IMG/VR virus record: IMGVR_UViG_2851188095_000001
Span: 2,846 to 66,845 of that record
Origin: a virus
Taxonomy: Duplodnaviria; Caudoviricetes
Length of the DNA: 64,000 bases
Reading direction: 5' to 3' (one strand)
Shown: positions 1-64,000 of the stretch, in pieces
Position numbering within the stretch: the first letter of the stretch is position 1
Layout of the letters: each line of letters starts with the position of its first letter
Made by a program: the position numbers and the translations under genes
Notes under the pieces: generated by a model
The model's database searches: none
The model's input: the letters and a program-made list of their open reading frames with translations, nothing else
What the model was told of the DNA's origin: nothing

Positions 1-119
1 AGCCGCACGAGATCAAGCGCCAGGGTCGTCGGATGCTTTCCGCATGCGACCGCCAACCGAATCAGTTTCGTGCGCGTATCGTCATCTGGCGTTAGGCCGA
101 TCCGCTTGCCTACGATCAT
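1..119 (-). CDS. Hypothetical protein, runs off window (MIVGKRIGLTPDDDTRTKLIRL...)
   Basis: ATG at 119 preceded by GGGAGG RBS; open to window edge. Confidence 0.6.
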   Translation of the reverse strand, partial: MIVGKRIGLTPDDDTRTKLIRLAVACGKHPTTLALDLVR

Positions 120-316
120 AAGATCGCCTCCCTTTCGTTTTATATCGTAACCTTACGCAGTGACAACGTTACCTATGCGTGTACCGGAAATAAAAATACG
201 GCCCCTGTCGCGGATTCACTCCGTAACAAGGGCCGTTTTATTGCGGTGGGCAGACTCTCCCCTAACGCTGTGCCTACGCAATCAGCGTATGCGCGGTCAG
301 GCAGATTTATGCGTGT

Positions 317-655
317 CTATCCAATTACTGCCGAGATATCGCGCAAATTAATCCATATGATATCCTCGTCATTTACGACTTTGACCTGCCTGCGCACCGG
401 ATCAATCTGTTGTACCACGCCCCACATTTGATGTATTTCACCGAGAGATGGCCGCATTTCTTTCCAATAACGCACGGTAACGGCGAAGTCCTCCGTCATC
501 GACGCCCTCATGAGTCGGTCAATATCTGTCATCTCATCGTCTTCTAGCGCTGGTTTCGGTACCAGCGTTGTCTCATACGCGTGGTTAACGAGTGCCGCGA
601 CGTGCTCTGGCAACATAAACCCTCTTCCAATTGGATCGCTAATTCTTATCGACAT
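317..655 (-). CDS. YolD-like family protein
   Basis: MLPEH motif, KPxL-DD-E, GVVQQID; GGAGG RBS before MSIRIS; SOS box upstream. Confidence 0.85.
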   Translation of the reverse strand: MSIRISDPIGRGFMLPEHVAALVNHAYETTLVPKPALEDDEMTDIDRLMRASMTEDFAVTVRYWKEMRPSLGEIHQMWGVVQQIDPVRRQVKVVNDEDIIWINLRDISAVIG

Positions 656-676
656 ATCACGTCTACCTCCAAATAA

Positions 677-721
677 GAACGTTTGTTCCTGTATTATGCG
701 CTCACTCTCCGAATTTATCAA
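677..721 (-). promoter_or_regulatory. SigA promoter (TTGATA-17-CATAAT) with LexA/DinR SOS box GAAC-N4-GTTC at 677-688
   Basis: GAACGTTTGTTC at 677-688; -10 at 693-698, -35 at 716-721. Confidence 0.8.
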
Positions 722-902
722 TAGGGCTTCCGTTCCCTCCGAAAATTTTCCGCACGCGGACGTATACAGGTACGGGCAAATCCGGAAATACAAACGCGAT
801 CCTGCCGTCTGGTAACGTACGAATCTCGTACGGTATGTAACGGTCGTCGAGTTCGTGGAAGATGGCGGATGCATCGCGCCAGGGTACGGTGAAATAGAAC
901 AC
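702..902 (-). CDS. Small hypothetical protein
   Basis: GTG start after AAGGAG; protein-like composition. Confidence 0.5.
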   Translation of the reverse strand: MFYFTVPWRDASAIFHELDDRYIPYEIRTLPDGRIAFVFPDLPVPVYVRVRKIFGGNGSPIDKFGE

Positions 903-954
903 GGGCAGGTACGCTCCTTAACGTTTTAGACATCGTACCCCTCCGGTTTGGGAC

Positions 955-1003
955 AAAAAAAGAGCGCCCCAGCAACGGAAGTAATTCCGCTACCAGGGCG
1001 CTC
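955..1003 (-). terminator. Intrinsic terminator after holin
   Basis: GAGCGCCC...GGGCGCTC stem followed by T-run on minus strand. Confidence 0.75.
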
Positions 1004-1012
1004 GTTATTCGA

Positions 1013-1285
1013 TTACACTTCGTACTTTTCCGTTTTCTCTACCGTTTGGCTCGCGGCTGGCTTCGGACGCACGTAACTGTACGCACCCGCCGCGGTCAAA
1101 CCGACCACCGCCGTAGTCAAAATCCCGTCCTTAATCGCGCCATCCGGTGCGAACACGAACAGCGCGGCAAAAAGCATCGCTGCCACTGGCGCAAACTTGC
1201 CGGACATGCCGAGTCCCTTCGCTACTCCCGTTAATGCGGCCACAATCGCGGCCAACGTTGCAATATCGTATGTGATCGTTTCCAT
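1013..1285 (-). CDS. Holin
   Basis: 90 aa, about 3 hydrophobic helices, GLTAAGAYS motif, next to endolysin. Confidence 0.85.
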   Translation of the reverse strand: METITYDIATLAAIVAALTGVAKGLGMSGKFAPVAAMLFAALFVFAPDGAIKDGILTTAVVGLTAAGAYSYVRPKPAASQTVEKTEKYEV

Positions 1286-2493
1286 TAGCGTTTCCCTCCG
1301 ATATATTTAATAGCGTTCAGTACTACGGTCAGCACGAACCATACCGTAGCCTGCTCGTTTAATCGCGCTGACCAGTCTGACGTAATCAGCCCGAGCGCCC
1401 GCGCCTCATCGTGCGCCTTCCGTTTCCACTCTTCGATCACAGGCGGCTCCTCCTTCGGCTCCCTCGTCGCCTTCCGTAGTCCGTACGTCTTCGCGAGTCC
1501 TTCCGTAATGGCGCGCGCCACTTTATCGCGGTAGGCGTCCGACTTGAGTAACGCAGCCTCTTCGCGATTGGTCATAAATCCGCATTCGCAAAGGATTCCC
1601 GCCATTTCCGACTTCGTTTCGCGCAGGACGTGAAAGTCGGCTTGCTTAACGCCTCGATTTCGGCGGCCTGTATGCGCGATGAGCTCCGCCTGTACGTTCG
1701 CTGCCAGTTTGCGCGATCCTTCGTCCGCCTTCGTGTACACAAACGTAGTGATCCCGTTCGCATCGTACCAGCCGCCTGGTCCCGCCGCGTCTGCGTGAAT
1801 GGAAACGTAGGCATTCGCTCCCCATCTTTTCGCACGGTCAGTACGTTCGCCTAACGGAACGTCCCGTCCGTCCTCGTGCGTGAAGAGAACGGATACGCCC
1901 TCGTATTCTGCGAGTAGATCGCGCACCCGTTTCGCGACTGCGGAGTTGAAGTGATACTCGCGCATGCTCCCGTCAGGTGTCCGTTTGCCTGGCGTATCCG
2001 GTCCGTGTCCCGCGTCGATTGCGACCTTTAACGTCATTGTCCGGCTCACCTCCGCGTCATATTCGTATAGTCGATATTGCTCGATAACCTTTGTCAACTT
2101 TTCGGTATAGGACGGATCGGTCGCGTAGCCAGCGCGCGCCACCTCGACGCATGCCGTCCGCCAGTCTACGTTGATGACGTTGCGGTAGCGCAGTTTCAGC
2201 AAGAACTCGGAGTGGTCGCGGATAGATTCGCTCCAATCGTTGTACTTGCGGAAGGCTGACCGCTTCTCAATCCGCACGCCGTCAACGTACTCATCCGATA
2301 CCTTTTCGTAGCTACCCGCAGGACCTACGCCTTTGATTCCGAATAGTGCGTTCGCATTGACCGCGAGTTCGGACGTGCCCGACCGCGATTCAACGATTGC
2401 CTGCGCGAGTGTGAGCGAAGCCGGTACGCCTGTCCGCCTGTGTTCGGCAACGGCAATCGGCGCGATTCTTGCGATGAAATCCACGTCAACCAC
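1285..2493 (-). CDS. Endolysin, GH73 glucosaminidase + Amidase_3
   Basis: LAQAIVES, NALFGIKG, GYATDP (GH73); IDAGHG, SIHAD, LCECGFMTN (amidase_3). Confidence 0.93.
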   Translation of the reverse strand: MVDVDFIARIAPIAVAEHRRTGVPASLTLAQAIVESRSGTSELAVNANALFGIKGVGPAGSYEKVSDEYVDGVRIEKRSAFRKYNDWSESIRDHSEFLLKLRYRNVINVDWRTACVEVARAGYATDPSYTEKLTKVIEQYRLYEYDAEVSRTMTLKVAIDAGHGPDTPGKRTPDGSMREYHFNSAVAKRVRDLLAEYEGVSVLFTHEDGRDVPLGERTDRAKRWGANAYVSIHADAAGPGGWYDANGITTFVYTKADEGSRKLAANVQAELIAHTGRRNRGVKQADFHVLRETKSEMAGILCECGFMTNREEAALLKSDAYRDKVARAITEGLAKTYGLRKATREPKEEPPVIEEWKRKAHDEARALGLITSDWSARLNEQATVWFVLTVVLNAIKYIGGKR

Positions 2494-2497
2494 CGCC

Positions 2498-2764
2498 TTA
2501 CTTATTTAAAATAAACGCGAGGACGGTTCCGATAAAACTCGTTCCAATCCCGATAATGAACCCCCAACTCCAGCGCGAGTTCGTCTTCATTTCCGCTATA
2601 TCGCGCGCATTCTCGTCCGCTTTTGCATCCGCTAGGCGCGCTTTCTCTAACGCAGTCTCGGCGGTCCTTTTAATTTCGGTCATTCCGTCGAGCTTCGTAT
2701 CCAAACGCACGAGCCACTCGCGTACGTCCGCTAATTGCGTGCGAATCTCTTTCATATCGTCCAT
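2498..2764 (-). CDS. XhlA-like lysis membrane protein
   Basis: Coiled coil plus C-terminal TM helix, upstream of endolysin. Confidence 0.75.
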   Translation of the reverse strand: MDDMKEIRTQLADVREWLVRLDTKLDGMTEIKRTAETALEKARLADAKADENARDIAEMKTNSRWSWGFIIGIGTSFIGTVLAFILNK

Positions 2765-2780
2765 GGGCGTGCCCCTTTCG

Positions 2781-2918
2781 TTAAGCTACGGGCTTTTCGT
2801 TCTCGGCCGCTAAATACTCGGCAACGGGAATACGGTAGGCTTCCGGTAGACTTTCGATCGTGCGGCGACCCTCCGAAATAAGAAACGCGTATGCTCGTAC
2901 CATATATGGTTTCACCAT
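2781..2918 (-). CDS. CD1375/XkdX-like small tail-associated protein (45 aa, MVKPYMVRAYAFLISEGRRTIESLPEAYRIPVAEYL...)
   Basis: Not in ORF track; YxxLIxxGRRTIESLP pattern; ATG overlaps upstream TAA. Confidence 0.75.
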   Translation of the reverse strand: MVKPYMVRAYAFLISEGRRTIESLPEAYRIPVAEYLAAENEKPVA

Positions 2919-3328
2919 TACTTTCTCCCGCCTTTCAGCGCATTAATTTCAACTCGTAATGACGCTACTTGGTCGCCGATGTACGCTATAGCATCGTACG
3001 CGTCGGTCAACATTCGTCTATGTGTCGCGACCTGTTGTTCAAGAGTCTTTCGTTGTGCTTCCTCTTCTTCCTGAATAGGTGTCAAGTCCCATGCGATCAG
3101 TTCCGTTACAGGATCGATACGATAAGAATATTTTCCGAACTTCTCGCTGTCCTGTCCGTATGGTATACGGAGTACACCAACTGTTGTGGGCAGACGCTCA
3201 GAAAGAATACGGTAGGATGCGAAATCTTCTTCGATAGAAGTCTCCCGAACCGAACCACTTGACTCTCCAGTATCTAATAATACGTTCCCGGTTGCTTTGT
3301 CGTAGTATATCTTGCGCCCAACCTCCAC
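2918..3328 (-). CDS. Tail fibre assembly/XkdW-like protein
   Basis: GRKIYYDKATGNVL N-terminus, C-terminal coiled coil, follows fibre gene. Confidence 0.6.
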   Translation of the reverse strand: MEVGRKIYYDKATGNVLLDTGESSGSVRETSIEEDFASYRILSERLPTTVGVLRIPYGQDSEKFGKYSYRIDPVTELIAWDLTPIQEEEEAQRKTLEQQVATHRRMLTDAYDAIAYIGDQVASLRVEINALKGGRK

Positions 3329-3342
3329 GGTTTCACCTCCCT

Positions 3343-4182
3343 TTATTCAAATGCAATCCAGTTATAAACACTACCCACATCAAAGATATTACCTTGGGCA
3401 GTAAGGGTAAAGCTGGTTGCCGTACGCGTTACGTTCCACGTTCCTTGGAAAAGTTGAGACCCGTGATAAAATATTCCGCGAATATGGCTACTAAAGTCGT
3501 ACATCACATAAAAAGGAACATTCCAATAATCAAGCCTTGACATCAGCACTACGCTTGGCTGAAAGGAAAGACCTGAAACGGTGTTGGTGCTTGAGTGAGT
3601 GCTGGTAAAATTACCTGAAGCTGACCTCTTCCCTTCGATAACCGTCCCAACTACACCGAATATATTGACGCCACTACGGATATTACTCGCGATTAAATCG
3701 GGATCACCTTGTACGACACCTGACCCATTGTGATAACCGGACGCAATTGTTTGATTCGTCGTCCCTGGCGTAATTGTCACTGCGCCTCGATTCGGCATCG
3801 TACCCGCGATATTCGTTCCAGAACCGTTACTGAACGTTTTTCCCGTTAGTACATCTGCAGCGACTGCCGTTCCGCTCGGAATAGGCGCGGTTCCCGTGAC
3901 TCCGAAGATATTTACGCCATTCTTGATATTCGCCGCAATGAGGTCGGCGTCGCCTAGTATCGTAATATCTCCGTCATAGATTCCCGCCTGTTTTACGATG
4001 TTTGTGGTTCCGGGAGTCACCGTTTGGGCACTCGTTGCACGTACCGCTAACGTACCAACCTTATCGTTACCGTCCGCATTCGAGAACGTTTTTCCTGCGC
4101 GAACATCGCCAGACTGCGCGTCACCTATGAGTTTCTTACCCACGCCAATGCCACGCGTCCGTAATGCATTCGTAATATCCAT
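3343..4182 (-). CDS. Tail fibre / receptor-binding protein
   Basis: Duplicated GKTFSN...TPGTTN...GDxDLIAxNIxxGVNIFGVxGT units; position after baseplate. Confidence 0.75.
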   Translation of the reverse strand: MDITNALRTRGIGVGKKLIGDAQSGDVRAGKTFSNADGNDKVGTLAVRATSAQTVTPGTTNIVKQAGIYDGDITILGDADLIAANIKNGVNIFGVTGTAPIPSGTAVAADVLTGKTFSNGSGTNIAGTMPNRGAVTITPGTTNQTIASGYHNGSGVVQGDPDLIASNIRSGVNIFGVVGTVIEGKRSASGNFTSTHSSTNTVSGLSFQPSVVLMSRLDYWNVPFYVMYDFSSHIRGIFYHGSQLFQGTWNVTRTATSFTLTAQGNIFDVGSVYNWIAFE

Positions 4183-4194
4183 CCGTTCACCGCC

Positions 4195-4551
4195 TTATTT
4201 ATTCGGAACCTTATCCGTTACAATCCCGTTCGCATCGTATGTTAACGTCCATATAACGGTATCTATTACCGTCGTTCCGGAATCGTCGTACAGGTTCCAC
4301 GTATCTGTCGTATAGTTCCCGCCGACTTTGTTCGAGAGCACTGCGCGGAGATATCTCGAGTCATTCTCCGGGCGCAGATACTCGACAGTTGTGTACACCT
4401 TGTTGGTCGCATCATACGTCGTGGTGTCGACCTTCTCACGGTAATTACGTAGATTCCGGTCGATTACGAGCCAGTTCTCGTTCATTGACGCTCGTGTAAC
4501 ATTGTCGTTTCCGTCAAACTTCTTTATTCCGCTTGATAGTGTTTGCGCCAA
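4195..4551 (-). CDS. Tail fibre proximal/adaptor protein
   Basis: MNENWLVID-type N-terminus; synteny. Confidence 0.55.
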   Translation of the reverse strand: MAQTLSSGIKKFDGNDNVTRASMNENWLVIDRNLRNYREKVDTTTYDATNKVYTTVEYLRPENDSRYLRAVLSNKVGGNYTTDTWNLYDDSGTTVIDTVIWTLTYDANGIVTDKVPNK

Positions 4552-4565
4552 TCTTCTTCACCTCC

Positions 4566-5129
4566 CTACGGTTTGTACACTTCGAATTCATCCCATGTTA
4601 GTGACATTGAGTCTAGCACGTTCCACGTCCACCCGAAAGAATCTACCTCGTCCCAACGCAGATACGTAAACTCATACGTTATACCGAGATGCGCCGGAAT
4701 AATTTCGCGAAGTGCCGCCTTTGTATCGTTAAGGTTCGGCGGGATGCCACGATTACCGATAAACGTAATCTTGATCGAATAGTTCGCGGAATCTTCCGCT
4801 ACGTTTACCTCGCCGCTGTCGTACGCCTCTGCCACCGATTTAATCAGCGCGACTGTAACCGTCCCAACTCCGCGAATCTTCGATTTAACTACGGCCCGGC
4901 GTTGCTCAATTGGCTTTGTCTCGTCCGTTGGTATCCCACATGCCTTCTCCCAACGCGCGAGCCCGTATGTTGCCGTATCGATGAAAAACTGATCTAGTAC
5001 AGTCTTGATTGCGCCATTCAACGCAACGAATTCGTTAGCCTCGCGGTCTAGAACGTTTTGGACAATCCGGAACTCTTCGTAGTATTGCGGCAGGTAATCA
5101 CTCATGTCCCGTCTGATATCGCGTGTCAT
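4566..5129 (-). CDS. Baseplate protein XkdU/YmfQ-like (DUF2313)
   Basis: YLPQYY, QFFIDTATYGLARWE, IIPAHL motifs. Confidence 0.88.
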   Translation of the reverse strand: MTRDIRRDMSDYLPQYYEEFRIVQNVLDREANEFVALNGAIKTVLDQFFIDTATYGLARWEKACGIPTDETKPIEQRRAVVKSKIRGVGTVTVALIKSVAEAYDSGEVNVAEDSANYSIKITFIGNRGIPPNLNDTKAALREIIPAHLGITYEFTYLRWDEVDSFGWTWNVLDSMSLTWDEFEVYKP

Positions 5130-6202
5130 TACGTCACACTCACCGTCCCTACGACCGCCACACTACCGTCTGCAATTGTGATATTACCGGCTGCTCCATT
5201 AACTTGGAGGTTCGCATAGTCAACGACCGCATCCGCATTTAGCACCACGTTCGCGATTTGTGTATACCGGACCATCGGGTCAACGAATGCCAGCGTCTTG
5301 AGGTACTCACGCAATCCCTTTGTTATTTGCGCCTGCGCGTCCGCAAGGCTTGCGCCGCTTGCTAGAGTTACGGTTACGGACACGTTGATCGAAACCTCCG
5401 TAGCGCCTACAACCGACACCGTCGCTCCTACCGGACGCTGCGTTTCGATATATGCCGCGACTTCCGCTATTTTCGTAGAGTCTGGCGCAGTCTTATCGGA
5501 GTCGAGAAGAACGACCTTCACCGTTCCGTTTCCGTTCCATACCGAATAAACCTTTGCGTCGGAAATGCCCGCAATCTCAAGCGCCCATTGCCGATAGTGA
5601 TTCCCGTTACCGGACGTTGCTGGTCTACGTACACGGTCGAGATAGCGCGCCAAAAGGTCAGCGTCCGATTCTGTATCTACTCCGCCGTCAAACATGCTTG
5701 CGTTCGTAACTGCGGTAATTCCCGTAATATTTCCAGCCGTAAGTTTGATCGCGCCAACAGACACGTTTCCATTCGCGCCACCAACCTTCGCCTCGGCTGC
5801 GACCGATACTGTGCCGCCTGTTATCGTCGCATCTGCGGTGGTGACGAAGTAAATCGGGTACTCTCCATCTGTTGAAACCTCAGACCCTTTCGGAATTAGC
5901 GTGCCGTCAGTTCCGCTAAACGTTACATGACCGATTGCCTTTTCGGACGGCTTCCGTATAAGGCCCATTTCCGCAACGCGCCTATCGAGGTATTCTCCGA
6001 AAGCCGACGCCGTGCCGTCCGCCTTAACCGCGAGTCCCTTATCGAGCACCGTATCTAGCTCGATATACGCCGTCTCAAATTCGATAGCTGCCGGACCGGT
6101 TAGGTCGTACGTGACTGAACCCGGACGCTTATCGATATCCGATGGACTCGCGTCAAGCATCCGCTGTTGTATCGTCTCTTTCGTTTCGTTTTCGTAAGCC
6201 AC
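5129..6202 (-). CDS. Baseplate J-like protein (XkdT-like)
   Basis: GEYLDRR, GGVDTESD, PATSGN..HYRQWA, WNGNGTVKV. Confidence 0.92.
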   Translation of the reverse strand: MAYENETKETIQQRMLDASPSDIDKRPGSVTYDLTGPAAIEFETAYIELDTVLDKGLAVKADGTASAFGEYLDRRVAEMGLIRKPSEKAIGHVTFSGTDGTLIPKGSEVSTDGEYPIYFVTTADATITGGTVSVAAEAKVGGANGNVSVGAIKLTAGNITGITAVTNASMFDGGVDTESDADLLARYLDRVRRPATSGNGNHYRQWALEIAGISDAKVYSVWNGNGTVKVVLLDSDKTAPDSTKIAEVAAYIETQRPVGATVSVVGATEVSINVSVTVTLASGASLADAQAQITKGLREYLKTLAFVDPMVRYTQIANVVLNADAVVDYANLQVNGAAGNITIADGSVAVVGTVSVT

Positions 6203-6203
6203 G

Positions 6204-6626
6204 CTATAACCTCACCTCCTCTTCGAGCCCTAGCGTTCCTGCTGTGGTATCAACGAAAAAGGAGACGTACAGACCGTCTCCTTTGCGTGCGATTGTGAAG
6301 TTGTATACGTCCGAAATCCTGTCATCTACGAATAGCGCCTCTCTAATCAAACGAGGAACTTCCGCGTTCAATAGTTCGATTGGCAAGTCTTGTCCGATCA
6401 AGTCTTCGAGCTCACATCCGTAAAGGTGCTCATATCCGTAAATTAAATACCGGAATCGCGCAGTCACAATCGCCTTTTGTATCGCTTGTCGGATCGCAGC
6501 CTCACCGTTAATCATCCCGCCCACTTCGCCCGTATCGAAATTGAGTGCGTATGTGCGGGATGGCTGCGGAGTGGGTACGACTTCGACTGCGCGTTCTTCG
6601 GCTGGCCGTAATGGACTAAGCGCCAT
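6204..6626 (-). CDS. Baseplate wedge/sheath initiator XkdS-like (DUF2634)
   Basis: TARFRYLIY, YGCELEDLIG, EALFVDDRI. Confidence 0.88.
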   Translation of the reverse strand: MALSPLRPAEERAVEVVPTPQPSRTYALNFDTGEVGGMINGEAAIRQAIQKAIVTARFRYLIYGYEHLYGCELEDLIGQDLPIELLNAEVPRLIREALFVDDRISDVYNFTIARKGDGLYVSFFVDTTAGTLGLEEEVRL

Positions 6627-7050
6627 ATTGCTTCACCCTATCGTGTATAACGTATGTTTGTCCGTCGTTCATAGACGAGACGAGTATGCGATCGCCCGGC
6701 TTGAGTACGTCTTCAAACTGGAATTCGATATACGACAACTTCTGGTACGAGTCGCCGTCCGAATCACTATCTTTCGGAAATGGCGTCATATCGCCGACAT
6801 CGCGCTCCTTGCCCTGTTCGTGAGTTATCGTTGCGATCCGTGTATGTCGCGTCAGATGTTCGCAAACTACGAGATCGTCCGCGTCAAGATCGATTGTCAT
6901 GTTATCAACTCTGATTCGGAGTTCGGGAGGAGACGCGACAACGATGGCAAGTTCGAACTTGTCGTATGGATTATATCCGACATCTGCGATCGCTTGGCGA
7001 AGTTGGCTGACACCTGAACCTTCGAGCCTATCCGAAGATTTGATCGACAA
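6616..7050 (-). CDS. XkdR-like spike protein (DUF2577)
   Basis: VVASPPELRI, LKPGDRILV, GQTYVIHDRV. Confidence 0.82.
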   Translation of the reverse strand: MSIKSSDRLEGSGVSQLRQAIADVGYNPYDKFELAIVVASPPELRIRVDNMTIDLDADDLVVCEHLTRHTRIATITHEQGKERDVGDMTPFPKDSDSDGDSYQKLSYIEFQFEDVLKPGDRILVSSMNDGQTYVIHDRVKQYGA

Positions 7051-8071
7051 TGCTCGTTCCTCCCTTCCGTCCTTTACGTGCCTTTGGCTCCGGAGGCGCT
7101 TCGTACTCCATCGTTGGCAAATCGTCCGTCGCGCTTAACGAAAGCGACATCGTATGGTTTCCGTTCGCAAACGTGTGTGTATCCGTTGAAACGTAAAATC
7201 CCCCGGTAATTCCCGTCATAGACTCGCGCACATATACGGCAGCGCCCGCAACAACTTCCGGATTACCCAGCGCGTCCACACGGGCATCATCGTCAATCGT
7301 CCCGAGTTCCGTGAGCAACTGTTTCGCGCGCTGCTCGACCTGTGACTTCGTCATATCCGCGTCCACGTTTTCCAAATGTTGCATGAGTCCGAATCGCTTG
7401 ATGAGCGCATCGTCCTTTACCGTAGCGATTATCGGTTTCTTTTCCGGATCACCGCCGATAACTTTCACTTGCGTCCGCATGTCTTCGATAGATTGCGAAT
7501 AGGTTGCGGATGTGATGTTACGACCATTTTCGAGCACCCATCGTGCGACAACGTCCTTACGTTCGGATAAATACAACTTTCCCTCACGCGAGTAAACAAA
7601 AAAGCGCCTCCCCGTCTGCTTTCGCGAATAGGTTAGCGCTATCGTCATCATATCCCATATCGATTTGTCGCGTAGGACGAGCTTCGGAATAACGTAGCCA
7701 GTCTCCGCGATCGTTCCGGTCTCGATGCCGAAGTCGTTGCACAACCGTCGTACAATCGCACTCGCCGTCACCCCAGCAAATTTACGCGTGTCAAAGTTAC
7801 GCGTCAGATACGTATTCTCATCGTGTGCGGTCGCTGTCATCATGCCGCGATGGTCGATCCGGAAATCAAAGATCACGCCACGGAACAACTCACGACCATC
7901 GTACATGAGGCGGAGTTCCTTTCCGTGCTCAATCTTCCGTATTTGCGTCCGTCCGTCCGTTGTATTGACGAAAGACACCGTTATCTTGCGCGATGCCTGC
8001 GTGACGTCACCGGACCATGTCGCGGATTGAACGAGCAGAGGCGCGCCGTCGTATAAGACTTCGATAGTCAT
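7028..8071 (-). CDS. Baseplate hub XkdQ/YqbQ-like
   Basis: TWSGD..QASR, LFRGVIF, YSQSIEDM; synteny. Confidence 0.88.
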   Translation of the reverse strand: MTIEVLYDGAPLLVQSATWSGDVTQASRKITVSFVNTTDGRTQIRKIEHGKELRLMYDGRELFRGVIFDFRIDHRGMMTATAHDENTYLTRNFDTRKFAGVTASAIVRRLCNDFGIETGTIAETGYVIPKLVLRDKSIWDMMTIALTYSRKQTGRRFFVYSREGKLYLSERKDVVARWVLENGRNITSATYSQSIEDMRTQVKVIGGDPEKKPIIATVKDDALIKRFGLMQHLENVDADMTKSQVEQRAKQLLTELGTIDDDARVDALGNPEVVAGAAVYVRESMTGITGGFYVSTDTHTFANGNHTMSLSLSATDDLPTMEYEAPPEPKARKGRKGGTSIVDQIFG

Positions 8072-8733
8072 CCGAGCATCAACACCTGTCCGGGATAAAT
8101 TAGGTTCGGGTCCTTACCGATCACCTTCGTATTCTTCGCGTAAATATCCCGCCATTTCAATCCGTAGCGTAGCCCTATTTTCGTCAGGTTATCGCCAGAT
8201 TTGACCGTATACGTTTTCGGAATTTCACGCGAATTATCGCTAGCGCGCGCAGACACACCGCTGACTTTCGCTGCTGTCGGAGTCATTTCGAGACGCGACG
8301 TTTCGGCGAACACGTACTCCTTCAGCGCGAGATCGTAGTAGATATCGCCAGGATTTCCGGCGCGCTCCGGATCAATGTCGAAGCTACGGATAGTGACCGG
8401 ATATGTTATCGGCGTTCCCGTAATGGTTAGGCGGATGGGCTTGCGCGTCGCGATCCATCGCTCAATCGTAGCCACAGCGTCCCATGGCGCGGGTATTGCC
8501 TCATATTCGCAATAGGACGGGCTATAGTCGCGCGGAAAGAACGAGGAAAAAGAAAAGTCCCGCAATCTGGCGTCACCGATAACGGTGTATTCGCCTAGCT
8601 GCGAGACTGTTACGTCCTCGTACGAATGGGACGACTGTATGCGGATGGATGCGGGATTGACCGGGAGTTGCAGGCGCTCGGCTCCGTTATTGTACGAGAG
8701 CCAAAATTGAATAGCGTTGGACAATCGCGTCAC
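8068..8733 (-). CDS. XkdP-like LysM tail protein
   Basis: LPVNP, SFSSFFP, C-terminal LysM YTVKSGDNL...NLIYPGQ. Confidence 0.9.
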   Translation of the reverse strand: MTRLSNAIQFWLSYNNGAERLQLPVNPASIRIQSSHSYEDVTVSQLGEYTVIGDARLRDFSFSSFFPRDYSPSYCEYEAIPAPWDAVATIERWIATRKPIRLTITGTPITYPVTIRSFDIDPERAGNPGDIYYDLALKEYVFAETSRLEMTPTAAKVSGVSARASDNSREIPKTYTVKSGDNLTKIGLRYGLKWRDIYAKNTKVIGKDPNLIYPGQVLMLG

Positions 8734-8738
8734 CTCCG

Positions 8739-9068
8739 TTAATTATTTTTGCTGACAAGGCCTCTTTCACTTTTATACTTTAATTTGTTGTTTTCGAATC
8801 TTGCTTCTACAAAGCTCCCATCTGGATTTGTCCACATGTAGGCAGTCACTACTACTCCGTCGTCTTGAACCTTTTCATAGAGAAGTTTACTTCTTTTCCC
8901 AAGGACCTGGGTTACCTCTTCTTGTGACATGCCTCTTGATATGTCTTCGTAGTCAGAAGCTTTAAATGCAAAAACTGATTCACGCAAGTAAAGTACGACC
9001 GCCGCAGCAATGATAACAATAATAATAACCGCTATAATTTTCTTTTTACTATCAAGTTGAAATTCCAT
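8739..9068 (-). CDS. Membrane-anchored exported protein (moron; BLIP/DUF3862-like)
   Basis: AT-rich; KKK plus TM helix; YEDISRGMSQEEVTQVLG; own putative promoter. Confidence 0.7.
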   Translation of the reverse strand: MEFQLDSKKKIIAVIIIVIIAAAVVLYLRESVFAFKASDYEDISRGMSQEEVTQVLGKRSKLLYEKVQDDGVVVTAYMWTNPDGSFVEARFENNKLKYKSERGLVSKNN

Positions 9069-9133
9069 CGGAAGCACCTCCACCTAACCTTATATTACCA
9101 TTGACAGAGGTGCATTGTCCAAGATTCAGTGTC

Positions 9134-10909
9134 CTATTTAATCTGTACCATTTGACGCGCAAGAGACAATGCGAGTCCGTCGATTACCTTCGGATCGTTC
9201 AAATCTCCACCAGCCGCATTTACCACGAATGTATTACCAGAGACATTGACGCTCCCGCCGGAACCGCCGCCCCCTTCGCGATTCTCTGTTGCAGTCATTA
9301 CACGCTCGCCTTTGTGTAACTTGGTAACAAGTCCGTCGCGTGGCACGTAGTCGATGCCGTGGTACGCCTCTTCGTCCGGTTTAGTAAAGTAATCTACCAT
9401 CCAGTTTCCGGATTTCTGCGCATAATCAATCACGGGCATGCCCGACAGAATTGCGTTCCCAAGCGGATTCTCAGACAATCCGCTACGGATTCCCTCGGAT
9501 ACACCTGCCATAAGTTGTATCCCGATTGTGATCCCGGCTTTAGCGATATCTGGAGCGTTATCTTCGATCATTTTCGTGAAATCGCTCGCGATAGTAGCCG
9601 CGCCGTTCTGTATCATTTGCCTACCACTCGTGTTATACCAGTCCTCGAATTTACCGGTCAGATTATCCCAAAACGGAGGCGGCCCACTAGGCTGATCGAG
9701 CATCTCCGTTTGCTTAAACTTAAGCTCCGCTTGTCCCGTTACCTGCCACGTTTTCGGATCGTTCAGATACGGGCTAATGAAATCTTGGATTCCCTTCCCG
9801 ATATCTTCGAAAGTAGCCGTAATCGCTGGACCATATTGCTCCGCGATGTCTGCGAACATCAACGCAAGGTCCTTAATAACCGGAAGCAACGGCTGCAACG
9901 CGGAAATCTGTATCGTCTCAATCGCGCCGCCCAACTGCTCCATCGCGCCTTTCGCGTTATCCATCTTTTTCTTCGCGACATCCAGCGCAGTCACTTTCGA
10001 CATCTCCTGCTGGAACTCCTTAACGCCTTCCGCGCCCTCATGGTACAGGATCGTAGCCGCACGAATCGCGTCCGAGCCGAACATCGTTTCCAGCGCAAGC
10101 ATACGTTGCTGATCCGTCATCTTACCGAGTGATTTTTGGAGGATTCCGGAGATTTGGTCGAGTGATTTCAGCTTTCCGCGCGAATCGTAGAAAAGGTTCG
10201 TGTTATTCTTCGTTAGGATGCCGAGTCTCTTAAACAGCGCGATTTGGTCTTCGGTCGTCGGCTGCAAATTCGATAGCATCGTTTTCAACGACGTACCTGC
10301 GTCGGAGCCCTTGAGTCCGTTATTCGCGAACAAGCCGAGCGCCGTATTCGTATCCTTGAACGTCATCCCCACGCCAGCCGCAACCGCAGACACCGCGGAA
10401 AGTGAGTAGCGCAAGTCCATTACGCCAGTTGCGGAAGCATTCGCCGTCCCAGCGAGAATGTTCGAAGCCTGTTCCGCCGTCAATGCGTCGCGCTTGTAGG
10501 CGTTAAGCGCGGTCGACATGATTTCGGCTGCGTCCGCTAATTCGATACCGCCCGCTGTTGCGAGGTTCAGCGCGTTTTCGAGTCCGCCTGCTTCGACTGC
10601 TGCCGGAGTCAAGCCCGCTTTGAGTAACTCTTCGATCCCTTGCGCGGCTTCCAACGCGGAGTATTTCGTATTCGCGCCCATTTTCATCGCGAGATCGCTC
10701 ATCCGCTTCATCTCGTCGTTACTTGCGCCAGTTAGCGCCTGAATCGTAGACATTTGCGCTTCGTAATCCATCGCCTTGTTAACGGACGAGAGTGCAAACG
10801 CGGTAGTCCCGGCAACCGCCGCAAGCCCGCCGAGACCTCCGATAAACCTACGTAAAGGACCGGAAGCGTTATCGACCAACCGCAGCCGCGCCATGAGGTC
10901 AAAAGCCAT
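9134..10909 (-). CDS. Tail tape measure protein (TP901 type)
   Basis: TKYSALEAAQG, GSDAGTSLK, FGSDA; C-terminal HGIDYVP..LHKGERV. Confidence 0.92.
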   Translation of the reverse strand: MAFDLMARLRLVDNASGPLRRFIGGLGGLAAVAGTTAFALSSVNKAMDYEAQMSTIQALTGASNDEMKRMSDLAMKMGANTKYSALEAAQGIEELLKAGLTPAAVEAGGLENALNLATAGGIELADAAEIMSTALNAYKRDALTAEQASNILAGTANASATGVMDLRYSLSAVSAVAAGVGMTFKDTNTALGLFANNGLKGSDAGTSLKTMLSNLQPTTEDQIALFKRLGILTKNNTNLFYDSRGKLKSLDQISGILQKSLGKMTDQQRMLALETMFGSDAIRAATILYHEGAEGVKEFQQEMSKVTALDVAKKKMDNAKGAMEQLGGAIETIQISALQPLLPVIKDLALMFADIAEQYGPAITATFEDIGKGIQDFISPYLNDPKTWQVTGQAELKFKQTEMLDQPSGPPPFWDNLTGKFEDWYNTSGRQMIQNGAATIASDFTKMIEDNAPDIAKAGITIGIQLMAGVSEGIRSGLSENPLGNAILSGMPVIDYAQKSGNWMVDYFTKPDEEAYHGIDYVPRDGLVTKLHKGERVMTATENREGGGGSGGSVNVSGNTFVVNAAGGDLNDPKVIDGLALSLARQMVQIK

Positions 10910-10912
10910 ACG

Positions 10913-11119
10913 CTACCTCCGCCTAAATTTTCTTTTCGTTAGCGGAAACGCCGGATCAGTCGGTTGATTCCGCTCATCTTCGATCACCACCGTCATACTC
11001 GCGTACATCAATCGTCGCGAACCGTCAGGTGCGTTATATACTTCGTGCGGCATGCGGCCAGTCCGTTGAAAAATTTCGTGGAGTAGATACGCCTCGCCGC
11101 CGCCGCGAATTAGTTTTTT
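10913..11119 (-). CDS. -1 frameshift extension of tail assembly chaperone (gpGT-like)
   Basis: A-AAA-AAC slippery site at 11119-11113 before TAA; -1 frame open (KLIRGGGEAYLLHEIF...FRRR*). Confidence 0.8.
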   Translation of the reverse strand, partial: KKLIRGGGEAYLLHEIFQRTGRMPHEVYNAPDGSRRLMYASMTVVIEDERNQPTDPAFPLTKRKFRRR

Positions 11120-11496
11120 AGATCGTCGTAGCTAACGCCAAATCCGGAGACCTCGTTAATCGCAACTACCAACTTTGAGATTTCTCCTGGAAGGAGGCGT
11201 TTCGTTACGGCATCGTGCGCGGTACTGACGCCAAGTCCCGCAAGCAACGCCGGATCATTCCACGCAGGAACTACGCAACTGTTCGCAATTAGAAGAGATT
11301 GGAGTTTCTCTTCGTCCAACTGCTCGCCCCCGCCTTTGACCGGATACATCGCCTGCTCAAGCAAGCGTCTGCGCTCTTTTTCATCCAACGCTCGTACACG
11401 AAACACTGCCCCTTCTCCAAACCTACGCATAGGTACGTCTTTCTCCGGTTTGAACTCCGTATCGAGCAACGCTTGTAGCAAGTTAAATTCCGCCAT
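11110..11496 (-). CDS. Tail assembly chaperone XkdN-like
   Basis: LLPGEI...VSGF motif; between tube and TMP. Confidence 0.85.
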   Translation of the reverse strand: MAEFNLLQALLDTEFKPEKDVPMRRFGEGAVFRVRALDEKERRRLLEQAMYPVKGGGEQLDEEKLQSLLIANSCVVPAWNDPALLAGLGVSTAHDAVTKRLLPGEISKLVVAINEVSGFGVSYDDLKN

Positions 11497-11558
11497 CTAT
11501 TAATCATCCTCCATAGGTTGTTTTCGAAATGAAAAGGACGACCGAAGTCGTCCCGAGA

Positions 11559-11993
11559 TTAGTTCGCTGTGATTGGATCAAGCCATTCGACGCCGTCAAA
11601 AAGAAACGGCCATTCTTCTTCGACAAGTGAGCCATGCTCAAACTTCATGATGGTGACCTTCGTGAACTGTACGTTTTTCAAGCGTACCCGTTCATGCCCG
11701 TGCGCTTCCGGATCGTCCAGTTTCATAATGAGTTCGCACACGAATGCGCCACGACTGTTATCGAATACCTGCGCTACCTCTCGCGCCAGTTCAGACGTAA
11801 CCTTGTATCCGGAAATATTGCCGTTGTACTCGATACCTACGACTTTGTTTCCGTCAACGCGATTACCGGAACGTTTTACCTTTTCGTACTGGATATCGGC
11901 TGTAGCCTCACCTGTATGGAAATTACTGAGCCAACGCCCATCCTTCCAAATCTCGCCAAACTTACCGCTTACTACGCGTGTGGAATCCAACAT
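11559..11993 (-). CDS. Tail tube protein XkdM-like
   Basis: SGKFGEIW, YKVTS, KLDDPEA, EEEWPF. Confidence 0.9.
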   Translation of the reverse strand: MLDSTRVVSGKFGEIWKDGRWLSNFHTGEATADIQYEKVKRSGNRVDGNKVVGIEYNGNISGYKVTSELAREVAQVFDNSRGAFVCELIMKLDDPEAHGHERVRLKNVQFTKVTIMKFEHGSLVEEEWPFLFDGVEWLDPITAN

Positions 11994-12010
11994 CTATCTA
12001 CTCACCACCC

Positions 12011-13054
12011 TTAAACGTTGATTGTCAGGAAAATCCGCTCGATGCTGTCGACGTGCGCGAACGAAATCAGCAGGTACACCGAATCGCCAACGGACGCGTT
12101 TTCGGGATCAAGCGTAACCACTGGATTCATCAGCACGTTTGAACGCTCCAACGATTCCAAGTACGCCTTGATCGCGGAGATAAGCGCCGCCTGTCCGTCT
12201 GGATTGTTGTCGATCTTGCCGATGTACGCGTCTGCTGCTGTCGTTGTGATGTCGGTCGCAATCGCTTGGCGCGCACGAATCACGCGAATTTTCTTACCGG
12301 ACGTCATCAGTCCTTGCACGACTTTGACCTTTTGTCCGTCGTTAACGAGAATGAGCGATCCCGCCGTAAGTGCTGCGCGAATCTGCGTCGGTGTCAGACG
12401 TTTGTTTACGTCATCAAGTGCGACTTGTGCGAACGTAATCGACTTGTTGACCGCAGTACCTGCGATAAGTCCCGCAATGTACGGCGCGTACCCTGCGGAC
12501 GTGTACGAGGTCCCGCTCAACTTTCCGCCAACAATCAAGTTCGCTACGTAATCGTGTTTTAATCGCGTAGTCCGCGCGTTGCCTACCGCTGGGTCTGCGT
12601 CCTCTTCCGCAGTGCCTCCGAATACGACTGCGAAATGCTTGCCCTCCGTACGATTGCGTTCGACCCACGCTTTAGTCAGGTCTTGCTCGGACGCGACCGC
12701 TTCCTGATCGAAGACGAAAACGTTGAACATACGGGAGTCGAAGGCATCGCGCATATCTACGTAATCGGTCGGTGCTGGCGTTGCAGGCATCGTATAAACG
12801 AGTACCTCTTTCGCACCGCCCATAAGGGCAAGCCGGATGGACGCGATATTCGCTGCGCCGAACAAGTCCTGCGCCTCTTTTTCTTTGCTCACCGTGTAAA
12901 ACTGCTTGGCTGTTGCAGTTGCTCCGTATTTCAACAACGGAATCGCAACCGTACCTCGCACGCCGCCTTTGATAGCTGCCTCGGCTACTTCTTTAAAAAT
13001 TGCGTATAGACCGGGTTCAATCGGTAGATCTGTTGGGTCCCATGTTCCTGCCAC
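12011..13054 (-). CDS. Tail sheath protein XkdK-like
   Basis: PGLY, YIAGLIAG, KIRV, YIGKIDN, DSIERIFLTI. Confidence 0.9.
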   Translation of the reverse strand: MAGTWDPTDLPIEPGLYAIFKEVAEAAIKGGVRGTVAIPLLKYGATATAKQFYTVSKEKEAQDLFGAANIASIRLALMGGAKEVLVYTMPATPAPTDYVDMRDAFDSRMFNVFVFDQEAVASEQDLTKAWVERNRTEGKHFAVVFGGTAEEDADPAVGNARTTRLKHDYVANLIVGGKLSGTSYTSAGYAPYIAGLIAGTAVNKSITFAQVALDDVNKRLTPTQIRAALTAGSLILVNDGQKVKVVQGLMTSGKKIRVIRARQAIATDITTTAADAYIGKIDNNPDGQAALISAIKAYLESLERSNVLMNPVVTLDPENASVGDSVYLLISFAHVDSIERIFLTINV

Positions 13055-13096
13055 CTACAAATCACTCCTCTTCTGCAAAATAAAAAGGCCGGGTTT

Positions 13097-13555
13097 TCAC
13101 CCGACCGGAATCCGCAGTTCATAGCGCGGATACACGTGCATAATCTTGTCGTATTGTTCTTGCGTCCTCACCTCGCGTACCTCGGTCTGTAGCACGCCAA
13201 TACACGCCCACAGTCCGCTCTCCGTCCGAAACGACATCGCGAATTTGAATCCGTCCGTACGGATATACCGGAGGCTCCCCGCAATCGGAATCAACGTTGT
13301 CCCGCCCATCACCTTGCGCGCGATAGCATCCATCTTCGTCAACACGGATGGAGAGTCAACTCCGTACGCAACGACTTGGTACGCGCGATCAATGCGATAG
13401 TGGTACCCCGTCTCCGACTCGTAGTCGTTCGCCGTCATTCGTATAACAAGCGTATCCTTCGTTGACTGCGATGGGACTTCGTATTTCAATTGCGCGCCAG
13501 ATACGACGGACTTGACGAAGGTGCCAACGGACGTGAGCTCGTTCATTATTGTCAT
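13097..13555 (-). CDS. Tail terminator/completion protein
   Basis: Synteny before sheath; size. Confidence 0.6.
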   Translation of the reverse strand: MTIMNELTSVGTFVKSVVSGAQLKYEVPSQSTKDTLVIRMTANDYESETGYHYRIDRAYQVVAYGVDSPSVLTKMDAIARKVMGGTTLIPIAGSLRYIRTDGFKFAMSFRTESGLWACIGVLQTEVREVRTQEQYDKIMHVYPRYELRIPVG

Positions 13556-13561
13556 TTTACG

Positions 13562-14041
13562 TCACCTCACTCGGAAGCCTTGCGCACGCATCTCAGCTTT
13601 GATTTCGTCCTCAACCATACGCAACCATCGCGCTCGATTCTCCTCTGCGGGCTGATCGATAAACCGCGGAATCGTGCCAGGAGTCGTCGGATTCTGAAAA
13701 GAGTCTCCGTGACTTTCCGGATAGATGTTGTGCAGATAGTACGCGTAATCAAAGCGCCCTTGCGATGTCATTTCGACCGCAGACGCTTGGATTTCTCCGT
13801 TAACACCGAGTCCCTGCCCTGATACGCTCGTTGTGATACCGCGCCGTAGCGTGCCCTTATCCAATGGCGCAACGTTCGTCGACTCGCGCTTCCACTCGTC
13901 CATTGCGTCATGCATTCCGCGGCGCGCACCCTTCGCCATCGCGTTCGTCAGTTTGCGCCTGTATGCGGGTAGTAACGAAGCCATCCGCTGACCGGTCGTT
14001 CGTAATCCGGCTATGTCGATCTCGAGTCCATTCTGCGCCAC
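13562..14041 (-). CDS. HK97 gp10-like tail completion protein
   Basis: APLDKGTLRRGI, YAYYLH. Confidence 0.8.
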   Translation of the reverse strand: MAQNGLEIDIAGLRTTGQRMASLLPAYRRKLTNAMAKGARRGMHDAMDEWKRESTNVAPLDKGTLRRGITTSVSGQGLGVNGEIQASAVEMTSQGRFDYAYYLHNIYPESHGDSFQNPTTPGTIPRFIDQPAEENRARWLRMVEDEIKAEMRAQGFRVR

Positions 14042-14068
14042 TGGCTTCGCCTCCTCGCGTATTCACAC

Positions 14069-14434
14069 TCATACGTCTACAACCGTTATCAACGACTTTC
14101 CGTCAAGCCACGGTTTCACTGCGATATTCAACGGCCTGTAATCGATTTTGTTTCCGTTATCGTCTGTGTACGTGAGCTTATCGTCATATGTCAGATTCGG
14201 GTGCTTGTCGAAAATAAACGCGCCGACCGAAACGACTTCCTGTGCGGTAATACCGTGGACGCCGCCCGTTCCCGTAGCCGACCGGACGAGTTTCGTTCCT
14301 TGTGAGAACCGGCATTTCAACGTGAATGGATCGCCAGTAATCGGACGGTCCCACTCGTCCGTCATCGGATTGCCATCGGCATCGCGTAAGACTGGCGTAA
14401 CGATTACGCGTTGTTTCAACGGTATAATCGCCAT
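14069..14434 (-). CDS. Head-tail joining protein
   Basis: DEWDRP motif; synteny; likely start MAIIPLKQ. Confidence 0.6.
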   Translation of the reverse strand: MAIIPLKQRVIVTPVLRDADGNPMTDEWDRPITGDPFTLKCRFSQGTKLVRSATGTGGVHGITAQEVVSVGAFIFDKHPNLTYDDKLTYTDDNGNKIDYRPLNIAVKPWLDGKSLITVVDV

Positions 14435-14829
14435 TACATCACGCTCCATCCTACACGTCGTTTCGCTGGCTTCGGCAAGTCATCATTTGCGGAGTCTTCC
14501 GCGATCAGGTCGATTGCCGTTTGCGGAATCAAGTCCGCAAGTTCCTTCGGTCCGTAACGGAACGTAAAGGAAGCCACGCTGGACAGCGAGAACGCCTGGA
14601 CACCCTGTTGCGCCAGCTTATTCGTATCGTTAAACGCGGTCGCGAACGCCACGGCCGTTTCGTATACAGCCGCATCAGGAATCGTATACTTCGGGAACTT
14701 TTTCGTAAGCGTGCGAGAGGCGACGTTTAACAATCGTGTTTTACTCGCTTCGTCCGCGTCCGTCCAGTCTTCGGTAACGATTACCCATTGCGCGATGTAT
14801 GCGTCAGCTTCCGTAATGCTTACCGCCAT
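14434..14829 (-). CDS. Head-tail connector/adaptor
   Basis: SITEADAYI N-terminus; follows capsid genes. Confidence 0.65.
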   Translation of the reverse strand: MAVSITEADAYIAQWVIVTEDWTDADEASKTRLLNVASRTLTKKFPKYTIPDAAVYETAVAFATAFNDTNKLAQQGVQAFSLSSVASFTFRYGPKELADLIPQTAIDLIAEDSANDDLPKPAKRRVGWSVM

Positions 14830-14845
14830 ATGCGATCACCTCCGT

Positions 14846-15067
14846 TTATTTTGCGGAGGATTTGCGCGCTGACTTGGCGGCAATTTCGGGCTCCTCCGCT
14901 TTGGGTTCGGGTCTCTCCGGCTCATCAACGCGTTCTGCGTCAACAAGCGCATCAAGTACCGCGATTTCTTTCGGGTCTTCCGTTACGTATCGGCCGCCAT
15001 TGAATTGGCGCCGAACTCCGTCCACATAAAAGCCAAGTTCTAGGAAACGGGATGTATACTCAGCCAC
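14846..15067 (-). CDS. Small head-associated hypothetical protein
   Basis: RBS; FNGGRYVTED motif; follows MCP. Confidence 0.6.
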   Translation of the reverse strand: MAEYTSRFLELGFYVDGVRRQFNGGRYVTEDPKEIAVLDALVDAERVDEPERPEPKAEEPEIAAKSARKSSAK

Positions 15068-15124
15068 TTTCTCACCTCGCGAAAAAGCCCGTAATCACAA
15101 GACTACGGGCAGAATTTGTATTGA

Positions 15125-16213
15125 TTAGGACAGTCCTTTTAAACGACCGTGCGCCTTCTCTTGACGGAACTCCAACGTGTACTCACCCACGATCATGCCA
15201 GTTGTGTAGTCACCTTTCTGACCGAGGAAGGTATGCCCGAAATCACGCGAATTCAACGGTTTAATCGCCATACGGTTCGCGTCAACTAGGAACAACTCAT
15301 CACCAGCCACGTTGTTGTTCAAGACAATCTCAAATTGACCGAAGTCAGTTACGATCATGTCAACTTTTTGACCACGGGTATTTTCCGCGCGAGTCAATTG
15401 GATCTTATTGGAGTCCGTCGCGCTCAACGCCATCTTTTGTTTAGCGCCAACGATGATTTTGTAGTCTCCGCCAGTTGCGAACCCGCCCTTGTCGTAGATT
15501 TTTTGGGCAAGCGTATTGATTTTGACTGTGTCTACCGCGCCGCCTGCGCTATCTACGTTTGTTACGATCAAAGAACGGATACCCGCCATCTGACGCACTT
15601 GACCATTTTCGTATTTCACACCGTTGATCAGCGCCTTTTCAAGTTGCAACGCAAGTTCTAGTTGTTTCTTTTGCTTCTCGTATTCGTACAGATCGTCAAT
15701 TCCATACTGAGTTACAGCCTGTGCAGTGCCAGAAATTTCGATAGAGTCGTCGAAGATTTGCGTCAGATTGGACTTTCGGCTACGCGCTTTGTAGCGTGCA
15801 GAACGAGCATCCGCGCCTTCTGTACCCTCAACGAACATTACTTCGATTTTGGCACCATCGGCAATCGCCGCGGCAGTTGTACCAGCGTAACCACGAGATA
15901 CGGTCAACGTCTTTGTTCCGGCGTTCACCGCAGTTACGAGCAAGAGCTCCTCTCCAATCTTAACGACTTGACTAGCACGGAAAGGCTCTGCATCCGCTAC
16001 TACGACAGCAGTATCCGCGTTCGTCTTAGCGCCATTTACTGTAGATTCATCATTGAACATCTCATCCTCAAACCACACGTGCTCAACTTGCGATACCGGC
16101 TGAGAGAAACCGAGCATGTTAATCAACGGGGTTTGATGTGGGTTGAGCAACAAAATTTGATCAACTACCGATTCTCGTTTACCGATGAGTGAAGAGTTAT
16201 AGATTTTTGCCAT
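15125..16213 (-). CDS. Major capsid protein (DUF5309/SU10-like)
   Basis: HVWFED, EGADA, NLTQIF..ISGT, LEKALING, GMIVGEYTLE; flanked by terminators. Confidence 0.88.
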   Translation of the reverse strand: MAKIYNSSLIGKRESVVDQILLLNPHQTPLINMLGFSQPVSQVEHVWFEDEMFNDESTVNGAKTNADTAVVVADAEPFRASQVVKIGEELLLVTAVNAGTKTLTVSRGYAGTTAAAIADGAKIEVMFVEGTEGADARSARYKARSRKSNLTQIFDDSIEISGTAQAVTQYGIDDLYEYEKQKKQLELALQLEKALINGVKYENGQVRQMAGIRSLIVTNVDSAGGAVDTVKINTLAQKIYDKGGFATGGDYKIIVGAKQKMALSATDSNKIQLTRAENTRGQKVDMIVTDFGQFEIVLNNNVAGDELFLVDANRMAIKPLNSRDFGHTFLGQKGDYTTGMIVGEYTLEFRQEKAHGRLKGLS

Positions 16214-16274
16214 TAGCTAATTTCCCCCTAGTATCGTTATTGGAAATGAAAAAGACGACCCAAATTGAGCCGTC

Positions 16275-16973
16275 CTACTTACCGAGTTCACTTTTTAGTT
16301 GAGCGTAAGCCACACGATCCTCCATACGTCCTGATTTACGCGCCTTGTCCGCAGCTTCTTGTAATAGCTGCTCGGACGTTTTATGCGTATTCTCAGGTGC
16401 CGGATTAGACGGACCACCTACTGTTCTTGGTTGCGGTTTCTGACCGAGCAGGAACGGTTTATCTTGAACGAGTTTCGCAACGATCACGTCAACGCCGACG
16501 GGCTTACCGTCTTGTCCGATTTCTACCGCGGATAAATCGACTAGACGTAACGCATCGTCCGTATACGCAACGTTGGCACTCGTAGCAAGGCGAACAAATT
16601 CGTTCTCAATCTTCTCGCGTCGGACTTGCGCTCTCTCACGCTCCAAATCTGCGTGAAGTTGGTCGCGCTCCTCTTGCGCCTTTTTCGCCGCCTCTTCCGC
16701 ACGTTGCTGCGCGGTCATATCGGCAAGGCGTTTCTCTTCCGCAAGTTTCTCGTACTCTTCCGCTTTCTTCTTGATGTCGTCATAGTCCGCAAACTTGTCG
16801 TACTTTTTACGTTCGCGTGCGATACGCTCCGCTACGACCTTGTCGAGTTCCTCCTGCGTAAATGTCTTCGCTGGTTCTGGCGTAGGTTCCGCAGGCGGGT
16901 CAGTCGGTTCCGGATCAGCGTCGGAAAAATACTGTAGGTTTACGGGAAACAGCGTTTTGAATACGTTTGTCAT
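16275..16973 (-). CDS. Capsid scaffolding protein
   Basis: NLQYFS, KTFTQEELD, coiled coil, KPFL. Confidence 0.88.
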   Translation of the reverse strand: MTNVFKTLFPVNLQYFSDADPEPTDPPAEPTPEPAKTFTQEELDKVVAERIARERKKYDKFADYDDIKKKAEEYEKLAEEKRLADMTAQQRAEEAAKKAQEERDQLHADLERERAQVRREKIENEFVRLATSANVAYTDDALRLVDLSAVEIGQDGKPVGVDVIVAKLVQDKPFLLGQKPQPRTVGGPSNPAPENTHKTSEQLLQEAADKARKSGRMEDRVAYAQLKSELGK

Positions 16974-17056
16974 ACGTTACCTCCACGTTTTAGGTCCGCG
17001 TAGACCATAGATTCCGACCGTTTTACGTCAGCTCGTAGGACACGAAAAAGAACGCC

Positions 17057-17893
17057 CTAATCGGCGTCCGGTGGTTTGCGTATAGGTGATACAACGTGGC
17101 GGCAATTTGGATGAAAGATATCGCGACCACCGCGCAGGTTTCCGAGGTACGGATAAGGGCCGGGCGCATCAGCTACGAGTTTTACCGTTTTGCCTTCGTA
17201 CAAACGGCAGTTATCTTTCGCGCCATGACGCGATATAACGCCATATAGCGCATTTCGCGACACTGCCTCGTTTACTGTCGCTTCCATGTGCGCCTCCATC
17301 GTCTTCGTCCGTGTCACCATGTCAACGTAGACTTCCGGTTTCCACCTGTACCCTCTCGCATCAATGATTCCGGTATTTACGGAGTCGCCGAGTTTCTTCC
17401 GTAATCCATCGAGAATATCGCGGTTGATCGTACGCCGACCGTTAACTCCGCGAGTCATATTCGCACGCATGGATTCGGCGGTAATCTTACGGACGGCTGC
17501 GCGAACTCTACGCTCGACGTTCGCTGTGACCGCAAGTAAATCCGATTGGGTGTCCGCAATCACTGCGTCAACCATCGCCCTATTTATGCGGTTAAACTTC
17601 GCAATCTTGCGCGCCTCTTCGAACGTATCCGCGACTCCTAGCGCGTAAATTGCGCCTGCCACGCCGTCCGTTGCGGCAATTGGTAGATTGCGCGTTACCC
17701 ATTCGGAGGAAGTTTCGTTCAATTCCGTAAGGATGCGGACTACCTCCGCCAGTACCGCCGCTGCGTTTGCGCGCGACATATCGGTAAGGTCAAGGCGCTG
17801 GAGCTCCGCCGAAATCCGGTACATGGCGCGTGTGTATTCGGAGACAAGACGGCTGATTTCGTATTCGTAATCCGGACGTGGGACTTCGCGCAT
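17057..17893 (-). CDS. Phage minor capsid protein
   Basis: YVDMVTRT, ISRHGA..C, FHPNCRH. Confidence 0.85.
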   Translation of the reverse strand: MREVPRPDYEYEISRLVSEYTRAMYRISAELQRLDLTDMSRANAAAVLAEVVRILTELNETSSEWVTRNLPIAATDGVAGAIYALGVADTFEEARKIAKFNRINRAMVDAVIADTQSDLLAVTANVERRVRAAVRKITAESMRANMTRGVNGRRTINRDILDGLRKKLGDSVNTGIIDARGYRWKPEVYVDMVTRTKTMEAHMEATVNEAVSRNALYGVISRHGAKDNCRLYEGKTVKLVADAPGPYPYLGNLRGGRDIFHPNCRHVVSPIRKPPDAD

Positions 17894-18162
17894 TACGCGT
17901 CACCAACTTCCTCCGCAACACATGCGTATCTACTGACATGAAACATAGTCAATTCGTCTATAGCAGAATCTATCGTTACAGAACGGTGTGCGACCGACTC
18001 TACTCCGTTAACGAACAGTTGGTCGTAGCTACCATTGCCGTCCGAACTAATGAACAGGAGTAACGGAGGACGATCGAAAGTGACCGTAAACTTCCCGTCC
18101 TCCGTTTTCACAACGGCTTTTTCCGGCTGTCTATCGTCCACTACCGCTTTCTTATCAAGCAT
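17893..18162 (-). CDS. Hypothetical protein (89 aa)
   Basis: ATG at 18162 with GGAG RBS; the longer track ORF overlaps the portal. Confidence 0.55.
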   Translation of the reverse strand: MLDKKAVVDDRQPEKAVVKTEDGKFTVTFDRPPLLLFISSDGNGSYDQLFVNGVESVAHRSVTIDSAIDELTMFHVSRYACVAEEVGDA

Positions 18163-19726
18163 CCTGCTCCACCTCCGGTTTCTGCGCATTAAAAATGGAC
18201 GAGTCCACCGTCCCATTCGCGGTTTCTTCGTCCTTTTCGATACGCGCCATAATCTCGCGCGCCTTGTCGTCATCGACTTCGGAAAGATGCTTGATCGCGG
18301 ATTGAACATCAATCGTCGGCTTTCCGCCCAATCGAATCGCCATCGTTTCTGCTTCGGTCTTTTCGTCACGCGGAATCCCGTCGCGCCAACTAATCGTAGG
18401 GTAAACGGGTTCGTACGGCACAAATCCGTCGACACCTTCATTCGTGTAGTTTTCAAGTAATTGCGCCGTCCACAGCGCGTCACGGAATGCGCGATCTACG
18501 TGCGAGCGAATCCGCTTGACTTTCGAAAGGATAGGCATGAATCGCGCCTTAATTGCGGCACCGTCCGTGTGCGACGTACCAGTTCCGCCACTGTCCGGAG
18601 TAAGCGTAGTACCGAATAGCCATTGCGGCGTCTCACTCACCTGGAACACGAGTCCGAGGAGTAAGTCGAGTTCCTTGAACGCGCCGTCTAACTGCGAGTT
18701 CCACGTCATATATCCTGGAGCTACGTCATTCTTATCAACGGGTATGTAGCGACCGCTGAATCGCGTCTCTGCTTCGCCTAAGTCCGGACCATACGCGGTC
18801 GGGTCCGAGTGCTTCCACAGAATATAGTCGATTTGGACAAGCCGGTCGTTTATCGCGGCCAGAACGGACTCTAGCTTTTCGATACCGCTAATTCCCGCCC
18901 AATTGTCGTCTGTCGTTTTGTACGGAACATGAAATACGGGAATGTGCGTCAGACCCGTCTGGATGACGTTCTCATCGCGTCCAGTTTCGACCTGCTCCGT
19001 TATAGTAAACGTCTGAATCGGCGCGTCATACGTGGTGTCTACGCTCTTAGGCGTCATGCGATAGCGCTCGTACAGGATGAGTCCGGGAACGTGGCGCTCG
19101 ACCACGAGATACGGGACCTCTTCGATGTCAGGTTGTTTGGCTAACGTATACTTTTGGATACCGGGTTTCGTTGACTCTGTAACCCATTCGACATACGCGA
19201 TATTGACCGCTTTGAACCGTTTGCGCGAACCGCGAGACAACTCCGGGAATACGTACGAGGAGTCGACCGCTTCGATAATCGGCTCGGGCTGTGCGCTCAC
19301 TTCGTAACCTGCTGGAACCTCCGACATGTCCTGGCGGATCGCGTGATAAACCTTGATCCACGCGTCACCCCGGATGCCGGCGCCGATTACGATTTCGTGT
19401 CCGAGTTGGTTCATATCGTTCTCTTCAACGATCGAGTTAAGGCGCTTCTGTTCCGTAGAGGCATCGGGCTTACCGGACTCGTATAACGGAGGCTCACCGA
19501 ACATTAAATCGGCAGGCTTCGAAAGTAACGTGTCCATCAGATTGACCGCAACATAAAGCTTACGGAGTTGCGGTGCGTGCGGCGTGTCCTTTAGGATATC
19601 CGATGCGCGTTCGAGAACTTCCGCTTGCTTACCGTCGAAAATCTTGCGGCCGCGGTACTCTTTGGATAGGCGTTCGATTGCGTTTTTCGGCGGGAACTGC
19701 GCCCCGACTTCGAATAGTTTAGCGAT
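18155..19726 (-). CDS. Portal protein (probable ATC start)
   Basis: SPP1-like portal features, follows TerL; AGGAGG RBS precedes ATC ATC GCT (track start 19765 lacks RBS). Confidence 0.85.
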   Translation of the reverse strand: MAKLFEVGAQFPPKNAIERLSKEYRGRKIFDGKQAEVLERASDILKDTPHAPQLRKLYVAVNLMDTLLSKPADLMFGEPPLYESGKPDASTEQKRLNSIVEENDMNQLGHEIVIGAGIRGDAWIKVYHAIRQDMSEVPAGYEVSAQPEPIIEAVDSSYVFPELSRGSRKRFKAVNIAYVEWVTESTKPGIQKYTLAKQPDIEEVPYLVVERHVPGLILYERYRMTPKSVDTTYDAPIQTFTITEQVETGRDENVIQTGLTHIPVFHVPYKTTDDNWAGISGIEKLESVLAAINDRLVQIDYILWKHSDPTAYGPDLGEAETRFSGRYIPVDKNDVAPGYMTWNSQLDGAFKELDLLLGLVFQVSETPQWLFGTTLTPDSGGTGTSHTDGAAIKARFMPILSKVKRIRSHVDRAFRDALWTAQLLENYTNEGVDGFVPYEPVYPTISWRDGIPRDEKTEAETMAIRLGGKPTIDVQSAIKHLSEVDDDKAREIMARIEKDEETANGTVDSSIFNAQKPEVEQDA

Positions 19727-19755
19727 GATGGCGTCCTCCTTTCGTATCGATTGCG

Positions 19756-21456
19756 TTATAACCACGCTGGTTTATCTGTTACGCGTTTTCTACGTTGGCT
19801 CGTCGCGTCGTACGCCATATGCAGCGCGTCCGGTCCGTCATCGTGATTGTGGTTTGGGTAAAGCTCGAGCATTTCGATAAGTAGCCGTTGTTCACGTTTA
19901 AATCGAATCTTTCCGTTCTGAATGTCTGGTAACAACGACTCAATCCGGAGTGCCTTCCGCATCCGCTGTTTTATTTCTTTCAGCCGACCGTGTGTCGGAT
20001 AGCCGCGTCTCCGTAATTCCTCCGCTAACTTATGCGCGAACCACTCCTGCGCTTGCTGTGCTTCGACTGCTAGCCCTTCGTATTGAAAGCGAACCGCACG
20101 CTCAACAACTTCCTGTAACAGAACGTCCGGGTGCACTCGCTTGAGGAATACGTCCGTAACGTAACAAACGCCCGTATCGCGATTGCGACCGAGCGTAATG
20201 ATGGCGGAATAGTCGCCCTTCTCTTTTCCCATCGCGAAGTCGACCGCACCGAAGTAATCGAGCGTAATGTGTTCGAGGTCACTGTCGGTGTAATACGTAA
20301 ACGTCTCCGGATTGAAAATCTGCGATTCCTCGTCGACCGGGTTTCCGAGGTACTCCTGGTTGAATGCCCGCGCGCCCATCGCCTCGCGCTTCTCCATGAA
20401 AAACTTGTAGGAGTATCGCGGCCACAACGTCTTCGTTCCGCGAAGCAGTTCCATTTCATTCTCTGCGTAAAATGCGTCCGCATTCCGTTTCGCGTCCGAA
20501 CTGTCTTCGTTATAAATCCGCCGCCACTCTTCCCACAAGTCCTCGCGCTCTGACCACGATAAGATAGCCGGAAACTTGCGTGATATGAAGTCCTTACGCT
20601 TGGTGAGAACGTGGTTGAGTAAGCTGTCGTAATGGACAATCGTTCCCATGTAAACGCATAGTCCGCCGAATCCAAGTGCTTCGAGCATCTCTGACCGGAA
20701 CCAGTGCAGGTTCTTCGCGCGCAATTCGGTAGTATTCGTATTCTCTCCGGATTCCAAATCGTCGAGGAGAAACAAGTCCGGGCGCGTCGAGCCGTGACGG
20801 AGTCCACGCATTTGCGTCCCCATACCCTTCGCTTCGACTTTCGTGCCCGTCGTCGTAACGAACTCATATTTGTTATCTGTATCGTTCATCGATTTCTTTT
20901 CGTGAAGGAGTTCGCCGAAATCCTCGCGTAGCTTCTCGTTAAAAACGAGCTGATTCCGCGCCCACTGGATGAAGTCGCCCGCCACGTCCGTCGTTTCCGA
21001 TACCTCAACGATATAACGCTTGTGGCGGAAAGCTACGTTCTTGCAGAGGAATCCGTTGGATAAGTACGCCGTCTTCGCGTGGTTACGTCCGACTGACCAC
21101 GCTACGTTTTCGGATACGTTGCCGCGAGTGATCTCGTCGAGCAACGCGCAGAGCTCGCGGTGGAAGTCCGCTGCGTTTTCGTAATCAACGCCCGCCGGAA
21201 TCAGATTGTCCTGGTTACCGGGATTGCGCGCCTCCGAAAAGTATTCGTACATGAACAGGAGTGTATCGTATTCACACGCATGGACGCGCTGTAGCTTCAC
21301 CAGTTCCGCGTCGAGCATCTCCCACTGGTCAACGTCATAATCCGTTAGGTCGCCTGCTTCCGCCAGTACGTTATATTGCGCAATGACGTCGATTCTACGG
21401 TCGATTTCCGCCTGACGCGCAGGGCGATCGTACCACTTACCGTTAAGGAACGCCAA
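19756..21456 (-). CDS. Terminase large subunit
   Basis: RNHAKT Walker A, RPDLFLLDD, FNQEY, VDFA, HDDGPDA. Confidence 0.93.
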   Translation of the reverse strand: MAFLNGKWYDRPARQAEIDRRIDVIAQYNVLAEAGDLTDYDVDQWEMLDAELVKLQRVHACEYDTLLFMYEYFSEARNPGNQDNLIPAGVDYENAADFHRELCALLDEITRGNVSENVAWSVGRNHAKTAYLSNGFLCKNVAFRHKRYIVEVSETTDVAGDFIQWARNQLVFNEKLREDFGELLHEKKSMNDTDNKYEFVTTTGTKVEAKGMGTQMRGLRHGSTRPDLFLLDDLESGENTNTTELRAKNLHWFRSEMLEALGFGGLCVYMGTIVHYDSLLNHVLTKRKDFISRKFPAILSWSEREDLWEEWRRIYNEDSSDAKRNADAFYAENEMELLRGTKTLWPRYSYKFFMEKREAMGARAFNQEYLGNPVDEESQIFNPETFTYYTDSDLEHITLDYFGAVDFAMGKEKGDYSAIITLGRNRDTGVCYVTDVFLKRVHPDVLLQEVVERAVRFQYEGLAVEAQQAQEWFAHKLAEELRRRGYPTHGRLKEIKQRMRKALRIESLLPDIQNGKIRFKREQRLLIEMLELYPNHNHDDGPDALHMAYDATSQRRKRVTDKPAWL

Positions 21457-21457
21457 T

Positions 21458-21913
21458 TTATACGTCCCCTTTCGTCGGTAGCGATTCCGCCCTCTCTTTC
21501 AGGCGTGCGAGGCGGTCTTCGAGAGATTGCGCGGAGCCTGCGTCGTCTGTCGTGATCTCCTGGCGGTCGATGAGCAGTCCTCCGAATTTGTAGAACAGCT
21601 CGATCCCCTTCATAGAGCCCTGCCCTTTAATCGTCATGTCCAGATGCTTCTCCATAATCTGCGGAAGGTGCGACATAAACGCGTCCGCGGACAGTTCGTT
21701 CGTATACGCTATAAAATCGCGGTTGTGATGTCGCCATTTATACAACGCGCTAATCGAGCAACGCGCCTGCTCCGCGATTTCATCGAGCGTCATACGCCCC
21801 TGTTCGCCAGCTTCCGGATTACGTGGCAGGAAATTGTTGATCGCGAGTAAACGGGCGGCGTCGATCTGTTCGCGGGTGAGCTTTGATTCGAGTTTACGTA
21901 GGTCTTTCGCCAT
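21458..21913 (-). CDS. Terminase small subunit (phBC6A51-type HTH)
   Basis: TLDEIAEQ..SALYKWR HTH, KGIELFYK; abuts TerL. Confidence 0.82.
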   Translation of the reverse strand: MAKDLRKLESKLTREQIDAARLLAINNFLPRNPEAGEQGRMTLDEIAEQARCSISALYKWRHHNRDFIAYTNELSADAFMSHLPQIMEKHLDMTIKGQGSMKGIELFYKFGGLLIDRQEITTDDAGSAQSLEDRLARLKERAESLPTKGDV

Positions 21914-22990
21914 GATATCGTCTCCTTTCGTTGGTTAGCGGACGGCTCCGCTTGTTCGAACGTAAAAAGAAGCTACCGATAGGCGTTCGGTAACTTACGT
22001 TTAAGTTCGAGGGATATTCGGTTAGACCCGGAGGTTTAAAACCTGTAAGAAAGCGTTCGGGGCCAGACTGGGTGATTTTCAGCGACCGCCTTGGGGGATT
22101 ATTGTCAGAATATTCGCGGGTGTTTGCGCAATCGCGACTATTCATCGTGTGCATAAACATACACTGTTCGCATTTTGTTTGCGTCCGATAATATTGATTA
22201 TGAACCACCCGCTAACATTACGTAAGCTCCAACAAACTGCGTCGTATCAACGTTTGTACGCATTTCCGAAGGTTACATAAAACGTTATGCATACGCCCGA
22301 TTCCGTGCATAAACGGAGAACCGTGTTATATCAACGTTTATACACCGCCTGCATAACGTGCATAACCGTATATACATTGCATAACGGATGCATAAACGTT
22401 GTCAGAATCGTGTGGATTACGGACACAATTCGGAGTAGGGTCGATGTTTTCCGGGCACGTCCGTGCGGAACGCTCGTGCGGATATTTACGGGTTGATTGC
22501 GTCAGCATTTCGGTACATTCCGTTACGACTCCGCCACGCATCGCTTCTATATATGGCGCGAGAAAACGGCATATGTACGGACAGTACCGATTTACCTATA
22601 CGGACCATTACGGAAAGCCCACAACATCATTCCGCCTGCAATCGCGAGTAATAGCGTAATCAGTCCGACAGGAACTCCGATAAGCCATACGACCCATAAC
22701 GGTATAGTGAACGTCATATAACGTGATACCCCCGTTTCTATATACTTCTTCGAATAAGCTAAAGGTGTCTTAATACTGCGCGGCGGCTCCGCCTTGCGCC
22801 CTCGCCTAACGGCTCGGTATCACTCTTTTACCGCGCCAAATCTATTACATGTAGTTCATTCGCGATAAATAGATGATGGTGCAAGGCTCGCCGCAGCACT
22901 CGGCGTTAGCCGATATTCTCTAAGATAAAGAGAAGAAAATCGTCAAAAACCGCCTTCCGCCCTACAGCGCCAAGGCTCGGAGCCACTTCG

Positions 22991-23050
22991 AATAGGTGCG
23001 GTTTTGACCTTACTGAACGGGGTAATAGGTGCGGTTTTGACCTTACTGAA
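22991..23050. repeat. Perfect 27-bp direct repeat x2 (period 33 bp)
   Basis: AATAGGTGCGGTTTTGACCTTACTGAA at 22991-23017 and 23024-23050. Confidence 0.9.
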
Positions 23051-23894
23051 ACGTCTTCCTCCGGTGCTCCTCGAACATCCTCCGCACGACCCTCGTATAC
23101 TCATCCTCGTATTCCTTGCGGAACATCACGTCAGGATGTACGAGATAGTGCGTAGTGTTCCGGCTTCCCGTCGTCATCAGCACGCCTTTGCTCCGCAATT
23201 TCCCGACCAATTCCGTTACCGTCTGCGGATCGTGTCCGATCTTCTCCGCGAGCTGTTCGCGATTCAAGTGGCGGATAACCTCCGGATTCTCTTCGTCAGG
23301 ATTTTCGCAGAGATAGTACGTTTGGTAGTGGAAGAACGGAAGTATCTTGTAGAGTAGTCCGATTTCACTTAACGTTAATTCCTCCGCAATCTCTCGCGCC
23401 TTCACCTGGTACAATTTCGTAAATGACGCGCCCTCGACTACGTCGCCCATCGAATGGAAATCGACGCTAATATAGTACACGTTACTGCGCCCTTCCTTTT
23501 CGCACGTAATGACGCGAAGCTTCTCTAGCTGCGCGAGAATATCGATCGTCTGCCGTTTCTTGCGTCCCAATATCCGCGCGATATCCGCCTGCTTAAGCGG
23601 CTTGCCGTCCGCAACGAGTTTGCCCGCGCTTTTAAAACGTAAAAACGGAAGCAGCTTGATTAGCGCTCCCGCCTCGATCAGCGATAAGTCTCGGACGATT
23701 CCGAGTATGGCTTCGTGATAGCACGCGACCCAGTTGAGTCCGCGATAGGTCAGTTTCATGCGTTCGCGCTCGAAGTGTTGGCGCGCTGTCTCACGTTGCT
23801 CTTCCGTTCTGTATGTGACACCGGAGCCGTCCGGTATAAAAGTTCCGATTTCGCCCGTTTCCGGATTGTATGTGCGTTGGACTACGTTACTCAT
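23043..23894 (-). CDS. Tandem winged-helix protein, RepL-like
   Basis: Two similar halves (LSLIEAGALIKLLPF / LTLSEIGLLYKILPF), each with HTH and wing. Confidence 0.65.
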   Translation of the reverse strand: MSNVVQRTYNPETGEIGTFIPDGSGVTYRTEEQRETARQHFERERMKLTYRGLNWVACYHEAILGIVRDLSLIEAGALIKLLPFLRFKSAGKLVADGKPLKQADIARILGRKKRQTIDILAQLEKLRVITCEKEGRSNVYYISVDFHSMGDVVEGASFTKLYQVKAREIAEELTLSEIGLLYKILPFFHYQTYYLCENPDEENPEVIRHLNREQLAEKIGHDPQTVTELVGKLRSKGVLMTTGSRNTTHYLVHPDVMFRKEYEDEYTRVVRRMFEEHRRKTFQ

Positions 23895-24139
23895 CAGCGA
23901 TCACCTCGCGGAAGAACGCAAATACTCGCTGGGCCTACGAACATGTTCCCGTCAATCATAGCGGAAAACCCCGTAGACAATTCGAACCTCTCCGCTCGAT
24001 CCCATGGACCAATCGCAAGTTCACGTTGAATCTCCGTCATACAATTACCAATCTCTTTCGCGGTGTGATAATCGTTCGCTCTGAGCGCAATTAACCGATC
24101 CAGATACGCGATCAAATCGTCTACTCTTCGTTTTTCCAT
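23894..24139 (-). CDS. Hypothetical protein
   Basis: RBS, coupled to downstream gene. Confidence 0.55.
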   Translation of the reverse strand: MEKRRVDDLIAYLDRLIALRANDYHTAKEIGNCMTEIQRELAIGPWDRAERFELSTGFSAMIDGNMFVGPASICVLPRGDR

Positions 24140-24256
24140 CGTCAGTCATCGTCCTCTCTCGTAATAAATAAGCGCCACTTACTCGCGCTCTAGCGTCAGG
24201 ATACGCAAACTAAATAAGACGCCGGACACTCACGTCCGACGCCCGATTAGGCTGCG

Positions 24257-24700
24257 TTAATCCACGTTTATCAATATCCGTACGGGGCCCGTTATTTCTT
24301 CCGTAGTCGTCTGTCCAATTCCGTAAATGTCGGAAGTGAGGCGCACATATCCGTTCGGTGTGAGTACGATTTCTCTTACGCCCATTCGCCGCACCAATTC
24401 ATCCGTAAGTTCACGCGTTGAGTAATCGGAGAGTGTGCGCTCCCTCGTCGCCTCATTTACGGCAGCCAACGAACGCACCGCCGCATCAGCTTCGCGCCTG
24501 AGCGCCTTCAGTCCTGTTAGCGCGTCCGATACGTCTACGTTGAGTTTGACGGTGAGATCGCGAATAGGAGAGATGCGTTCACCTGCTTGAAGTTGAGCGC
24601 AGTATCCGCTGTTACCCGATAACTCCGTATAACCTACGATTCTCTTTTCGCCGGACGCTCCGTTAACGATTACGTCTGACTCGCGGTCAAATTTACCCAT
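24257..24700 (-). CDS. Hypothetical protein with BC1881-like C-terminus
   Basis: LSDYSTRELTDELVRR...GPVRILINVD. Confidence 0.6.
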   Translation of the reverse strand: MGKFDRESDVIVNGASGEKRIVGYTELSGNSGYCAQLQAGERISPIRDLTVKLNVDVSDALTGLKALRREADAAVRSLAAVNEATRERTLSDYSTRELTDELVRRMGVREIVLTPNGYVRLTSDIYGIGQTTTEEITGPVRILINVD

Positions 24701-24833
24701 GTCACAACGCCCCACTTTCGTATAGTTGGCGCAATGAATCCGCGCCTTAACGTACATAAAGCCAAAGGATTACGTAAACAAAAAGAAAAACACCGGTGCA
24801 CGACCGATGTCCTTCGTTTTGATTGCGTTAAAG

Positions 24834-25055
24834 TTATGCTTGATTGTAGAGATTCGGCCCATTAATGAGTCCGATTGAGTACTTAATCGTTTTCCCGTAA
24901 TTAAATTTACTGATTCTAACCTCATAACCCTCTTCATTGGGATTTTTCAACTCTTGCTTTAGCTGTCCGACGGTTTTTGTTTTTCTACCAGACTCTAAAA
25001 GGTCTATCATTTCCATATCATCCGGGAGCTCACTCAAACAATCAATTAATTGCAT
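24834..25055 (-). CDS. AT-rich hypothetical protein (moron)
   Basis: GGAGG RBS, own promoter, lower GC. Confidence 0.7.
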   Translation of the reverse strand: MQLIDCLSELPDDMEMIDLLESGRKTKTVGQLKQELKNPNEEGYEVRISKFNYGKTIKYSIGLINGPNLYNQA

Positions 25056-25104
25056 TTACAATACCTCCCTCCCACAACCAATCATAACATACTGATATGT
25101 CTCA

Positions 25105-25169
25105 ACATTACACCGACACCTTTAACGTGTCAACAACTTTTTGACACCTTTTTCGTGTCGGTGTATAAT
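25105..25169. promoter_or_regulatory. Back-to-back divergent SigA promoters forming an inverted repeat
   Basis: Plus: TTGACA(25141)-17-TATAAT(25164); minus: TTGACA(25133)-17-TAATGT; both contain GTGTCGGTGTA. Confidence 0.85.
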
Positions 25170-25192
25170 CGGACATATACGGAGGTGCCACG

Positions 25193-25399
25193 ATGACTTT
25201 ACGCTCTAACCTAAAGGCGCTCGCAGATGCACGCGGCGTATCAATCCGCGAAATTGCCCGTAGTATCAGTTACCGTTTCGACTCCGTCCGCGCCATGTAT
25301 AACGACGAAATGGAGCGATATCCCCGCGATCTCCTTGCGAAGTTGTGCGTCTACTTTAACGTTACAATTGCGGATCTCCTCGTTTTTGAAACGGAGTGA
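25193..25399 (+). CDS. XRE/Cro-like HTH regulator
   Basis: LKALADARGVSIREIA...KLCVYFNVTIADLL. Confidence 0.85.
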   Translation: MTLRSNLKALADARGVSIREIARSISYRFDSVRAMYNDEMERYPRDLLAKLCVYFNVTIADLLVFETE

Positions 25400-25517
25400 G
25401 TCCTTCCAGCGTTCGAGCCACGAACTCATTCGCGATCCCAACGCTAGGACCCGCCGAAGCAGGTCGCTTGCAGAGCGAAATGGCGTTTTTAACCGTAGCC
25501 AGCGGCGAGTTAACGGT

Positions 25518-25610
25518 TTACCAGCCGGGGCCACCGTCAGCGAATGCGCTGGATGCTACGGACAGTGCCGCGACGATTGCGAAGAATGTTGCGATGGCGA
25601 ATTTTTTCAT
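25518..25610 (-). CDS. Orphan signalling propeptide MKKFAIATFFAIVAALSVASSAFA-DGGPGW (30 aa)
   Basis: GGAGGT RBS; Sec signal ending A-F-A; C-terminal DGGPGW identical to the 48829-48948 propeptide. Confidence 0.85.
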   Translation of the reverse strand: MKKFAIATFFAIVAALSVASSAFADGGPGW

Positions 25611-25755
25611 ACGTAATTACCTCCGTTTGGTCCGCTAGTGCGGCCGTTTATTTTGCGTTGCGTATGCGCGCCTCGTCCGGATGGTACTGGAGTCATCGGC
25701 AAAGCGTCTTCGTAAGCTATAGTTAACTATTGGCGCGAATGTTACGGATATTGCG

Positions 25756-26286
25756 CTAAATCGGTACGCTCTCGTACGACTTTTCGCCCCATTGTAGGAA
25801 ACGGAGCCCTCCGCCACCGTAGCGTTTCTTGCCGTATTTGAACGCGCTGTAGTGGCGCTGTCGGTCCGCATTCCTTATCTGCGCGTTTTCGTTTACGAAC
25901 GCATCCTCCCATTTATTGCGGAGTCTTCGCGTTGGCTTGCGGTGGTCAACGCCGTTTGCGTCAAGCGATTCGGCTGCGCGGTCGAGTGACGTTTCGTTAT
26001 TGCGGCGGCGAGCGAATTGGCTTTCGCTTAGAAACGGATACTCAGTTCGCGTAACCTTGTCTGGATGCTTGTCCGTTAACTCTTCGTTCAGTATCAGGTC
26101 CGCCAGGCGGTCGAGCTCGGCTCCCTCCGGCATCTCTCCAATACATGCGAAATACTCGTCAACTAGCGCTTGGATCGCGCTTATTCTCGCTTGTCTGTCC
26201 GCGATTAGGGTATCGAACATTCCGGTGACTGCTGCGGAGAACTCCGTTTTATAATCGAGATTACCGCGAAATCTAGGCTGCGTCAT
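25756..26286 (-). CDS. Phage hypothetical protein
   Basis: LDRLADLIL.EEL.DKHPDKV..EYPFLS; GGAGG RBS. Confidence 0.7.
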   Translation of the reverse strand: MTQPRFRGNLDYKTEFSAAVTGMFDTLIADRQARISAIQALVDEYFACIGEMPEGAELDRLADLILNEELTDKHPDKVTRTEYPFLSESQFARRRNNETSLDRAAESLDANGVDHRKPTRRLRNKWEDAFVNENAQIRNADRQRHYSAFKYGKKRYGGGGLRFLQWGEKSYESVPI

Positions 26287-26677
26287 TTTCTTCCTCCTCC
26301 GTCATTTCGTATACGATCACATCTCCGTATTCCCACTTTTTGAATACCGCCGCAATCCGTTCCAGTGCGTATGTTAGGAGTTCGGATACATTCGATTTGT
26401 TCAGCGTCATTTCGGTGCCAGCAGATGCATACGTCATATCACGCTCATACACCCAGTACATTGCCTCGCGTTGGCGCGCAGTTAGCTTTGCACGAGTGAT
26501 TGCGGTGTTTAAATCGCTGATCAAGTCGGACGCGGCGAAATCTCCGCTCAAGAAGCGTCGCTCACGTAATCGGTGAATATCGCGGAGAATGGCGTGCACA
26601 CCGTCACGGTCATTCAGCGCATACCTAACGCTATACTCACGGTGTCCTTTCGTTATATCAACGGCACATGCGCCCAC
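26273..26677 (-). CDS. Sigma-70 region-4-like HTH regulator (probable late activator)
   Basis: LTARQREA..VY..MT..AG..M...VS; position before packaging module. Confidence 0.7.
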   Translation of the reverse strand: MGACAVDITKGHREYSVRYALNDRDGVHAILRDIHRLRERRFLSGDFAASDLISDLNTAITRAKLTARQREAMYWVYERDMTYASAGTEMTLNKSNVSELLTYALERIAAVFKKWEYGDVIVYEMTEEEENDAA

Positions 26678-27834
26678 TAGCTCGCCTCCCCCGATCGCTT
26701 TTTCTTTCCGCGTTTGTCCATGCCTACGCTATCAAACGCACACGGCCGCAGCTCCAGGACCATTTCTAATCGCGCGATTATTGCGTCTTGTGTCGGCTCG
26801 TCTACGATTCCGAACGCACTCATCTCGGCTATTAGCGAGTCACGCTCTGTCTCGTCCATTTCTGCGATAAGTACCCGCGCGAATCCGAGTTGGAACAGCA
26901 TCGCACGGAACACTCTCGGGAACACCTGCCGCAAGTATCGGAGATACCCGCGCTTAATCGGAATGGGACACGCCTGGCAGCCGGTTCGCGGCATGAACAC
27001 GTTATAACCCTGCGCCACCAGTTCTTGCGCTGTTTCGCGGTCGACCACGAGCGCGTTTCCGCTGTACTTATCATCGATTACCGCGTTTAAATCGTAGATC
27101 GGATTATACGGAATCGCGTATTTCTTAACGTAGCCCCATACGTCTTCCTGACGGTTGTTTCCGTAATTGAACGAGTCGGAGAGCGACGTCCACCACAGGA
27201 TCGGCCGCACCACCCACGTTTTCCATTCAGCACGGGAGTAGTAGATTTCACCGTCACGCCGAGCAGACATCCATCGTTGGCGCGATTCACCCGCACGTAC
27301 TCCGTTGAACATTAGGTGCCATCCATGCGCGCGAATCGCCTTGCGCATCGGCTGGTGCTTCAAATGGTGGCAACATTTTTCGATGACCGGCTTTCCGGCT
27401 GAACGGTCGCTCTTACGTTTGAATAGCGAATCGACCCTGTTCTCTTCGTAAACCTTCGTTAGTGTCGTCAGTGGACGTGCTTCTATCGTGTTAAGTCTCC
27501 ACTCTTCTGTAAGTTCCTTCGCATACTTGCGTGTCTGAGGATACTCATTAAGCGTGTTGTTCCATACGGTATCGAACGTTACTCCAAGTTTTTCCGCGAC
27601 TCTCTTCACGAGATGAAGTGTTACGATCGAGTCGATCCCGAACGAGCAGGATACGACAATGCGCGCGTCATCCCCATAATCGTTCCGGACTTTTACGATA
27701 GCCTGCTCGATGAACGTGAGGGCGCGCTGTTCCTTATCTCCGAGCGACGCCGTATTATGCCAGGACTCTAATGCAATAACGTCCGTCTTGTTCAGACGCG
27801 AGTTCTCTTTCGTCAGTAAATCGTAATATGACAT
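26677..27834 (-). CDS. PAPS reductase-family (PP-loop) protein
   Basis: SCSFGIDS, CCHHLK, GVRAGES..R, RPILWW, RTGCQACP. Confidence 0.85.
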   Translation of the reverse strand: MSYYDLLTKENSRLNKTDVIALESWHNTASLGDKEQRALTFIEQAIVKVRNDYGDDARIVVSCSFGIDSIVTLHLVKRVAEKLGVTFDTVWNNTLNEYPQTRKYAKELTEEWRLNTIEARPLTTLTKVYEENRVDSLFKRKSDRSAGKPVIEKCCHHLKHQPMRKAIRAHGWHLMFNGVRAGESRQRWMSARRDGEIYYSRAEWKTWVVRPILWWTSLSDSFNYGNNRQEDVWGYVKKYAIPYNPIYDLNAVIDDKYSGNALVVDRETAQELVAQGYNVFMPRTGCQACPIPIKRGYLRYLRQVFPRVFRAMLFQLGFARVLIAEMDETERDSLIAEMSAFGIVDEPTQDAIIARLEMVLELRPCAFDSVGMDKRGKKKRSGEAS

Positions 27835-29339
27835 CACACTGCCTCCCTTTCGCACGATCCGGGACTGTTGGCGCAATCCGAAATCAAACGCTCGCCTATT
27901 GCGTTCGATTCCGTTGCCACCCGTAGTTGTTCCGCCAGCGCGACTCCGAGTAGGTAAGAGACGCGCGATGCGACTCCGTTACCGACAATGCGGTATTGCG
28001 CGGATAGCGAGATGTCGTCCGGGAGCACGTACGAGTCGGGTACGGATTGGATGCGGAGGCACTCGCGGACGGTAAAGCGGCGCGGCTGCGGCATTGCTTG
28101 CGGATGCACAAACGCCTTTCCCTCGTTGAATATCCGCCCGAATATCGTAGGTGACGGGTCGTCCCATTCGTTTACGCGGAAGCCAAATCCGCCTTGTCCG
28201 CCGCGCCTTTCGTAGCCTGCGAGCGCCTTTTCGCTGATTTCCTTACGCTCGTGGTTCGGGTAAAAGCAGTTCGCCCCGCCCGGCACTCCGTTCGCACCAG
28301 CCACAACTGTTTTTGCTGGCTCATCCAGATTTGACGCCGTATGACCAGGATATTCTTTCGCGGCAATTCCTCCGTTGTGATTCGTAATCTCCACGGTTTG
28401 ACAACGGAACTGCGTCGTAATCACCGGTGCAGGTTCGTCCATATCCGCGACACGTTCCGCCTTTTTCACGTTTCTCCCGCAGGTATCCGTTGGCTCCGGC
28501 AAGTCCCCGATCACATCACGCAGCACCTGCGTACGGTAATCCTCCGGTCGCGGCTCCGGAAACTCGAACGCGAATCCGAGATCAGCCCGCACGCCCACGA
28601 TAAACACGCGCTCCCTTTTCTGCGCAACTCCGTAATCCCATGCGTTGATCAACCGCCAGCTCACGTTGTATCCGATGATTTTGAACTGACGGAGTAGCGC
28701 GTCAAACGTTGGGCGGTGGCGCTTCGTAATCAGCCCCTTTACGTTTTCGAATACGAAAGCTTTCGGTCGTTTCCGTTCGATGATTTCGAGATAGCGCCAT
28801 ACGAGTTTGCCTCGCTCGCCCTCTTCGCCTGCACCCGTTCCTGCTACGGAATAATCCTGGCACGGCGGCCCTCCGGCAATTACGTCCGCGTCCGGTATGC
28901 TATCGATATCAATCGCGGTAATATCGCCGTGTACGATGTGGTCGCCGAGATTGTGGCGGTAGGCTTTCACCGCGTTCTTATCGAAATCGTTCGCCCATAC
29001 GAGATTATACCCGGCAGAGCGCAAGCCAATCGCCATTAGTCCGCCACCTGCGAATAATTCCGCGACAGTGAATCCGTTACTTTCGAGTTGTGGCGTTACA
29101 TTATATTCGTCGATAATATCGCTCTCCTTTCGTAATGGACCTTCGTAATACGACGGATGAACTGGAGAAGAAGCGCCGCCAGACCGTTTTCCTTGCGTAT
29201 AATCTCCGCCTACACATAACGTACTTGCTGGCGCGTCCCATGCAGTCGGGTAGCGCTCTTCTCGACGCCCGCCCAATTTCCGTTGAGGCCATCGATCGTG
29301 ATTCGCAATCACCGTCGTCCCATCGCTCCTTTTCGTCAA
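27834..29339 (-). CDS. Orphan DNA (cytosine-5) methyltransferase, multi-TRD-like
   Basis: ELFAGGG, GGPPCQ, FENVKG, QKRERV, RRFTVRE..RIQS, GNGV. Confidence 0.92.
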   Translation of the reverse strand: MTKRSDGTTVIANHDRWPQRKLGGRREERYPTAWDAPASTLCVGGDYTQGKRSGGASSPVHPSYYEGPLRKESDIIDEYNVTPQLESNGFTVAELFAGGGLMAIGLRSAGYNLVWANDFDKNAVKAYRHNLGDHIVHGDITAIDIDSIPDADVIAGGPPCQDYSVAGTGAGEEGERGKLVWRYLEIIERKRPKAFVFENVKGLITKRHRPTFDALLRQFKIIGYNVSWRLINAWDYGVAQKRERVFIVGVRADLGFAFEFPEPRPEDYRTQVLRDVIGDLPEPTDTCGRNVKKAERVADMDEPAPVITTQFRCQTVEITNHNGGIAAKEYPGHTASNLDEPAKTVVAGANGVPGGANCFYPNHERKEISEKALAGYERRGGQGGFGFRVNEWDDPSPTIFGRIFNEGKAFVHPQAMPQPRRFTVRECLRIQSVPDSYVLPDDISLSAQYRIVGNGVASRVSYLLGVALAEQLRVATESNAIGERLISDCANSPGSCEREAV

Positions 29340-29358
29340 TATTCGTCATTAACGTTCA

Positions 29359-29388
29359 TTGCATATATCGCGTTAACTGGCGTATAAT
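29359..29388 (+). promoter_or_regulatory. SigA promoter TTGCAT-18-TATAAT
   Basis: Upstream of counter-oriented gene at 29425. Confidence 0.65.
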
Positions 29389-29424
29389 GGTACGTAAGAC
29401 ATTTAATCGGAGTGTGATCACCAT

Positions 29425-29847
29425 ATGGCGTTTATCGCGTATAACTTTCGTAGTGGTGACGATTTGCCAGCACTCACCGTTGATCATTTCGGACGCCTCT
29501 ACATGAACGCAGCTTTACGGAAGACGCTCGGAGTAGTCAAGGACATGCCGTTCAAGGCGCACATCGCGTTCGATCCTGACACGGGCAATATCGGACTCGC
29601 GCGTCCTGGCGAAGTTAACGTGGGCGACAACGTGGCTCCAGCAACATTCGACCGCAAACGTTATTATGCGGGCGTTCGCGGATTCATGCGGAAACACAAG
29701 CCGAAGCTCGGCAAGTACGTTTACATCGAGCGCCAGAATAATTGGTACGCGTTCCGCCATCAGGAAACGGAGACACCTACGGCTCATCCGGACGTGAAAC
29801 CTGCGCCGAAGAAGAAACGGAAGAAGGCGGAGACTCCAGCAGAGTAG
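29425..29847 (+). CDS. Counter-oriented protein, AbrB/MraZ-like N-terminus, basic tail
   Basis: TVDHFGRLYMNAALRKTLG; GGAG RBS; own promoter. Confidence 0.6.
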   Translation: MAFIAYNFRSGDDLPALTVDHFGRLYMNAALRKTLGVVKDMPFKAHIAFDPDTGNIGLARPGEVNVGDNVAPATFDRKRYYAGVRGFMRKHKPKLGKYVYIERQNNWYAFRHQETETPTAHPDVKPAPKKKRKKAETPAE

Positions 29848-30098
29848 AAGCGGAGTCATCCGCGTCCCTTTCGTTCGGCAAGCGTGCGTCATACGGGAGT
29901 CCGTCTAGCGCGTCGGCACGTCCGCGGAAGTAGCCCATTTCGTAATAGTGGCGGAGGCTGTCGTTCATTGGGCGGCCTCTTTCCATTTGTACTTACGGCA
30001 TCTTTCGCATCTCCATGCGCGAATGCCGTCACCTTCGTACATTAACGTCCATTTGTGGATGCCGATAACGCACCGTAAATATACGCCCTCGAACGGAA

Positions 30099-30458
30099 TC
30101 ATTCCGCCACCTCCCACCGCTTGAAATCGACCGACTCCGAATAGTATCCGTTAGAGCTACCGTACCAGCGGATTGTGACGTAACCTTTCGTTGTCGCGAA
30201 TTTGTAGAATGTCCACGTATGGGTTCCGTCCCATCCGTCATCGCCACTTTCGCTGACCTCTTCCGCGAGTTCAATAGTCGCGCCGATCAGGTCCGTCAAG
30301 TCTCCGCATATGTCCTCGATATAAACGTGCTCGCAACAATCCTGCTCGTGATACATCCGATAACACTCGCCGTCCTCCGTGTAAAACCGCAGTTCGTCCG
30401 CAATGCTGTCGTCAATCTTCGTTAACACTTTTCCGATTAATTCGGATACGTTCGCCAT
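30099..30458 (-). CDS. Conserved phage hypothetical protein
   Basis: HEQDCCE, TWTFYK, WYGSSNGYYSE. Confidence 0.75.
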   Translation of the reverse strand: MANVSELIGKVLTKIDDSIADELRFYTEDGECYRMYHEQDCCEHVYIEDICGDLTDLIGATIELAEEVSESGDDGWDGTHTWTFYKFATTKGYVTIRWYGSSNGYYSESVDFKRWEVAE

Positions 30459-31036
30459 TACACATCGCTCCCTTTCGAAATAATCTCCGCCATCACCGCG
30501 TCCGCCTTCGCGTGTAACTCCGCCAAGCTCCCATTATTCTCGATCTCGTAATCGACCGCGAATCCGTCCGAATGCAGCTCGGTTTCGTGCGTTAGGTCGC
30601 GGTCATCGAACGTGTCGCCTGCGTCGAGCATGCGTTGTCTGCGGATGGGCTCGTCACACGTTACGCGGATGATTACGAAGCCTTCCGCACGGAGGCGAGC
30701 GTATTCGTTAGGCTGGCGGAGGTCGGTGACTATGATTCGTTCTGGCGGGAGATATGGTTGATCAATCGCCCTAAACGCTATAGGCTCGTTGGCTTTGCGG
30801 AGGCAAGCGTTGACCCACACGTCCGGATCGAACGCTCGCATCGCCTGCCCCACGCCTTGTAACAGCGCGCGGGGCTTCCGATCATTGGCGAATAGATCCG
30901 GAAAGAGATCGCGGCAGACCTTACGGATTCCGTCTCCGAATGCAAGCCGGACGAATCCGTATTGTTGCGTGAGGTGGGCGGCGACCGTGTCCTTTCCCGC
31001 CCTAGCGCGCGCCGTGAGAGCTATTTTAACGCTCAT
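30458..31036 (-). CDS. Deoxynucleoside monophosphate kinase
   Basis: ARAGKDT P-loop, LQGVG, TDLRQPNE, HETE, IENNGS. Confidence 0.85.
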   Translation of the reverse strand: MSVKIALTARARAGKDTVAAHLTQQYGFVRLAFGDGIRKVCRDLFPDLFANDRKPRALLQGVGQAMRAFDPDVWVNACLRKANEPIAFRAIDQPYLPPERIIVTDLRQPNEYARLRAEGFVIIRVTCDEPIRRQRMLDAGDTFDDRDLTHETELHSDGFAVDYEIENNGSLAELHAKADAVMAEIISKGSDV

Positions 31037-31332
31037 TAGGCGGACACCTCCTCGCGATAACGCACGCCGTCGATGATGACGGTCGAGGTCGGCTCGAGTA
31101 CAGTGTACTCCGAGTGCCAAACGCCAGCTCGCGGACTTTCTACGAAGAGGCCGGCGGAGCACGTAGATACTACCGAAAGAACATCTCCGTTGTTGTAGTG
31201 ATCTTCTCTATCTGACCTATTGACGATCTTTATCCGTTCCCCAACGTCAGCCTTACGCTTTACCTCCGCATACTCACGTTGCACTCCGTTATCATCCGTC
31301 AATACCGTCACATTCGTTTGGTTCGTACTCAT
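31036..31332 (-). CDS. Hypothetical protein (domain shared with 44138-45208)
   Basis: EVKRKADVGERIKIVN...EYTVLEP. Confidence 0.65.
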   Translation of the reverse strand: MSTNQTNVTVLTDDNGVQREYAEVKRKADVGERIKIVNRSDREDHYNNGDVLSVVSTCSAGLFVESPRAGVWHSEYTVLEPTSTVIIDGVRYREEVSA

Positions 31333-31407
31333 CCGATCAGCCTCCGATATTTTTATTTGCGGCTATTCCGTCATGCGATCGCCTATTTCGCACGACTTCG
31401 ACCGTTC

Positions 31408-31440
31408 ACTTAGATAGACGGGCGCGTTTCCGTTCTGCAC
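31408..31440 (-). promoter_or_regulatory. Phage promoter/operator motif copy 1
   Basis: GTGC-N14-CCCGTCTATCTAAGT, also at 48370-48402 and 62886-62918. Confidence 0.75.
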
Positions 31441-31443
31441 GTT

Positions 31444-31785
31444 TTATTCGAAAATAATTACGGTCATTTTCCGCCGACCGAACCGTAGTGCCTCCGTTTT
31501 GTTCGCGATAAAGACGTCGAGGTGTCCGGACGTTATTCGCGAGCCACGATCCTCGCACGTCAGCGTCCGTCCCAATTCCGGAATCATGACGCGAGTACCG
31601 AACGGATGGTCGCGCGAACATGCTGCGGTTACGCCTTCGCGCACGGGCTTGCCGGACGCAGTGATTCCGTGGGCTGGCGTGAAGTCGTCTCCGATGGAGT
31701 ACGCTGTGACTTCGTAGGTTGCGATGGTCGGCGCTGGAGGTGCGTGGGAAAATAGCGTAGAGAGAACGGCAATTAGCGTTAGGAT
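31444..31785 (-). CDS. Secreted 3D-domain (MltA-like) protein, probable ATC start
   Basis: VTAYS, GITASG, PFGTRV, EDRG..I.SGHLDVF; hydrophobic N-terminus; AAGGAGG before ATC. Confidence 0.8.
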   Translation of the reverse strand: MLTLIAVLSTLFSHAPPAPTIATYEVTAYSIGDDFTPAHGITASGKPVREGVTAACSRDHPFGTRVMIPELGRTLTCEDRGSRITSGHLDVFIANKTEALRFGRRKMTVIIFE

Positions 31786-31801
31786 GGCGCAACCTCCTTC
31801 G

Positions 31802-31960
31802 TTACAACTTAAAGTCTCTTACAAAGACAATTAACACAAACACAACTACGGGAAGCCAGAATACTCTCAACAGTACCTTTTCCCACCAAGCGAACTCATC
31901 GGGCATTTTGAAGTAAAATCCTACTGCCAGATATACGACGAACAGCGCAAGCCAAATCAA
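31802..31960 (-). CDS. Small membrane protein
   Basis: TTG start after GGAGG; two hydrophobic segments. Confidence 0.55.
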   Translation of the reverse strand: MIWLALFVVYLAVGFYFKMPDEFAWWEKVLLRVFWLPVVVFVLIVFVRDFKL

Positions 31961-31976
31961 GCGAACACCTCCTTCG

Positions 31977-32828
31977 TTAAACTGCGACCTTTCCGGCAAT
32001 ATGCGGATGCGGATCATATCCGACGATTTCGAAATCATCGAACGTGAAATCGTCAATGTCCGTTACCTTGCGCTTGATCATGAGCTGCGGCAGTGGTCGC
32101 AGATCACGTTCGAGCTGCGTCCGTACCTGCTCGATATGGTTCGTGTAGATATGCGCGTCGCCTAGTGTATGGACGAACTCGCCGACTTCAAGTCCGGTAA
32201 CGTGCGCGATCATGTGCGTCAGAAGCGCGTAGCTTGCGATGTTGAACGGAACACCGAGGAATACATCAGCCGAGCGTTGGTACAGTTGGCACGACAGGCG
32301 TCCGTTCGCGACGTAGAACTGAAACGCGAAGTGGCACGGTGGGAGCGCCATTTGATCGAGTTCGCCTACGTTCCAGGCGTTTACGAGCAGGCGGCGGCTG
32401 TCCGGATTCGTGCGGATTTGTTCGATGACGTCCGCAATTTGGTCGTAAGAGATCGCGTCAGTAGACGTATAAGAATATTCATCATCACCGTCAAATCCGT
32501 AATCAACGTACTCTTCTAGTCGCGTCCAGTTTCGCCATTGCTTCCCGTAGACTGGTCCGAGGCTACCACGCTTGTCCGCCCACTCGTTCCAAATCCGCAC
32601 ACCGTTTTCGTTCAAGTACGCCACATTCGTATCACCGTGCAAGAACCATAGGAGCTCGTGCGCGATCGACGGCCAGTGGAGCGCCTTCGTCGTCATTAAC
32701 GGGAATCCTTTGCGGAGATCATAACGCGATTGGTAGCCGAACGTACTTATGGTTCCGGTTCCGGTGCGGTCCGTCTTCTCAACGCCATTTTCGAGAATAT
32801 GGCGGCATAGTTTGTGGTATTGGCGCAT
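31977..32828 (-). CDS. thyA: Thymidylate synthase
   Basis: [36 protein letters not shown]. Confidence 0.97.
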
Positions 32829-32854
32829 CCATCAAACCTCCGATTGTCAAAATG

Positions 32855-32883
32855 TTTACAATGGACGAGCTATTTGGTACAAT
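32855..32883 (+). promoter_or_regulatory. SigA promoter TTTACA-17-TACAAT with extended TG
   Basis: Upstream of small plus-strand peptide gene. Confidence 0.65.
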
Positions 32884-32993
32884 TTAAATTGACCTTGTGA
32901 AGTACCGGCCACTTCCAGAAAGAAAGTGCAATTACATCGACCCTTACCTGGCTAGACGAGAGGTGCAATACCTTTCACTGAAAGCGAGGTGGT

Positions 32994-33083
32994 ATGATGA
33001 AAATTATCATCACGCCAGCTGCTCTACGGATAATTGTCTCAGTTATTCCGTGGGTTGCAGTATTTTTACTGAATTACAAATAG
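32994..33083 (+). CDS. 29-aa hydrophobic peptide, type I toxin-like
   Basis: MMKIIITPAALRIIVSVIPWVAVFLLNYK; GAGGTG RBS; own promoter and terminator. Confidence 0.6.
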   Translation: MMKIIITPAALRIIVSVIPWVAVFLLNYK

Positions 33084-33090
33084 GGCAGGG

Positions 33091-33127
33091 AAAGCTATCG
33101 TCTTATCTGGCGGTAGCTTTTTCTTTT
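33091..33127 (+). terminator. Intrinsic terminator
   Basis: AAAGCTATCGTC-loop-GGCGGTAGCTTT followed by TTCTTTT. Confidence 0.7.
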
Positions 33128-33714
33128 GTGATACCCGTACTACCAAACCCGCCAGCCCCACGCTCCGTCTCGTCCAACTCCGCGACTTCAACGAACGACG
33201 CCCGTGGGACTTTCGCGAGAACTCCCTGCGCGATGCGGTCGCCTTTGCGGACGATGTACGTTCCTACTTCATAATCCAAGTGCCGTTCACCGTCTTTGTA
33301 TTTGGTTCCGTCTAAATAAAACGTATCGCCCGCAAGCCCATATTCGTCCGGATTTATGTTGTCGATAATAACGCATACTTCTCCGCGAAAATCTGCATCC
33401 ACCGTACCAGGTGCGTTACTGATCCGAAGCTTCGTTTTCACGCTCACACCGGACCGCGGGCGGACTTGAATCTCGAACCCTACTGGAATCTCAAACGCCA
33501 GTCCAAGCGGTACCTTCTTCGTCTCTCCCGGCGCGATGATTACGTCCTCGACCGCGACCAAGTCGAAGCCCGCCGCGCCCATCGTTGCGTATTGCGGAAT
33601 GACTGCGTCTGGATGGAGTTTGCGTACTTTTACGGAAATATCGTTAACCATCGTATCGCCTCCGTTCAATATCGTCATGAGATCGCGTTGTTCTTGCGTT
33701 GGCGCGTACGTCAT
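33103..33714 (-). CDS. dut: dUTPase (trimeric type)
   Basis: AAGFDL, RPRSG, GTVDADFRGE, GDRIAQ, RGAGGFGSTG. Confidence 0.96.
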   Translation of the reverse strand: MTYAPTQEQRDLMTILNGGDTMVNDISVKVRKLHPDAVIPQYATMGAAGFDLVAVEDVIIAPGETKKVPLGLAFEIPVGFEIQVRPRSGVSVKTKLRISNAPGTVDADFRGEVCVIIDNINPDEYGLAGDTFYLDGTKYKDGERHLDYEVGTYIVRKGDRIAQGVLAKVPRASFVEVAELDETERGAGGFGSTGITKEKATAR

Positions 33715-33917
33715 TACTTCACCACCTCCTCAAGCCGAACGTTAACAGCAACTTCTGCACCCTCGTCCAATTCGCGAAGGATCAACTGTCGCGTGAACAT
33801 CTCTAGTCCAACGATGCGTTCTAAGCGTTGTTCTTCCGTAAGTTCTCGCCATAGTTGCGACTTTTCTTCGTCATAAGCGCCCTTTGCAATTACTTCGATT
33901 ACGAGCGTCAACCTCAC
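33714..33917 (-). CDS. Hypothetical protein
   Basis: Translationally coupled ORF. Confidence 0.55.
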   Translation of the reverse strand: MRLTLVIEVIAKGAYDEEKSQLWRELTEEQRLERIVGLEMFTRQLILRELDEGAEVAVNVRLEEVVK

Positions 33918-34234
33918 TCTACCACCTCCTGGACAACGAATACTTTTCCGCGCTGCTCGATGATTTCGTATTTCTCCGTATCAAATGCGGACATGTCCGT
34001 GATGAGGACTTCGTATCTGACGGGGTCAGGCGTAGTGTAGTCTACGAACGCCAAGTAACTGAGCAACAACATACCGGCGCCGAGAACTGTGAGCAGAACT
34101 CCAAAACCCAAGTCTTTGTCGCGTATACAGTAAATAGCCCCAGTGAAAAAGAGTAATGCGAATGCAGCAACCATGCCTCCAAAGAAAAGCGCACCGCCTT
34201 CTCCTCCGCTATTCACCGTATTCAAAATCTCCAC
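33914..34234 (-). CDS. Membrane protein
   Basis: Two TM helices; RBS. Confidence 0.6.
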   Translation of the reverse strand: MEILNTVNSGGEGGALFFGGMVAAFALLFFTGAIYCIRDKDLGFGVLLTVLGAGMLLLSYLAFVDYTTPDPVRYEVLITDMSAFDTEKYEIIEQRGKVFVVQEVVE

Positions 34235-34374
34235 AATACCACCTCCGTTATTATTCGGCCGAAGCCGGAGAGCGCCGGAGCGCCCACCTTACCTTCCGAT
34301 TAACCATCGCCATACGAACTCACAAGAGCCCGTAATGAGTGCGCCTACGCACATTAGCGTAGTCATTAGTACGA

Positions 34375-35348
34375 TCATCGAATCGGACACGCGCCAGTAG
34401 CGCAATCGTCGTTCGCGTCCAGTTCTGATTGACCGCCCGTCTCATATCGCTGTAGTACCGCTGGATCAAACGGACGCATCTTCGCTTCCATCTCCTCGTA
34501 TTGTTCGCGCGAAATCGCCTCGTACGGTGCGAGCTGATACGTTCCGCCATCCAGCGCGAGAAAACTTACGCCGACGAAATCGTCCCAGTTTTCGTAGACA
34601 ATGCGTTCGACTTCGCTCCATTCCGTTGGCCTTACCGTAATCGTGTTCGACGAATTGTGCTCGGTGTAATAACGCTGGAATCGGAAGTACGTATCGAATT
34701 GTTCCGCCGCGCTTACGTCATCTTTCGTACGAGTCGCGCCAGACGCCACCGGAAAGTCGATGACGAGCGTTCGTGCGTTCGCCATCCGTTCCTCGTGCGT
34801 TTCACCTTGCGTTCCTACTTCGGGATTCACCGTCCATCCGAGGTCGATGACGGCGCGCGCCAACGGATCGGCTGCGTTAATGCGGATGCGACGGATATAA
34901 TACGGCGAGTGCGACCAGTGGAGTCCGGATGATACTCCGCCCGCGACTTGTGATAACGTGCCCTCCGGCTTAACCGTGGTTACGAGGAGTGGCGCGTTTA
35001 CACGGAGCTCCTTCGCGTATTTATCCGCCTCGCCACGCGCAACCGATCCTAGCCATTCAACTAAGTCTCGCTCCTGCCAATCGCTAAGTCCTACGGCGGC
35101 AACTGCATCTTTTAAGCCTGTTAGTGAGGTTCCGAGCAACCTATCGCGCTGTTGTACTGCGTCCCAATGCGGAAGTTCAAGCGTAACAAGCGTCATACGG
35201 AGACTTGCGCGGGCAGAACGGCATTGTGCTAGGTGTAGTCCAGGATAATCGAGATGTTTCGTACCATCTTCGTGATTGCGAACGAACTGCATCATGTTAA
35301 CGGTGGTCAAATTGCAGACTCCGTACGAGTCGAGAAGTATTTCTGCAC
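34375..35348 (-). CDS. nrdJ: Class II (B12-dependent) ribonucleotide reductase, exon 2
   Basis: (C)[28 protein letters not shown]-terminal CATGACPIR. Confidence 0.92.
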
Positions 35349-36276
35349 CAGTTATGTTGCGGCGATACCGATTCCGCACCGCCTCTACGCGTTTCCGCGC
35401 AGCTCAGACTATATCACCAGTCGGCTCAATGGATTAAATTACGCCCACTTGTACCCTAAGTCGGTTTCTATATCGCTCGGACACTTCGGAAGTATCTCGA
35501 AGAAATCGTTTAGTTTACGTGTAGGTACGCGTAGTCTACGTCGGTTCCAGTCAATCTGAACGTCTATTCCAAAGTCTCGTAGCATGCAGTCGCGCAGGAA
35601 GACTATCTCCTCGTCCGAGTATCTATCTGTGCATATCTGTACTCTCGTCGGTTCACCGTATAAATTGACTAAGTAGCCATCCCCGAGATACCATTGAAGT
35701 AGACTTATCGGCGTCAACTTTAAGTCTTGTGGTACGATCTTGAAGTGAGTGCCATCACTTCTTGTTTCGTACCATTTTTTCTCTAGTTGGGAGAAAGTTA
35801 CGTAGAATTTAGTAGATATCGACGAAGCGCTTTTTGATCCTGGAAAACTACCCTTGATGTGATTGAATTTCGCAGTGTAGTCAATTCCTTCTGAATCAAA
35901 TAGCTTGGAAATGCTTCGGATATAGGACGGATGTTTATTTGAGACAATCAAGTGCGCTGAGTGCTTGCTTTTATTTTGGTTAGACAGATAGCCGTCACCC
36001 AACATGAATCCAGTGAAATGCTGCATAAATTCGCCAGAAAGGTCTAACTCTTTAAAGAGTTCCCTCAAGTACTCATCTCCTTTGTTTTATTAGCGTAATT
36101 TATGAGCCGACTGCCTCCCGTTTCGAGCGCTCTTGCGCCCTACTCTACTCCCTTACGCTTTCGCGCGGTTTCGATAGTCGTTGAACGTTCCCTGAAGGGC
36201 TTCGCTGCTGATTGTCCTCGCCTTTACGCGTTAGGAGTTTCCAGCAATTAGAGAGGTTTTACATCCGCCAGCATTA
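35349..36276 (-). ncRNA. Group I intron (928 nt) in the NPC catalytic cysteine codon
   Basis: 5' exon ends AATCCGT with U.G in P1; AATTGCTGGAAA, AATCAGCAG, GTTCAACGACTA, GATATAGTC elements; terminal G; splicing restores GLNPCAEI. Confidence 0.92.
35439..36068 (-). CDS. Intron-encoded LAGLIDADG homing endonuclease
   Basis: FTGFMLGDGYL and LLQWYLGDGYL; AT-rich; lies in loop of P8 (CAGTCGGCTCA/TGAGCCGACTG). Confidence 0.9.
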   Translation of the reverse strand: MRELFKELDLSGEFMQHFTGFMLGDGYLSNQNKSKHSAHLIVSNKHPSYIRSISKLFDSEGIDYTAKFNHIKGSFPGSKSASSISTKFYVTFSQLEKKWYETRSDGTHFKIVPQDLKLTPISLLQWYLGDGYLVNLYGEPTRVQICTDRYSDEEIVFLRDCMLRDFGIDVQIDWNRRRLRVPTRKLNDFFEILPKCPSDIETDLGYKWA

Positions 36277-37588
36277 ACGGATTCAGTCCTTCGGCATTAG
36301 GACGTCTGCGTCGCGCTTCTTCTAAGTTGATAAAGCCCGGCTCGCCCTCGCCTTTCATGATCTCGAATACGAGATTCAACGTCTCCCTATCCGGCTTCTC
36401 CTCGAACGCAATCGAATTGTTACTCATACGCCTGTGATCAAGCCCCCAACGTCCGTCCCCGATACTCGCGATTGAATCGAACCAGTCCGGCTTCTTTCCG
36501 ATAGCCGCAAGCATTTCGCCGACTTTACGGTGCTGTGCGAGTTGCTCCTCCGTCCATATCCCGTTAATTCCGTACTTGGCGAGCATGCACTCGTAATCGT
36601 CCGCGTCGAACAGGAAGATTTCGGCCGTTCTGCGTACACCACCAACAACTACGTTCGCGCCGATGAGGTTTCCGATATCGAGTACGTGGATCGGGCGGAC
36701 GCGGCGATAACCTGTATCGGCATAGTCTCCGTTCCATTCTTCTTTTTCTAACACCATTTTTAACGGAGCCAGCGATGGATCAATCTCGTTCTTGAGTACG
36801 CGGTCGATCCCCGTAAACATTTCTGCGAGCGGCTCGTAGCCCGACGCGGTTCCGCCGAACGTATTCAAGCGCTCGCCCTTCGGACGGACGGAGTTGTACG
36901 AGATTTTCACGGTGTGGACCGCCTCATACCGCGGCTCCGTTAGGACTTCGAGATAGTAGCGCAGCGCCTCTACCCAGCCTTCCTTCGAATCCCCGACGTA
37001 AATTTTCGCGTATCCGTTATCGAGTTCGGTGATTCGCGTTCGTTCCAGGCGGTGAGACTTCGGTACGGGTTCGTATGGCGCGTTGATTAGCGTCACGTTC
37101 GTACGGATTGGCGCGAGTCCAGCCGCCATTTCCTTCGTACACTTGAATCCGACGCCAGTTCCGACTAGTAGCAGATAGAAGAGGTCGCCCATGTCCGCCC
37201 ATGAACGGATGTTTACGAATGAGCAATTGAAGTTCGCCAGCGGATACTTCTCCGCGACTCCGCCCTCGGAACCGCCGACCCATAAGCTACGGCCACTAAG
37301 GAATTGACGCAGGTTGAACATCGCATCGAACAGCTCCTCCGCCTCTTTCCGCAGCCCCTCGACGTCCGCCGCATATCCGATCTTCTCCGTATGCTTCAGC
37401 GCAAGTCCAACGTTATACTCAACGCTGCGGCGGCATGTCTCGCGCCAGTTCTCGCGTCGTCCCTTTTCCGGAAGCCAGCGTGAGTATGTGCGGTAGAATA
37501 CGAATTGAGCGAGCTCGTTCATGTGCGCAGGTGCTTCCGGATATCCTGCGATAAATTCGTCCGTCAGTAATTGCGTCATTTTCGTCAA
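36277..37588 (-). CDS. nrdJ: Class II ribonucleotide reductase, exon 1
   Basis: YRTYSR, SGRSLW, NFNCSF, GTGVG, VVGGVRRTA, GEPG, GLNP. Confidence 0.92.
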
Positions 37589-37788
37589 TCAACATCGTCT
37601 CCCTTTTCGTGTATATAGCGTTCGTTATCGTCAATCGCGTATTGTAGCGCGAGTTTCTGCGCAACCAGTTCGAGGTAGGCGCGGCGTGCGTCCGGAATCT
37701 TACGCTCGACTTCCGCCAGCTCATCGCGTAGATACCGGAGGTTTCTTACGGGAAATGGCGCGGTACGGTCGTCGAATTTGCGGGTCAT
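37585..37788 (-). CDS. Hypothetical protein
   Basis: Coupled ORF. Confidence 0.5.
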   Translation of the reverse strand: MTRKFDDRTAPFPVRNLRYLRDELAEVERKIPDARRAYLELVAQKLALQYAIDDNERYIHEKGDDVD

Positions 37789-37994
37789 TTCCGTAATACC
37801 GGAGTTGCTACGGTCCAGACGGAGCCGATGATGTACACTAACGTTACGATTCCGAACCCTTTAGCGAACCCAACTTTCGATCCGAATACAGCGGTCAACG
37901 CGGATGCTGCGACAAATCCGCAAACCACCAAAAATAGAGCGATCATAATATAAGGGACAAGACTCGCAAGAAACTCTTTTATTGCGCCCATCAT
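37785..37994 (-). CDS. Small membrane protein
   Basis: Hydrophobic, coupled ORF. Confidence 0.55.
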   Translation of the reverse strand: MMGAIKEFLASLVPYIMIALFLVVCGFVAASALTAVFGSKVGFAKGFGIVTLVYIIGSVWTVATPVLRK

Positions 37995-38530
37995 TCCGCC
38001 TCCTCAACGTCAATCAAATTTTCGCGAACCAACCACGCCAGAACTATTGCAGCCGCATCGCTTTCATCATCGGTCGCGAACGGATAGTCCGTCGCCAGCC
38101 CGAGCAATCTCCGAACGCCCGTCGCCACTTCCGGCTTCTTCGCACTCCCATCGCCCGTCACCGTTTTCTTTACGTTCGATGGAGTTAGGTTCGCGGTAAC
38201 TGCGTAACCGTAACGGGTGAGTGCGCGATCCACCGCTGACCAACTCCCGTGAATCTTATCGTTCATTTTGTAATCGCGCGACGGCGGCCATATCTCGCGC
38301 ACCACGCCAGCGAACGGTCCCGCCCGTAATTGTTCGCGGATGAATAGGAGCGCAACCGACTCGATAATTTCGTAGCGTAACGTTTGGTTCTCGGACGCGT
38401 CCGTCTTGGCGTGAGTGACCGCGATCAGGCGTGGCTTACGGTTTGATACGCCGATTACCGCGAATCCGGGATTTAGCGACAGGTCGAGTCCGAGATATAA
38501 CGTAGGCGGGTCCGGTTTCTTACGTGCTAT
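37991..38530 (-). CDS. RuvC-like Holliday junction resolvase, probable ATA start
   Basis: YLGLDLSLNPGFAV upstream of track start; PSNVKKTVTG.G.AKK; DDESDA; GGAGGTG before ATA. Confidence 0.82.
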   Translation of the reverse strand: MARKKPDPPTLYLGLDLSLNPGFAVIGVSNRKPRLIAVTHAKTDASENQTLRYEIIESVALLFIREQLRAGPFAGVVREIWPPSRDYKMNDKIHGSWSAVDRALTRYGYAVTANLTPSNVKKTVTGDGSAKKPEVATGVRRLLGLATDYPFATDDESDAAAIVLAWLVRENLIDVEEAE

Positions 38531-38798
38531 GGGCGGACACCTCCGTTACCTTGCGTAGCGTGTACGTCGTGTTCTGCGTAACGAACTTGATAATCTCCGT
38601 CTGCTCATGGAGCGATCCGTCTGCAATCGAGGCGACGCGCGACGTAATCATTGCCTTATCGTAATCTTCCGCATGAACGAGGACCGCTCGAATGCCTTCG
38701 GAAATTACCGTTGGGATAAACCTGTTTCCGATACGTGCTGAATCAGCCTCCGTCATCGCGCCCGACTTTTCGATCTCAACGAGTTCATATACGGCCAA
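38520..38798 (-). CDS. Hypothetical protein
   Basis: RBS plus TTG start. Confidence 0.55.
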   Translation of the reverse strand: MAVYELVEIEKSGAMTEADSARIGNRFIPTVISEGIRAVLVHAEDYDKAMITSRVASIADGSLHEQTEIIKFVTQNTTYTLRKVTEVSAHST

Positions 38799-39386
38799 TT
38801 ACGCCACCTCCACAACTTTCGCGTTATATGGTACGAAATTCAGCGGACGTTCCGGAGAGCTCACGACAACATTACGGTAATCGATTCCGCGTGCCTCCGC
38901 TATTGGCGCAAGTTTACGGAATACTTCGATGGTTGCGAGCACATCATTCATCGCGCGATGGTGTCCGGTCAGGTCGATGTCGTGGCGGGCGCATACGTCC
39001 TTTAGCGATGCTGATTCAGTTGGCTCTACGAGTTTGGCGAGGGCGCGAGTGCAGACGAATGATTGCGGCTCCATTCCGAGTTTAGACAGGAACGCGAGAT
39101 CGAACGGAGCGTTGTGCGCTACAACTGTCGTTCCAGCGGCGAATTGCCCGAGTGAGTACACGGCTGGTTCGGAGATATTACCGCCTTTCAAATCCTCCGT
39201 AGTAATCCCGGTCAAGTTCGTAATAAACTCGGATAATTCGCGTCCTTTTTCGAGTCGCACGAACATTTGCATACGTCCGTACTCGCGCTCCAAGTCCGTG
39301 CTCACCGCGGCAATTTCGATAATTTGCTCCGTCTCATAATCGAGTCCGGTCGTTTCTAGGTCAATGAACGTATAGATTTCGCTCAC
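38799..39386 (-). CDS. DEDDh 3'-5' exonuclease (DnaQ-like)
   Basis: DLETTG, AHNAPFD, HRAMND. Confidence 0.92.
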   Translation of the reverse strand: MSEIYTFIDLETTGLDYETEQIIEIAAVSTDLEREYGRMQMFVRLEKGRELSEFITNLTGITTEDLKGGNISEPAVYSLGQFAAGTTVVAHNAPFDLAFLSKLGMEPQSFVCTRALAKLVEPTESASLKDVCARHDIDLTGHHRAMNDVLATIEVFRKLAPIAEARGIDYRNVVVSSPERPLNFVPYNAKVVEVA

Positions 39387-39601
39387 TATTCCGCCTCCCC
39401 TCGATATATCCCCGCATCCCGTTCGAGTGCCTTCGCTATGTCTACGATTGCGTCGTACGTTTCATCCGCGTCTATCGTATGGAGTTGTCCGGCGAGTTGG
39501 CGGAGGTCATCGGTGGCGACGCGGACGGATGCGTGGAGTTCGTCATACTTCGCTTCGATTTCGTCGGCGCGGTCGATGAATTCGGCTGATACCATTGGCA
39601 T
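39386..39601 (-). CDS. Hypothetical protein
   Basis: Coupled ORF. Confidence 0.5.
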   Translation of the reverse strand: MPMVSAEFIDRADEIEAKYDELHASVRVATDDLRQLAGQLHTIDADETYDAIVDIAKALERDAGIYRGEAE

Positions 39602-39608
39602 TACGTGG

Positions 39609-39914
39609 TCACTCCTCTAGCTTCGATTCGTCGTACGCATCGTACGTGATGATCGCTGGACAACGTTGAATCTTTCCATTCTTGAAATACTTCCGCCACA
39701 GGTCGCCAGCCTCTTCGCCTTCTCCGCGCAATTCGAACAGTACTTCAGGAAACTCGCGAGACATCCGCAGCATGTCGTCTTCGTGGTTGTACCATTTGCA
39801 GGAATCGCCGTCCTCGTCGAGTGCCCAACTCAAGTTGTCGTCTGCTTCGATGTATTTGCGCACCTTCTCAGAGTCCGGAGTAATCTTGATGCTGTAATTC
39901 GTGTAGTAACCCAT
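39609..39914 (-). CDS. Phage hypothetical protein
   Basis: MGYYT, KWY..DM..S..FP, GEGEE..DLW. Confidence 0.7.
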   Translation of the reverse strand: MGYYTNYSIKITPDSEKVRKYIEADDNLSWALDEDGDSCKWYNHEDDMLRMSREFPEVLFELRGEGEEAGDLWRKYFKNGKIQRCPAIITYDAYDESKLEE

Positions 39915-40969
39915 TACGCTGTCACCTCCGCAATTTGATCGAGATACGCACGCAAGCTTCGGTGGTCCCGTTTACCTGCGAGAGTTGACCGCGCCATCCG
40001 TGATTCCACCGTTTGCAGCTCCGCCAGATTCTCCGCGCTGAGTGACGCGTGACAATGTCCGCCAAAGTACGGGCAGAATCCGCACTTGGTCGTCATGTCT
40101 GCGGTCACGCCCGGCTTCTCTCCTTCGTAAACTAGTCGGGCCTGTCGCGCCAAATCACGCAATAGCGCCTGCTGCATCTCGTCCGTAATGTAGAAGTAGA
40201 ACGGACGGATATCGGGGATCGGCGTACCATCGCGCCACGTCTTCGCACCTTTCGTTACGCTCGCGTTATCCTCGTCCGAGAACCATGCGGGCTTTTGCGT
40301 TGATTCGTAGAGCAGGATGCCCTCGCGGATTCCGAATACGAGCGACTCGGCGGTAACTTGGCGGAGGTGATCCGCCTGAGGTCCAGTGTAGTCAAGTTTC
40401 GAGTTCATGGCGCGAATACCGGACGCCTTCGTTTTGTATTCGAAGAGCATCGTCTTGCTTTCCGGGAGGTAGTCGAGCAGTCCGTCAGGTTTCGCAGTGA
40501 TTGCGAATTTTACGCCGTCATATTCGAATACCCTACGGTTTTGGGCGGCATCTTCGAACATCCACTCGTACGAACTCGTTTCGGGATTCGGGACGTTCAC
40601 AACTTCAAACTTCGCCGCATCTCCGAGCCGTTTCCGCATGTGTACGAGGTCAAGCTGAACATATTCGATAATCGCGCTACCCTGGCGGCGTTGGCGGCCT
40701 CGGAACGGTAAGTCATCGGACTTTTGCGGCTTCACCTTTTGATTGCGGAAGAATACTTCGAGATCGCATTTGTCCGTTCCCGACGCACCGAACGTTACGA
40801 GTCCGTCATTGGGATACGGCGTAAACGTCAGGTGGCGGAGTTTCTGTTCGTAGAATTTCCGTGCGATTGCGTTGTCGTGAAAGCCGGACGCAGGTGAAGC
40901 GTAATAAGCGTCGAGCTGTTCCGTAAACTCACGTTCGATCTTACGGGCACGTTCCGTTATTGTTGCGAT
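39914..40969 (-). CDS. PD-(D/E)XK (Cas4/RecB-like) exonuclease, probable ATC start
   Basis: KPDG, FEYKT, Q motif, C-terminal CGFCPY..C; frame open 78 codons upstream of track start. Confidence 0.78.
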   Translation of the reverse strand: MATITERARKIEREFTEQLDAYYASPASGFHDNAIARKFYEQKLRHLTFTPYPNDGLVTFGASGTDKCDLEVFFRNQKVKPQKSDDLPFRGRQRRQGSAIIEYVQLDLVHMRKRLGDAAKFEVVNVPNPETSSYEWMFEDAAQNRRVFEYDGVKFAITAKPDGLLDYLPESKTMLFEYKTKASGIRAMNSKLDYTGPQADHLRQVTAESLVFGIREGILLYESTQKPAWFSDEDNASVTKGAKTWRDGTPIPDIRPFYFYITDEMQQALLRDLARQARLVYEGEKPGVTADMTTKCGFCPYFGGHCHASLSAENLAELQTVESRMARSTLAGKRDHRSLRAYLDQIAEVTA

Positions 40970-41283
40970 AAGGCATCGTCCTCCTTTTTAATTACGCGGT
41001 ATTCTTCGAGAAACACCTCACGGTCAATTCCGAGATTTCTGAGAACGAATGCTAGTAACTCGCTATCTGATACGATCGTCCCGTTGCAATGATCACATTC
41101 CGGGAGGGCTTCTCCGTACCAGCGGGATCGTTCGTCGCTCTCATCTAGCAGACCGTATTTTTCAACGAACTCGTCGTAACAGCCTCCGCAATAGGTTTGT
41201 TCGCAGTTGGCGCAAGTACCACAACGACCGCAGTCCGGGTATGTTTCGCCACAATGCGAGCAAGCGTACCAATCAACGCCCAT
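40957..41283 (-). CDS. Cys-rich Zn-binding protein
   Basis: Multiple CxxC pairs. Confidence 0.65.
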   Translation of the reverse strand: MGVDWYACSHCGETYPDCGRCGTCANCEQTYCGGCYDEFVEKYGLLDESDERSRWYGEALPECDHCNGTIVSDSELLAFVLRNLGIDREVFLEEYRVIKKEDDALSQQ

Positions 41284-42360
41284 CTATTCGTCCTCCTTCG
41301 TTTTTGGCCGTCCATTTTCGAAATCCCATTCGTCCGGTTTGTGCTCATCCATCCAACGTTCCATGATCACGATGTCCGTCACCAACGGAACCGATAGCGA
41401 GACTGTCCGTGTCATCACGTCATTTACGAGTTCGATCGTATCTGGCGTGAGTTGATAGCGCGGCACCGATATGAGCAGTTCGTCGTGGATTGACGCGTTC
41501 ATTTCCCATCCGCGCTCTTTACAAATCCGCGCCATACGGTTTCCGTTCATCTTGAGGATATCCGCACCAGTTCCTTGGATGACCGCGTTAAATGCAGCGC
41601 GTTCCCAATATCCGACGAGTCCGGCTGTATCGCGTAGTACGTCAATTTCCGTTTGGATTTCGGTCAGTCTGCGTTGGTCTGCGTCCGATTTCCGGTCCTT
41701 CGCGTTCAGTCGTTTGCGTTCCGTATACAACCGAATCCGCCGCTGTTCGCTCTTTGCGGCTTCCGCAGCCACTCGCTTGTAATCCGGGAATCGGCGCTTC
41801 CGTCCGTAAAGCGTCTCAACGTAGCCCGTACGTTTCATTCCTTCGCGAATATCCGTTACCATGCGTTTGAAGGACGGGAACGATTCGTTAAACTGGCGAA
41901 AGAACATTTCCGCAATCTCGTCAGTCACGTTCATTTTCTTCGCGAACGACTTCGGAGACTGGTCGTAGGACACTGCGAGCACGCCCGTTTTCATCATAGA
42001 ACGCGGCTTGAACGTGGCTGTTGGATCATACGCACCGTCTATGCAATACTCGCGAGGTAAATTGAACGTCATCTCTGCCATTGTTTCGTAGTATCCAGTG
42101 TTCTCGATGAAAATCTGACGCATAGAGTTATCGCCGTATTTGGCGTACATGATGTGTGATTGGATACGCGGTTCGATTTGTCCGAGGTCAGCGCCTATAA
42201 ATACATACCCTTCTCGAGGTACAAAGCTCATGCGAACGCGGTTACCCTCACCTTTAGCCGGAATGTTCTGTAGGTTCGTTCCCTTCTTTGCTTTTGTATC
42301 ATCTGCGACCAACTTCCGTACAATCGCGTGATAGTTGTCGTCCGTGATCGTCAGTGTCAC
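41284..42360 (-). CDS. Family A DNA polymerase, C-terminal part
   Basis: NLQNIP, ADLGQIEPR (motif A), R..MKTGVLAVSY (B), NAVIQGTGAD, IHDEL (C). Confidence 0.92.
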   Translation of the reverse strand: MTLTITDDNYHAIVRKLVADDTKAKKGTNLQNIPAKGEGNRVRMSFVPREGYVFIGADLGQIEPRIQSHIMYAKYGDNSMRQIFIENTGYYETMAEMTFNLPREYCIDGAYDPTATFKPRSMMKTGVLAVSYDQSPKSFAKKMNVTDEIAEMFFRQFNESFPSFKRMVTDIREGMKRTGYVETLYGRKRRFPDYKRVAAEAAKSEQRRIRLYTERKRLNAKDRKSDADQRRLTEIQTEIDVLRDTAGLVGYWERAAFNAVIQGTGADILKMNGNRMARICKERGWEMNASIHDELLISVPRYQLTPDTIELVNDVMTRTVSLSVPLVTDIVIMERWMDEHKPDEWDFENGRPKTKEDE

Positions 42361-44141
42361 GCGACCACCTCCGTTTTGAACTCGTCCAGAATATCGACTG
42401 GTCGTCCGTTATAGCTTGAACTACTATACCGTCCTGTCGCGGTCCCTCCCGCCTTGAACTCCGAGTGCAGACGCCCATCCGGTTCCAGCGCATTAGGTAT
42501 CTTCGTCACGTACGTATTGAGTAATTTCTCGTACGCGGCTACGGTCGCCAACGGCTTGAGCGCTTCCTCTTCTTCGTAATACATATCGAGTACATCCGCA
42601 GCCGTCGAGCGCTTCTTTCCGCGTTGAACGAGGTGCGTCCGGTCTTTTACGCCCAGGTAGTCGTAGATGAGATACGCGATATGACTCGGGTTCGTCAACG
42701 AAAACTCTCCGTCATCTACAAATATCGGCGCGTGTTCTTCGTCTGCTGGCGCAAGTTTCTCCGCAAGTAATGTGTTGAGACGCACCTCTGCTTGTTGGTA
42801 CTTTTTCGTCTCCGGCTTGCTCGACGTCATCGTTTCGCGTTGCTTGCGTATAGACTCGTCACGCTTCGCAATCTTCTTCCGTTGCGTCTCGATCCAATCC
42901 GCAACCTTCTTCGCGTTGATCGTCCGGTCCATCTTGCGAATAAACTCCGAATCGATTCCGTACGCTTCGAACAGTTTGCGCTTGGCTTGCGCCAGTTTAT
43001 CGTTGAACTCCGTTTCTAGCGCCTTCATTCCGTCAAGATCGATTTCGAATCCGCAACGCACCATAAACACGTCTGTTTCCGGTAACTTCGAGTCAATCTC
43101 CGCGTAACATTGGAGCAGTCGGTTCGTTTTCGTCATCGTTTCGAACTGCCACTCGAACAGTTTCCATCCGTACAAGACGTCCTTAATCGCGTAGATTCCG
43201 ACCAGTTCCGTATTGAACGGTGCGGGCGATCTAGGCCCAAATAGGTCTTCAAAGGTGTAAATAGGTCCTTCAATCCCGAACCAACGCCCGTACTTCGCGG
43301 TCAACGGTTTCAAACCGTACGCTTCCTCGTGCTCGTTCATCAGCCGCATGGCGTCGAGCGTATCCCACACACAACCGCCGATTGTGTATCCGTCGTTTTC
43401 CGCGACATGTAGGTCATACCGCGCGCTTCCCATATGGAACGTCTTACCGTGCTCAGGTCGCGATAAGTACGGTTTGATTGCCGCCAGCACTTTCGAACGT
43501 GTGAGCTGTGGATCGCCTGTCTTGTACGCGTAATGATCCGGAATACCCTCGAATCCACGCACTTCCCGCATGTCTACGTGTCCGTACGGAAGGTAGTAGC
43601 CTTCGTTCAGTATCGGCAGCCACACGCTGAATCCGATTGAGAGGTCGAGGTACGAGTCTACGCCCGTTCCCTCGAAGTCTCCCGCCGTCATCGACTCGAC
43701 GCCCAGGATGCGGAAGCGATCGCGCCATTCCGTACGCTGACGCCTCACTTCTTCGCGTATCCGTTCAACAAACGCTGGCAATTGCGTATCGTCCGTCAGA
43801 ATGTAGAAGTTATCCGGTTTGGTCGCGACTACTTCACGAATCCGTTGCTCGCGGAGAGCCTCGCCATGTTGGCGCATGACGGCGGCTCCCATCGCAAGCA
43901 CGCTTGATTTCGTCAGCTTTCCGTTCGGGAGACCGCCTATCTCTCCCGAATCGTAAGCCTTGCGTGCGGCTTCGTATAGCTCGCGTTCCTTATCCGTAAA
44001 CTTCATCACGCCAATCCGTTCCCACGCCTGCTCGACCGTCTCAGCCGCCTTCTTCCACTCAACCGCCGCCTCGACTCGTTCGCGCTGGGCTTCGGACTCG
44101 ACCGTTGGGGAACGGAGGTTTAAACGGAGGGTTACGCTCAC
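42357..44141 (-). CDS. Family A DNA polymerase, N-terminal part (3'-5' exonuclease, thumb)
   Basis: DFEGTG, RYDL, YAIKD, DGRLH..F..GGTATGRYSSS. Confidence 0.9.
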   Translation of the reverse strand: MSVTLRLNLRSPTVESEAQRERVEAAVEWKKAAETVEQAWERIGVMKFTDKERELYEAARKAYDSGEIGGLPNGKLTKSSVLAMGAAVMRQHGEALREQRIREVVATKPDNFYILTDDTQLPAFVERIREEVRRQRTEWRDRFRILGVESMTAGDFEGTGVDSYLDLSIGFSVWLPILNEGYYLPYGHVDMREVRGFEGIPDHYAYKTGDPQLTRSKVLAAIKPYLSRPEHGKTFHMGSARYDLHVAENDGYTIGGCVWDTLDAMRLMNEHEEAYGLKPLTAKYGRWFGIEGPIYTFEDLFGPRSPAPFNTELVGIYAIKDVLYGWKLFEWQFETMTKTNRLLQCYAEIDSKLPETDVFMVRCGFEIDLDGMKALETEFNDKLAQAKRKLFEAYGIDSEFIRKMDRTINAKKVADWIETQRKKIAKRDESIRKQRETMTSSKPETKKYQQAEVRLNTLLAEKLAPADEEHAPIFVDDGEFSLTNPSHIAYLIYDYLGVKDRTHLVQRGKKRSTAADVLDMYYEEEEALKPLATVAAYEKLLNTYVTKIPNALEPDGRLHSEFKAGGTATGRYSSSSYNGRPVDILDEFKTEVVA

Positions 44142-45208
44142 GCTGCGTCACCGCCACGGAGGTTAACGATGGATTCTACGGGTGCGACGAGCTCGAGTTG
44201 GCAGGTCCCCACATAATTTCCACGCGTTGCTCCACGAGCCCCAAATCGGAAAGTTCCATCGCTGTCTGCTTCGTATAGAACACCGATATCCCCCACTGCA
44301 ATGCCGCCAAATATGTCCCCAGCCGGTCCGTTTTCGTTAATCAGACGCGCTACGTCACCGACCTTAAACTCGCTCACCTTGCGTCCGATTGCGGCCCATT
44401 TTGCGGTTTCTTCCGCTTGTTTGCGTTGCTCCTCAAGTTTACGTTTTGCCTCCGCAACCTCTTCGTCGGTGGCGCGAGTCAGTTCATACTCGAAGAAATA
44501 GTCGCCTCCGATCCGACTACCGTCTAAATACTCGCAACGGATACGGTTGGCTCCGTAATTAACGATATCGTAAATTTTCACTAGGTCGCCCGATTTAAAT
44601 GAGTGCGAGCCTGATTTCGTAACCTTCGCATAATCCCCGACCTTCAACCGCTGCACTTCCGCCTCCACACGCTTAACCTCCGCCAGTAGCGCCTCCATCT
44701 CGGCAACTTTCGCTTTGGTTGCGGCGAGTTCCGATTCGAGCGCAGACAGGGACGGCGCGATCGGTTCGAGTACGTAGACGTCGTTGTACTCAATCGGGCT
44801 AGTACGCTCATCTCCGTCATCATCGGCGAACATAAAATCTCCGTCATCGTCTCGTCCAAGTGCGTAAACCTTTCCGGACGTGAGGTCGCACGTAAATCTC
44901 GCCATCTTCGGGATAATAAACGCATCCCCTTCGCGAACAGGACGGTCGACCTTGCGGTATTGCGCGCCGTTGTGAACGACGGTGTCGGCGGACGTGACCG
45001 GTTCCAGGACGATGTATTCGCGGTGGAGGATGCCGACATCGACTCTCTCGACGTGCACACCGACGTCATCCGACTTAGTGACGCTAAGTACATCCCCGTT
45101 TTTATACCGTCCCCGCGCACTTACTGCGTTCACGACCTTAATCTTCTCGCCAACTTCCGCCTTACGCTTAACCTCGTCATACTGAACTCCGCCAATTGTC
45201 GTCATCAT
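44138..45208 (-). CDS. Hypothetical protein with repeated small beta domains
   Basis: Repeated K/R..VG(D/E) and Y.VLEP units, coiled-coil linkers. Confidence 0.7.
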   Translation of the reverse strand: MMTTIGGVQYDEVKRKAEVGEKIKVVNAVSARGRYKNGDVLSVTKSDDVGVHVERVDVGILHREYIVLEPVTSADTVVHNGAQYRKVDRPVREGDAFIIPKMARFTCDLTSGKVYALGRDDDGDFMFADDDGDERTSPIEYNDVYVLEPIAPSLSALESELAATKAKVAEMEALLAEVKRVEAEVQRLKVGDYAKVTKSGSHSFKSGDLVKIYDIVNYGANRIRCEYLDGSRIGGDYFFEYELTRATDEEVAEAKRKLEEQRKQAEETAKWAAIGRKVSEFKVGDVARLINENGPAGDIFGGIAVGDIGVLYEADSDGTFRFGARGATRGNYVGTCQLELVAPVESIVNLRGGDAA

Positions 45209-45211
45209 ATA

Positions 45212-45634
45212 CTAAACCGCCTCCATCATCGTAAATTTATCGTTATTCCCACGCATTCCCACCGTAAGCTTCCGCCACTTCCCGTCAATCGCGCCAGCAG
45301 ACGCCCAATACTCAGTCTGACCCGTACACTCAACGAGATAGCACGCGTCATCGAGCACGCCAATCATATAGTCGATATCGTCCGGTCCGTAAACCTCGCC
45401 GCTGTTGCGCGTTCCGTTGAGAACGTAGTAGCCGCCGCCATCTCCGCCCTTGTCCGCACGGAATCGGAGGGATTTCACTTGAAAAGTCCGCCAAACTCCG
45501 GTAGCTGGCTCTTTCGCGACCAAATCGTACACTTCCGCCGCGACCGGATCGGCCACCTCGTAACCTGCCGCAAGTAGCGCGGTCATGGCGACGAGTTCCG
45601 CGTGGGTTCCGATGTTATTCGTGTGATTCGCCAT
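45212..45634 (-). CDS. PD-(D/E)XK endonuclease (group I intron-associated family-like)
   Basis: G..AE...LL..GYEV.DP....YDLV...QVK. Confidence 0.7.
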   Translation of the reverse strand: MANHTNNIGTHAELVAMTALLAAGYEVADPVAAEVYDLVAKEPATGVWRTFQVKSLRFRADKGGDGGGYYVLNGTRNSGEVYGPDDIDYMIGVLDDACYLVECTGQTEYWASAGAIDGKWRKLTVGMRGNNDKFTMMEAV

Positions 45635-45654
45635 CCGTCCGCCTCCCTTCGTTA

Positions 45655-46455
45655 TTAAAACGGCAAGTCTTCGTCGCTGATTTCGATAGGCGCGCCGCTA
45701 GGTTCGGATGCGTCCGGAGTGGTTCCGTTGGCTTGCGCTCCAGCACCGAGTGTGAGACCGAGGATTCCGATATCGAATCCGGCGACTACGAGATTCTTGA
45801 CTTGCTCGGTTTCGTCCGCCACGTACAAGCACGATTCGAACGAACTCATATCGAATGGGGCCGCAGACAGTTTTGCGTAGTTCTTGCGTTCATCATCCGT
45901 TAAGTCCTCGTCTTGATCGATAATCGGAGATAACGCGACGACTGCGTTTGTGCCTGCGCCCGTCTTCGTCAACTCGAACGCGATCGTATCGAGCTTCTTC
46001 TCGTACTTCTTGATGACGGCCTTAAGCGTAGACTCCTGTTTAGGCGAAAGATCGATTACGATATCCTTTCCGCTTGTGAGGTCGAAGAAGGCGCGGAGGA
46101 AACGCGGCTTACCCCGATACAGATACGCTTCATCCGTGATCTTCTTAACCGCGTCCTCCGAAGCGCCCGCCTTTTTCGCTGCGTCCGCCTCTGCGTAAAA
46201 GTGTTCGGCTGCGCGGTCCCATACGGTCGGATTTCCGGTAATAAACCCTTTCGCGTTACGTTGCGCTGGATTCTTCGGTACGAACGTGTTCACCTTTTTG
46301 TACACGCTATAACCGTAATATTCCGCCACGTTCGTGATCGACTTGACTCCGACTCTAAGCGTGGTTCCGCTTTTAAACGATACAATCGGACTTTCCGTAC
46401 CGCCACCATTTGTTGTTGCGGAGTTTACCGCGTCTTCGCCCATTTTCGTGAACAT
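45655..46455 (-). CDS. Single-stranded DNA-binding protein
   Basis: Acidic tail EISDEDLPF; FELTKTGAG; replication context. Confidence 0.7.
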   Translation of the reverse strand: MFTKMGEDAVNSATTNGGGTESPIVSFKSGTTLRVGVKSITNVAEYYGYSVYKKVNTFVPKNPAQRNAKGFITGNPTVWDRAAEHFYAEADAAKKAGASEDAVKKITDEAYLYRGKPRFLRAFFDLTSGKDIVIDLSPKQESTLKAVIKKYEKKLDTIAFELTKTGAGTNAVVALSPIIDQDEDLTDDERKNYAKLSAAPFDMSSFESCLYVADETEQVKNLVVAGFDIGILGLTLGAGAQANGTTPDASEPSGAPIEISDEDLPF

Positions 46456-46599
46456 ACTCAATCCACATCGCTCCCCGTACGTTTTATTTCGGACACCGGA
46501 TGTTCCCGCGTCCGCGACGAACCAGTAACGTAGTATTGCACGCCACCGATCCGTTGCCGACGCGAGAGGACGAATCCATCTCGCTCTCCGCACGCGAAT

Positions 46600-47394
46600 C
46601 TAAATCGCGATTAATGCGGTTGCTACGTGTTTCTTTTGCTCGACCAAAATCGCTAGCTCTGCGTTAATTTCGTTCAAATGCGTATCGAGCGCGTTGATTC
46701 TCGCTTGCAACGCCATCCTTTTCGCGATACTCCGCGTAGATACTAACGCCAACACACGTTCAGCACGTTCGTATTCTAACGCAGCTTTTTGCAGAGGGAG
46801 CGTTTTGTTGACGGCGTTAATCTTCCGCTCAAGTTTACGCATCTCTTTCGCTACAACATCGCGCACTTTGTCCGAGACGATCGGCGGAAACTTTTTCGTG
46901 TTATAGAAAACGGTCCGGATTGTCTTGCGGTCAGTATCAATGCCAATTGCGATTCCTTCCGTAGCATATACGTGCCCCTCGTTCGTGAGACTCCGTATGT
47001 CCTCAACGACTACGCTCGACTCGCGGTACCGATCGTAAATCCATTGCGCAGCTCGTTCGCGAGGAACTCCGAATCGTTCAACAGCGCGGTCGATCGCGTG
47101 CTTGCGGATTTTGATTCCGTCAATTACGACGTTCCCGCCGCTATCGTTCGTACTCTGCGCTCGATTCGCATCTACTTGCGTAATCTCCGCGCGTTTTACA
47201 CGTACAATCTTCGTTCGCTCTCCAGGTCGCTCTGTATAGAAAAGATAATTATCGTACTGGTACGCATTGCTTGACACGCGCGTAGCCTGACGAACTCGCG
47301 TATTTATCCAGGAGTGTGCTCGCGTTGGATCGATCCCAGTTAGGGCGATGACGTCCGTCTGAGCTTGTGGAGTTATGCGGAGCTTATCGTTCAT
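46600..47394 (-). CDS. Hypothetical protein (HAxxRxxER domain, coiled coil)
   Basis: IRKHAIDRAVERFG. Confidence 0.65.
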   Translation of the reverse strand: MNDKLRITPQAQTDVIALTGIDPTRAHSWINTRVRQATRVSSNAYQYDNYLFYTERPGERTKIVRVKRAEITQVDANRAQSTNDSGGNVVIDGIKIRKHAIDRAVERFGVPRERAAQWIYDRYRESSVVVEDIRSLTNEGHVYATEGIAIGIDTDRKTIRTVFYNTKKFPPIVSDKVRDVVAKEMRKLERKINAVNKTLPLQKAALEYERAERVLALVSTRSIAKRMALQARINALDTHLNEINAELAILVEQKKHVATALIAI

Positions 47395-47693
47395 GCGATG
47401 CGCACCCCTTTCAGCGTGATACCGCGCGGGTAGTAGTCCGCAGGGTCTTCGTATGGTCGCGTGCTTCCTTCGTATGTAATCGTGGTGTTGGCGAAAATCT
47501 GCGAAACCTTACCGTTTTTATTGCGTATAGAATTATGAGGCATCCGAATATTCCTCCCTTTTATTTCGTACACATGAATTAAGTGGAAAAAGTTAATCTA
47601 ATGTTGGTAGACGAGAATCAATTTCATGGGCTATAATGAGACATAATTGAGTTCGGGCTAAAAAACACACGCCTAATTGTTTTTTCCCGAATG

Positions 47694-48347
47694 TTAAACG
47701 GCAAGGTATTCGCGAATGTCACCAAAGCGATTGGCGTCGTAATGGCGAGAAAGGCGAGTCAATTTCCGTTTAACTGTTTCGTGGTGCATCCCCAGCGCTT
47801 TGGCGAGCGTTGACAGGTTTTTGTACTGCGCGAACATCTCAATTATGGTGGTTGTTGCCTCATCGCTAGTAGTCTTGGAGGACTCGATGAGGTAGGAGAC
47901 AAGGGAAACCTTGTCTTTTTCTTTTTTATCGAACATTTCTCGAAACACCGTTTCTTCGGTTGGCGACGAATATGCGGTATCGAATTCTTCGGCGATTTCG
48001 AATGTTGGCGCATCCGAATCGTCGTTTGCGTTAAGGCTTACGCTTTCGTGTCGCTGGCGGTACTTGTTACGCTCTAGTAAATCGATGCAGGCTCGTTTGA
48101 TCGAACGGTTCATCATGTGCGAAAAGTTAGCGGAACCATTGTATGACTTCGCACACTTCCATAGGACTTCGCCATACATCGTTTCTATCGTGGTGACATC
48201 GCTAAGTGTGCGTTTGGCGTCCGCATACTTTCGTCGATCCCATTCAGGCCGAAATGTGTTGTATAACTCGTTGAATGCCGCCTCATCGCGGTGGTCTCGA
48301 TATTGGATCGCGAGGCTATTGAGTTTTTGTTCTTGTTCCATTCTCAT
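47694..48347 (-). CDS. Phage RNA polymerase sigma factor-like protein
   Basis: DEAAFNELY, LWKCAKSY, FSH....IKRACIDLL (region 2); C-terminal HTH. Confidence 0.75.
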   Translation of the reverse strand: MRMEQEQKLNSLAIQYRDHRDEAAFNELYNTFRPEWDRRKYADAKRTLSDVTTIETMYGEVLWKCAKSYNGSANFSHMMNRSIKRACIDLLERNKYRQRHESVSLNANDDSDAPTFEIAEEFDTAYSSPTEETVFREMFDKKEKDKVSLVSYLIESSKTTSDEATTTIIEMFAQYKNLSTLAKALGMHHETVKRKLTRLSRHYDANRFGDIREYLAV

Positions 48348-48369
48348 CTTCCTTTCGTTTTTACCTTAC

Positions 48370-48402
48370 ACTTAGATAGACGGGTGACTTTTTCTTTTGC
48401 AC
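48370..48402 (-). promoter_or_regulatory. Phage promoter/operator motif copy 2 (upstream of sigma gene)
   Basis: GTGC-N14-CCCGTCTATCTAAGT. Confidence 0.75.
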
Positions 48403-48475
48403 ACTTTTTCCCAAAAAACTTTTTAGGATTTTTGTATAATGGAAGCTATAACCTGAAAACAAAGGAGATTTACAA

Positions 48476-48682
48476 ATGTTTACATATGAGCCACTGTTCA
48501 GAACCTTGGATCGGAAAAATATGGGTCTAATTGAGGTTGAGAAGGGGTGTAATCTCTCTAGCAAAACCACCTCCAAGTTTCGTAAGAATGGAGTAATGAA
48601 TATTGATACACTTGCACGAGTTGGTATCTTTCTTGATGTCCCAATAGAAGAAATTGTTGCAATTAAGCGTGACAAGAAGTAG
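48476..48682 (+). CDS. Small XRE HTH repressor (candidate cI, no peptidase domain)
   Basis: YEPL..L...TLARV..FLDVPIEEIV; divergent from sigma gene; AAGGAG RBS. Confidence 0.82.
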   Translation: MFTYEPLFRTLDRKNMGLIEVEKGCNLSSKTTSKFRKNGVMNIDTLARVGIFLDVPIEEIVAIKRDKK

Positions 48683-48698
48683 AGCAACCCTTGTTCTA

Positions 48699-48746
48699 AT
48701 CTTACCATCGTATATCAATGATGCTCATTGTAATAGTATTGATATA
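48699..48746 (-). promoter_or_regulatory. Candidate receptor operator (TATATCAAT-N18-ATTGATATA) plus extended -10 TGgTAAGAT firing antisense to repressor
   Basis: Inverted repeat 48711-48719/48738-48746; -10 at 48699-48704. Confidence 0.6.
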
Positions 48747-48786
48747 ACCCTTGATATTATCGACATATTACGACATTTTTGGGGTA

Positions 48787-48820
48787 TAAAAAAGGCACAA
48801 GCTATTTCTAACTTGTGCCC
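48787..48820 (-). terminator. Terminator after propeptide gene
   Basis: GGGCACAAG...CTTGTGCC followed by T-run. Confidence 0.85.
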
Positions 48821-48828
48821 TAATAAAC

Positions 48829-48948
48829 TTACCAACCTGGTCCGCCATCGTTTAACTGACTTACTGGTTCTGTTGTCACACTCTCTGCACTTACTACTCC
48901 AGCGAACGAGAATACGAGCGATAGTATCAACATGATTTTAAATGTCAT
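48829..48948 (-). CDS. AimP-like propeptide MTFKIMLILSLVFSFAGVVSA-ESVTTEPVSQLN-DGGPGW (39 aa)
   Basis: GAGGAGG RBS, Sec signal, directly after HTH-TPR gene. Confidence 0.88.
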   Translation of the reverse strand: MTFKIMLILSLVFSFAGVVSAESVTTEPVSQLNDGGPGW

Positions 48949-48963
48949 GATTACCTCCTCAAC

Positions 48964-50256
48964 CTATGATGTTTTAGTAATAGCCAAATCAAGAAGGCTA
49001 TTGAATAGTCTATTCTGCTCATCTGTGCAAAAATCCTTGTGCAAATGAAAGTCCTTAACACAATTTAATATGTAGGCGGGAAGTCCTAAATCTGCGTATA
49101 TCTCCATGGCTTTTAAACTTAGATCAATTGCTTCTCGCTGTTGTTGTTTCTTTGCAAACAAGACTCTTGAGTACATTAACTGAAATCTAGCAAATAACCT
49201 TTTTTTGAAGGGGTTGTCCCCTACATTCCTCTCGAATTTCTGCATTTCTAAATGGTATTTCTCGATCAAATTGTCAGCCTTTTCTATCATGCCGTGCCTG
49301 ATACATACGTCTAGAATGCAATGAATATATGGAGCGACTTCTGATTGATTTCTGTCTAGCCAGCATACGAATTCTTCAATTACTTCGACTTTTCCGCTTG
49401 CGATCATTGAGTTGAAACGATTGCCCTCGCCCCAGATTTTAAATTCGCTTCTTTCTTCACCTAACAGCGCTATAACTTCCTCTGCGATCTCTATGGCTTC
49501 TGAGTATTCTTTGAGGTAGTATTTTGCACGTAGTTTGTACAGTTGTGCATTGCCATACTGAACTTTGTCTTTCTGGCATATTGCCTGACTAGCCATTTCT
49601 TCTGATAGCTGAACTACCTTCTCCCACTTCTCTAAAACGAAGTAACAAGCAACAACTTTTCGATACGCCTCTAATTTATCAGTGGTTATGTTGGAAAGGT
49701 AGCTTGATAATTGAATCGCGGAGTCATATGCATGATCCATGTTCCAATTCCTTACAATACAGTACCGCTTGTACAGGGTATTTGCCAGTCTTTCAGACAG
49801 CTTGTCAGTCTCTAATTCGATTACAATGTCGTAGAAGCGTACTGCCGCACACTCCATGTTCTTACTGACAAGTTCGTCCGCGATCCCCAGAAATACTTCT
49901 GTATTTGACTGGCCTTCTTGGACCATCTCGTTAACTAAATCATCCGCTAAATGGGAACATTCAATCTCATTACATTTAATGATAAAGTCTCTGCACTTGC
50001 TACGCAGGCGGTTTCCTACCACATCTTTACATTCTGATATATAAAAGGGATAGAAATGTCCAGACGGTAGGTCTAGCACTGATGTCAATTCGTCTAGTGT
50101 ATTTAAGGTAAAATGACGTGTTCCTTTTAATGACGCAGAGAGGTTGCCCTGCTTCACACGCCCATTGGTTTTGGTTTCTACATCTTTTTGAGTTATATTT
50201 CTCTTTTTCATCTCTTCAAAGACAATGTTTTTTAAAGTGTTAGGCATTACTGGCAC
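48964..50256 (-). CDS. AimR-like RRNPP receptor (HTH + TPR)
   Basis: N-terminal XRE HTH, helical TPR-like repeats, about 430 aa, AT-rich, adjacent propeptide. Confidence 0.82.
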   Translation of the reverse strand: MPVMPNTLKNIVFEEMKKRNITQKDVETKTNGRVKQGNLSASLKGTRHFTLNTLDELTSVLDLPSGHFYPFYISECKDVVGNRLRSKCRDFIIKCNEIECSHLADDLVNEMVQEGQSNTEVFLGIADELVSKNMECAAVRFYDIVIELETDKLSERLANTLYKRYCIVRNWNMDHAYDSAIQLSSYLSNITTDKLEAYRKVVACYFVLEKWEKVVQLSEEMASQAICQKDKVQYGNAQLYKLRAKYYLKEYSEAIEIAEEVIALLGEERSEFKIWGEGNRFNSMIASGKVEVIEEFVCWLDRNQSEVAPYIHCILDVCIRHGMIEKADNLIEKYHLEMQKFERNVGDNPFKKRLFARFQLMYSRVLFAKKQQQREAIDLSLKAMEIYADLGLPAYILNCVKDFHLHKDFCTDEQNRLFNSLLDLAITKTS

Positions 50257-50291
50257 CCCCGCGGCATCAACCTTTACTTTCGTACAGGTTC

Positions 50292-50320
50292 ATTATATTG
50301 TATATCAAATCAATTGGCAA
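50292..50320 (-). promoter_or_regulatory. SigA promoter of receptor TTGCCA-17-TATAAT
   Basis: -10 at 50292-50297, -35 at 50315-50320; spacer holds a TATATCAA half-site. Confidence 0.75.
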
Positions 50321-50404
50321 TAGTTGTAATCTGAAATACCATGTCTTTCCACACGTAGTTTTTTAAAGTAAACTAGAATGACCACTTTATAGGAGGAGCG
50401 TTCG

Positions 50405-50641
50405 ATGCGAAATGTAATCGAGCGCTGCCTTCTCAAAGACTTACTTAAAAAACGGGACATCACTCAAGCAGAGTTTGCCCGAAGAATGGGCATACCACGC
50501 CAAACTGTTACCAAATGGCTAAAGCTTGAGGATATCATGAGAGCCGACTCGGCATATCGAGCTTCACTAGTTCTAAACTGCTCGATGGAAGATTTATACG
50601 AATGGATTAAGGAGTCCGAGGAGAAGGTGGCGGACAAGTAG
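50405..50641 (+). CDS. XRE HTH regulator
   Basis: ITQAEFARRMGIPRQTVTKW; LNCSMEDLYE. Confidence 0.88.
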   Translation: MRNVIERCLLKDLLKKRDITQAEFARRMGIPRQTVTKWLKLEDIMRADSAYRASLVLNCSMEDLYEWIKESEEKVADK

Positions 50642-50674
50642 GCGTTTTCAGTCTACTTGCCGCAGAATGTAACC

Positions 50675-51631
50675 TTATACGGTTACAATCGGATTAAAAC
50701 GTACCCGCCGCGCCCTCTCGATATAACGTTCGACCGCGCTCACATCCGCAACCTCATTCGGGTCCTTGTATCGTATCGGATACCCCGCGACCCTCACGCG
50801 CACATATGGCGCGAGCAACTCGATCACCTTCCGCTTGAACTTTTGTCCCGCCGCGTCATGGTCCGCCATGATCACGATTTCCTCTAACGGACTCCTTCGT
50901 ATAATCTCCGCCTTCTCTTCGTTAAACGCCGACCCTCCGCTCGCAACAGCGTACTCTCCCGTCATCATTATGTACATGGCGTCAATCTCCGCCTCTACGA
51001 TGACCGCTCGTCGCACCTTATCGCGATAAATCACGTTCATACCGTAAATCATTTCGCGGATCGGTCGTCCGCCCTTCACGTACCAGAACGTTTTCTCCGC
51101 TGCCCTCCGGAACTTTACGGTACCGAGCGTACCGTCCGGCAGAAACCACGGAATCGTTATCGCACGCGATCGGTTACAGTATCCAACGCCCATCATCCGC
51201 TGTACCTCCGGACTAATTCCGCGCGATTCCAAATACGGGTGGTGCCGATCATACTCGCGCAAGATATCCACGTTGAGCGCTCGCCTATTGCGCTCAAGGC
51301 GGAGTGTGTTCGAGAGGTCTAGCGTTAAGGCGTCCGTATCGACAGCGTAGTTGCCGCCGTACTTATACCGGAGGTATTCGAGCGTCTCTTCCGTTGTCTC
51401 TTGGCGTAGAAACGAAAGTAGACTTACGATGCCGCCGCGTGCGAATTGCGAATCCGTCGCGCCACTGTCGCCCCACGAACCGGCGTTTGCCGTTGGCGTG
51501 TCCGCGAGATAGACGTAGAATGACGGATGTGTGTCGTATCGGAACGGACTGGCTGCGGTTAACTTGTCCGCGCCCCAGTCAGCATTTCTCCACGGGAACT
51601 CGGATAACTCCGCTCGAATGTCGATTTTCAC
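50675..51631 (-). CDS. DNA primase (Toprim)
   Basis: SPFRYD..PSF, YLESRGI, IVEAEIDA, DHDAAG, KDPNE. Confidence 0.9.
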   Translation of the reverse strand: MKIDIRAELSEFPWRNADWGADKLTAASPFRYDTHPSFYVYLADTPTANAGSWGDSGATDSQFARGGIVSLLSFLRQETTEETLEYLRYKYGGNYAVDTDALTLDLSNTLRLERNRRALNVDILREYDRHHPYLESRGISPEVQRMMGVGYCNRSRAITIPWFLPDGTLGTVKFRRAAEKTFWYVKGGRPIREMIYGMNVIYRDKVRRAVIVEAEIDAMYIMMTGEYAVASGGSAFNEEKAEIIRRSPLEEIVIMADHDAAGQKFKRKVIELLAPYVRVRVAGYPIRYKDPNEVADVSAVERYIERARRVRFNPIVTV

Positions 51632-51650
51632 TTGTAAGCGCTCACCTCCT

Positions 51651-51684
51651 AAAATAATAGCCCACCTCGAATATGAGATGGACC
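51651..51684 (-). terminator. Riboswitch-controlled intrinsic terminator before primase RBS
   Basis: GGTCCATCTC-ATATTC-GAGGTGGGCT followed by ATTATTTT. Confidence 0.75.
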
Positions 51685-51701
51685 ATAACGTACCCTTCTC
51701 T

Positions 51702-51796
51702 CATCTTCGGTAGCTGGCTGGCATGTCCAAGAATCGGAGTTAGCCCCTATAGTTTTGCGTCGCCAGATTTCTCCGGGTTTGCTATTATCGGATAAG
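51702..51796 (-). ncRNA. GEMM-I (c-di-GMP-I family) riboswitch aptamer, A20 variant
   Basis: CG-ATAATA-GCAAACCCGGA-GAAA-TCTGGCGACGC-AAAACTATAGGGG-CTAA...ATG-CCAGCCAGCTACCG matches GEMM-I architecture. Confidence 0.87.
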
Positions 51797-51898
51797 TTTT
51801 AACTTTTAGTACATTATATTCCACCGCTGTTACTAATGTATAGTGAGTTTTTTCTTGACAAAGTATTTTAGACCTTAATGCTCATTGACGGTAGTTCG

Positions 51899-53242
51899 TT
51901 AGGGATTGAACCGTTGGGCTGCAACTGGTCCGGTCTCCATCTCTCGTACTATACCGTAGTTAGGTAGATATATTACCTCAACCGTAGTCCCTTCGCCACC
52001 GTTCCGCCCCTTCCCGATCTCGATTACGCCGAGCCCGTCGTTCGCGACCGTATCGATCCCGAGCACGTTCGTAGCGTCTTCGAGTACCGCTTTCGTCTTC
52101 TTGATCTCTACGCGTTGGGGTGGACGGAGTTCACGGTGTCCGTCGTCACCTTTCTCGTCCTTCACTTCGTCAGCCTGCGTGATTACGTGAAGGACTACAC
52201 CGTACTTTCCTGCCAGCCTCCGCAACTTCTTCGATGTCTCCGCCGCATCGCCGCCCGAGGTCTTACTCGTGTTAACCTCGTAGTCCATGTAGTAGAACGG
52301 ATCGATTACGACAACATCCGAATTTGTAACGAGTATGTCCGCCTCTAAATCGCGGACCCTGCGCGAGTCGAAGTCCTGGTCATCTACGGAGCGAATAACG
52401 ATGTTCCCCGTCATCTCTTCGGAAACTCGCGTTAGGAACGCAATGAACGCCGCTTCGAAATCTTCCGCAAGCTGTCCGCGTAATAACGCCATGTTATCGA
52501 ATCCGGCCTGTTGCACTATTCCGTTTATCTCCGCATCGCAGACACCTAATCGTGCGGATATCGACGTATAGGCACGCGCCATCCATTCGTATCGCGACAT
52601 CTCCATTACCCACACGAGAACACTAGCTCCTTGGAACGCAGCCTCGATCGCTTCCTCCATCGTCATGACCGATTTTCCTCGCCCAGGTCGCGCATACCAC
52701 GTATACATGTTTCCAGAGAGATAACCGCCAATCTCGCGATTAATGGTCGGAAATTTACTCCGCCATATCTTGAACGAGCGTCCCTCCTTACGCTTATGAT
52801 ACTCGTCCAGAAACGCGGCAGTATCCCGTTTAATGTCCGTGCCTACCTTCGTCCGGACCGTTGTCCCCGCCGCAATCCCATCGAGCTTGCCGCGCACCCA
52901 CTCCGCAAACTCCTCCGGTTTCATCGCGGAGAAATTCGCGCCGAACTCCGGACTCGTAAAGAACGCGTGTTGGCGGAACTTGGCGGAGCCCTCCTTCACC
53001 TTGCGCGCCAGGAATTCGAACGAGTCCGCCACCTCCGGCATGTACGTAAAGCCTGCGACCTCGGCCGCGACCGTACGATAATCCGGAACCCGTCCGTTCG
53101 CTTCCGCATACTCGCGGATAAACCGGAGCGCCCTCCGTTCGGCTTCCGTACCCATGTGCGATTCGTCGATGCTGTAGCGCGTGAGGGCGGCCGGGTCGTT
53201 TGCGTCGATTACCTTGCTTAATAGCGATTCTCCGTATGCCAT
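51899..53242 (-). CDS. dnaB: Replicative DNA helicase (DnaB family)
   Basis: ARPGRGKS, MEMS, VVIDP, ITQA, KGRNG. Confidence 0.9.
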   Translation of the reverse strand: MAYGESLLSKVIDANDPAALTRYSIDESHMGTEAERRALRFIREYAEANGRVPDYRTVAAEVAGFTYMPEVADSFEFLARKVKEGSAKFRQHAFFTSPEFGANFSAMKPEEFAEWVRGKLDGIAAGTTVRTKVGTDIKRDTAAFLDEYHKRKEGRSFKIWRSKFPTINREIGGYLSGNMYTWYARPGRGKSVMTMEEAIEAAFQGASVLVWVMEMSRYEWMARAYTSISARLGVCDAEINGIVQQAGFDNMALLRGQLAEDFEAAFIAFLTRVSEEMTGNIVIRSVDDQDFDSRRVRDLEADILVTNSDVVVIDPFYYMDYEVNTSKTSGGDAAETSKKLRRLAGKYGVVLHVITQADEVKDEKGDDGHRELRPPQRVEIKKTKAVLEDATNVLGIDTVANDGLGVIEIGKGRNGGEGTTVEVIYLPNYGIVREMETGPVAAQRFNP

Positions 53243-53264
53243 TCGTGATCACCCCCGTTGATAG

Positions 53265-53315
53265 GAACGTTTGTTCTTAACTCCGATTGTACAAGATGCT
53301 TGTATGTGTTTGCAA
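53265..53315 (-). promoter_or_regulatory. SigA promoter (TTGCAA-18-TACAAT) with LexA SOS box at 53265-53276
   Basis: GAACGTTTGTTC, identical to the yolD box. Confidence 0.8.
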
Positions 53316-53506
53316 CGGTACAAATTACTCATATCCTATAATCTGATCATAACATTCTTTTTCGCGTTCACTTTTAATAAACGACAATTGAGTCACTATT
53401 GAGTTCTCATAACTCACTGGTTAGACCAGTTATGAGAATAAAAGTAGAAAATAATGCACTAATCCAACCATAAAATAATGCTTGACAACCTTCCAGTTTA
53501 CTTTCA

Positions 53507-53629
53507 CTACATTTTCCTCAACACATTCCACGCGATGAAATGTCGGTCCCATATACGTTCGGCCTTCGCTTCTAGCCGCGCCGCCCTCCGTAATTGCCAT
53601 GCGTGATACCACGTTTGTACTCGTCTCAT
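53507..53629 (-). CDS. Small basic protein (40 aa, MRRVQTWYHAWQLRRAARLE...)
   Basis: GGAGG RBS; not in ORF track. Confidence 0.5.
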   Translation of the reverse strand: MRRVQTWYHAWQLRRAARLEAKAERIWDRHFIAWNVLRKM

Positions 53630-53678
53630 TCGCTGCGCCTCCATCATAACACGGGTTTATGCGCCTACTCCTGCACCC

Positions 53679-53726
53679 TGTCCGTTATGTCCCGATATGT
53701 CCGTTACTGACCCGACATGTCCGTTA
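53679..53726. repeat. TGTCCGTTA x3 at 19-20 bp period
   Basis: Copies at 53679, 53698, 53718 with CCCGA(T/C)A linkers. Confidence 0.8.
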
Positions 53727-53767
53727 AATACGCTTAATTTTCGCGAAAATAGCGCTTGACACGTTTT

Positions 53768-54532
53768 CTATTTCCGCATCCCTCGTTTACTCTCGCCCAC
53801 AAACGGAACCACCGCGCATTGATCCCGTACACGATCCGCCAGCCTCTTATCGAACACGACCGCGAGCTCATCGATTGTCACGTTCGATGTATAAACGGTC
53901 GGCATTCGGTTCGTTACGCGATGATTAATTACCGCATGCAGATCGCCACGGAACGCCTCGCTCGCGTCACGTACGCCGATATCGTCCATTACAACGAATG
54001 GCGCGTCCCTTGCGTATTCCATCGCGCGGTAGTACGCGGCTGACGCTGGCTCTGCGATATGGTCCGGAACGCGCGGTCGATTGAATGCGTTAAATTGCGT
54101 CTGCCATTCGTTCACGTCGAGGAAGTACGCCGGTCGGTTCAGCGGTCGCCTATTCCGTTGAATCGATCCGATATAGTGGCGGACGAGATACGTATTCGCG
54201 ATTGCGGCGGCGGTCGTTGTCTTTCCGGTGCCAGTCGCGAGTGAGTACAGGTACAGCGATTTGATGCGGTCGGCTTCTGGTTCGAATTGGCGTTCGAATG
54301 TTTCGCAATAGCGTTCCACAATCGCGTATGCCTTCGCTTGGTCTGCGCGAGCTACCGAGTTCGCGGCTGTTACTTGGCGATAATCGATCGGGATGCTCGC
54401 GGCGCTCACGCGTCCACCCGTTCCGCTGGCTCCGTGGAGAGCGATGAAGTGCGGGCAGAGGCGGGTGCATGCGGTCGGGTCCGAGGACGTGCGACAGGGT
54501 TCGCGTAGGATGCAGGATGGTGCGTTGGTCAT
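53768..54532 (-). CDS. DnaC/IstB-like helicase loader ATPase
   Basis: TGTGKT, VMDDIG, YTSN, RLADRV, GESKR. Confidence 0.9.
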   Translation of the reverse strand: MTNAPSCILREPCRTSSDPTACTRLCPHFIALHGASGTGGRVSAASIPIDYRQVTAANSVARADQAKAYAIVERYCETFERQFEPEADRIKSLYLYSLATGTGKTTTAAAIANTYLVRHYIGSIQRNRRPLNRPAYFLDVNEWQTQFNAFNRPRVPDHIAEPASAAYYRAMEYARDAPFVVMDDIGVRDASEAFRGDLHAVINHRVTNRMPTVYTSNVTIDELAVVFDKRLADRVRDQCAVVPFVGESKRGMRK

Positions 54533-54847
54533 GCGGTCACCTCCGCTTGGGTTCAGTATAAAGCCAGTTGTTAAGAATCCGCGTTTTAGAAATCCTAACA
54601 ACTTTATATTTTTTGAATTCTACTCCTTAACAAACGTAATGTTGTGTTAATCCACCGATTTGTTAGCCTCTACTATCGATTCGAAATGTCTACTGTAAAA
54701 GCTTTCGACTACTAAAGCCAGTGCCGAATCCCTTGTCTCTTCACTTTTGAATGCTTTAGAGATGTATACCCTGATTTCTTCTAATCTTATTTCAGCGAGC
54801 TTGAGGCTTATGTCGTCCATCACAGTCCCCCGTTTAATTCTGTTGTG

Positions 54848-55174
54848 TTAAGCGACCAATTCTATTGCTGCTGTACATATCGCTTCTTGCGGAGTGTCTC
54901 CAGAAGCTTCCCATTGCTTTGTATCTACAAATGTCGTGTCCACTAGCTTGAAGGTTGCCCGCCATCCGTCCTCCTCTGCCGAAAGATCAAAGAGTAAATA
55001 TTGAGATAGCAGTTTTTCCACCACTTGCCACGCATCTGCTATGTTTTGGAGTGGGTTCCAAAAAGAAGAGTCAAACAAATTTCCGTTATCGCCATACCAG
55101 AATTCTGTTTCCCCGTAACGTTTCCACTCCATCACCTTCGTGGCAAGAGTTAAAACAAGCTCCTTCTCTGTCAT
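54848..55174 (-). CDS. Phage ABA-sandwich/BC1872-like protein
   Basis: WNPLQNIADAWQVVEKL, EAICTAA. Confidence 0.75.
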   Translation of the reverse strand: MTEKELVLTLATKVMEWKRYGETEFWYGDNGNLFDSSFWNPLQNIADAWQVVEKLLSQYLLFDLSAEEDGWRATFKLVDTTFVDTKQWEASGDTPQEAICTAAIELVA

Positions 55175-55214
55175 GATTTCACCCCTGTTTTACAAATCGA
55201 TTGTTTTGTTAAGA

Positions 55215-55487
55215 TCACTCAAGCCCTACAACCACTTGTGGCGTATCACCATACTCTTTTTCTTTGTAGATTTCCATAAGCGTCTTGTACTCAGGCCATC
55301 CAATGCACGATACTTCAACGTTATGATCTGGTGATAACACTTCGATCTCGTCAAGGTCTTCAATGCAGCAGTCGTGCTCCCTCTGTACTTCCATCAGGTA
55401 GTACCCCACTGCCTCATATTTGTTGCTGGCGATTATCACTTTCTTATCGAGACCATCGCAAAAAGAAATCTTGAAGAATTCTCTCAT
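55215..55487 (-). CDS. Hypothetical protein
   Basis: GGAGG RBS; cassette array. Confidence 0.6.
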   Translation of the reverse strand: MREFFKISFCDGLDKKVIIASNKYEAVGYYLMEVQREHDCCIEDLDEIEVLSPDHNVEVSCIGWPEYKTLMEIYKEKEYGDTPQVVVGLE

Positions 55488-55526
55488 CGGACATCCTCCA
55501 TTTTTAAAATCGATTACTTTGTGCCA

Positions 55527-55646
55527 TCAGTGACGCCGCTTCTTGCATCGTTGGCATTCCCATCCATAGACCAATGTGTCGATGATCGAAAAGAGGTACT
55601 GATATCTCCACTTGTGACCGAACAGTCTGCAAATGATGTCTCGCAT
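55527..55646 (-). CDS. DUF1660-like small Zn-binding protein
   Basis: CRLFGHKW...CQRC. Confidence 0.65.
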   Translation of the reverse strand: MRDIICRLFGHKWRYQYLFSIIDTLVYGWECQRCKKRRH

Positions 55647-55677
55647 GCGCCGCCTCCTTTACAAATCGTGTGTTGTG

Positions 55678-56526
55678 TTAAATTGCCTGGCGTTCGGTCT
55701 CATCATCAACGTCACCGAAGCAACCGCATCCGCCCATGTCTTGCAAATCGATTTCGCAGGCAACGTCCTTCTCTGCCCTTTCAATGCCTTCAATCTGTTC
55801 CCGGTACTCCTTTAAACTCAAGTACCGGAGTTTTCCGTTTGTTGTCTGGCGAAGAAATGGATATCGCTTTCCCAAGACCGCGAACAGTTCTTCTTGCTTT
55901 TGCTCGTGGTACGCGTAGCGTTCTGGCATGGTCTTTAGCAGCTGATAAAACTGTCCGAGGCCTGCCTTGACACAAAATCCTCCGCAGTTGTTATGCTGAA
56001 ATCCTAGCTCGTACAGGCGCGGCCGTTTTACACCGAGCGATTCAACCCATTGGCACATCTGCTCTTTGTCCATATACGGCTCGTCGATCATTGGAAATTC
56101 CACTCGATACGGCTGCCAAAACGCGGCGTTCTTGACCGCTCTATGCGCCTCCGTCCAATCGATCCCGATGTATAGGGTTACTTCATCTGGTTTGAACCTA
56201 TCCTCAATCCACTTACGAGCAAGTTCGCGCTTGAGCACGCGACTGCATGGGTCTTTCCTGGTGTTTCCCATATACCGCGCATCCTCGAATGTCTGCCATA
56301 CGTGTTTTCCAGCAGATATCCATTCGAGTTTTCCGCCGATTAACGGGTGGCTTTCCTCCAGGAAGCGATAAAGGTCTTGGTCCTCTCCACGATGTGGATG
56401 ATTGTCGTTCCGCTTTTTTGTATCAGTAAAGAGTTGGATCAGATTTTCAGTGCCGTGCATTTCAGCTACCCGCATGCCAGTTGCCCAGCTACCGATACCA
56501 CCAGAGTTGAAGACTATATGTTTCAA
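55678..56526 (-). CDS. PP-loop/PAPS-reductase-like phage protein
   Basis: NSGGIGS, DPCSRVLK, IGIDWTE, HNNCGGFCVKAG, GGCGCF. Confidence 0.75.
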   Translation of the reverse strand: MKHIVFNSGGIGSWATGMRVAEMHGTENLIQLFTDTKKRNDNHPHRGEDQDLYRFLEESHPLIGGKLEWISAGKHVWQTFEDARYMGNTRKDPCSRVLKRELARKWIEDRFKPDEVTLYIGIDWTEAHRAVKNAAFWQPYRVEFPMIDEPYMDKEQMCQWVESLGVKRPRLYELGFQHNNCGGFCVKAGLGQFYQLLKTMPERYAYHEQKQEELFAVLGKRYPFLRQTTNGKLRYLSLKEYREQIEGIERAEKDVACEIDLQDMGGCGCFGDVDDETERQAI

Positions 56527-56982
56527 GCCTGACCCCTCCCATTTATCTAAATTACCGTTTTGTTAAACTAATCGCTCCTTCGGGTTATTTAATTCCTTTC
56601 ATGTGTTTATACTCCATTCGTCGCTCTGGCCCGGCAAAGTTTTGTTGCATGTGATGAAACAAACAGTCTTTTAAACTAGGTTGAAAATCCATAGTATCAA
56701 CTAACTCCCAATTTTGAGTTGGTAGTTTTCGGAGTTGAATTCCCCAAGGAAAACACTGGTTTGTTATCAAAATTGCAAAGCCCCAATCGAAAAGTCCTTC
56801 ATGGATTTCAATACCTTTATCACCATTAACCAAAGTGTAATATAGAAGTGATCTATCAATTTCAAGGTTCGATACCCACCCACAATAGAGATATCCACTA
56901 ACACTTTTGTACTTTATAGGATAAACATCGGCTTTCCTCAATTTCACAACCTGTACTGACACAACTAACACCTCCAATAAAA

Positions 56983-57390
56983 TCACAACCACTCCATGAG
57001 CTCCTCCGCACTCGGCGCGTACTCCACCGCCTGCCCCCGTATCTCCTCCCGCCTCACCTCCGCCAGCACTTTCGGGAGCGCCCGGTCGCGCATATACGTA
57101 TACATAAACGTAAAGTTGAGTCCCGGATACTCCGGTTTCGGTACGTAATCGCGGAAGCATCCGTCAATAAACTTCCGCACGACCTCCGTTCCATGCTCGC
57201 CCACCATCCGCTTAATTACGCCCTGCTCCATCCGCCAGCCGCCGCGCCCAGGAACGTACGCGATTCCGTAGAGTTCCGTGTGGCGTGCGGTCAGGTACGA
57301 CGTAAACGTGGTTACGTTCCAGTCCGCGATATTCCGTTCGGCCCACGCTTTGGCTGGCGGCAATTTAACGCGCGTCCTACGCTGGTTCAT
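56983..57390 (-). CDS. Phage replication-region hypothetical protein
   Basis: Clean ORF in operon. Confidence 0.65.
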   Translation of the reverse strand: MNQRRTRVKLPPAKAWAERNIADWNVTTFTSYLTARHTELYGIAYVPGRGGWRMEQGVIKRMVGEHGTEVVRKFIDGCFRDYVPKPEYPGLNFTFMYTYMRDRALPKVLAEVRREEIRGQAVEYAPSAEELMEWL

Positions 57391-57643
57391 CGGGCACCAC
57401 CGCCTTTAACAGTATGCTTTCGGCAATTTGCGCCATCGCTCCGGCTGTTGCGTGCGGAGAGACTCCGGCACCTTTCGCTCGGATCGCGATTAGTCCGGTG
57501 CGGTAACGCTGGACTTCCGATTCCAGTTCGCGAATTCGCGTAAGGAGCTTCCCGTTCGAATGTCCCTCGCGCTTAAGCAGCGTTTGATTGAACGATGTGA
57601 GCCGAATGATTTCCGCCTCTAATTGCGCGATTCTGTCGGGCAT
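57377..57643 (-). CDS. Hypothetical protein
   Basis: Overlapping operon ORF. Confidence 0.5.
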   Translation of the reverse strand: MPDRIAQLEAEIIRLTSFNQTLLKREGHSNGKLLTRIRELESEVQRYRTGLIAIRAKGAGVSPHATAGAMAQIAESILLKAVVPDEPA

Positions 57644-57942
57644 TTCACATCACGCACCTTTCCGTGGAATATCGATTGCAGACGGGCGTTTGCGGCTTTC
57701 TCCGCTCGCTCTCGTGATACATCAAGTTCATGTTCCGCGAGGAGATCGCATACCATGACGTCAATCTTCGATTCAAGCTCCGTAATAGGAACGTCGTCAT
57801 ATACGAATGCCGTCACCGTCTTCCATCCGTACCATTTACGCACTTGTAGCGATGCCTTGAAATCGTAGTTTGCGAATGAACTGTCGGGCTCCGAAATCAC
57901 AACGCGCTTCCCGTCCGGCAAGTAAACGTGGATATCGTCCAT
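57619..57942 (-). CDS. Hypothetical protein
   Basis: RBS before MDDIHV. Confidence 0.5.
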   Translation of the reverse strand: MDDIHVYLPDGKRVVISEPDSSFANYDFKASLQVRKWYGWKTVTAFVYDDVPITELESKIDVMVCDLLAEHELDVSRERAEKAANARLQSIFHGKVRDVKCPTESRN

Positions 57943-58382
57943 TAGGCGGTCGCCTCCTCTTTGAGCGCCCAATCAATCGAGCGGATATATTGACGCGCGA
58001 CCCACGGAGACTGAAACTTCGGGGTGCCGACACCAACTCCACCCTCACGCAAATTCACGTCATTCCACGCATGGCTCCGTATCATTACGAGTACCTCGCG
58101 CATCCGCTCAACCTCCGCCTCTGCCGTCAGTAACCTCGTTCGAAGTGATTCCACTTCTTGCTCGGCTTCAAGGGCGCGTTCGATTGCGTGAGGCCATCCG
58201 GTGCGGGCTTCCGTGACAAACGTCATGTCATCGCGACCTCCGAATACGTCCCGTTGTAATATTCCGAGTCCATCCGCACTCCAAACGGTTTTGCCGTCGT
58301 ACTCCCATTCGCCCGCTGCAGCCGCGTTACATATCGCCAAGTCTGCGTGTAGATCGCGTTTCGAATCGTCAATCAATGTCAT
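57942..58382 (-). CDS. Hypothetical protein
   Basis: Likely start MTLIDD; EARTGWPHAI. Confidence 0.55.
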   Translation of the reverse strand: MTLIDDSKRDLHADLAICNAAAAGEWEYDGKTVWSADGLGILQRDVFGGRDDMTFVTEARTGWPHAIERALEAEQEVESLRTRLLTAEAEVERMREVLVMIRSHAWNDVNLREGGVGVGTPKFQSPWVARQYIRSIDWALKEEATA

Positions 58383-58469
58383 AACCCCCTTGATCGGAAT
58401 TGCTTCGGATTCCCAATACTCCGTGAATAAATAGCGCGAGTGCCACAATAACACCGAGCACAATCCATT

Positions 58470-58736
58470 TCATTCCGCATTCCCTCCCGTATCTAGCGCC
58501 TGTCGCGCCATGATTCGTAACACTTCGTAACCTGTCGCATCGAGTCCGAATGGCGCTTCGTAGTGGGCGATCTCAGCCATGGCGGCGCGCAAGCGGGTGA
58601 TTTCCGCGACAAGTAACGGGATGTCATCCCTGACCGCGTTCCACTGCATTCGCGTACCGTCCGCACCTCCCGTTTTAGCCGCCCTCTCCGCACGCTTTCG
58701 TATTTGTTCGATTTGTTCAGCGGTCAAGTGCGTCAC
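58470..58736 (-). CDS. Hypothetical protein
   Basis: EQIRKRAE...DDIPLLVAEI. Confidence 0.55.
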   Translation of the reverse strand: MTHLTAEQIEQIRKRAERAAKTGGADGTRMQWNAVRDDIPLLVAEITRLRAAMAEIAHYEAPFGLDATGYEVLRIMARQALDTGGNAE

Positions 58737-59094
58737 TCTCCTTTTCGAGTGCGAGAATCATATCGCGAACATTCGTAAGAGCGCCGGATGCGCCTCCGTA
58801 AAAATAACGTTTGGAACCGCGCGTGCCGTCTGCATCATATAAAGCGATCTCCCTGCGGACACTGACGTGTTCCTTTAGCGCGTCCCATCGCATCTGCAAC
58901 CGTTCGATTTCGCCAAGTAACTGCGGAATATCTTGACAAGCGTGGGCAAAGAACTCTCCGTGGGGTTCTCGCCAGACTTCCCCGATGATAAACCCGTCCT
59001 TATCGCGGATGTAGTCTCCGTCGAAACTGAACGGCGCATCGCCGGCTAATTCCGCACGCTCACGGATCGCGGCGAGCATTTCCGGCGTTAGCAT
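58717..59094 (-). CDS. Hypothetical protein (paralogous to 58470-58736)
   Basis: AIRERAE...QDIPQLLGEIERL. Confidence 0.55.
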   Translation of the reverse strand: MLTPEMLAAIRERAELAGDAPFSFDGDYIRDKDGFIIGEVWREPHGEFFAHACQDIPQLLGEIERLQMRWDALKEHVSVRREIALYDADGTRGSKRYFYGGASGALTNVRDMILALEKESDALDR

Positions 59095-59417
59095 ATCGTC
59101 TCCACCTCGCCTTCCCACTCGATCACAACGTCGGAGCTATCGTAGAATCCCGCCAATTCTTCGTAATAAGCTGCGCCAGATAAGTGCTGCAACTTACGGG
59201 TGGCGTCCAAAACCGTTCGGCGGAGCGCCTCGTCCGACTCGTTATCGCAAACGTAATTGTCAATCGCCTCAAGTACGGAGCTCAGTCCGTCAGTTATGCG
59301 CGCGATCAACTCGTTTTTCCGTTCCATTCGTTTAATCTCCGCCGTTTGCTCCGGATCGAACAGAACGTATGGGCGACCGCAGATAATCGGTGGACTTGCG
59401 TTAGGCTTCGTTGTCAT
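59088..59417 (-). CDS. Hypothetical protein
   Basis: RBS; operon. Confidence 0.5.
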   Translation of the reverse strand: MTTKPNASPPIICGRPYVLFDPEQTAEIKRMERKNELIARITDGLSSVLEAIDNYVCDNESDEALRRTVLDATRKLQHLSGAAYYEELAGFYDSSDVVIEWEGEVETIC

Positions 59418-59671
59418 TGCGCTACACCTCCGTATAGAACATAGTTTGCGATCTCATCTTCGTTTAGAATCCGCACGCGCCATTCGTCAATCGCGAACGA
59501 GGGAACGTTGCAGTATTCGGAATCTAGCTCCGACATCTCAGGCGTAAGAGTGAAGTACAATTTTTCAGAATAAAAATCTTGCGCGATACATTTCTTGACG
59601 ATCTTACCGTCGATTATGCAGGCTTTTCCGCGATAATCGTTCATACCGTTACCCCCTCCGTTTTCTTCCAT
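59414..59671 (-). CDS. Hypothetical protein
   Basis: Operon ORF. Confidence 0.5.
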   Translation of the reverse strand: MEENGGGNGMNDYRGKACIIDGKIVKKCIAQDFYSEKLYFTLTPEMSELDSEYCNVPSFAIDEWRVRILNEDEIANYVLYGGVAQ

Positions 59672-59748
59672 ATTACTGCGTGATTTCTCGCGTCAACATC
59701 CCGGCGGGTACTCTCTATAACGTCGCAACTGTCCCGTTGAGTTTTCGC

Positions 59749-60036
59749 CTATTCGCTAGGGCGTTTTGGACGTAATCTCGCGGCAATCTCGGCGCGTTGC
59801 TCGTCCGTCATCTCCCGCGGCTTTGGCTCCGTCACCATCCGGACCTGTTTCGCGGTTAGCGTGGCTCGTACGGCTAGTGCTTCGCCGGATTCTGCACGAT
59901 CCAATACGGTATGAACCGGCGAGATTGCGATGATCTTGCGGACGTGAGTGGGAACGCAACTGTACGCTGCCCATTCGTTGGTTTCGCGATCGTAGACGAG
60001 CGTTGTCTCCTGTTCATTGCGCGGATAATGCGACAT
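59749..60036 (-). CDS. Phage hypothetical protein
   Basis: EQET...W..YS.VPTH; MTDEQR. Confidence 0.65.
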   Translation of the reverse strand: MSHYPRNEQETTLVYDRETNEWAAYSCVPTHVRKIIAISPVHTVLDRAESGEALAVRATLTAKQVRMVTEPKPREMTDEQRAEIAARLRPKRPSE

Positions 60037-60159
60037 GTCAGCGTACCTCCTTCGTTTGATTTGACGTGGCGTATGCGTGGAGTAGGCGCAATTTCGTGCT
60101 GCGGGATAGTGTGCGCCAGGTTCCGGTGCGGATTCGCATGGTGGCGGACTCCTTTCGGT

Positions 60160-60366
60160 TTAGATTGCGCGAGTTAACGTCATGATGGCGAGTTCGGACT
60201 CGCTGTACGCCGCGATTACGTTGGCTGGCGTTAACAGCGCGCCTTCGGGTACGAATAAGGCTCCGCTGCCCTCGCGGTAGTGAACGTCAGTGCGTACGCC
60301 ATGGTCGCGGTGGAGGGCGGATTGGATTGCGATGAGCGTGTCGGAGAGAGTGCGGGTTGTACGCAT
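60160..60366 (-). CDS. Hypothetical protein
   Basis: RBS plus ATG. Confidence 0.5.
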   Translation of the reverse strand: MRTTRTLSDTLIAIQSALHRDHGVRTDVHYREGSGALFVPEGALLTPANVIAAYSESELAIMTLTRAI

Positions 60367-60385
60367 AGTTATCGTAGTCCTTTCG

Positions 60386-61228
60386 TTAGGATGCGAGGTC
60401 TTGGAACAGCCCCATGACCGCCTTTACCAACCATGGTTCCGCTTGTTTCCGTTTTAGTACCCGAGAGAACAGTTCTCGCGTAAATGCATCGCTCTGTAAT
60501 GCAGCGATTTTTACGCTATTCTCTGCGTCCATCTTCGCGAAATTACGGTATTCGTCAAGAAGGTCGATCCTACGTGTGAAGTACGGGTCAGTTTCACTGA
60601 CTTCTTGGAGACAACCGGACAGATCAATTTTTTCCGCGATTTGAGAGAGTGCAAGCGCGTCGTCGTGATCGATACCGAGTTTCGTCATGATCGTGCGGAA
60701 AGAACTTTCTTTTTTGACATACCGTTTCATAATAGCGATGTCGATTTTCTTCGCGATATCCGTATCCATTTCCATCCCGCCGATGCGGCTGTAGTAGGCG
60801 GCCTCTATGAGTGCGGCCTCCATCATCGATGTAGAAAAGTCTTTTTCGGTTTTTCCTCTACGTCTAAGCAACTCACGTAGTCCAGGGTAGCTCTCGTAAG
60901 CGAATTTTGCGGAAGCAACGCCGCGTTCTGCCGCTGTATAAACGTTCATCATATCTAGTGACCCTTCTTGATGAGCGAATTCCTGCACCCATAGATTCGG
61001 TCGGAATACGTGAATGAGTTCGGTGTGAGAGTCTTTGATAATTCCGTTATCGCGAAAAGCCAACGTGACAAACGGTTTTTCTTCGACTAACTCTGCGGCG
61101 TGCTTAATTGCGGTCATTTGAAATTTCGCGTCACTCAGTTTGTCATTCTTGGTGATCAGTTGAGTAAACTCCGTAAATACGCGTTCCCCGACACTTCTCT
61201 TTAAACCTTCAAAGTTTTTTGTCATCAC
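60386..61228 (-). CDS. Hypothetical protein (280 aa)
   Basis: Long ORF coupled to ParB-like gene. Confidence 0.7.
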   Translation of the reverse strand: MMTKNFEGLKRSVGERVFTEFTQLITKNDKLSDAKFQMTAIKHAAELVEEKPFVTLAFRDNGIIKDSHTELIHVFRPNLWVQEFAHQEGSLDMMNVYTAAERGVASAKFAYESYPGLRELLRRRGKTEKDFSTSMMEAALIEAAYYSRIGGMEMDTDIAKKIDIAIMKRYVKKESSFRTIMTKLGIDHDDALALSQIAEKIDLSGCLQEVSETDPYFTRRIDLLDEYRNFAKMDAENSVKIAALQSDAFTRELFSRVLKRKQAEPWLVKAVMGLFQDLAS

Positions 61229-62242
61229 TTATTCCTCCTCAGTTTTATTAGACTCTTTCGCCTTTTTGAAAACCTCTAAACAAAGTGACAACATGGCGGA
61301 CTTGTCCGAATCATCTGTGTACCTGTCGAGTAGAATTATCGCCCCCTCAACGAAGGACTCAAGTTGAGTTAAGTACGCCTTTCTCGCGTCTTCACCCGCT
61401 GACCCGACGAGCCTGTATGTTGACACCATCGCTGTTGTAGCGTCGAATACGTATTTCCGAGCTGAGATTACGGCGCTGTCCGTATCGGGCAGATCGACGC
61501 TGGCATCCGTGTTGGGTGCGGACTCTTCGACCGCCCGTACCTCCGCATTGATTTCCGCGATGCGTTCGTCGTGCTTTTTGCGCTTTTCCTCTGGTGGGAT
61601 TCCGGCGGCGATCGCTTCATCGCGTTTCATTTCGGCGTAGACCGTTCCGATCCGCACCTCCCTTCCGGACTCGTCGTAACCGTTGAATATGCGCAGATAG
61701 AGGTCGGGACGTTTACGTTTAATTTCCATAAGATTCTGCATGTTCCGACCGCTGATGCCTGCCTTCTTGCCGAGAACCTCACGAGTTTTCAGTTGTGGCA
61801 ATTCTGCCACTTCTGACTCCTCCGCTAACCAACGGTAACCCCCGAGAGTTTGGCACTGCCTCTTTCGGGACTCCTCCGCGATCCTACGCGCCTCATCCGA
61901 GTTGAGTACGATACACGCTCGCTGACCCTTCGTAAGATCATCGCGTTCGAGCTTCGTCTTCTCGATGTACGAGGCGACGGATTCTTCCGAAATGTCTTCG
62001 TAGATGACGCGGACTTCTGCGAGTCCAAGTTCACGTGCCGCGCGTAGACGGTGCTTGCCGTCGATTACGCGGCCATCCGGGAGGGAGACGATGGGTTGCA
62101 GGATGCCGTCAGCGGCTATCCCATCAAAGAAGGTTGTCCATTTCTTTTCTGACATCCATGGTGATAGATCAGCCTGTAACTCGTGCTCCCTCAATTCTGT
62201 TATTCTTACATATTGTGTCGCGCTCAAATCACCTACCTCCAA
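61229..62242 (-). CDS. ParB N-terminal domain protein
   Basis: GILQPI...VIDGKHRLRAARELG. Confidence 0.82.
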   Translation of the reverse strand: MEVGDLSATQYVRITELREHELQADLSPWMSEKKWTTFFDGIAADGILQPIVSLPDGRVIDGKHRLRAARELGLAEVRVIYEDISEESVASYIEKTKLERDDLTKGQRACIVLNSDEARRIAEESRKRQCQTLGGYRWLAEESEVAELPQLKTREVLGKKAGISGRNMQNLMEIKRKRPDLYLRIFNGYDESGREVRIGTVYAEMKRDEAIAAGIPPEEKRKKHDERIAEINAEVRAVEESAPNTDASVDLPDTDSAVISARKYVFDATTAMVSTYRLVGSAGEDARKAYLTQLESFVEGAIILLDRYTDDSDKSAMLSLCLEVFKKAKESNKTEEE

Positions 62243-62299
62243 TACTTTTTTATTTATGAATGACCTCGCGAACGAATAGTGAGCGATATCTTTTATCTA

Positions 62300-62336
62300 G
62301 TTTAAAGATGGTTATTGTTTAAAGATGGTTATTGTT
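62300..62336. repeat. 17-bp AT-rich tandem repeat GTTTAAAGATGGTTATT x2
   Basis: 62300-62316 and 62317-62333, just after initiator stop. Confidence 0.8.
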
Positions 62337-62340
62337 AGTG

Positions 62341-62796
62341 TCAAGTAGAGCCATGTACGGATCGAGCCGTGTCGGGTGCGCTTGACATGGCTTCCGCCTC
62401 CCCGCTAAATATCGCAAGCTGACTGACCGGAAGCACCGTATACCGCATGTTATCGAACCGCTGACTCCCGTCCTCCCTCCCCTTTGTCGCGTGTACCAAC
62501 GGACGTCCCCGCCATCTGTACGCGATCAACGAACTGATCCGCTTGCCTGCCGTTTGTCTCGATACTCCGAGTCTCTTCGCGATATGCTCCTGCGACGGGT
62601 AGCAATCGCCGTTTGCGTCCATGAACGAAGCGAGTACGCATAGCGTCTGCCATCGATCCGCGCCCATGTCCGCGATAAGTCCGGAGATTGCGGCGTCGAC
62701 GTACATCTTAACGAAGATGCGCGTTTCGCGGCGTCCGGTAGTGACGGAATATTCCGACTGGGTTTCGACTGATACGAGGTTCTGCTCGGCGGACAT
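62341..62796 (-). CDS. HTH replication initiator-like protein
   Basis: LASFMDANGDCYPSQEHIAKRLGVSRQT. Confidence 0.78.
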   Translation of the reverse strand: MSAEQNLVSVETQSEYSVTTGRRETRIFVKMYVDAAISGLIADMGADRWQTLCVLASFMDANGDCYPSQEHIAKRLGVSRQTAGKRISSLIAYRWRGRPLVHATKGREDGSQRFDNMRYTVLPVSQLAIFSGEAEAMSSAPDTARSVHGST

Positions 62797-62885
62797 TTAC
62801 GAAATCACCTCCGTCTATGACTTGTTACAGTAATGTACGAGACGAGTTTTCATTCTGTACACTTCCCGCGAAAATTTTTCCGTAT

Positions 62886-62918
62886 ACTTAGATAGACGGG
62901 CGCATTTAAATCTCGCAC
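62886..62918 (-). promoter_or_regulatory. Phage promoter/operator motif copy 3 (head of early operon)
   Basis: GTGC-N14-CCCGTCTATCTAAGT. Confidence 0.75.
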
Positions 62919-62928
62919 ACTTTCGGAC

Positions 62929-62963
62929 AAAAAAAAATAACGCCAGCCCCGAAGGACTAGCGT
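62929..62963 (-). terminator. Terminator after integrase
   Basis: ACGCTAGTCC-TTCG-GGGCTGGCGT followed by T-run. Confidence 0.8.
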
Positions 62964-64000
62964 AGTATTTTTCGTTCTTTGTTTAATTTTCCCGTTATCA
63001 GGTTAATTGGAGAGTATAAGTCGTGCTGACTCTTAATAGACTTTGTTGAAAGATGCGTGTACTTAATTACCATTCGCAAATCAGCATGGCCAAGAATCAT
63101 TTGAACATGACGCATGTCCATTCCTGCTTCAAGTGCCATAGTAGCCGCTGTGTGTCGGAACAAATGCGGGTATATCCGGATTTTCAGCCCTGCCTCTTTT
63201 GCGTGCTGCTTTAACCTGTTCCGGAACTGGTCATCTGTGATGGGCTCACCATAGTTCGCCAGGAACACGAAATCAGAATCGAATTCCTCGCACTCTTTTA
63301 TTAACTCTCGCAAAAGGCTAATCGTCTGTTTCTGTAAAGGTACGATACGCGCACGCCGTGTCTTCGTGATCTTCCCACTGAGATGTATCGCTCCCGTATC
63401 GAAATCAATGTCCGATTTCTTTAACGTAACGACCTCGCCAATGCGCATGAACCCGTCCAAAAGAACGTTCATCATGACAAAATCGCGGAAGCCCGCGTAG
63501 GAGCGCTTATTTGGCGTCTGTAGGAGTTTTTTGAGTTGCTCCGGTGTCATAACCCTAATTTCGCTTTCAGGCTCAGAGACGGGCTTTACGGAGTCGAACG
63601 GGTTATTATCGATAAGCCCCTCCGTTTTAAGAAACCGAAACATGGTCCGCGGCCCCTTTAGCCGTGTATTCACGGTTACAGGCGATAGCCCTTCCGTCAT
63701 GTTCTCTTCGCGCTTATGTGCGTGCCCTTCCCATTTACGCTTGTCCGTCAGCATCCACGAAATGTAACTGCGAATCAGTTCCGGAGTAATCTTCGTAACA
63801 TCATGCGGTATTTTTTGCATCGTCATGTAGTCCGTAAGGAAACGGTAGTTTTCACGATAAGTCTCTAGCGTTCTTGGCGACTTACCCTCCGCAACCTTTG
63901 CGTCATAAAATACCGAAAACAAATAGTCTAGCGAAAACTTCTTCGGGCCGTCTCCGTCGCGTTGAAATTTAACGCGCTTACCCGTACGTCTGTCCGTCAA
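62957..64000 (-). CDS. Tyrosine recombinase/integrase (start at or beyond window edge)
   Basis: GFMRIGE, TKT, PHLFRH, LGH, Y in KYTH. Confidence 0.93.
   Translation of the reverse strand: MTDRRTGKRVKFQRDGDGPKKFSLDYLFSVFYDAKVAEGKSPRTLETYRENYRFLTDYMTMQKIPHDVTKITPELIRSYISWMLTDKRKWEGHAHKREENMTEGLSPVTVNTRLKGPRTMFRFLKTEGLIDNNPFDSVKPVSEPESEIRVMTPEQLKKLLQTPNKRSYAGFRDFVMMNVLLDGFMRIGEVVTLKKSDIDFDTGAIHLSGKITKTRRARIVPLQKQTISLLRELIKECEEFDSDFVFLANYGEPITDDQFRNRLKQHAKEAGLKIRIYPHLFRHTAATMALEAGMDMRHVQMILGHADLRMVIKYTHLSTKSIKSQHDLYSPINLITGKLNKERKILR

Follow-up and report, generated by a model that had tools for sequence, protein, structure and literature searches.

The window analysed here, a 64,000-nt stretch of DNA, is part of a 66.8-kb IMG/VR provirus record and has almost no genes on the plus strand. 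On the minus strand, at positions 25518-25610, lies a minimal propeptide gene, hereafter the orphan gene, whose 30-aa product (MKKFAIATFFAIVAALSVASSAFADGGPGW, then stop) consists of a Sec-type signal peptide ending in A-F-A which is directly followed by DGGPGW and the stop codon. Its ribosome-binding region (25611-25630, minus strand) holds a GGAGG sequence at 25620-25624, with a 9-nt spacer to the ATG. The gene occupies the 3′ end of the co-oriented run of middle genes, just ahead of the packaging genes. No promoter was recognised within 145 nt upstream of it, and no terminator was predicted between it and the upstream genes; its position suggests that it would be the last gene transcribed in the middle operon. 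A putative sigma-factor promoter motif, GTGC...CCCGTCTATCTAAGT, occurs in three copies in the window which align well (62886-62918, 48370-48402 and 31408-31440), and was not seen, by eye, upstream of the orphan gene. Downstream, a candidate 3′-end or stability hairpin can be read from the sequence at 25448-25465 (minus strand; 7-bp stem, UUCG loop, no U-tract), which the terminator scan left unflagged.

The orphan gene sits within a variable stretch of ~0.93 kb at the middle/late junction (24828-25755), which it shares with a 73-aa ORF and with an XRE gene on the plus strand. The XRE gene (25193-25399, plus strand) codes for a 68-aa HTH_26 protein and converges on the orphan gene. Its promoter, a perfect sigma-70-type sequence at 25141-25169 (TTGACA-17-TATAAT), lies in the region 25110-25169 within the nested palindromes ACACCGACAC...GTGTCGGTGT and GTGTCAA...TTGACAC; this arrangement resembles an autoregulated operator which would also serve the divergent 73-aa ORF (24834-25055).

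The second DGGPGW gene is found 23 kb away, in a module which also encodes an HTH+TPR receptor. The receptor gene (48964-50256, minus strand; GC 0.394) specifies 430 aa from a GTG start, the copy in the record being counted from M4 (427 aa). Fifteen nt past its stop codon and in the same orientation begins the receptor-adjacent propeptide gene (48829-48948, minus strand), which encodes 39 aa (MTFKIMLILSLVFSFAGVVSAESVTTEPVSQLNDGGPGW, then stop): a signal peptide with a VSA/ES junction, a 12-residue pro-region, and DGGPGW before the stop codon. It is followed by an intrinsic-terminator-like hairpin with a T-run (48792-48821, minus strand) and by a palindrome, TATATCAAT-N18-ATTGATATA (48711-48746), which is a candidate receptor operator; its two perfect half-sites are the only ones in the window, and no copy is found near the orphan gene. 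A second 68-aa HTH_26 gene (48476-48682, plus strand) converges on the propeptide gene. The stretch from 47694 to 50674, which comprises the receptor, the propeptide gene, the small HTH gene and the start of a sigma-like gene, has a GC content of 0.36-0.48 in a backbone of 0.50-0.55, which suggests a recent acquisition from a lower-GC relative.

A profile built from 34 relatives places an XRE-type HTH at positions 5-78 of the receptor, followed by TPR repeats, and XRE-type controller proteins match this profile at positions 10-78 (E 1.4e-6); the single sequence stays below the Pfam cut-off (HTH_3, 16.7 bits versus 23). The AlphaFold2 model is all-helical (pLDDT 93.8) and yields structural Z scores of 18.1 with NprR, 17.9 with RapI, 16.9 with phi105 Rap, 14.5 and 14.1 with AimR, and 12.4 with ComR. 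The AimR values are lower than those of NprR and Rap and fall in the range of generic TPR proteins, which score as high as RRNPP receptors and also make up most of the Foldseek matches in the PDB. The predicted fold thus agrees with RRNPP membership without proving it. Only two close homologues were found, with 58% and 54% identity (P0005 and P0006, one of them on a 63-kb contig), and scans of viral, metagenome and genome collections with a receptor pattern gave no close relative. An exhaustive search returned 150 representatives of the receptor family at E <=0.001, and with a wider alignment all that came up were two chromosomal loci of Brevibacillus type which lack a clear propeptide. The window's 430-aa protein is an HTH+TPR (RRNPP-type) regulator of an AloR-like family.

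Both mini-ORFs proved to be as the first-pass annotation had described them, each with a Shine-Dalgarno site, a Sec-type signal peptide and a DGGPGW-stop end. In the orphan gene the last codons are GAC GGT GGC CCC GGC TGG TAA, versus GAT GGC GGA CCA GGT TGG TAA in the receptor-adjacent gene, so that five of the six DGGPGW codons differ, all synonymously. GC content is 0.559 in the former and 0.425 in the latter. A recent duplication of the adjacent gene was considered and rejected on these differences in codons and GC, together with the unrelated signal peptides. DGGPGW occurs exactly twice in the six-frame translation of the window, and the two genes are among 12 small ORFs which pass a loose filter for a signal peptide and a Shine-Dalgarno site. 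A common C-terminal hexamer is by itself weak evidence: among 1905 stop-to-stop segments of at least 20 aa, three C-terminal hexamers are shared, the other two (SSSSHP and AYRTRT) being in off-frame ORFs, and block shuffles gave a mean of 0.17 shared hexamers with a maximum of 2.

The pair stands out by passing this filter, together with the evidence from related phages. Searching IMG/VR for DGGPGW followed by a stop codon gave 28 matches on viral contigs, three of which are clear orthologues of the orphan gene. The three records (G069, G070 and G071) are 60-69 kb long and 99-100% complete, contain exactly one DGGPGW each, and have 31-55% of the window in common at 73-82% identity, G069 reaching 81.7% over 35,426 of the 64,000 bases. 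In all four phages, the orphan gene lies between a phrog_13088 gene and a homologue of a 166-aa late gene. Across the four orthologues, six of the last 17 codons vary synonymously and no amino acid changes, while the front of the signal peptide accounts for all amino-acid changes and for a 3-residue insertion. The ORF and its Shine-Dalgarno site are likewise conserved, with the stretch CCAAACGGAGGTA.T.ACGTATG of the ribosome-binding region kept in 4/4; farther upstream, as in the flanks generally, G070 and G071 cannot be aligned. Read by eye, the alignment retains the UUCG hairpin in G071, where a stem pair is G-C in place of A-U, and has a hairpin with a T-run at the same position in G070.

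The orthologues and this pattern of substitutions led to the rejection of a chance ORF and uphold the earlier proposals that the orphan is a real secreted-peptide gene and that conservation is at the level of the peptide, the last 17 residues being invariant in the orthologues while the two genes of the window differ by synonymous codons. The synonymous-only variation indicates that the orphan gene is under purifying selection in phages with this receptor, with another or with none, and that what is selected is the signal-peptidase region together with the hexapeptide.

A scan for the conserved end of the signal peptide recovered the same three records and one chance match. Of 97 matches to the DGGPGW-stop pattern in metagenomes, none resembles a signal-peptide gene, a single one passing the loose filter only; the pattern is absent from 61 Brevibacillaceae genomes and present in one of 401 class-level genomes, there inside a 640-aa ORF. 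The orphan protein had no tblastn match among cultured phages, and DNA searches of the phage collection gave no match. It is also absent from a collection of 15 billion proteins, in which the receptor-adjacent propeptide is present, and thus was never called as a gene.

The receptor family provides a frame for interpreting the hexapeptide. It occurs in 38 of the 61 Brevibacillaceae genomes, where a single genome can have as many as 12 copies, and in 29 plasmid records (Paenibacillus 20, Brevibacillus 6, others 3). The peptides of the family were read from small secreted ORFs downstream of the receptors at 32 loci and in phage Emery, and most of the 32 loci have such a small gene with a Sec signal, co-oriented with the receptor. 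The cognate propeptides generally end in xxGxGW or xHGxGG, the latter very often; individual ends include HGGIGW, EDGPGW, DNGPGW, DFGPGW, LGTGW and EGPRW. In four of the 32 loci (L008, L013, L035 and L038), the hexapeptide is present twice, its first copy directly after an AxA site: the doubled propeptides carry HGGIGW after VSA, EDGPGW after ANA, DIGERG after ASA or DGGERP after VSA, and the same hexapeptide again farther on. This arrangement, a copy after the signal-peptidase site and one at the C-terminus, is seen in gp61 of phage Emery (L002:4233-4364) as in L013, L035 and L038, and would pin the mature signal of these systems. One receptor-adjacent propeptide of the family consists of a signal peptide and ...DDFGPGW only. 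Since doubled and minimal propeptides both occur, the architecture of the orphan product is a normal form of the family. The suggestion made in the first-pass annotation, that the junction of A-F-A with DGGPGW marks the mature hexapeptide, is borne out by these propeptides, and DGGPGW is well supported as a predicted mature signal of six residues. As it directly follows A-F-A, the orphan product would need no extracellular protease.

Separate observations concern the number of peptide genes per receptor. At locus L020 (genome G058), two tandem propeptide genes, both ending in YDHGVGG, follow one receptor. No unlinked second peptide copy was found in Emery or in G027 and G031, two Brevibacillaceae genomes with GPGW peptides.

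The first-pass annotation had named a lack of co-variation of the two peptides across relatives as a result which would refute its model. Among the four carriers of the orphan gene, only the window's phage has the receptor with a DGGPGW propeptide (n=1). At the corresponding switch locus (L098:13346-14855), G069 has a 457-aa HTH+TPR protein (Pfam TPR_12, E 2.2e-10; HTH_3, E 3.6e-3) between the primase and the sigma-like gene. BLASTP (E 0.027) and hhalign (probability 2.8%) show this protein to be unrelated in sequence to the receptor of the window, and the adjacent 39-aa secreted ORF ends in ...AVENSLM. In G070 and G071, no HTH-TPR receptor was found with the family profile or with Pfam scans of ORFs of at least 250 aa which have no counterpart in the window; the family profile gave short XRE matches only in all three phages. 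Seven further phages, related through the neighbouring PAPS-reductase-like gene, have neither receptor nor orphan gene (10-17 kb around this gene were read for orphan-like ORFs, and the whole records were covered by the pattern scan and the receptor profile). In the closest of these, L046, the variable stretch is missing: ~270 nt between the 176-aa homologue and a conserved terminator element replace the orphan region, and a plus-strand XRE gene adjoins the sigma-like gene in place of the receptor region.

Peptide and receptor thus do not co-vary: the orphan gene is constant in 4/4 phages while the switch module differs or is missing. Because the peptide stays constant as the module varies, the orphan gene does not look like an accessory of the receptor module, and the earlier view of it as a purpose-built second source for the window's arbitrium-like system is not supported, related phages with another receptor or with none having kept it. 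The switch locus in G069 and the window appears to be a place where communication cassettes are exchanged. The contrast in GC content, low in the receptor module and backbone-like in the orphan gene, agrees with this.

The reading which we favour, at a probability of roughly 60%, is that the orphan gene is a free-standing emitter belonging to the phage backbone, that the receptor and its propeptide form a separately mobile, low-GC cassette, and that both peptide genes probably feed one receptor in the window's phage. The orphan product would be exported by the Sec pathway and cleaved by signal peptidase I after A-F-A, with direct release of DGGPGW; the hexapeptide would then be imported and bind the HTH-TPR receptor. 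That the adjacent gene and the orphan gene would both feed this receptor is suggested by adjacency and by the pattern of the family, and the receptor in turn probably controls the downstream sigma-factor gene, in front of which the cassette sits at a variable switch locus. The window's phage would accordingly represent a DGGPGW-emitting lineage which also came to hold the matching receptor. In phages without this receptor, the likeliest role of the orphan gene would be to supply a signal for sensing in trans, either in rival phages or through AloR-type regulators of the host. In its widest form, this reading would have signal and receptor moving separately, with a protease-independent emitter, whose signal most members of the lineage cannot sense, steering receptor-bearing rivals or the AloR regulons of the host, and with the window as a snapshot of a self-sensing system being assembled or taken apart; we propose this wider form tentatively and consider it somewhat less than an even bet.

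Other explanations place the weight differently. The orphan gene may have evolved as a dedicated second source, the adjacent gene giving an early or lysogen signal to which cells committed to lysis add a late booster. The identical hexapeptide, selected at the peptide level, the place of the gene, last in the middle run and without a predicted terminator ahead of it, and the tandem propeptide genes for one mature peptide at L020 all accord with such a function. It is nevertheless quite improbable, as the expected co-variation is lacking (G069 has another receptor and propeptide, G070 and G071 have none), the two genes differ in GC composition, no candidate operator copy accompanies the orphan gene, and neither Emery nor G027 or G031 has an unlinked second copy. 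Alternatively, the orphan gene may serve signal mimicry in trans: its main targets would be receptors in rival prophages, pushed towards lysogeny or dormancy, or host AloR-type regulons, for which it would fake host density, and the match with the resident receptor would be a by-product of module shuffling. Purifying selection in phages which lack the cognate receptor speaks for this possibility, as do the abundance of the receptor family in host genomes, with up to 12 copies each, and the differences in the receptor-module locus among sister phages. We nonetheless regard it as rather unlikely, since no receptor with a DGGPGW propeptide was found in the 61 family genomes, in the 401 class-level genomes (1 chance match) or among the 97 metagenome matches.

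That the orphan gene is a former propeptide gene whose role has nothing to do with RRNPP signalling, for instance as a small membrane or exclusion peptide, or that it is a decaying relic, would fit its very short length and the fact that it has never been annotated. Such a product would hardly be expected to keep exactly the signal-peptidase region and the hexapeptide invariant, with synonymous variation only. Moreover, it is the front of the signal peptide that changes, as expected if the released peptide matters, and the sequence contains neither a lipobox nor a second hydrophobic segment; this explanation is consequently very improbable. The free-standing backbone emitter remains the preferred reading.

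Several known systems resemble the one described here. As in arbitrium (AimR-AimP-AimX) of SPbeta-group and B. cereus-group Bacillus phages, a temperate phage carries an HTH+TPR receptor and an adjacent secreted propeptide with a presumed C-terminal hexapeptide signal, downstream of the peptide gene come a terminator and a palindrome with widely spaced halves, and the AimR fold is among the structural matches of the receptor. The AimP hexapeptide ends in G-G or G-A, whereas the window's peptide ends in G-W. Among the best 60 of 122 profile matches to solved structures there is no AimR chain, and no aimX is recognisable, the region downstream holding only the palindrome, the plus-strand HTH_26 gene and the sigma-like gene. 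In the literature searched, supplementary tables aside, there is no report of a second, unlinked or orphan aimP or arbitrium-type peptide gene, and no paper deals with the present peptides in this sense. In enterococcal sex pheromone systems (cCF10, PrgX), the pheromone lies within the signal peptide of a lipoprotein and the receptor is encoded on a plasmid. Here too, signal gene and receptor belong to different genetic units and maturation would be performed by the secretion machinery, but the window's signal follows the signal peptide and its carrier is a phage.

The closest parallel is AloR-AloP. In the sections of Voichek et al. (2020; PMC7425212) which describe this system, a short gene whose product has an N-terminal secretion helix lies behind an HTH+TPR receptor, the mature AloP signals are six-residue C-terminal peptides (SHGRGG for AloP13), the family is reported in Paenibacillus and Brevibacillus with multiple copies per genome, and aloP10 alpha and beta are two peptide genes for one system. 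Compared with those sections, the present family has the same succession of a receptor and a short secreted gene, a predicted C-terminal hexapeptide whose length is suggested by the repeats in four relatives and by the two DGGPGW genes, multiple copies and the same genera, and many of its Brevibacillus members end in xHGxGG, similar to SHGRGG of AloP13. By the same comparison, the window's system differs in being phage-borne and placed ahead of a phage sigma-factor gene, in a peptide which ends in GW, and in a second gene which is unlinked, minimal and conserved in phages without the receptor. With tblastn, the receptor matches a plasmid regulator of P. polymyxa ATCC 842 (E 3e-9, 51% of the query). 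The window's system resembles AloR-AloP more than arbitrium proper. Its receptor-propeptide pair is probably a member or a variant of the AloR-AloP kind which is carried by a phage and would work as arbitrium does; as far as tested, it does not belong to the AimR/AimP family.

RRNPP systems of mobile elements offer a further comparison. According to the main text of Bernard et al. (2023; PMC10075063), Rap-Phr and similar cassettes are exchanged between chromosomes, plasmids and phages, and some elements carry several of them. The exchange of communication cassettes among replicons is a feature which the present system seems to have in common with those described there; unlike them, where complete receptor-peptide pairs are exchanged, the window's peptide gene would move on its own. 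This main text (PMC10075063) nowhere uses the word "orphan".

The new element is a stand-alone, minimal and conserved emitter gene. Peptide communication of phages is usually described as a closed pair of receptor and peptide, and a peptide gene which travels without a receptor would, if this is true, imply that a phage can send a signal which it does not itself sense. Deception, jamming and host manipulation would then become testable, since the peptide is known and matched forms of the phages exist with this receptor, with another and with none. Beyond this phage, the design of a signal peptide plus hexapeptide, together with the doubled propeptides, marks the likely mature signal in a large and little-studied receptor family of Brevibacillus and Paenibacillus, and the unannotated orphan gene shows that routine gene calling misses such emitters.

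Some minor observations concern the neighbourhood of these genes. Both DGGPGW genes of the window converge on a 68-aa HTH_26 gene, in a phage whose plus strand is otherwise almost empty. A duplicated cassette of a propeptide gene and a convergent HTH_26 gene was considered on account of this parallel, but the two HTH_26 proteins are without pairwise similarity, and no XRE partner accompanies the orphan gene in G069 and G070. A homologue of the 25193-25399 protein (64.5% identity) is present near the orphan gene in G071, in another gene order. Finally, one locus with a receptor homologue (L007) comes from a record titled as a Bathyarchaeia MAG; its gene order is that of a Brevibacillus migulae scaffold (L006), with near-identical proteins including the receptor homologue and spore-coat CotJ-like genes, and it is probably a mis-binned bacterial contig.

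Follow-up and report, generated by a model that had tools for sequence, protein, structure and literature searches.

The locus described here reads as a peptide quorum-sensing cassette of the Alo type placed at a regulatory node of a temperate phage, the node consisting of two opposite-strand HTH genes and an ECF-like sigma factor, with the peptide switching the output off; on balance, we lean towards this reading. Since the cassette lies just upstream of the sigma gene, it probably sets the choice between lysis and dormancy by population density. The strongest result of the analysis is the synteny of cassette and sigma gene, for which counterparts with and without a cassette were found. The locus was studied within a 64,000-nt window, that is, the whole stretch of DNA analysed (positions 2,846-66,845 of the Caudoviricetes record IMGVR_UViG_2851188095_000001), and positions below are those of the window.

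The original prediction had described an arbitrium-like switch leading to a phage sigma factor. All sequence features that it listed were found where it had placed them (Table 1): the receptor promoter, the HTH-TPR gene, the 39-aa propeptide, the terminator, the palindrome, the half-site in the promoter spacer, the leftward extended -10, the plus-strand gene for a 68-aa HTH protein and the sigma-like gene next in line. A cassette of receptor, propeptide, terminator and operator with an arbitrium-like layout is indeed present. A small HTH gene on the opposite strand separates it from the phage sigma factor at which it points, and the gene order of Bacillus phage 268TH002 supports this connection. 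The identity of the receptor, the membership of the small HTH gene in the cassette and the assumed action of an antisense RNA had to be revised.

Composition of the cassette

The GC content is 0.35-0.41 across 48200-50400, compared with 0.52-0.58 in the flanks. Replication genes are found on both sides of the cassette: above it are those for primase, DnaB and a DnaC-like protein, and below it a split PolA, in line with the predicted place of the island in the middle of a replication module; the distance to the integrase (Table 1) is close to the 13 kb expected.

Table 1. Features of the locus and related sites in the window.
Feature	Position	Strand	Remarks
Motif copy C, AAAACGTGC-N14-CCCGTCTATCTAAGT	31408..31445	-	lies some 70 nt ahead of gene 31036-31332 (98 aa)
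Probable phage sigma-70 family protein (ECF-like, regions 2 and 4)	47694..48341 (or 48347)	-	215 aa
Motif A, AAAGTGTGC-N14-CCCGTCTATCTAAGT	48370..48407	-	bipartite, promoter-like, directly upstream of sigma
HTH68, Cro/C1-type HTH protein	48476..48682	+	68 aa; Pfam HTH_26 22.7 bits, cutoff 22
Extended -10-like element TGGTAAGAT	48699..48707	-	6 nt past the right operator arm
Operator cluster (putative)	48711..48759		three ATATCAA/TTGATAT heptamers
Intrinsic terminator after the propeptide	48784..48821	-	13-pair stem at 48821..48792, then T run
Propeptide	48829..48948	-	39 aa; GAGGAGG ribosome site; C-terminus ...NDGGPGW
Receptor	48964..50247	-	427 aa; N-terminal XRE-type HTH and TPR superhelix
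Receptor promoter, sigma-A type, TTGCCA-17-TATAAT	50292..50320	-	11/12 matches; serves the receptor-propeptide operon
XRE78, XRE/Cro-C1 HTH protein	50405..50641	+	78 aa; HTH_26 E 1.2e-11, HTH_3 E 4.7e-10
Motif copy B	62886..62923	-	follows the integrase terminator and precedes the first early gene (62341-62796, HTH_36 protein)
Integrase	62957-64000	-	12.6 kb from the cassette

The receptor ORF covers 48964-50256 on the minus strand; the likely ATG at 50247 yields the 427-aa protein (P0001), and the 430-aa ORF was used in the test against the NCBIfam AimR model NF038310. Profile and structure comparison, which the original prediction had named as a check, confirmed the XRE-type HTH and the TPR superhelix (AF2 pLDDT 95.9). 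The Foldseek results were led by generic TPR proteins (LGN, LapB); NprR took rank 36 and RapF rank 38, and AimR was absent from the best 50 rows. Neither was AimR found among the PDB matches, whether all 11 from the single-sequence search or the best 60 of 130 from the profile search. NF038310 gave no match at E <= 0.1 (model cutoff 70 bits), whereas the AimR of 268TH002 scored 190.6 bits against it in the same library, and the best BLASTP E value between the receptor and this true AimR was 0.92. The assignment of the receptor to AimR was consequently rejected, though the HTH and TPR architecture agrees with it.

The receptor looks instead like an Alo-type (AloR-like) protein of RRNPP style, the likeness being to the published description of AloR1-22 of P. 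polymyxa. In the available part of the report on Alo systems (Voichek et al. 2020, PMC7425212), an HTH and a divergent TPR domain are described, with a propeptide of 32-50 aa and a hydrophobic N-terminus encoded directly downstream, as is the case here. Both also share a high number of paralogs in one genome, some of which are followed by Spo0E-like genes, and among the matches found the family is confined to Paenibacillus and Brevibacillus. Here, 14 paralogs of the receptor were found in a Brevibacillus genome and 6 in a Paenibacillus genome, PF09388 (Spo0E-like) genes lie downstream of two chromosomal paralog pairs (L009 and L011), and three related loci come from Brevibacillus dissolubilis and Paenibacillus sp. 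Phage matches to the receptor were limited to two Brevibacillus phages. Unlike the Alo systems in that text, the present one is phage-borne, and its target would be a phage sigma factor across an opposite-strand gene.

The propeptide gene begins 16 nt past the receptor stop, and the N-terminus of its product resembles a signal peptide (MTFKIMLILSLVFSFAGVVSA followed by ESVTTEPVSQLNDGGPGW); the mature signal is presumed to be its C-terminal 6-7 residues. A downstream propeptide was present for 12 of the 19 family receptor ORFs examined, and in 7 of these 12 it terminates with W. The family ends include HGGIGW (Emery), DDFGPGW, DDFGMNW, WDDPGW, WLDPGW and THGSGGW, the propeptides often terminating in G-x-G-W. 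The order of elements is that of arbitrium, namely a propeptide after the receptor, then a terminator, then a palindromic putative receptor site, with the output gene last.

Operator sites and the small HTH genes

The predicted 36-bp palindrome is a perfect inverted repeat, TATATCAAT-N18-ATTGATATA, at 48711-48746, with a third heptamer at 48751-48757. The exact 9-mer occurs nowhere in the window except in the two arms; matches to it with at most one mismatch do not exceed chance (14 found, 12.4 expected). Of 5000 dinucleotide shuffles of the intergenic region (109 nt), 104 produced an inverted repeat with arms of at least 9 nt and a spacer of 8-32 nt (P = 0.021); among 1162 natural windows of 109 nt, 11 contain such a repeat. 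The palindrome is moderately above chance at its place and is not remarkable over 3 kb, as four perfect 9-nt inverted pairs were found over that distance. That it might be an RNA hairpin was rejected: the arms are unpaired in the minimum-energy fold, and the centroid structure keeps just the terminator hairpin as its main stem and one 5-pair stem outside the palindrome. The half-site TATATCAA (also written TTGATATA) was found at 50301-50308 inside the spacer of the receptor promoter, its heptamer occupying 50302-50308. Of the nine exact ATATCAA heptamers of the window, four lie in the two regulatory regions of the cassette. A scan of these regions for LexA boxes gave no site with up to one mismatch.

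Both small HTH genes belong to the phage backbone. XRE78, divergent from the receptor, is 27% identical to the syntenic XRE81 of the viral contig L003 and 29% identical to gp49 of 268TH002 (E 5e-14), and is a candidate lysogeny regulator. HTH68, with the ribosome site AAAGGAGA, runs towards the cassette and away from sigma; its homologs P0194 and P0195 are 69% and 72% identical, and its 31% identity to gp50 of 268TH002 places it in the backbone and not in the cassette. It may be regarded as a putative repressor.

These two genes flank the ATATCAA sites, one of which falls in the common promoter region of XRE78 and the receptor, and the centre of the palindrome lies at about -36 relative to the putative promoter, a position typical of a repressor. 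The sites could thus be operators of HTH68 or XRE78, the bound repressor stopping both read-through and the receptor promoter in the lysogen, and the receptor would then act at another, unrecognised site. We consider this unlikely, because half-sites 27 bp apart from centre to centre are hard to span for a dimer of 68-78 aa HTH proteins, and no exact ATATCAA was seen by eye in the matching regions of L003 and 268TH002, which retain the HTH genes. Furthermore, all four sites are inside the low-GC DNA of the cassette, which is the sole basis on which we infer that the receptor itself binds ATATCAA.

The extended -10 pointing leftward from the palindrome is present, though weak: its hexamer TAAGAT agrees at 4 of 6 positions and no -35 accompanies it, hence it was missing from the promoter scan. 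It may be regarded as a candidate activator-dependent promoter. In phage Emery the same geometry is seen (ATTTCC-N23-GGAAAT-N6-TATAAT), and an inverted repeat, a 6-nt gap and a -10 occur together in 3 of 12 family loci, a count reached by 7 of 200 shuffles, two of the three loci being those where the geometry was first noticed. According to the available text of PMC10769878, AimR is an antiterminator and not a classical activator, so the extended -10 need not be the sole route to sigma; in that source, phi3T and SPbeta have the same order of terminator, binding site and downstream gene as the present locus.

The sigma factor, its promoter motif and the proposed mechanism

The probable assignment of the output gene to the sigma-70 family draws on several comparisons. 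The protein matches TIGR02937 (E 3.6e-7, 30 bits, under the 42.9 cutoff) and phrog_1740, and its homologs carry PF04542 or bear the name sigma factor. Residues 1-100 are modelled with an AF2 pLDDT of 89-98. Sigma factors or sigma-containing RNA polymerase complexes make up 48 of the best 50 Foldseek rows, with E values of at least 8e-3 and TM scores of at most 0.35, and the PDB profile search found the ECF factors SigE, SigW, SigK and SigH at E 0.1-0.9 only.

Autoregulated ECF sigma factors and phage sigma cascades employ a bipartite promoter at their own gene and at other operons. Here, motif A lies directly upstream of the sigma gene, and the bipartite motif has three exact copies in the window, all intergenic and on the coding strand, compared with none in 100 shuffles. 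The enrichment belongs to the full motif alone, as AAAGTGTGC by itself gives 11 matches against 10.45 expected. A two-domain sigma, a CGTC-containing -10 and a motif found at its own gene as well as at other operons are shared with autoregulated ECF sigma factors; the difference is that the -35 AAAGTGTGC does not contain the usual AAC. The sigma is a putative reader of the motif. Because motif B precedes the early genes, recognition by a host ECF sigma would fit too. L003 has the -35-like AAAAAGTGTGC and the C-terminal half of sigma, which holds region 4, in common with the window, whereas the -10 element and the N-terminal half of sigma are not shared; the 11-mer upstream of sigma that both have gives a BLAST E value of 7.6, and its value is positional only. 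Around the sigma gene of 268TH002, a search for repeated motifs of at least 12 nt gave none.

From these features, a hypothesis regarding the working of the switch may be put forward. The strong sigma-A promoter at 50320-50292, visible in the sequence together with the genes and their ribosome sites, is predicted to drive expression of the receptor and of a secreted propeptide, which would be cut to its C-terminal peptide and re-imported. At a low peptide level, the free receptor would occupy the ATATCAA sites past the terminator and either start minus-strand transcription at the extended -10 that has no -35 or suppress the terminator in an AimR-like manner. The transcript would pass in antisense through HTH68 and reach the sigma gene, no minus-strand terminator-like site being present between 48700 and 48348. 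Sigma may then reinforce its own synthesis via AAAGTGTGC-N14-CCCGTCTATCTAAGT and fire the copies ahead of the early/replication and middle operons, launching the lytic programme. Upon peptide build-up, the receptor would be inactivated and sigma turned off, and the phage would lysogenise; the fourth ATATCAA site, in the receptor promoter spacer, could serve for autorepression. Read-through could be dispensable, given the separate promoter of the sigma gene.

The logic might also be reversed, as in PlcR, NprR and Rgg, with the receptor-peptide complex activating transcription towards sigma and a high density leading to lysis or induction. We find this decidedly unlikely: AloR13, the only Alo member tested, activates its downstream gene and is switched off by its peptide in the available text of PMC7425212, AimR is peptide-OFF as well in that of PMC10769878, and it would be uncommon for a temperate phage to let density trigger lysis when it decides upon entry.

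The sigma node in other phages

Gating of sigma by a peptide receptor, the reading we favour, has its main support in two comparisons. In L003, the primase gene, the opposite-strand XRE81 and sigma are present without a cassette. In 268TH002, which has homologs of XRE78, HTH68 and sigma, the true AimR, a 42-aa AimP and a terminator are found directly upstream of sigma, with no sigma-A-like promoter between the AimP terminator and the sigma gene. The backbones of 268TH002 and of the window agree in the helicase loader, DnaB, primase, two small opposite-strand HTH genes, sigma, an SSB-like gene, a nuclease and PolA, and both cassettes consist of an HTH-TPR receptor, a short secreted propeptide, an intrinsic terminator and inverted repeats, with a homologous sigma as the output, the identity between the two sigma proteins being just 23.6%. 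However, the receptor described here has no detectable sequence similarity to AimR, and its peptide ends with DGGPGW, whereas that of 268TH002 ends with AINAIGG. The cassettes also differ in place: in 268TH002 it lies between the HTH genes and sigma, and here between the two small HTH genes, so the output must cross HTH68 in antisense. Two receptor families without detectable similarity are therefore found at the same regulatory node.

It is possible, although we hold this only tentatively, that AimR of Bacillus subtilis phages and an Alo-type receptor of a Paenibacillaceae prophage were independently plugged into the node of one lineage, ahead of orthologous, autoactivating sigma factors driving early and middle operons. 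If true, the density signal would decide between lysis and lysogeny by gating a sigma cascade, with no repressor, antirepressor or toxin-antitoxin pair as its point of action. To the best of our knowledge, the output of arbitrium is wired in two arrangements only, through MazEF/SroA-F in SPbeta-like phages and through AimX antirepressors acting on AimC; the present locus and the one in the Bacillus phage point to a third arbitrium-type output, namely a sigma factor of the phage together with a set of promoters that belongs to it, and further suggest that different receptor families may be swapped at the sigma node. The same backbone, found bare of any cassette, carrying AimR-AimP or carrying an Alo-type pair, makes up a natural comparison set, on which it could be tested whether phage communication modules are interchangeable plug-ins. 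The locus would also extend target-defined phage peptide signalling from Bacillus to Paenibacillaceae.

The original prediction had built upon aimX being an antisense RNA, which is reportedly a hypothesis of 2019. In the available part of a preprint on extended arbitrium (Kabel et al. 2025, 10.1101/2025.11.23.689978), the antisense interaction is described as most likely not consequential and a small AimX protein acts instead, which speaks against this premise. As in that system, a single-HTH gene lies opposite and directly past the peptide gene, and a putative pro-lytic regulator comes next in the direction of the receptor. The place of aimL is, however, taken by the 215-aa sigma and not by a Cro-like HTH, HTH68 has 68 aa compared with the 80-140 aa given for AimC in that text, no convincing AimX ORF is seen and the receptor is not AimR.

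A small AimX-like antirepressor, its minus-strand gene running antisense to HTH68, might nevertheless be the effector, binding HTH68 or XRE78 and making transcription of sigma secondary. The minus-strand frame 48361-48708 is open (115 aa), and a TTG at 48564 with GGAGG at 5 nt would give a protein of 67 aa; the AimX candidates in the available text of 10.1101/2025.11.23.689978 have 29-80 aa, some overlapping aimC. Brevibacillus phage Emery, with a receptor 27.6% identical to the present one and the full five-gene extended arbitrium layout, has at that place a 60-aa gene, which is preceded by the inverted repeat, the 6-nt gap and the -10 and is convergent with a 120-aa XRE gene. Still, we judge such an effector highly improbable here: the 67-aa ORF has no family match, its GGAGG represents the Thr-Thr-Ser codons of HTH68, it overlaps the ribosome site and promoter of HTH68 as well as sigma motif A, and the other 13 minus-strand starts upstream of sigma in this region have no Shine-Dalgarno-like sequence.

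In the literature searched, no link between arbitrium or RRNPP phage systems and a downstream sigma factor was found, the word sigma being absent from the three most relevant papers; this absence is provisional, since the 2019 arbitrium survey (Stokar-Avihail et al.) and the supplements were outside the search. The genome announcement of 268TH002 does not mention AimR, arbitrium, sigma, lysogen or integrase, and its AimR-AimP-terminator-sigma arrangement looks unpublished.

The adjacency of cassette and sigma could, finally, be incidental, the cassette being a passenger (moron) that serves host traits or nothing related to the phage. Chromosomal paralogs regulate Spo0E-like genes, and phage quorum-sensing systems are predicted to act on host sporulation in the available text of 10.1101/2021.07.15.452460. 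This explanation appears very unlikely to us, given that AimR holds the same node ahead of a homologous sigma in Bacillus phages, that no other target gene lies downstream and that one relative appears to retain the receptor, HTH68 and sigma together. No close relatives with DNA were found by blastn against phages, by receptor and alignment searches of genome, viral and metagenome contigs or by a primase search in viral contigs. The relatives P0002 and P0003 are 54-58% identical, and homologs of the receptor (54%), HTH68 (69%) and sigma (66%) are each listed on a JGI contig of 63,437 bases, so that they probably occur together in one relative keeping all three.

Elements and setting of the cassette

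The description that fits the locus best is a communication cassette of Alo type, borne by a phage, that would gate a phage sigma factor; as read from its sequence, it is predicted to work like arbitrium without being a member of the AimR family, and in Bacillus phages a true arbitrium is its counterpart at this node. The source record is a provirus of 66,845 bases, in which the genes read around the cassette (receptor, propeptide and their control DNA) lie on the minus strand. Replication genes and an integrase flank the cassette, which therefore sits among the replication genes; by the gene map the integrase is 12.6 kb away, close to the approximately 13 kb of the original prediction. All of the sequence elements claimed in that prediction were found in the window where it had placed them, which confirms the observation; its interpretation was supported in part.

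Features of the cassette and its surroundings in the window
Feature	Position	Strand	Remark
Integrase	62957-64000	-	
HTH_36 protein and ParB-like protein		-	next to integrase in listed order
Motif B, same bipartite motif as A	62923..62886	-	past integrase terminator, ahead of first early gene
DnaC-like loader		-	above cassette
DnaB helicase	51899-53242	-	
Toprim primase	50675-51631	-	
Receptor promoter TTGCCA-17-TATAAT	50320..50292	-	
Receptor ORF, 427 aa		-	
Propeptide ORF, 39 aa			with GAGGAGG ribosome site
Terminator	48821..48792	-	
Perfect inverted repeat TATATCAAT-N18-ATTGATATA	48711-48746		
Extended -10 element TGGTAAGAT		-	6 nt past right palindrome arm; without -35
Motif A, AAAGTGTGC-N14-CCCGTCTATCTAAGT	48407..48370	-	directly upstream of sigma
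PD-(D/E)XK nuclease, split family-A DNA polymerase, exonuclease		-	below cassette
Ribonucleotide reductase broken by LAGLIDADG gene		-	below cassette
Reductase alpha-domain ORF	36248-37588		
Motif C, AAAACGTGC-N14-CCCGTCTATCTAAGT	31445..31408	-	about 70 nt ahead of 98-aa gene

The palindrome begins about 37 nt past the T run of the terminator. When the 109-nt intergenic stretch was shuffled 5000 times by dinucleotides, arms of at least 9 nt arose in 104 cases; they also occur in 11 of 1162 natural 109-nt windows, and inverted 9-mers are frequent across 3 kb; the palindrome at its location is moderately unlikely by chance. The half-site that had been noted in the receptor promoter is present, but as a 9-mer with one mismatch it does not exceed chance significantly (14 matches against 12.4 expected). 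The exact heptamer ATATCAA is clustered: three of its nine copies in the window fall in 48712-48757 and one at 50302-50308, so that about 250 bases of cassette regulatory DNA contain four of the nine, against a rough composition-based expectation of about 0.1. These heptamers are candidate receptor binding sites.

The palindrome is also flanked by a direct repeat, AACCCTTG, at 48686-48693 and 48746-48753 (16-nt family D4, 81% identical), which may be a relic of the way the operator arose or came to be inserted. The Brevibacillus dissolubilis locus L027 holds another receptor-propeptide pair of the family; about 177 nt past its propeptide stop, near the ribosome site of the next gene, is a perfect inverted repeat with 10-nt arms, TAAAATGGAG-N18-CTCCATTTTA, whose 18-nt spacer equals that of the window palindrome.

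Elsewhere in the window, the core GAACGTTTGTTC, a perfect GAAC-N4-GTTC which we take to be a LexA/DinR-like box, occurs at 53264-53277 and 676-689, one of the two sites being directly upstream of the DnaB gene; the cassette control regions contain no such site. The family-A DNA polymerase (41284-44141) consists of two adjacent ORFs (594 and 358 aa) with a 4-base overlap, and the Pfam DNA_pol_A match is shared out between them; the gene could be split, frameshifted or subject to a programmed event. At 34375-37588, a LAGLIDADG homing endonuclease ORF (35439-36068) separates the reductase alpha-domain ORF from a 334-aa ORF that matched no family, which suggests that the reductase gene is interrupted by an intron or intein.

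Fold and family of the receptor

Single-sequence searches with the receptor gave nearly no matches, and its close relatives in the word-indexed database were only two (58% and 54% identity). An exhaustive profile search returned 179 representative clusters, mostly of 410-490 aa. When a profile of 64 receptor sequences was compared with the PDB, XRE-type HTH proteins matched at positions 5-77 and TPR proteins at positions 181-333; the AlphaFold model was all-helical (pLDDT 95.9, pTM 0.89), and Foldseek placed generic TPR proteins on top. The profile match and the model bear out the predicted HTH-TPR architecture, including the TPR fold. The comparison with AimR gave a negative result: the receptor had no match to the AimR model NF038310 (NCBIfam), with which the AimR of Bacillus phage 268TH002 scored 190.6 bits, and BLASTP found no similarity between these two proteins. 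Membership of the receptor in the AimR family is thus ruled out by sequence.

Three genomic loci were recovered from Brevibacillus dissolubilis and a Paenibacillus species, genomes with 14 and 6 profile matches, respectively. Of the 19 distinct receptor ORFs (duplicate loci of the same gene excluded), 12 are followed by a short ORF whose N-terminus is hydrophobic, and the other 7 are without one by the filter used. The propeptides end in DGGPGW (window), HGGIGW (Brevibacillus phage Emery, twice), DDFGPGW, DDFGMNW, EDFGIGY, WDDPGW, WLDPGW, THGSGGW, IHGVGWF, IHGGVNNF, NHGVGHT and APDPWV, and 7 of the 12 are W-terminal. Downstream of two Paenibacillus pairs, a terminator precedes a gene of Spo0E type (E 1.9e-7 and 1e-12 with PF09388). 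In Emery gp61 (L001 5233-5364), a 43-aa propeptide, HGGIGW occurs once at the C-terminus and once where the mature part begins, immediately past the predicted cleavage site of the signal peptide, so one precursor might give two copies of the signal.

According to PMC7425212, the Alo systems of Paenibacillaceae have many paralogs per genome, propeptides of 32-50 aa and Spo0E-like targets, and AloR13 turns on the next gene, which the hexapeptide SHGRGG turns off. Paralog number, propeptides and Spo0E-like downstream genes are common to Alo and the receptor family of the window. On these shared properties, we consider it probable that the family is Alo. The homologs of the sigma protein are named from Brevibacillus, Paenibacillus, one Bacillus sp. 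and one entry labelled Bifidobacterium, sources that make a Paenibacillaceae host likely.

Synteny at the sigma node

The strongest evidence of the analysis is synteny. The related viral contig L003 carries, in order, a DnaC-like gene, DnaB, an opposite-strand XRE gene, the primase, an opposite-strand 81-aa XRE gene and sigma, with no receptor; its 81-aa XRE protein is 27% identical to that of XRE78, the small plus-strand HTH gene of the window at 50405..50641, and its sigma aligns only to residues 109-217 of the window sigma (48% identity). Bacillus phage Mgbh1 has a primase, two small opposite-strand genes and a sigma-like gene. Bacillus phage 268TH002 has the backbone of the window from integrase to polymerase, and there the primase is followed by the opposite-strand genes gp49 and gp50, a true AimR and sigma. 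Since gp49 is a homolog of XRE78 (29% identity) and gp50 of HTH68 (31% identity), the 68-aa protein encoded at 48476-48682 on the plus strand, both small HTH genes belong to the phage backbone; what the window has as a low-GC insert is in essence the receptor and propeptide genes with their control sequences. HTH68 itself barely clears Pfam HTH_26 (22.7 bits against a cutoff of 22).

In 268TH002, an unannotated 42-aa AimP-like ORF ending in AINAIGG (L004 6440-6568, record 36939-37067) overlaps the 3' end of AimR; next come a terminator and the sigma gene, with no sigma-A-like promoter on the sigma strand in the 170 bases before the sigma start. In this Bacillus phage group, a true arbitrium lies directly upstream of a sigma factor, whose homologs were also found by tblastn in 268TH007 and phi18-2. 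AimR-AimP is located between the HTH genes and sigma, whereas in the window the cassette separates one HTH gene from the other. One node, upstream of sigma genes that are homologous, is thus taken by two receptor families in which no sequence similarity was detected. For the homolog of the receptor (54%), of HTH68 (69%) and of sigma (66%), the source listed is in each case a JGI contig 63,437 bases long, and we take this to be one relative keeping all three together.

A probable sigma promoter set and the proposed action of the cassette

The predicted sigma protein (215 aa, 47694-48341, minus strand) scored 30 bits with TIGR02937, under the cutoff, and matched phrog_1740; it has homologs that carry PF04542. 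Its model has a confident N-terminal helical domain, and nearly all of the Foldseek matches listed are sigma factors, with E values of at least 8e-3. The bipartite motif AAA(G/A)(T/C)GTGC-N14-CCCGTCTATCTAAGT occurs three times in the window, as motifs A, B and C, against no match in 100 shuffles; all three copies are intergenic and on the coding strand, and the motif is the sole chain of repeated 12-mers in the window. Conserved boxes at constant spacing with a variable spacer sequence, CGTC in the downstream box and a copy before the sigma gene itself resemble the promoters of an autoregulated alternative sigma factor. Motifs A, B and C have the appearance of promoters read by one such factor, probably that of the phage and possibly a host ECF sigma factor. 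Contig L003 keeps AAAAAGTGTGC at an equal distance from the sigma start together with the C-terminal half of sigma (region 4), and lacks both the downstream promoter box and the N-terminal half, a pattern that, at this single site, fits a phage sigma reading these promoters. The 11-mer common to L003 and the window is not significant by BLAST.

In phi3T and SPbeta, as PMC10769878 describes, AimR bound just downstream of the terminator exerts antitermination on the transcript that starts at the aimP promoter, and how far the site lies from the terminator matters. The order of propeptide, terminator, palindromic site and output gene, shown experimentally there, is the same in the window. Together with the AimR-sigma synteny of 268TH002, this order supports the layout and the sigma-directed cassette of the arbitrium-like switch originally predicted. 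We propose that the receptor would bind the ATATCAA sites and send transcription onward either by activating the extended -10 promoter or by antitermination. From 48700 to the sigma gene the minus strand showed no terminator-like site, so on either route transcription would run antisense through HTH68 and read through into sigma. By analogy with AloR13 and AimR, the peptide would turn the switch off. Sigma would then autoactivate and control motifs B and C when the switch is on.

The operator geometry recurs in Emery, whose receptor is 27.6% identical to that of the window. There, ATTTCC-N23-GGAAAT-N6-TATAAT precedes a 60-aa gene; convergent with this gene is a 120-aa XRE gene of repressor type, and a Cro-like gene comes next, which is the gene layout of extended arbitrium in a 2025 preprint (10.1101/2025.11.23.689978). 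For extended arbitrium systems, the preprint reports that the antisense interaction most likely has no consequence and that the small AimX protein is the effector. A search of 12 family loci found the geometry of inverted repeat, gap and -10 at 3 of them, where 0.67 were expected and 7 of 200 shuffles gave as many, and as it was first noticed on two of these three, the independent support is one locus in 10. In the window, a small AimX-like effector could start at the TTG at 48564, the sole minus-strand start with a Shine-Dalgarno-like sequence; however, its 67-aa ORF matched no family, and several other signals lie within the same stretch. We give this protein low weight, and transcription delivered into sigma is the more likely output.

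HTH68 and XRE78 would act as putative repressors. A plus-strand promoter-like site for XRE78, TTGGCA-17-TACCAT, is located at 50314-50342, and its -35 box overlaps that of the receptor promoter (TTGCCA, minus strand) in the palindrome TTGGCAA, so that RNA polymerase may be an object of competition between XRE78 and the divergent receptor gene.

Follow-up and report, generated by a model that had tools for sequence, protein, structure and literature searches.

A c-di-GMP-I aptamer and a putative transcriptional OFF switch ahead of the primase gene in a prophage of a Brevibacillus-like bacterium

Phages are regarded as having few riboswitches. The account of McCown et al. (2017) gives only two c-di-GMP-I riboswitches, both from prophages of Clostridioides difficile and first noted, according to the same source, by Sudarsan et al. 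(2008), and two glutamine riboswitches from cyanophages (PMC5473149). The C. difficile elements, Cdi1_4 and Cdi1_5, are located in prophages phiCD630-1 and phiCD630-2. As described in PMC7699646, most class-I c-di-GMP riboswitches of this bacterium, including the two prophage ones, terminate transcription prematurely at high c-di-GMP, and Northern blots of Cdi1_4 and Cdi1_5 revealed a terminated transcript of ~140 nt together with c-di-GMP-sensitive read-through. Glutamine riboswitches are reported from cyanophages and from the OM43 phage Melnitz (PMC5473149, PMC9004378). No riboswitch preceding a phage replication gene was found described in the open-access literature searched, in which the account of McCown et al. 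(2017; PMC5473149) agrees with the assertion, made in a preliminary description of the present locus, that none had been described on a core phage replication gene.

The 66.8-kb provirus of a Brevibacillus-like bacterium considered here carries a class-I aptamer between its helicase and primase genes. It resembles Cdi1_4 and Cdi1_5 in being a class-I aptamer on a temperate phage of Firmicutes and, as we infer for the present element, in switching OFF by premature termination. The C. difficile elements lie before the antitoxin RNA of a type I toxin-antitoxin module; their IMG/VR copies that were examined carry G at position 20, and they are conserved in many prophage copies. The present element precedes a replication gene, has A at this position, and is a singleton. 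With the phage glutamine riboswitches it shares the reuse of a host-type metabolite or signal sensor in a phage genome, but these belong to another class and are targeted to the psbA region and tmRNA, none being located on a replisome gene.

Aptamers with A at position 20 have been characterised before. The roles of the conserved ligand-contacting nucleotides are described in PMC6140456, where the wild-type Vc2 aptamer is reported to bind c-di-GMP with picomolar affinity, and its G20A variant to bind c-di-GMP and cGAMP with affinities of 53 and 120 nM, respectively. According to the same source, the natural A20 Firmicute aptamer Cbe 1-2 of Clostridium beijerinckii binds both c-di-GMP and 3',3'-cGAMP, and A20 aptamers published from outside Geobacter show bispecificity rather than selectivity for cGAMP. 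The GEMM-Ib riboswitches of Geobacter are described as being turned ON by cGAMP and as controlling cytochrome and pilus genes, and the A20G substitution in Gmet_0970 changed its ligand from cGAMP to c-di-GMP, identifying position 20 as the main specificity determinant (PMC6456294). The phage aptamer is similar to Vc2 G20A and Cbe 1-2 in that an A would read the first base of the ligand, while the cytosine for the second guanine is kept (PMC6140456). Those two were characterised as isolated aptamers.

The window analysed was a stretch of 64,000 nucleotides of the provirus. The helicase–primase gap in it is 267 nt long and contains the aptamer and a terminator-like hairpin, both on the minus strand (Table 1). 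An AT-rich gap had been noted before; the GC content of its upstream part (51800–51899) was 32%, compared to ~52% overall. Identification of the flanking genes as helicase and primase agreed with profile matches: the upstream product matched DnaB_C (PF03796, E 1.3e-9) and phrog_19 (E 1.7e-43), and the downstream product matched the Toprim profile PF13155 (E 1.5e-13) and phrog_47, DNA primase (E 1.3e-37). The primase had 334 homologues, the top named one being from Brevibacillus brevis (77%). The next strong terminator downstream of the primase gene was located at 48821–48792. A neighbouring protein of 430 aa yielded only weak TPR-like matches in a PDB sequence search (E 0.045 and above). All elements listed in the preliminary description were present in the sequence, in place or displaced by a few bases.

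Table 1. Features of the helicase–primase region (positions in the window)
Feature	Position	Strand	Basis or remark
DnaB-like replicative helicase gene	51899..53242	(-)	447 aa ORF; upstream of the putative riboswitch
Promoter-like site TATACA-18-TATAAT	51813..51842	(-)	Consensus scan, 10/12 matches; candidate only
P1 5' strand (CUUAUCCG)	51789..51796	(-)	Pairing list; duplex -6.0 kcal/mol
c-di-GMP-I (GEMM-I) aptamer	51706..51793	(-)	RF01051, model 1-87/87
A where the family consensus is G; ligand-specificity position	51783	(-)	Rfam alignment, model position 11
Switching strand: P1 3' strand (51700-51709) and neighbours	51697..51713	(-)	Pairs with P1 5' strand or with terminator 51662-51678
Terminator-like hairpin	51657..51686	(-)	Terminator scan; 12 bp (3 G-U), 6-nt loop AUAUUC
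U-rich terminator tail UAUUUU	51651..51656	(-)	Sequence; followed by A (UAUUUUA)
Shine-Dalgarno sequence AGGAGGUGA of primase	51642..51650	(-)	Sequence; abuts U-tail
DNA primase gene (Toprim), GTG start	50675..51631	(-)	318 aa ORF; gene presumably gated by the element

The aptamer belongs to the RF01051 family. A cmscan search against all 4227 Rfam families matched the c-di-GMP-I model over its full length with an E-value of 1.2e-10 and 65.8 bits, compared to a gathering score of 35; this bears out the complete GEMM-I aptamer of the preliminary description by the covariance-model search named there as its check. The E-value settles that the aptamer is beyond chance. A search of the phage genome with the same model returned the same location, and a purpose-built covariance model, R1, scored the aptamer at 79.7 bits. 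The recognisable parts were P2 with a GAAA tetraloop, the GACGCAAA junction, P3 with a CUAA/AUG receptor-like internal loop, and CCGAA. In an alignment of 43 aptamers including the phage copy, 89.3% of cells were paired and 12 of 17 pairs were changed on both sides; this covariation was reached by none of 500 shuffles. Two modelled pairs of the phage aptamer were non-canonical: P3 contains an A.C mismatch, and the base of P2 has C.C, at a position which is unpaired in 16 of the 43 family members. All invariant columns were kept, and the Rfam score was close to those of chromosomal homologues in gamma-glutamyltranspeptidase leaders (66.5–75 bits).

The ligand contacts in Vc2 numbering, which we take to be G20, A47, and C92, were mapped to the Rfam columns, model position 11 presumably being Vc2 G20. 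This mapping was compared only with the description in PMC6140456. As proposed earlier, the phage aptamer has A at the G20-equivalent (51783) and retains the C92-equivalent, the CC of the conserved CCGAA at 51710–51709. The A47-equivalent is present as well, as the first A after GACGC. The position-20 base in alignment A2 (43 aptamers) was G in 36, A in six, and C in one; A was found in two of 60 further Brevibacillaceae aptamers. Although A sits at this position, filing under GEMM-Ib was not adopted. By analogy with the characterised A20 aptamers, the phage aptamer is predicted to be bispecific; the G20-to-A difference probably lowers the affinity for c-di-GMP from picomolar to nanomolar and adds binding of cGAMP.

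Domain search revealed no GGDEF, EAL, or SMODS domain encoded by the phage; therefore, any ligand would be host-made. Since RF01051 was present in 54 of 61 genomes of Brevibacillaceae, the likely host family, the host itself likely uses the c-di-GMP signal. SMODS-type cyclase domains were detected in four of these 61 genomes. Host c-di-GMP is most likely the physiological ligand.

The TATAAT previously noticed on the minus strand was found at 51818–51813 as part of a promoter-like site with 10 of 12 consensus matches, from which a transcript could start ~7 nt ahead of the P1 5' strand. The site is considered as a candidate only because TATACA/TATAAT-type sites were not enriched over shuffles in this region. 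P1 consists of 8 bp and shares the strand 51700–51709 with the antiterminator; its energy was reached in 61 of 2000 shuffles. Pairing of the aptamer 3' end with the terminator, part of the original proposal, was recovered at 10 of 11 positions between CGAAGAUGAGA (51709–51699) and UCUCAUAUUCG (51678–51668), with a single G.A mismatch. A duplex as stable as that of tail and terminator (-15.4 kcal/mol) was formed by 21 of 2000 shuffles and by 109 of 3000 random genomic 21-mers. Statistical support for the complementarities is modest (p ~0.01–0.04).

An intrinsic terminator had been placed at 51651–51684; we located the hairpin at 51686–51657, followed by the U-tail. The hairpin energy was -16.6 to -17.1 kcal/mol, and the fold of 51640–51715 had a z of -2.53. 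It was among the three longest-stemmed (10–13 bp) terminator-like sites on the coding strand in the 20 kb scanned. The tail UAUUUU has the 5 T in 8 asked for by the terminator scan; termination efficiency is uncertain because the U run is short. Only ~20 nt separate the U-tract from the GTG start; therefore, a promoter of the primase gene downstream of the terminator, which the preliminary description regarded as evidence against a switch, does not fit there.

P1, antiterminator, and terminator had been described as competing helices, and the pairing lists, the MFE structures of partial transcripts, and the forced-fold ensembles all make them mutually exclusive. The antiterminator appeared in the MFE structures of partial transcripts with 3' ends at 51668–51660; the terminator did not appear before the 3' end reached 51657. 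Ensembles with forced terminator or antiterminator had energies of -42.76 vs. -42.29 and -42.15 kcal/mol. As these lie within 0.6 kcal/mol, the RNA is predicted to be bistable without ligand. At equilibrium, the stability of the terminator equalled or slightly exceeded that of the antiterminator; read-through in the ligand-free state would therefore depend on kinetics. The antiterminator register of the preliminary description was, taken alone, much weaker than the terminator (-9.4 vs. -17.1 kcal/mol); the two states became comparable only with an extended register and comparison of full ensembles. By secondary structure alone, the native aptamer with P1 and terminator was ~8–9 kcal/mol worse, a deficit of the order of magnitude that, by our estimate, a nanomolar ligand could supply.

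The MFE fold of the whole leader was no more stable than those of shuffles (z -1.08) and contained long-range pairs that were not trusted; it was set aside, and explicit alternative helices were used instead. Complementarity was also seen between the 5' junction GAUAAUAGC (51789–51781) and GCUAUUAUU (51662–51654), with -9.9 kcal/mol; 82 of 3000 shuffles equalled it, as did 228 of 3000 genomic 15-mers, and this modelled pairing is suggestive only. Among public sequencing runs, no RNA run with the locus was found, and one DNA run had a 0.06 share of the words.

By its predicted pairings, the terminator/antiterminator platform is of the classic transcriptional OFF design. The core reading of the preliminary description, an A20-type GEMM-I transcriptional OFF switch before the primase gene, passed the computational tests run on these models, and we consider it probable that the element is a functional class-I c-di-GMP riboswitch acting in this way on the phage primase gene. 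RNA polymerase would enter from the helicase gene or start at the promoter-like site 51842–51813 and transcribe the aptamer. At low c-di-GMP in the host, the tail 51713–51697 would pair with 51678–51662, a region that spans the 5' half and the loop of the hairpin and reaches into its 3' half. This pairing would block the terminator, and the primase gene would be transcribed, possibly together with the genes after it up to the terminator at 48821–48792. At high c-di-GMP, the ligand would trap the tail in P1 and in the binding pocket, the hairpin 51686–51657 with its U-tail would form, and transcription would end ~20 nt before the primase start codon. Phage DNA replication would thereby be held back in sessile host cells with high c-di-GMP.

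The origin of the aptamer was traced by comparing the whole leader with 61 Brevibacillaceae genomes by blastn. Only the aptamer part matched, in 30 of them and with 72–86% identity; the expression platform and the riboswitch–primase junction were found in none of the 61. The 20 best host loci (L270–L289) were 81–86% identical to the phage aptamer. All 14 of these that were examined had G at position 20 and, as read by eye, a terminator-type platform with matching logic; the ORF downstream of one locus (L271) was a gamma-glutamyltranspeptidase. We know of no publication in which this Brevibacillus leader riboswitch is named. Its likeness to the phage element lies in the P2 sequence and in the terminator/antiterminator OFF logic (by eye), and some copies have the same 'AUCGAUAAU' type of 5' junction. 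The host copies differ in having G20, an expression platform of another sequence, and a target that is metabolic or a secreted enzyme. Because of its 81–86% identity to a Brevibacillus G20 leader riboswitch, the aptamer looks captured from the host. Judging by this comparison, it was most likely taken from a chromosomal leader of the gamma-glutamyltranspeptidase type and then furnished with a new expression platform.

Other phage-borne aptamers were surveyed by a pattern scan, which gave at least 119 stretches; 80 IMG/VR loci were taken, as a sample and not a census. Among these 80 loci listed, there were 70 matches to R1 at E up to 0.001 (63 at 36 bits or more), and 42 of the 70 were kept after near-identical C. 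difficile-type copies and matches below 36 bits were dropped. An ORF of 70 aa or more started within 450 nt of 28 of the 42 kept aptamers, and the PHROGs scan covered 10 of these 28 ORFs. Some of the surveyed aptamers precede genes of a dUTPase, an XRE-type regulator, or an HNH endonuclease. No primase or helicase was detected in 81 loci by tblastn with 98 window ORFs as queries. The survey suggests that c-di-GMP-I aptamers on phages and proviruses are far commoner than the literature says. An A20-specific pattern scan of viral contigs yielded 22 stretches. Among the 20 new ones, only L314 was true by R1, and the remaining two (L175 and L218) had already been found. A20 aptamers that share the 'GAUAAUAGCAAAC' junction with the phage copy (L002, L175, L218, L219, L314, and L387) lie upstream of genes for ordinary secreted proteins or a response regulator, or of large surface genes.

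None of the relatives searched had the element. With R1, the aptamer was found in none of 137 primase-relative loci, that is, the best 80 of 136 viral relatives and 57 genomic ones from profile scans. Nor was it detected with Rfam in the 19 closest primase relatives, or in 17 helicase-relative loci, where one noise match (E 0.47) was obtained. A single-protein scan of viral contigs with the primase gave no relative, and a metagenome scan gave one irrelevant 35% fragment only. Blastn against the phage collection gave only short coding matches and the aptamer of MT838705.1, whose context is unrelated, preceding a transglutaminase-like secreted protein. The helicase–primase slot itself is variable: the gaps in relatives have a median of ~55 nt and are longer than 226 nt in a quarter of cases, and in the phage with the closest helicase (L290, 83%) the slot is occupied by a 140-aa ORF. 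The element is a singleton and may be recent; with no conservation, selection on the arrangement cannot be shown. Such a distribution, in such a slot, would also be expected of an aptamer captured by illegitimate recombination and carried without sensor use, with the hairpin attenuating helicase–primase transcription or ending a short leader regardless of the ligand level. A specificity base different from that of the host homologues and a terminator that thermodynamically equals or surpasses the antiterminator are consistent with this passenger reading. Yet the aptamer scores like its intact chromosomal homologues with every invariant column kept, and the platform, though not of host sequence, supplies the P1 strand and the antiterminator in the right register, which is hard to achieve by accident (see the 21/2000 and 61/2000 shuffles above). 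We regard a passenger or constitutive attenuator as unlikely.

The remaining alternatives concern the ligand and the direction of switching. That the physiological ligand is 3',3'-cGAMP from a host CBASS or Hypr GGDEF enzyme, an alarm nucleotide halting primase synthesis, is suggested by the A at the G20 position, by the ligand change of Gmet_0970 A20G (PMC6456294), and by the binding of both ligands to Vc2 G20A and Cbe 1-2 (PMC6140456); the close host homologues (14 of 14 examined) carry G, and the phage A is therefore derived. Bispecificity of A20 aptamers outside Geobacter (PMC6140456) argues against a dedicated cGAMP sensor, as do the scarcity of SMODS domains (4 of 61 host-family genomes, none in the phage) and the ordinary secreted, regulator, or surface genes behind 'GAUAAUAGCAAAC'-junction A20 aptamers elsewhere. 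Moreover, the phage would have no evident gain from halting its own replication on a CBASS signal. The cGAMP/CBASS role raised in the preliminary description is thus unsupported, the phage being without a cyclase, and we find it very unlikely. An ON switch, with the ligand raising primase expression, or a translational one, controlling ribosome access, has two points in its favour: the Shine-Dalgarno sequence directly adjoins the U-tail, and class-I c-di-GMP riboswitches exist in both polarities. Against ON switching, aptamer and terminator do not overlap, and the one strand shared by aptamer and platform is the P1 3' strand, which pairs with the terminator, so that ligand binding would free the terminator and give OFF. 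Against translational control, the Shine-Dalgarno sequence was unpaired in both the terminator and antiterminator folds of a short construct. Either variant appears highly improbable.

A broader role can be imagined for a host riboswitch detuned by the G20-to-A change to two ligands, namely as one of several signals that feed into a decision on lysis-lysogeny or on replication. High c-di-GMP or a CBASS cGAMP burst would then switch off primase production and leave the phage genome parked, other inputs being a neighbouring arbitrium-like peptide-signalling module and an SOS-controlled helicase promoter; we hold this to be quite unlikely. In a bolder variant, the promoter-aptamer-terminator unit (51842–51650) would produce an abundant RNA of ~150 nt soaking up cyclic dinucleotides. 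If true, such a sponge RNA would do what protein sponges do against cyclic-nucleotide defence.

If the OFF switch on the primase gene works as built, a temperate phage would read the sessile/motile second messenger of its host directly, without a protein sensor, and this signal would decide whether the primase needed for replication gets made. The timing of phage replication by host lifestyle signals would then become accessible to a simple reporter and plaque experiment. The locus also points to a route by which phages may acquire sensors, in which the aptamer of a host leader is copied and paired with a new terminator. Phage-borne sensing of c-di-GMP may extend beyond this single prophage.

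The provirus record in IMG/VR is 66,845 bases long and rated complete; 64,000 of these are covered by the window, in which all genes lie on the minus strand. The named relatives nearest to the primase were found in Brevibacillus (a B. brevis protein, 77%) and in Paenibacillus prophages, which makes Brevibacillus or close kin the most likely host.

Features of the helicase-primase region and other elements of the window
Feature	Position	Strand	Remarks
DnaC-like helicase loader	53768-54601	minus	First in transcription order around the element
DnaB-like helicase	51899-53242	minus	After the helicase loader
Helicase-primase gap		minus	267 nt; holds aptamer and hairpin
TATAAT	51818-51813	minus	Within a promoter-like site
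P1	51796-51789 with 51709-51700	minus	Eight pairs and AA bulge
Aptamer (RF01051)	51706-51793	minus	65.8 bits vs. threshold 35
5' junction GAUAAUAGC	51781-51789	minus	Includes A at the G20 position (51783)
P1 3' strand and neighbours	51713-51697	minus	Complementary to hairpin 51678-51662
Aptamer 3' end	51709-51699	minus	10 of 11 positions complementary to 51678-51668
Terminator-like hairpin	51686-51657	minus	U-rich tail
GCUAUUAUU	51654-51662	minus	Base of terminator 3' strand and start of U-tail
Shine-Dalgarno AGGAGGUGA	51650-51642	minus	Directly continues the terminator U-tail
Toprim DNA primase	50675-51631	minus	GTG start; start codon at 51631
Low-GC segment	48792-50320	minus	Directly 3' of primase
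Promoter-like site TTGCCA-17-TATAAT	50320..50292	minus	Strong; within low-GC segment
Terminator, 13 bp	48821-48792	minus	End of low-GC segment
Group I intron (RF00028)	35385-36286	minus	76.5 bits vs. gathering score 50

The whole window was scanned with all Rfam families at their gathering thresholds, and two matches were obtained, a group I intron elsewhere and the c-di-GMP-I family in the gap, the latter over 87 of 87 model positions. In the intron, a peripheral loop is enlarged by several hundred bases, enough to accommodate a homing endonuclease. The phage aptamer was aligned with 24 other viral or phage aptamers (23 IMG/VR loci and the contig L002) and 18 chromosomal ones from Brevibacillaceae. 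The phage sequence, aligned to the family model, has the hallmarks GCAAA, GAAA-capped P2, GACGCAAA, P3 with a CUAA/AUG internal loop, and CCGAA. Across the 43 aligned aptamers, the model helices were paired in 89.3% of cells, both sides had changed in 12 of 17 pairs, and the observed covariation was reached by none of 500 shuffles. The base at position 20 was A, where the family consensus is G. The aptamer belongs to the c-di-GMP-I family by every feature that can be judged from sequence except this G, in whose place it has the known A20 variant. The covariance model thus bore out the GEMM-I assignment of the preliminary description, and the TATAAT, the terminator-like hairpin, the 10-of-11 complementarity and the A20 that it had pointed out were all present.

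The register of the predicted P1 matched the conserved C-G/G-C pairs beside the binding pocket. Its 3' strand, with neighbouring bases, was complementary to the 5' distal part, the loop, and part of the 3' strand of the hairpin. When folds of the growing transcript were computed, this antiterminator was in the minimum-energy structure with the 3' end at 51668, 51664, or 51660, and the terminator won only when the last bases (51657) had been made. With the terminator imposed on the 157-nt leader, the ensemble free energy was −42.76 kcal/mol; with one or the other of two antiterminator registers imposed, it was −42.29 or −42.15 kcal/mol. The ligand-free leader is therefore predicted to be poised between the two folds. 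Native aptamer, P1, and terminator together were approximately 8–9 kcal/mol worse, secondary structure alone being counted. Ligand and tertiary contacts would need to cover this gap, which by our estimate a nanomolar ligand could plausibly do. The duplex of tail and terminator (−15.4 kcal/mol) had its equal in 21 of 2000 shuffles and in 109 of 3000 random genomic 21-mers, and P1 in 61 of 2000 shuffles. Separately, GAUAAUAGC can form 9 pairs with GCUAUUAUU (−9.9 kcal/mol; equalled by 82 of 3000 shuffles, statistics that are suggestive only), which could be a second antiterminating contact.

Since the U-tail adjoins the primase Shine-Dalgarno, transcripts can reach the primase only across the switch, those from the helicase promoter and those from the promoter-like site in the gap alike. 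The first strong terminator-like site after the primase was the 13-bp terminator, so read-through may reach the next genes. The segment lying there has a GC content of 40% vs. approximately 52%. A 430-aa protein encoded in it gave a weak HTH match at its N-terminus and weak TPR-like hits in the PDB; next comes a small exported pro-peptide whose last residues are DGGPGW. The segment resembles a peptide-signalling (arbitrium/RRNPP-like) module, into which read-through from the riboswitch could extend.

A bound ligand would hold the shared strand in P1 and leave the terminator free to form, giving an OFF switch; we give small odds to the opposite (ON) polarity. The aptamer match and the mutually exclusive helices support in silico the main interpretation of the preliminary description, and we consider it probable that the element responds to c-di-GMP and works as an OFF switch for the primase. 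That the element is a non-sensing passenger or attenuator appears unlikely given this design; it is a reading with which the survey of relatives would be consistent. No aptamer was detected by Rfam at the 19 closest primase loci. With a covariance model built in this analysis (R1), none was found at 137 primase-relative loci (best 80 of 136 viral relatives and 57 genomic), searched to 2.5 kb on each side of the gene, or at 17 helicase-relative loci, so the proposed survey of dnaB-primase gaps did not recover the arrangement. Approximately 60 nt separate the helicase and primase genes in the closest primase relative (77%), and the closest helicase relative, phage L290 (83%), has a 140-aa ORF and no riboswitch in this slot (3345-3813). 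Among relatives, the two genes overlap in some cases and lie more than 1 kb apart in others. In this phage group the position thus behaves as a slot for variable cargo, and the riboswitch is, by sequence comparison, a lineage-specific insertion. The missing conservation is the main weakness: the design is neat and a host origin plausible, and nothing beyond design argues for function.

Position 20 of GEMM-I aptamers reads the first ligand base (PMC6140456, PMC6456294). The G20A variant of Vc2 bound c-di-GMP at 53 nM and cGAMP at 120 nM, the wild type being picomolar for c-di-GMP, and Cbe 1-2, a natural Firmicute A20 aptamer, bound both ligands (PMC6140456). In a Geobacter aptamer, A20G switched the preference from cGAMP to c-di-GMP (PMC6456294). 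By analogy, the phage RNA should bind both ligands, its affinity for c-di-GMP being lower than that of its host homologues. Of 61 Brevibacillaceae genomes, 54 contained RF01051 and only 4 SMODS-type cyclases; GGDEF, EAL, and SMODS domains were not found in the phage. Six aptamers in the alignment of 43 had A20, as did 2 of 60 further chromosomal ones (five regex artefacts or misses were read by eye); it is a minority but normal variant. The genes that follow such aptamers encode secreted proteins or a response regulator, or are large surface genes. On this context c-di-GMP is favoured as the working signal. The A20 makes 3',3'-cGAMP conceivable as the true ligand, at small odds; the link to CBASS once suggested found no support here. 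An otherwise canonical aptamer with C at this position (GAUAAUCGCAAAC; 84.6 bits) was observed on the Brevibacillus sp. SYP-B805 chromosome (L262:1492-1587, minus). A very similar A20 aptamer (2179-2266, 66.9 bits) lies on L002 (MT838705.1), a faecal-sample contig labelled 'unverified bacteriophage' that may be bacterial, since a tRNA gene is nearby. The 3' end of this aptamer shares bases with the Shine-Dalgarno of the gene for a secreted transglutaminase-like protein (2280-3116), which suggests a translational design rather than a terminator.

When the whole gap was compared by blastn with the 61 Brevibacillaceae genomes, the aptamer part alone matched, in 30 genomes (72–86% identity); the 20 best matches had 81–86% identity over 78–87 nt. 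The phage expression platform had no match in these genomes. The chromosomal copies (L270-L289) occupy a conserved leader, the following gene in L271 (1682-3079) being a gamma-glutamyltranspeptidase. Read by eye, they bring their own terminator with the same OFF logic. Position 20 is G in the chromosomal copies and A in the phage; the 5' junctions are otherwise very similar (host CGAUAAUGGCAAAC, phage CGAUAAUAGCAAAC). The simplest history would be capture of a host aptamer, with a new platform built then or later. The phage aptamer has its closest relative in this leader riboswitch, which is conserved at the DNA level in the 30 genomes.

A pattern scan of IMG/VR gave at least 119 stretches, and R1 was applied to the 80 loci listed (L140-L219). 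Among the matches listed, 63 reached 36 bits or more, many of the C. difficile prophage type; phage- or provirus-borne c-di-GMP-I aptamers are thus common in this sample. Others led genes for a dUTPase (L159), an XRE-type regulator (L144), an HNH endonuclease (L141), a head maturation protease (L214), CheY-like receivers (L153, L186, L191, L218), and many secreted proteins; no primase or helicase followed among the matches listed. Some may not be phage genes, since host DNA can be included at the provirus borders given in IMG/VR.

Among described elements, Cdi1_4 and Cdi1_5, carried by prophages phiCD630-1 and -2 of C. difficile, come closest. They act as OFF switches by premature termination and precede antitoxin RNAs (PMC7699646), whereas the present element precedes the primase. 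McCown et al. (2017; PMC5473149) gave these two as the only c-di-GMP-I riboswitches then known in phages and described phage riboswitches as rare. In the open-access full texts searched, nothing was found that joined riboswitch, phage or prophage, primase, and c-di-GMP, and phrases for phage riboswitches led only to the glutamine riboswitch of phage Melnitz, in agreement with the earlier statement that none was described on a core phage replication gene. The riboswitch class is well known and the element an ordinary member of it; its site is unusual and, as far as we found, undescribed.
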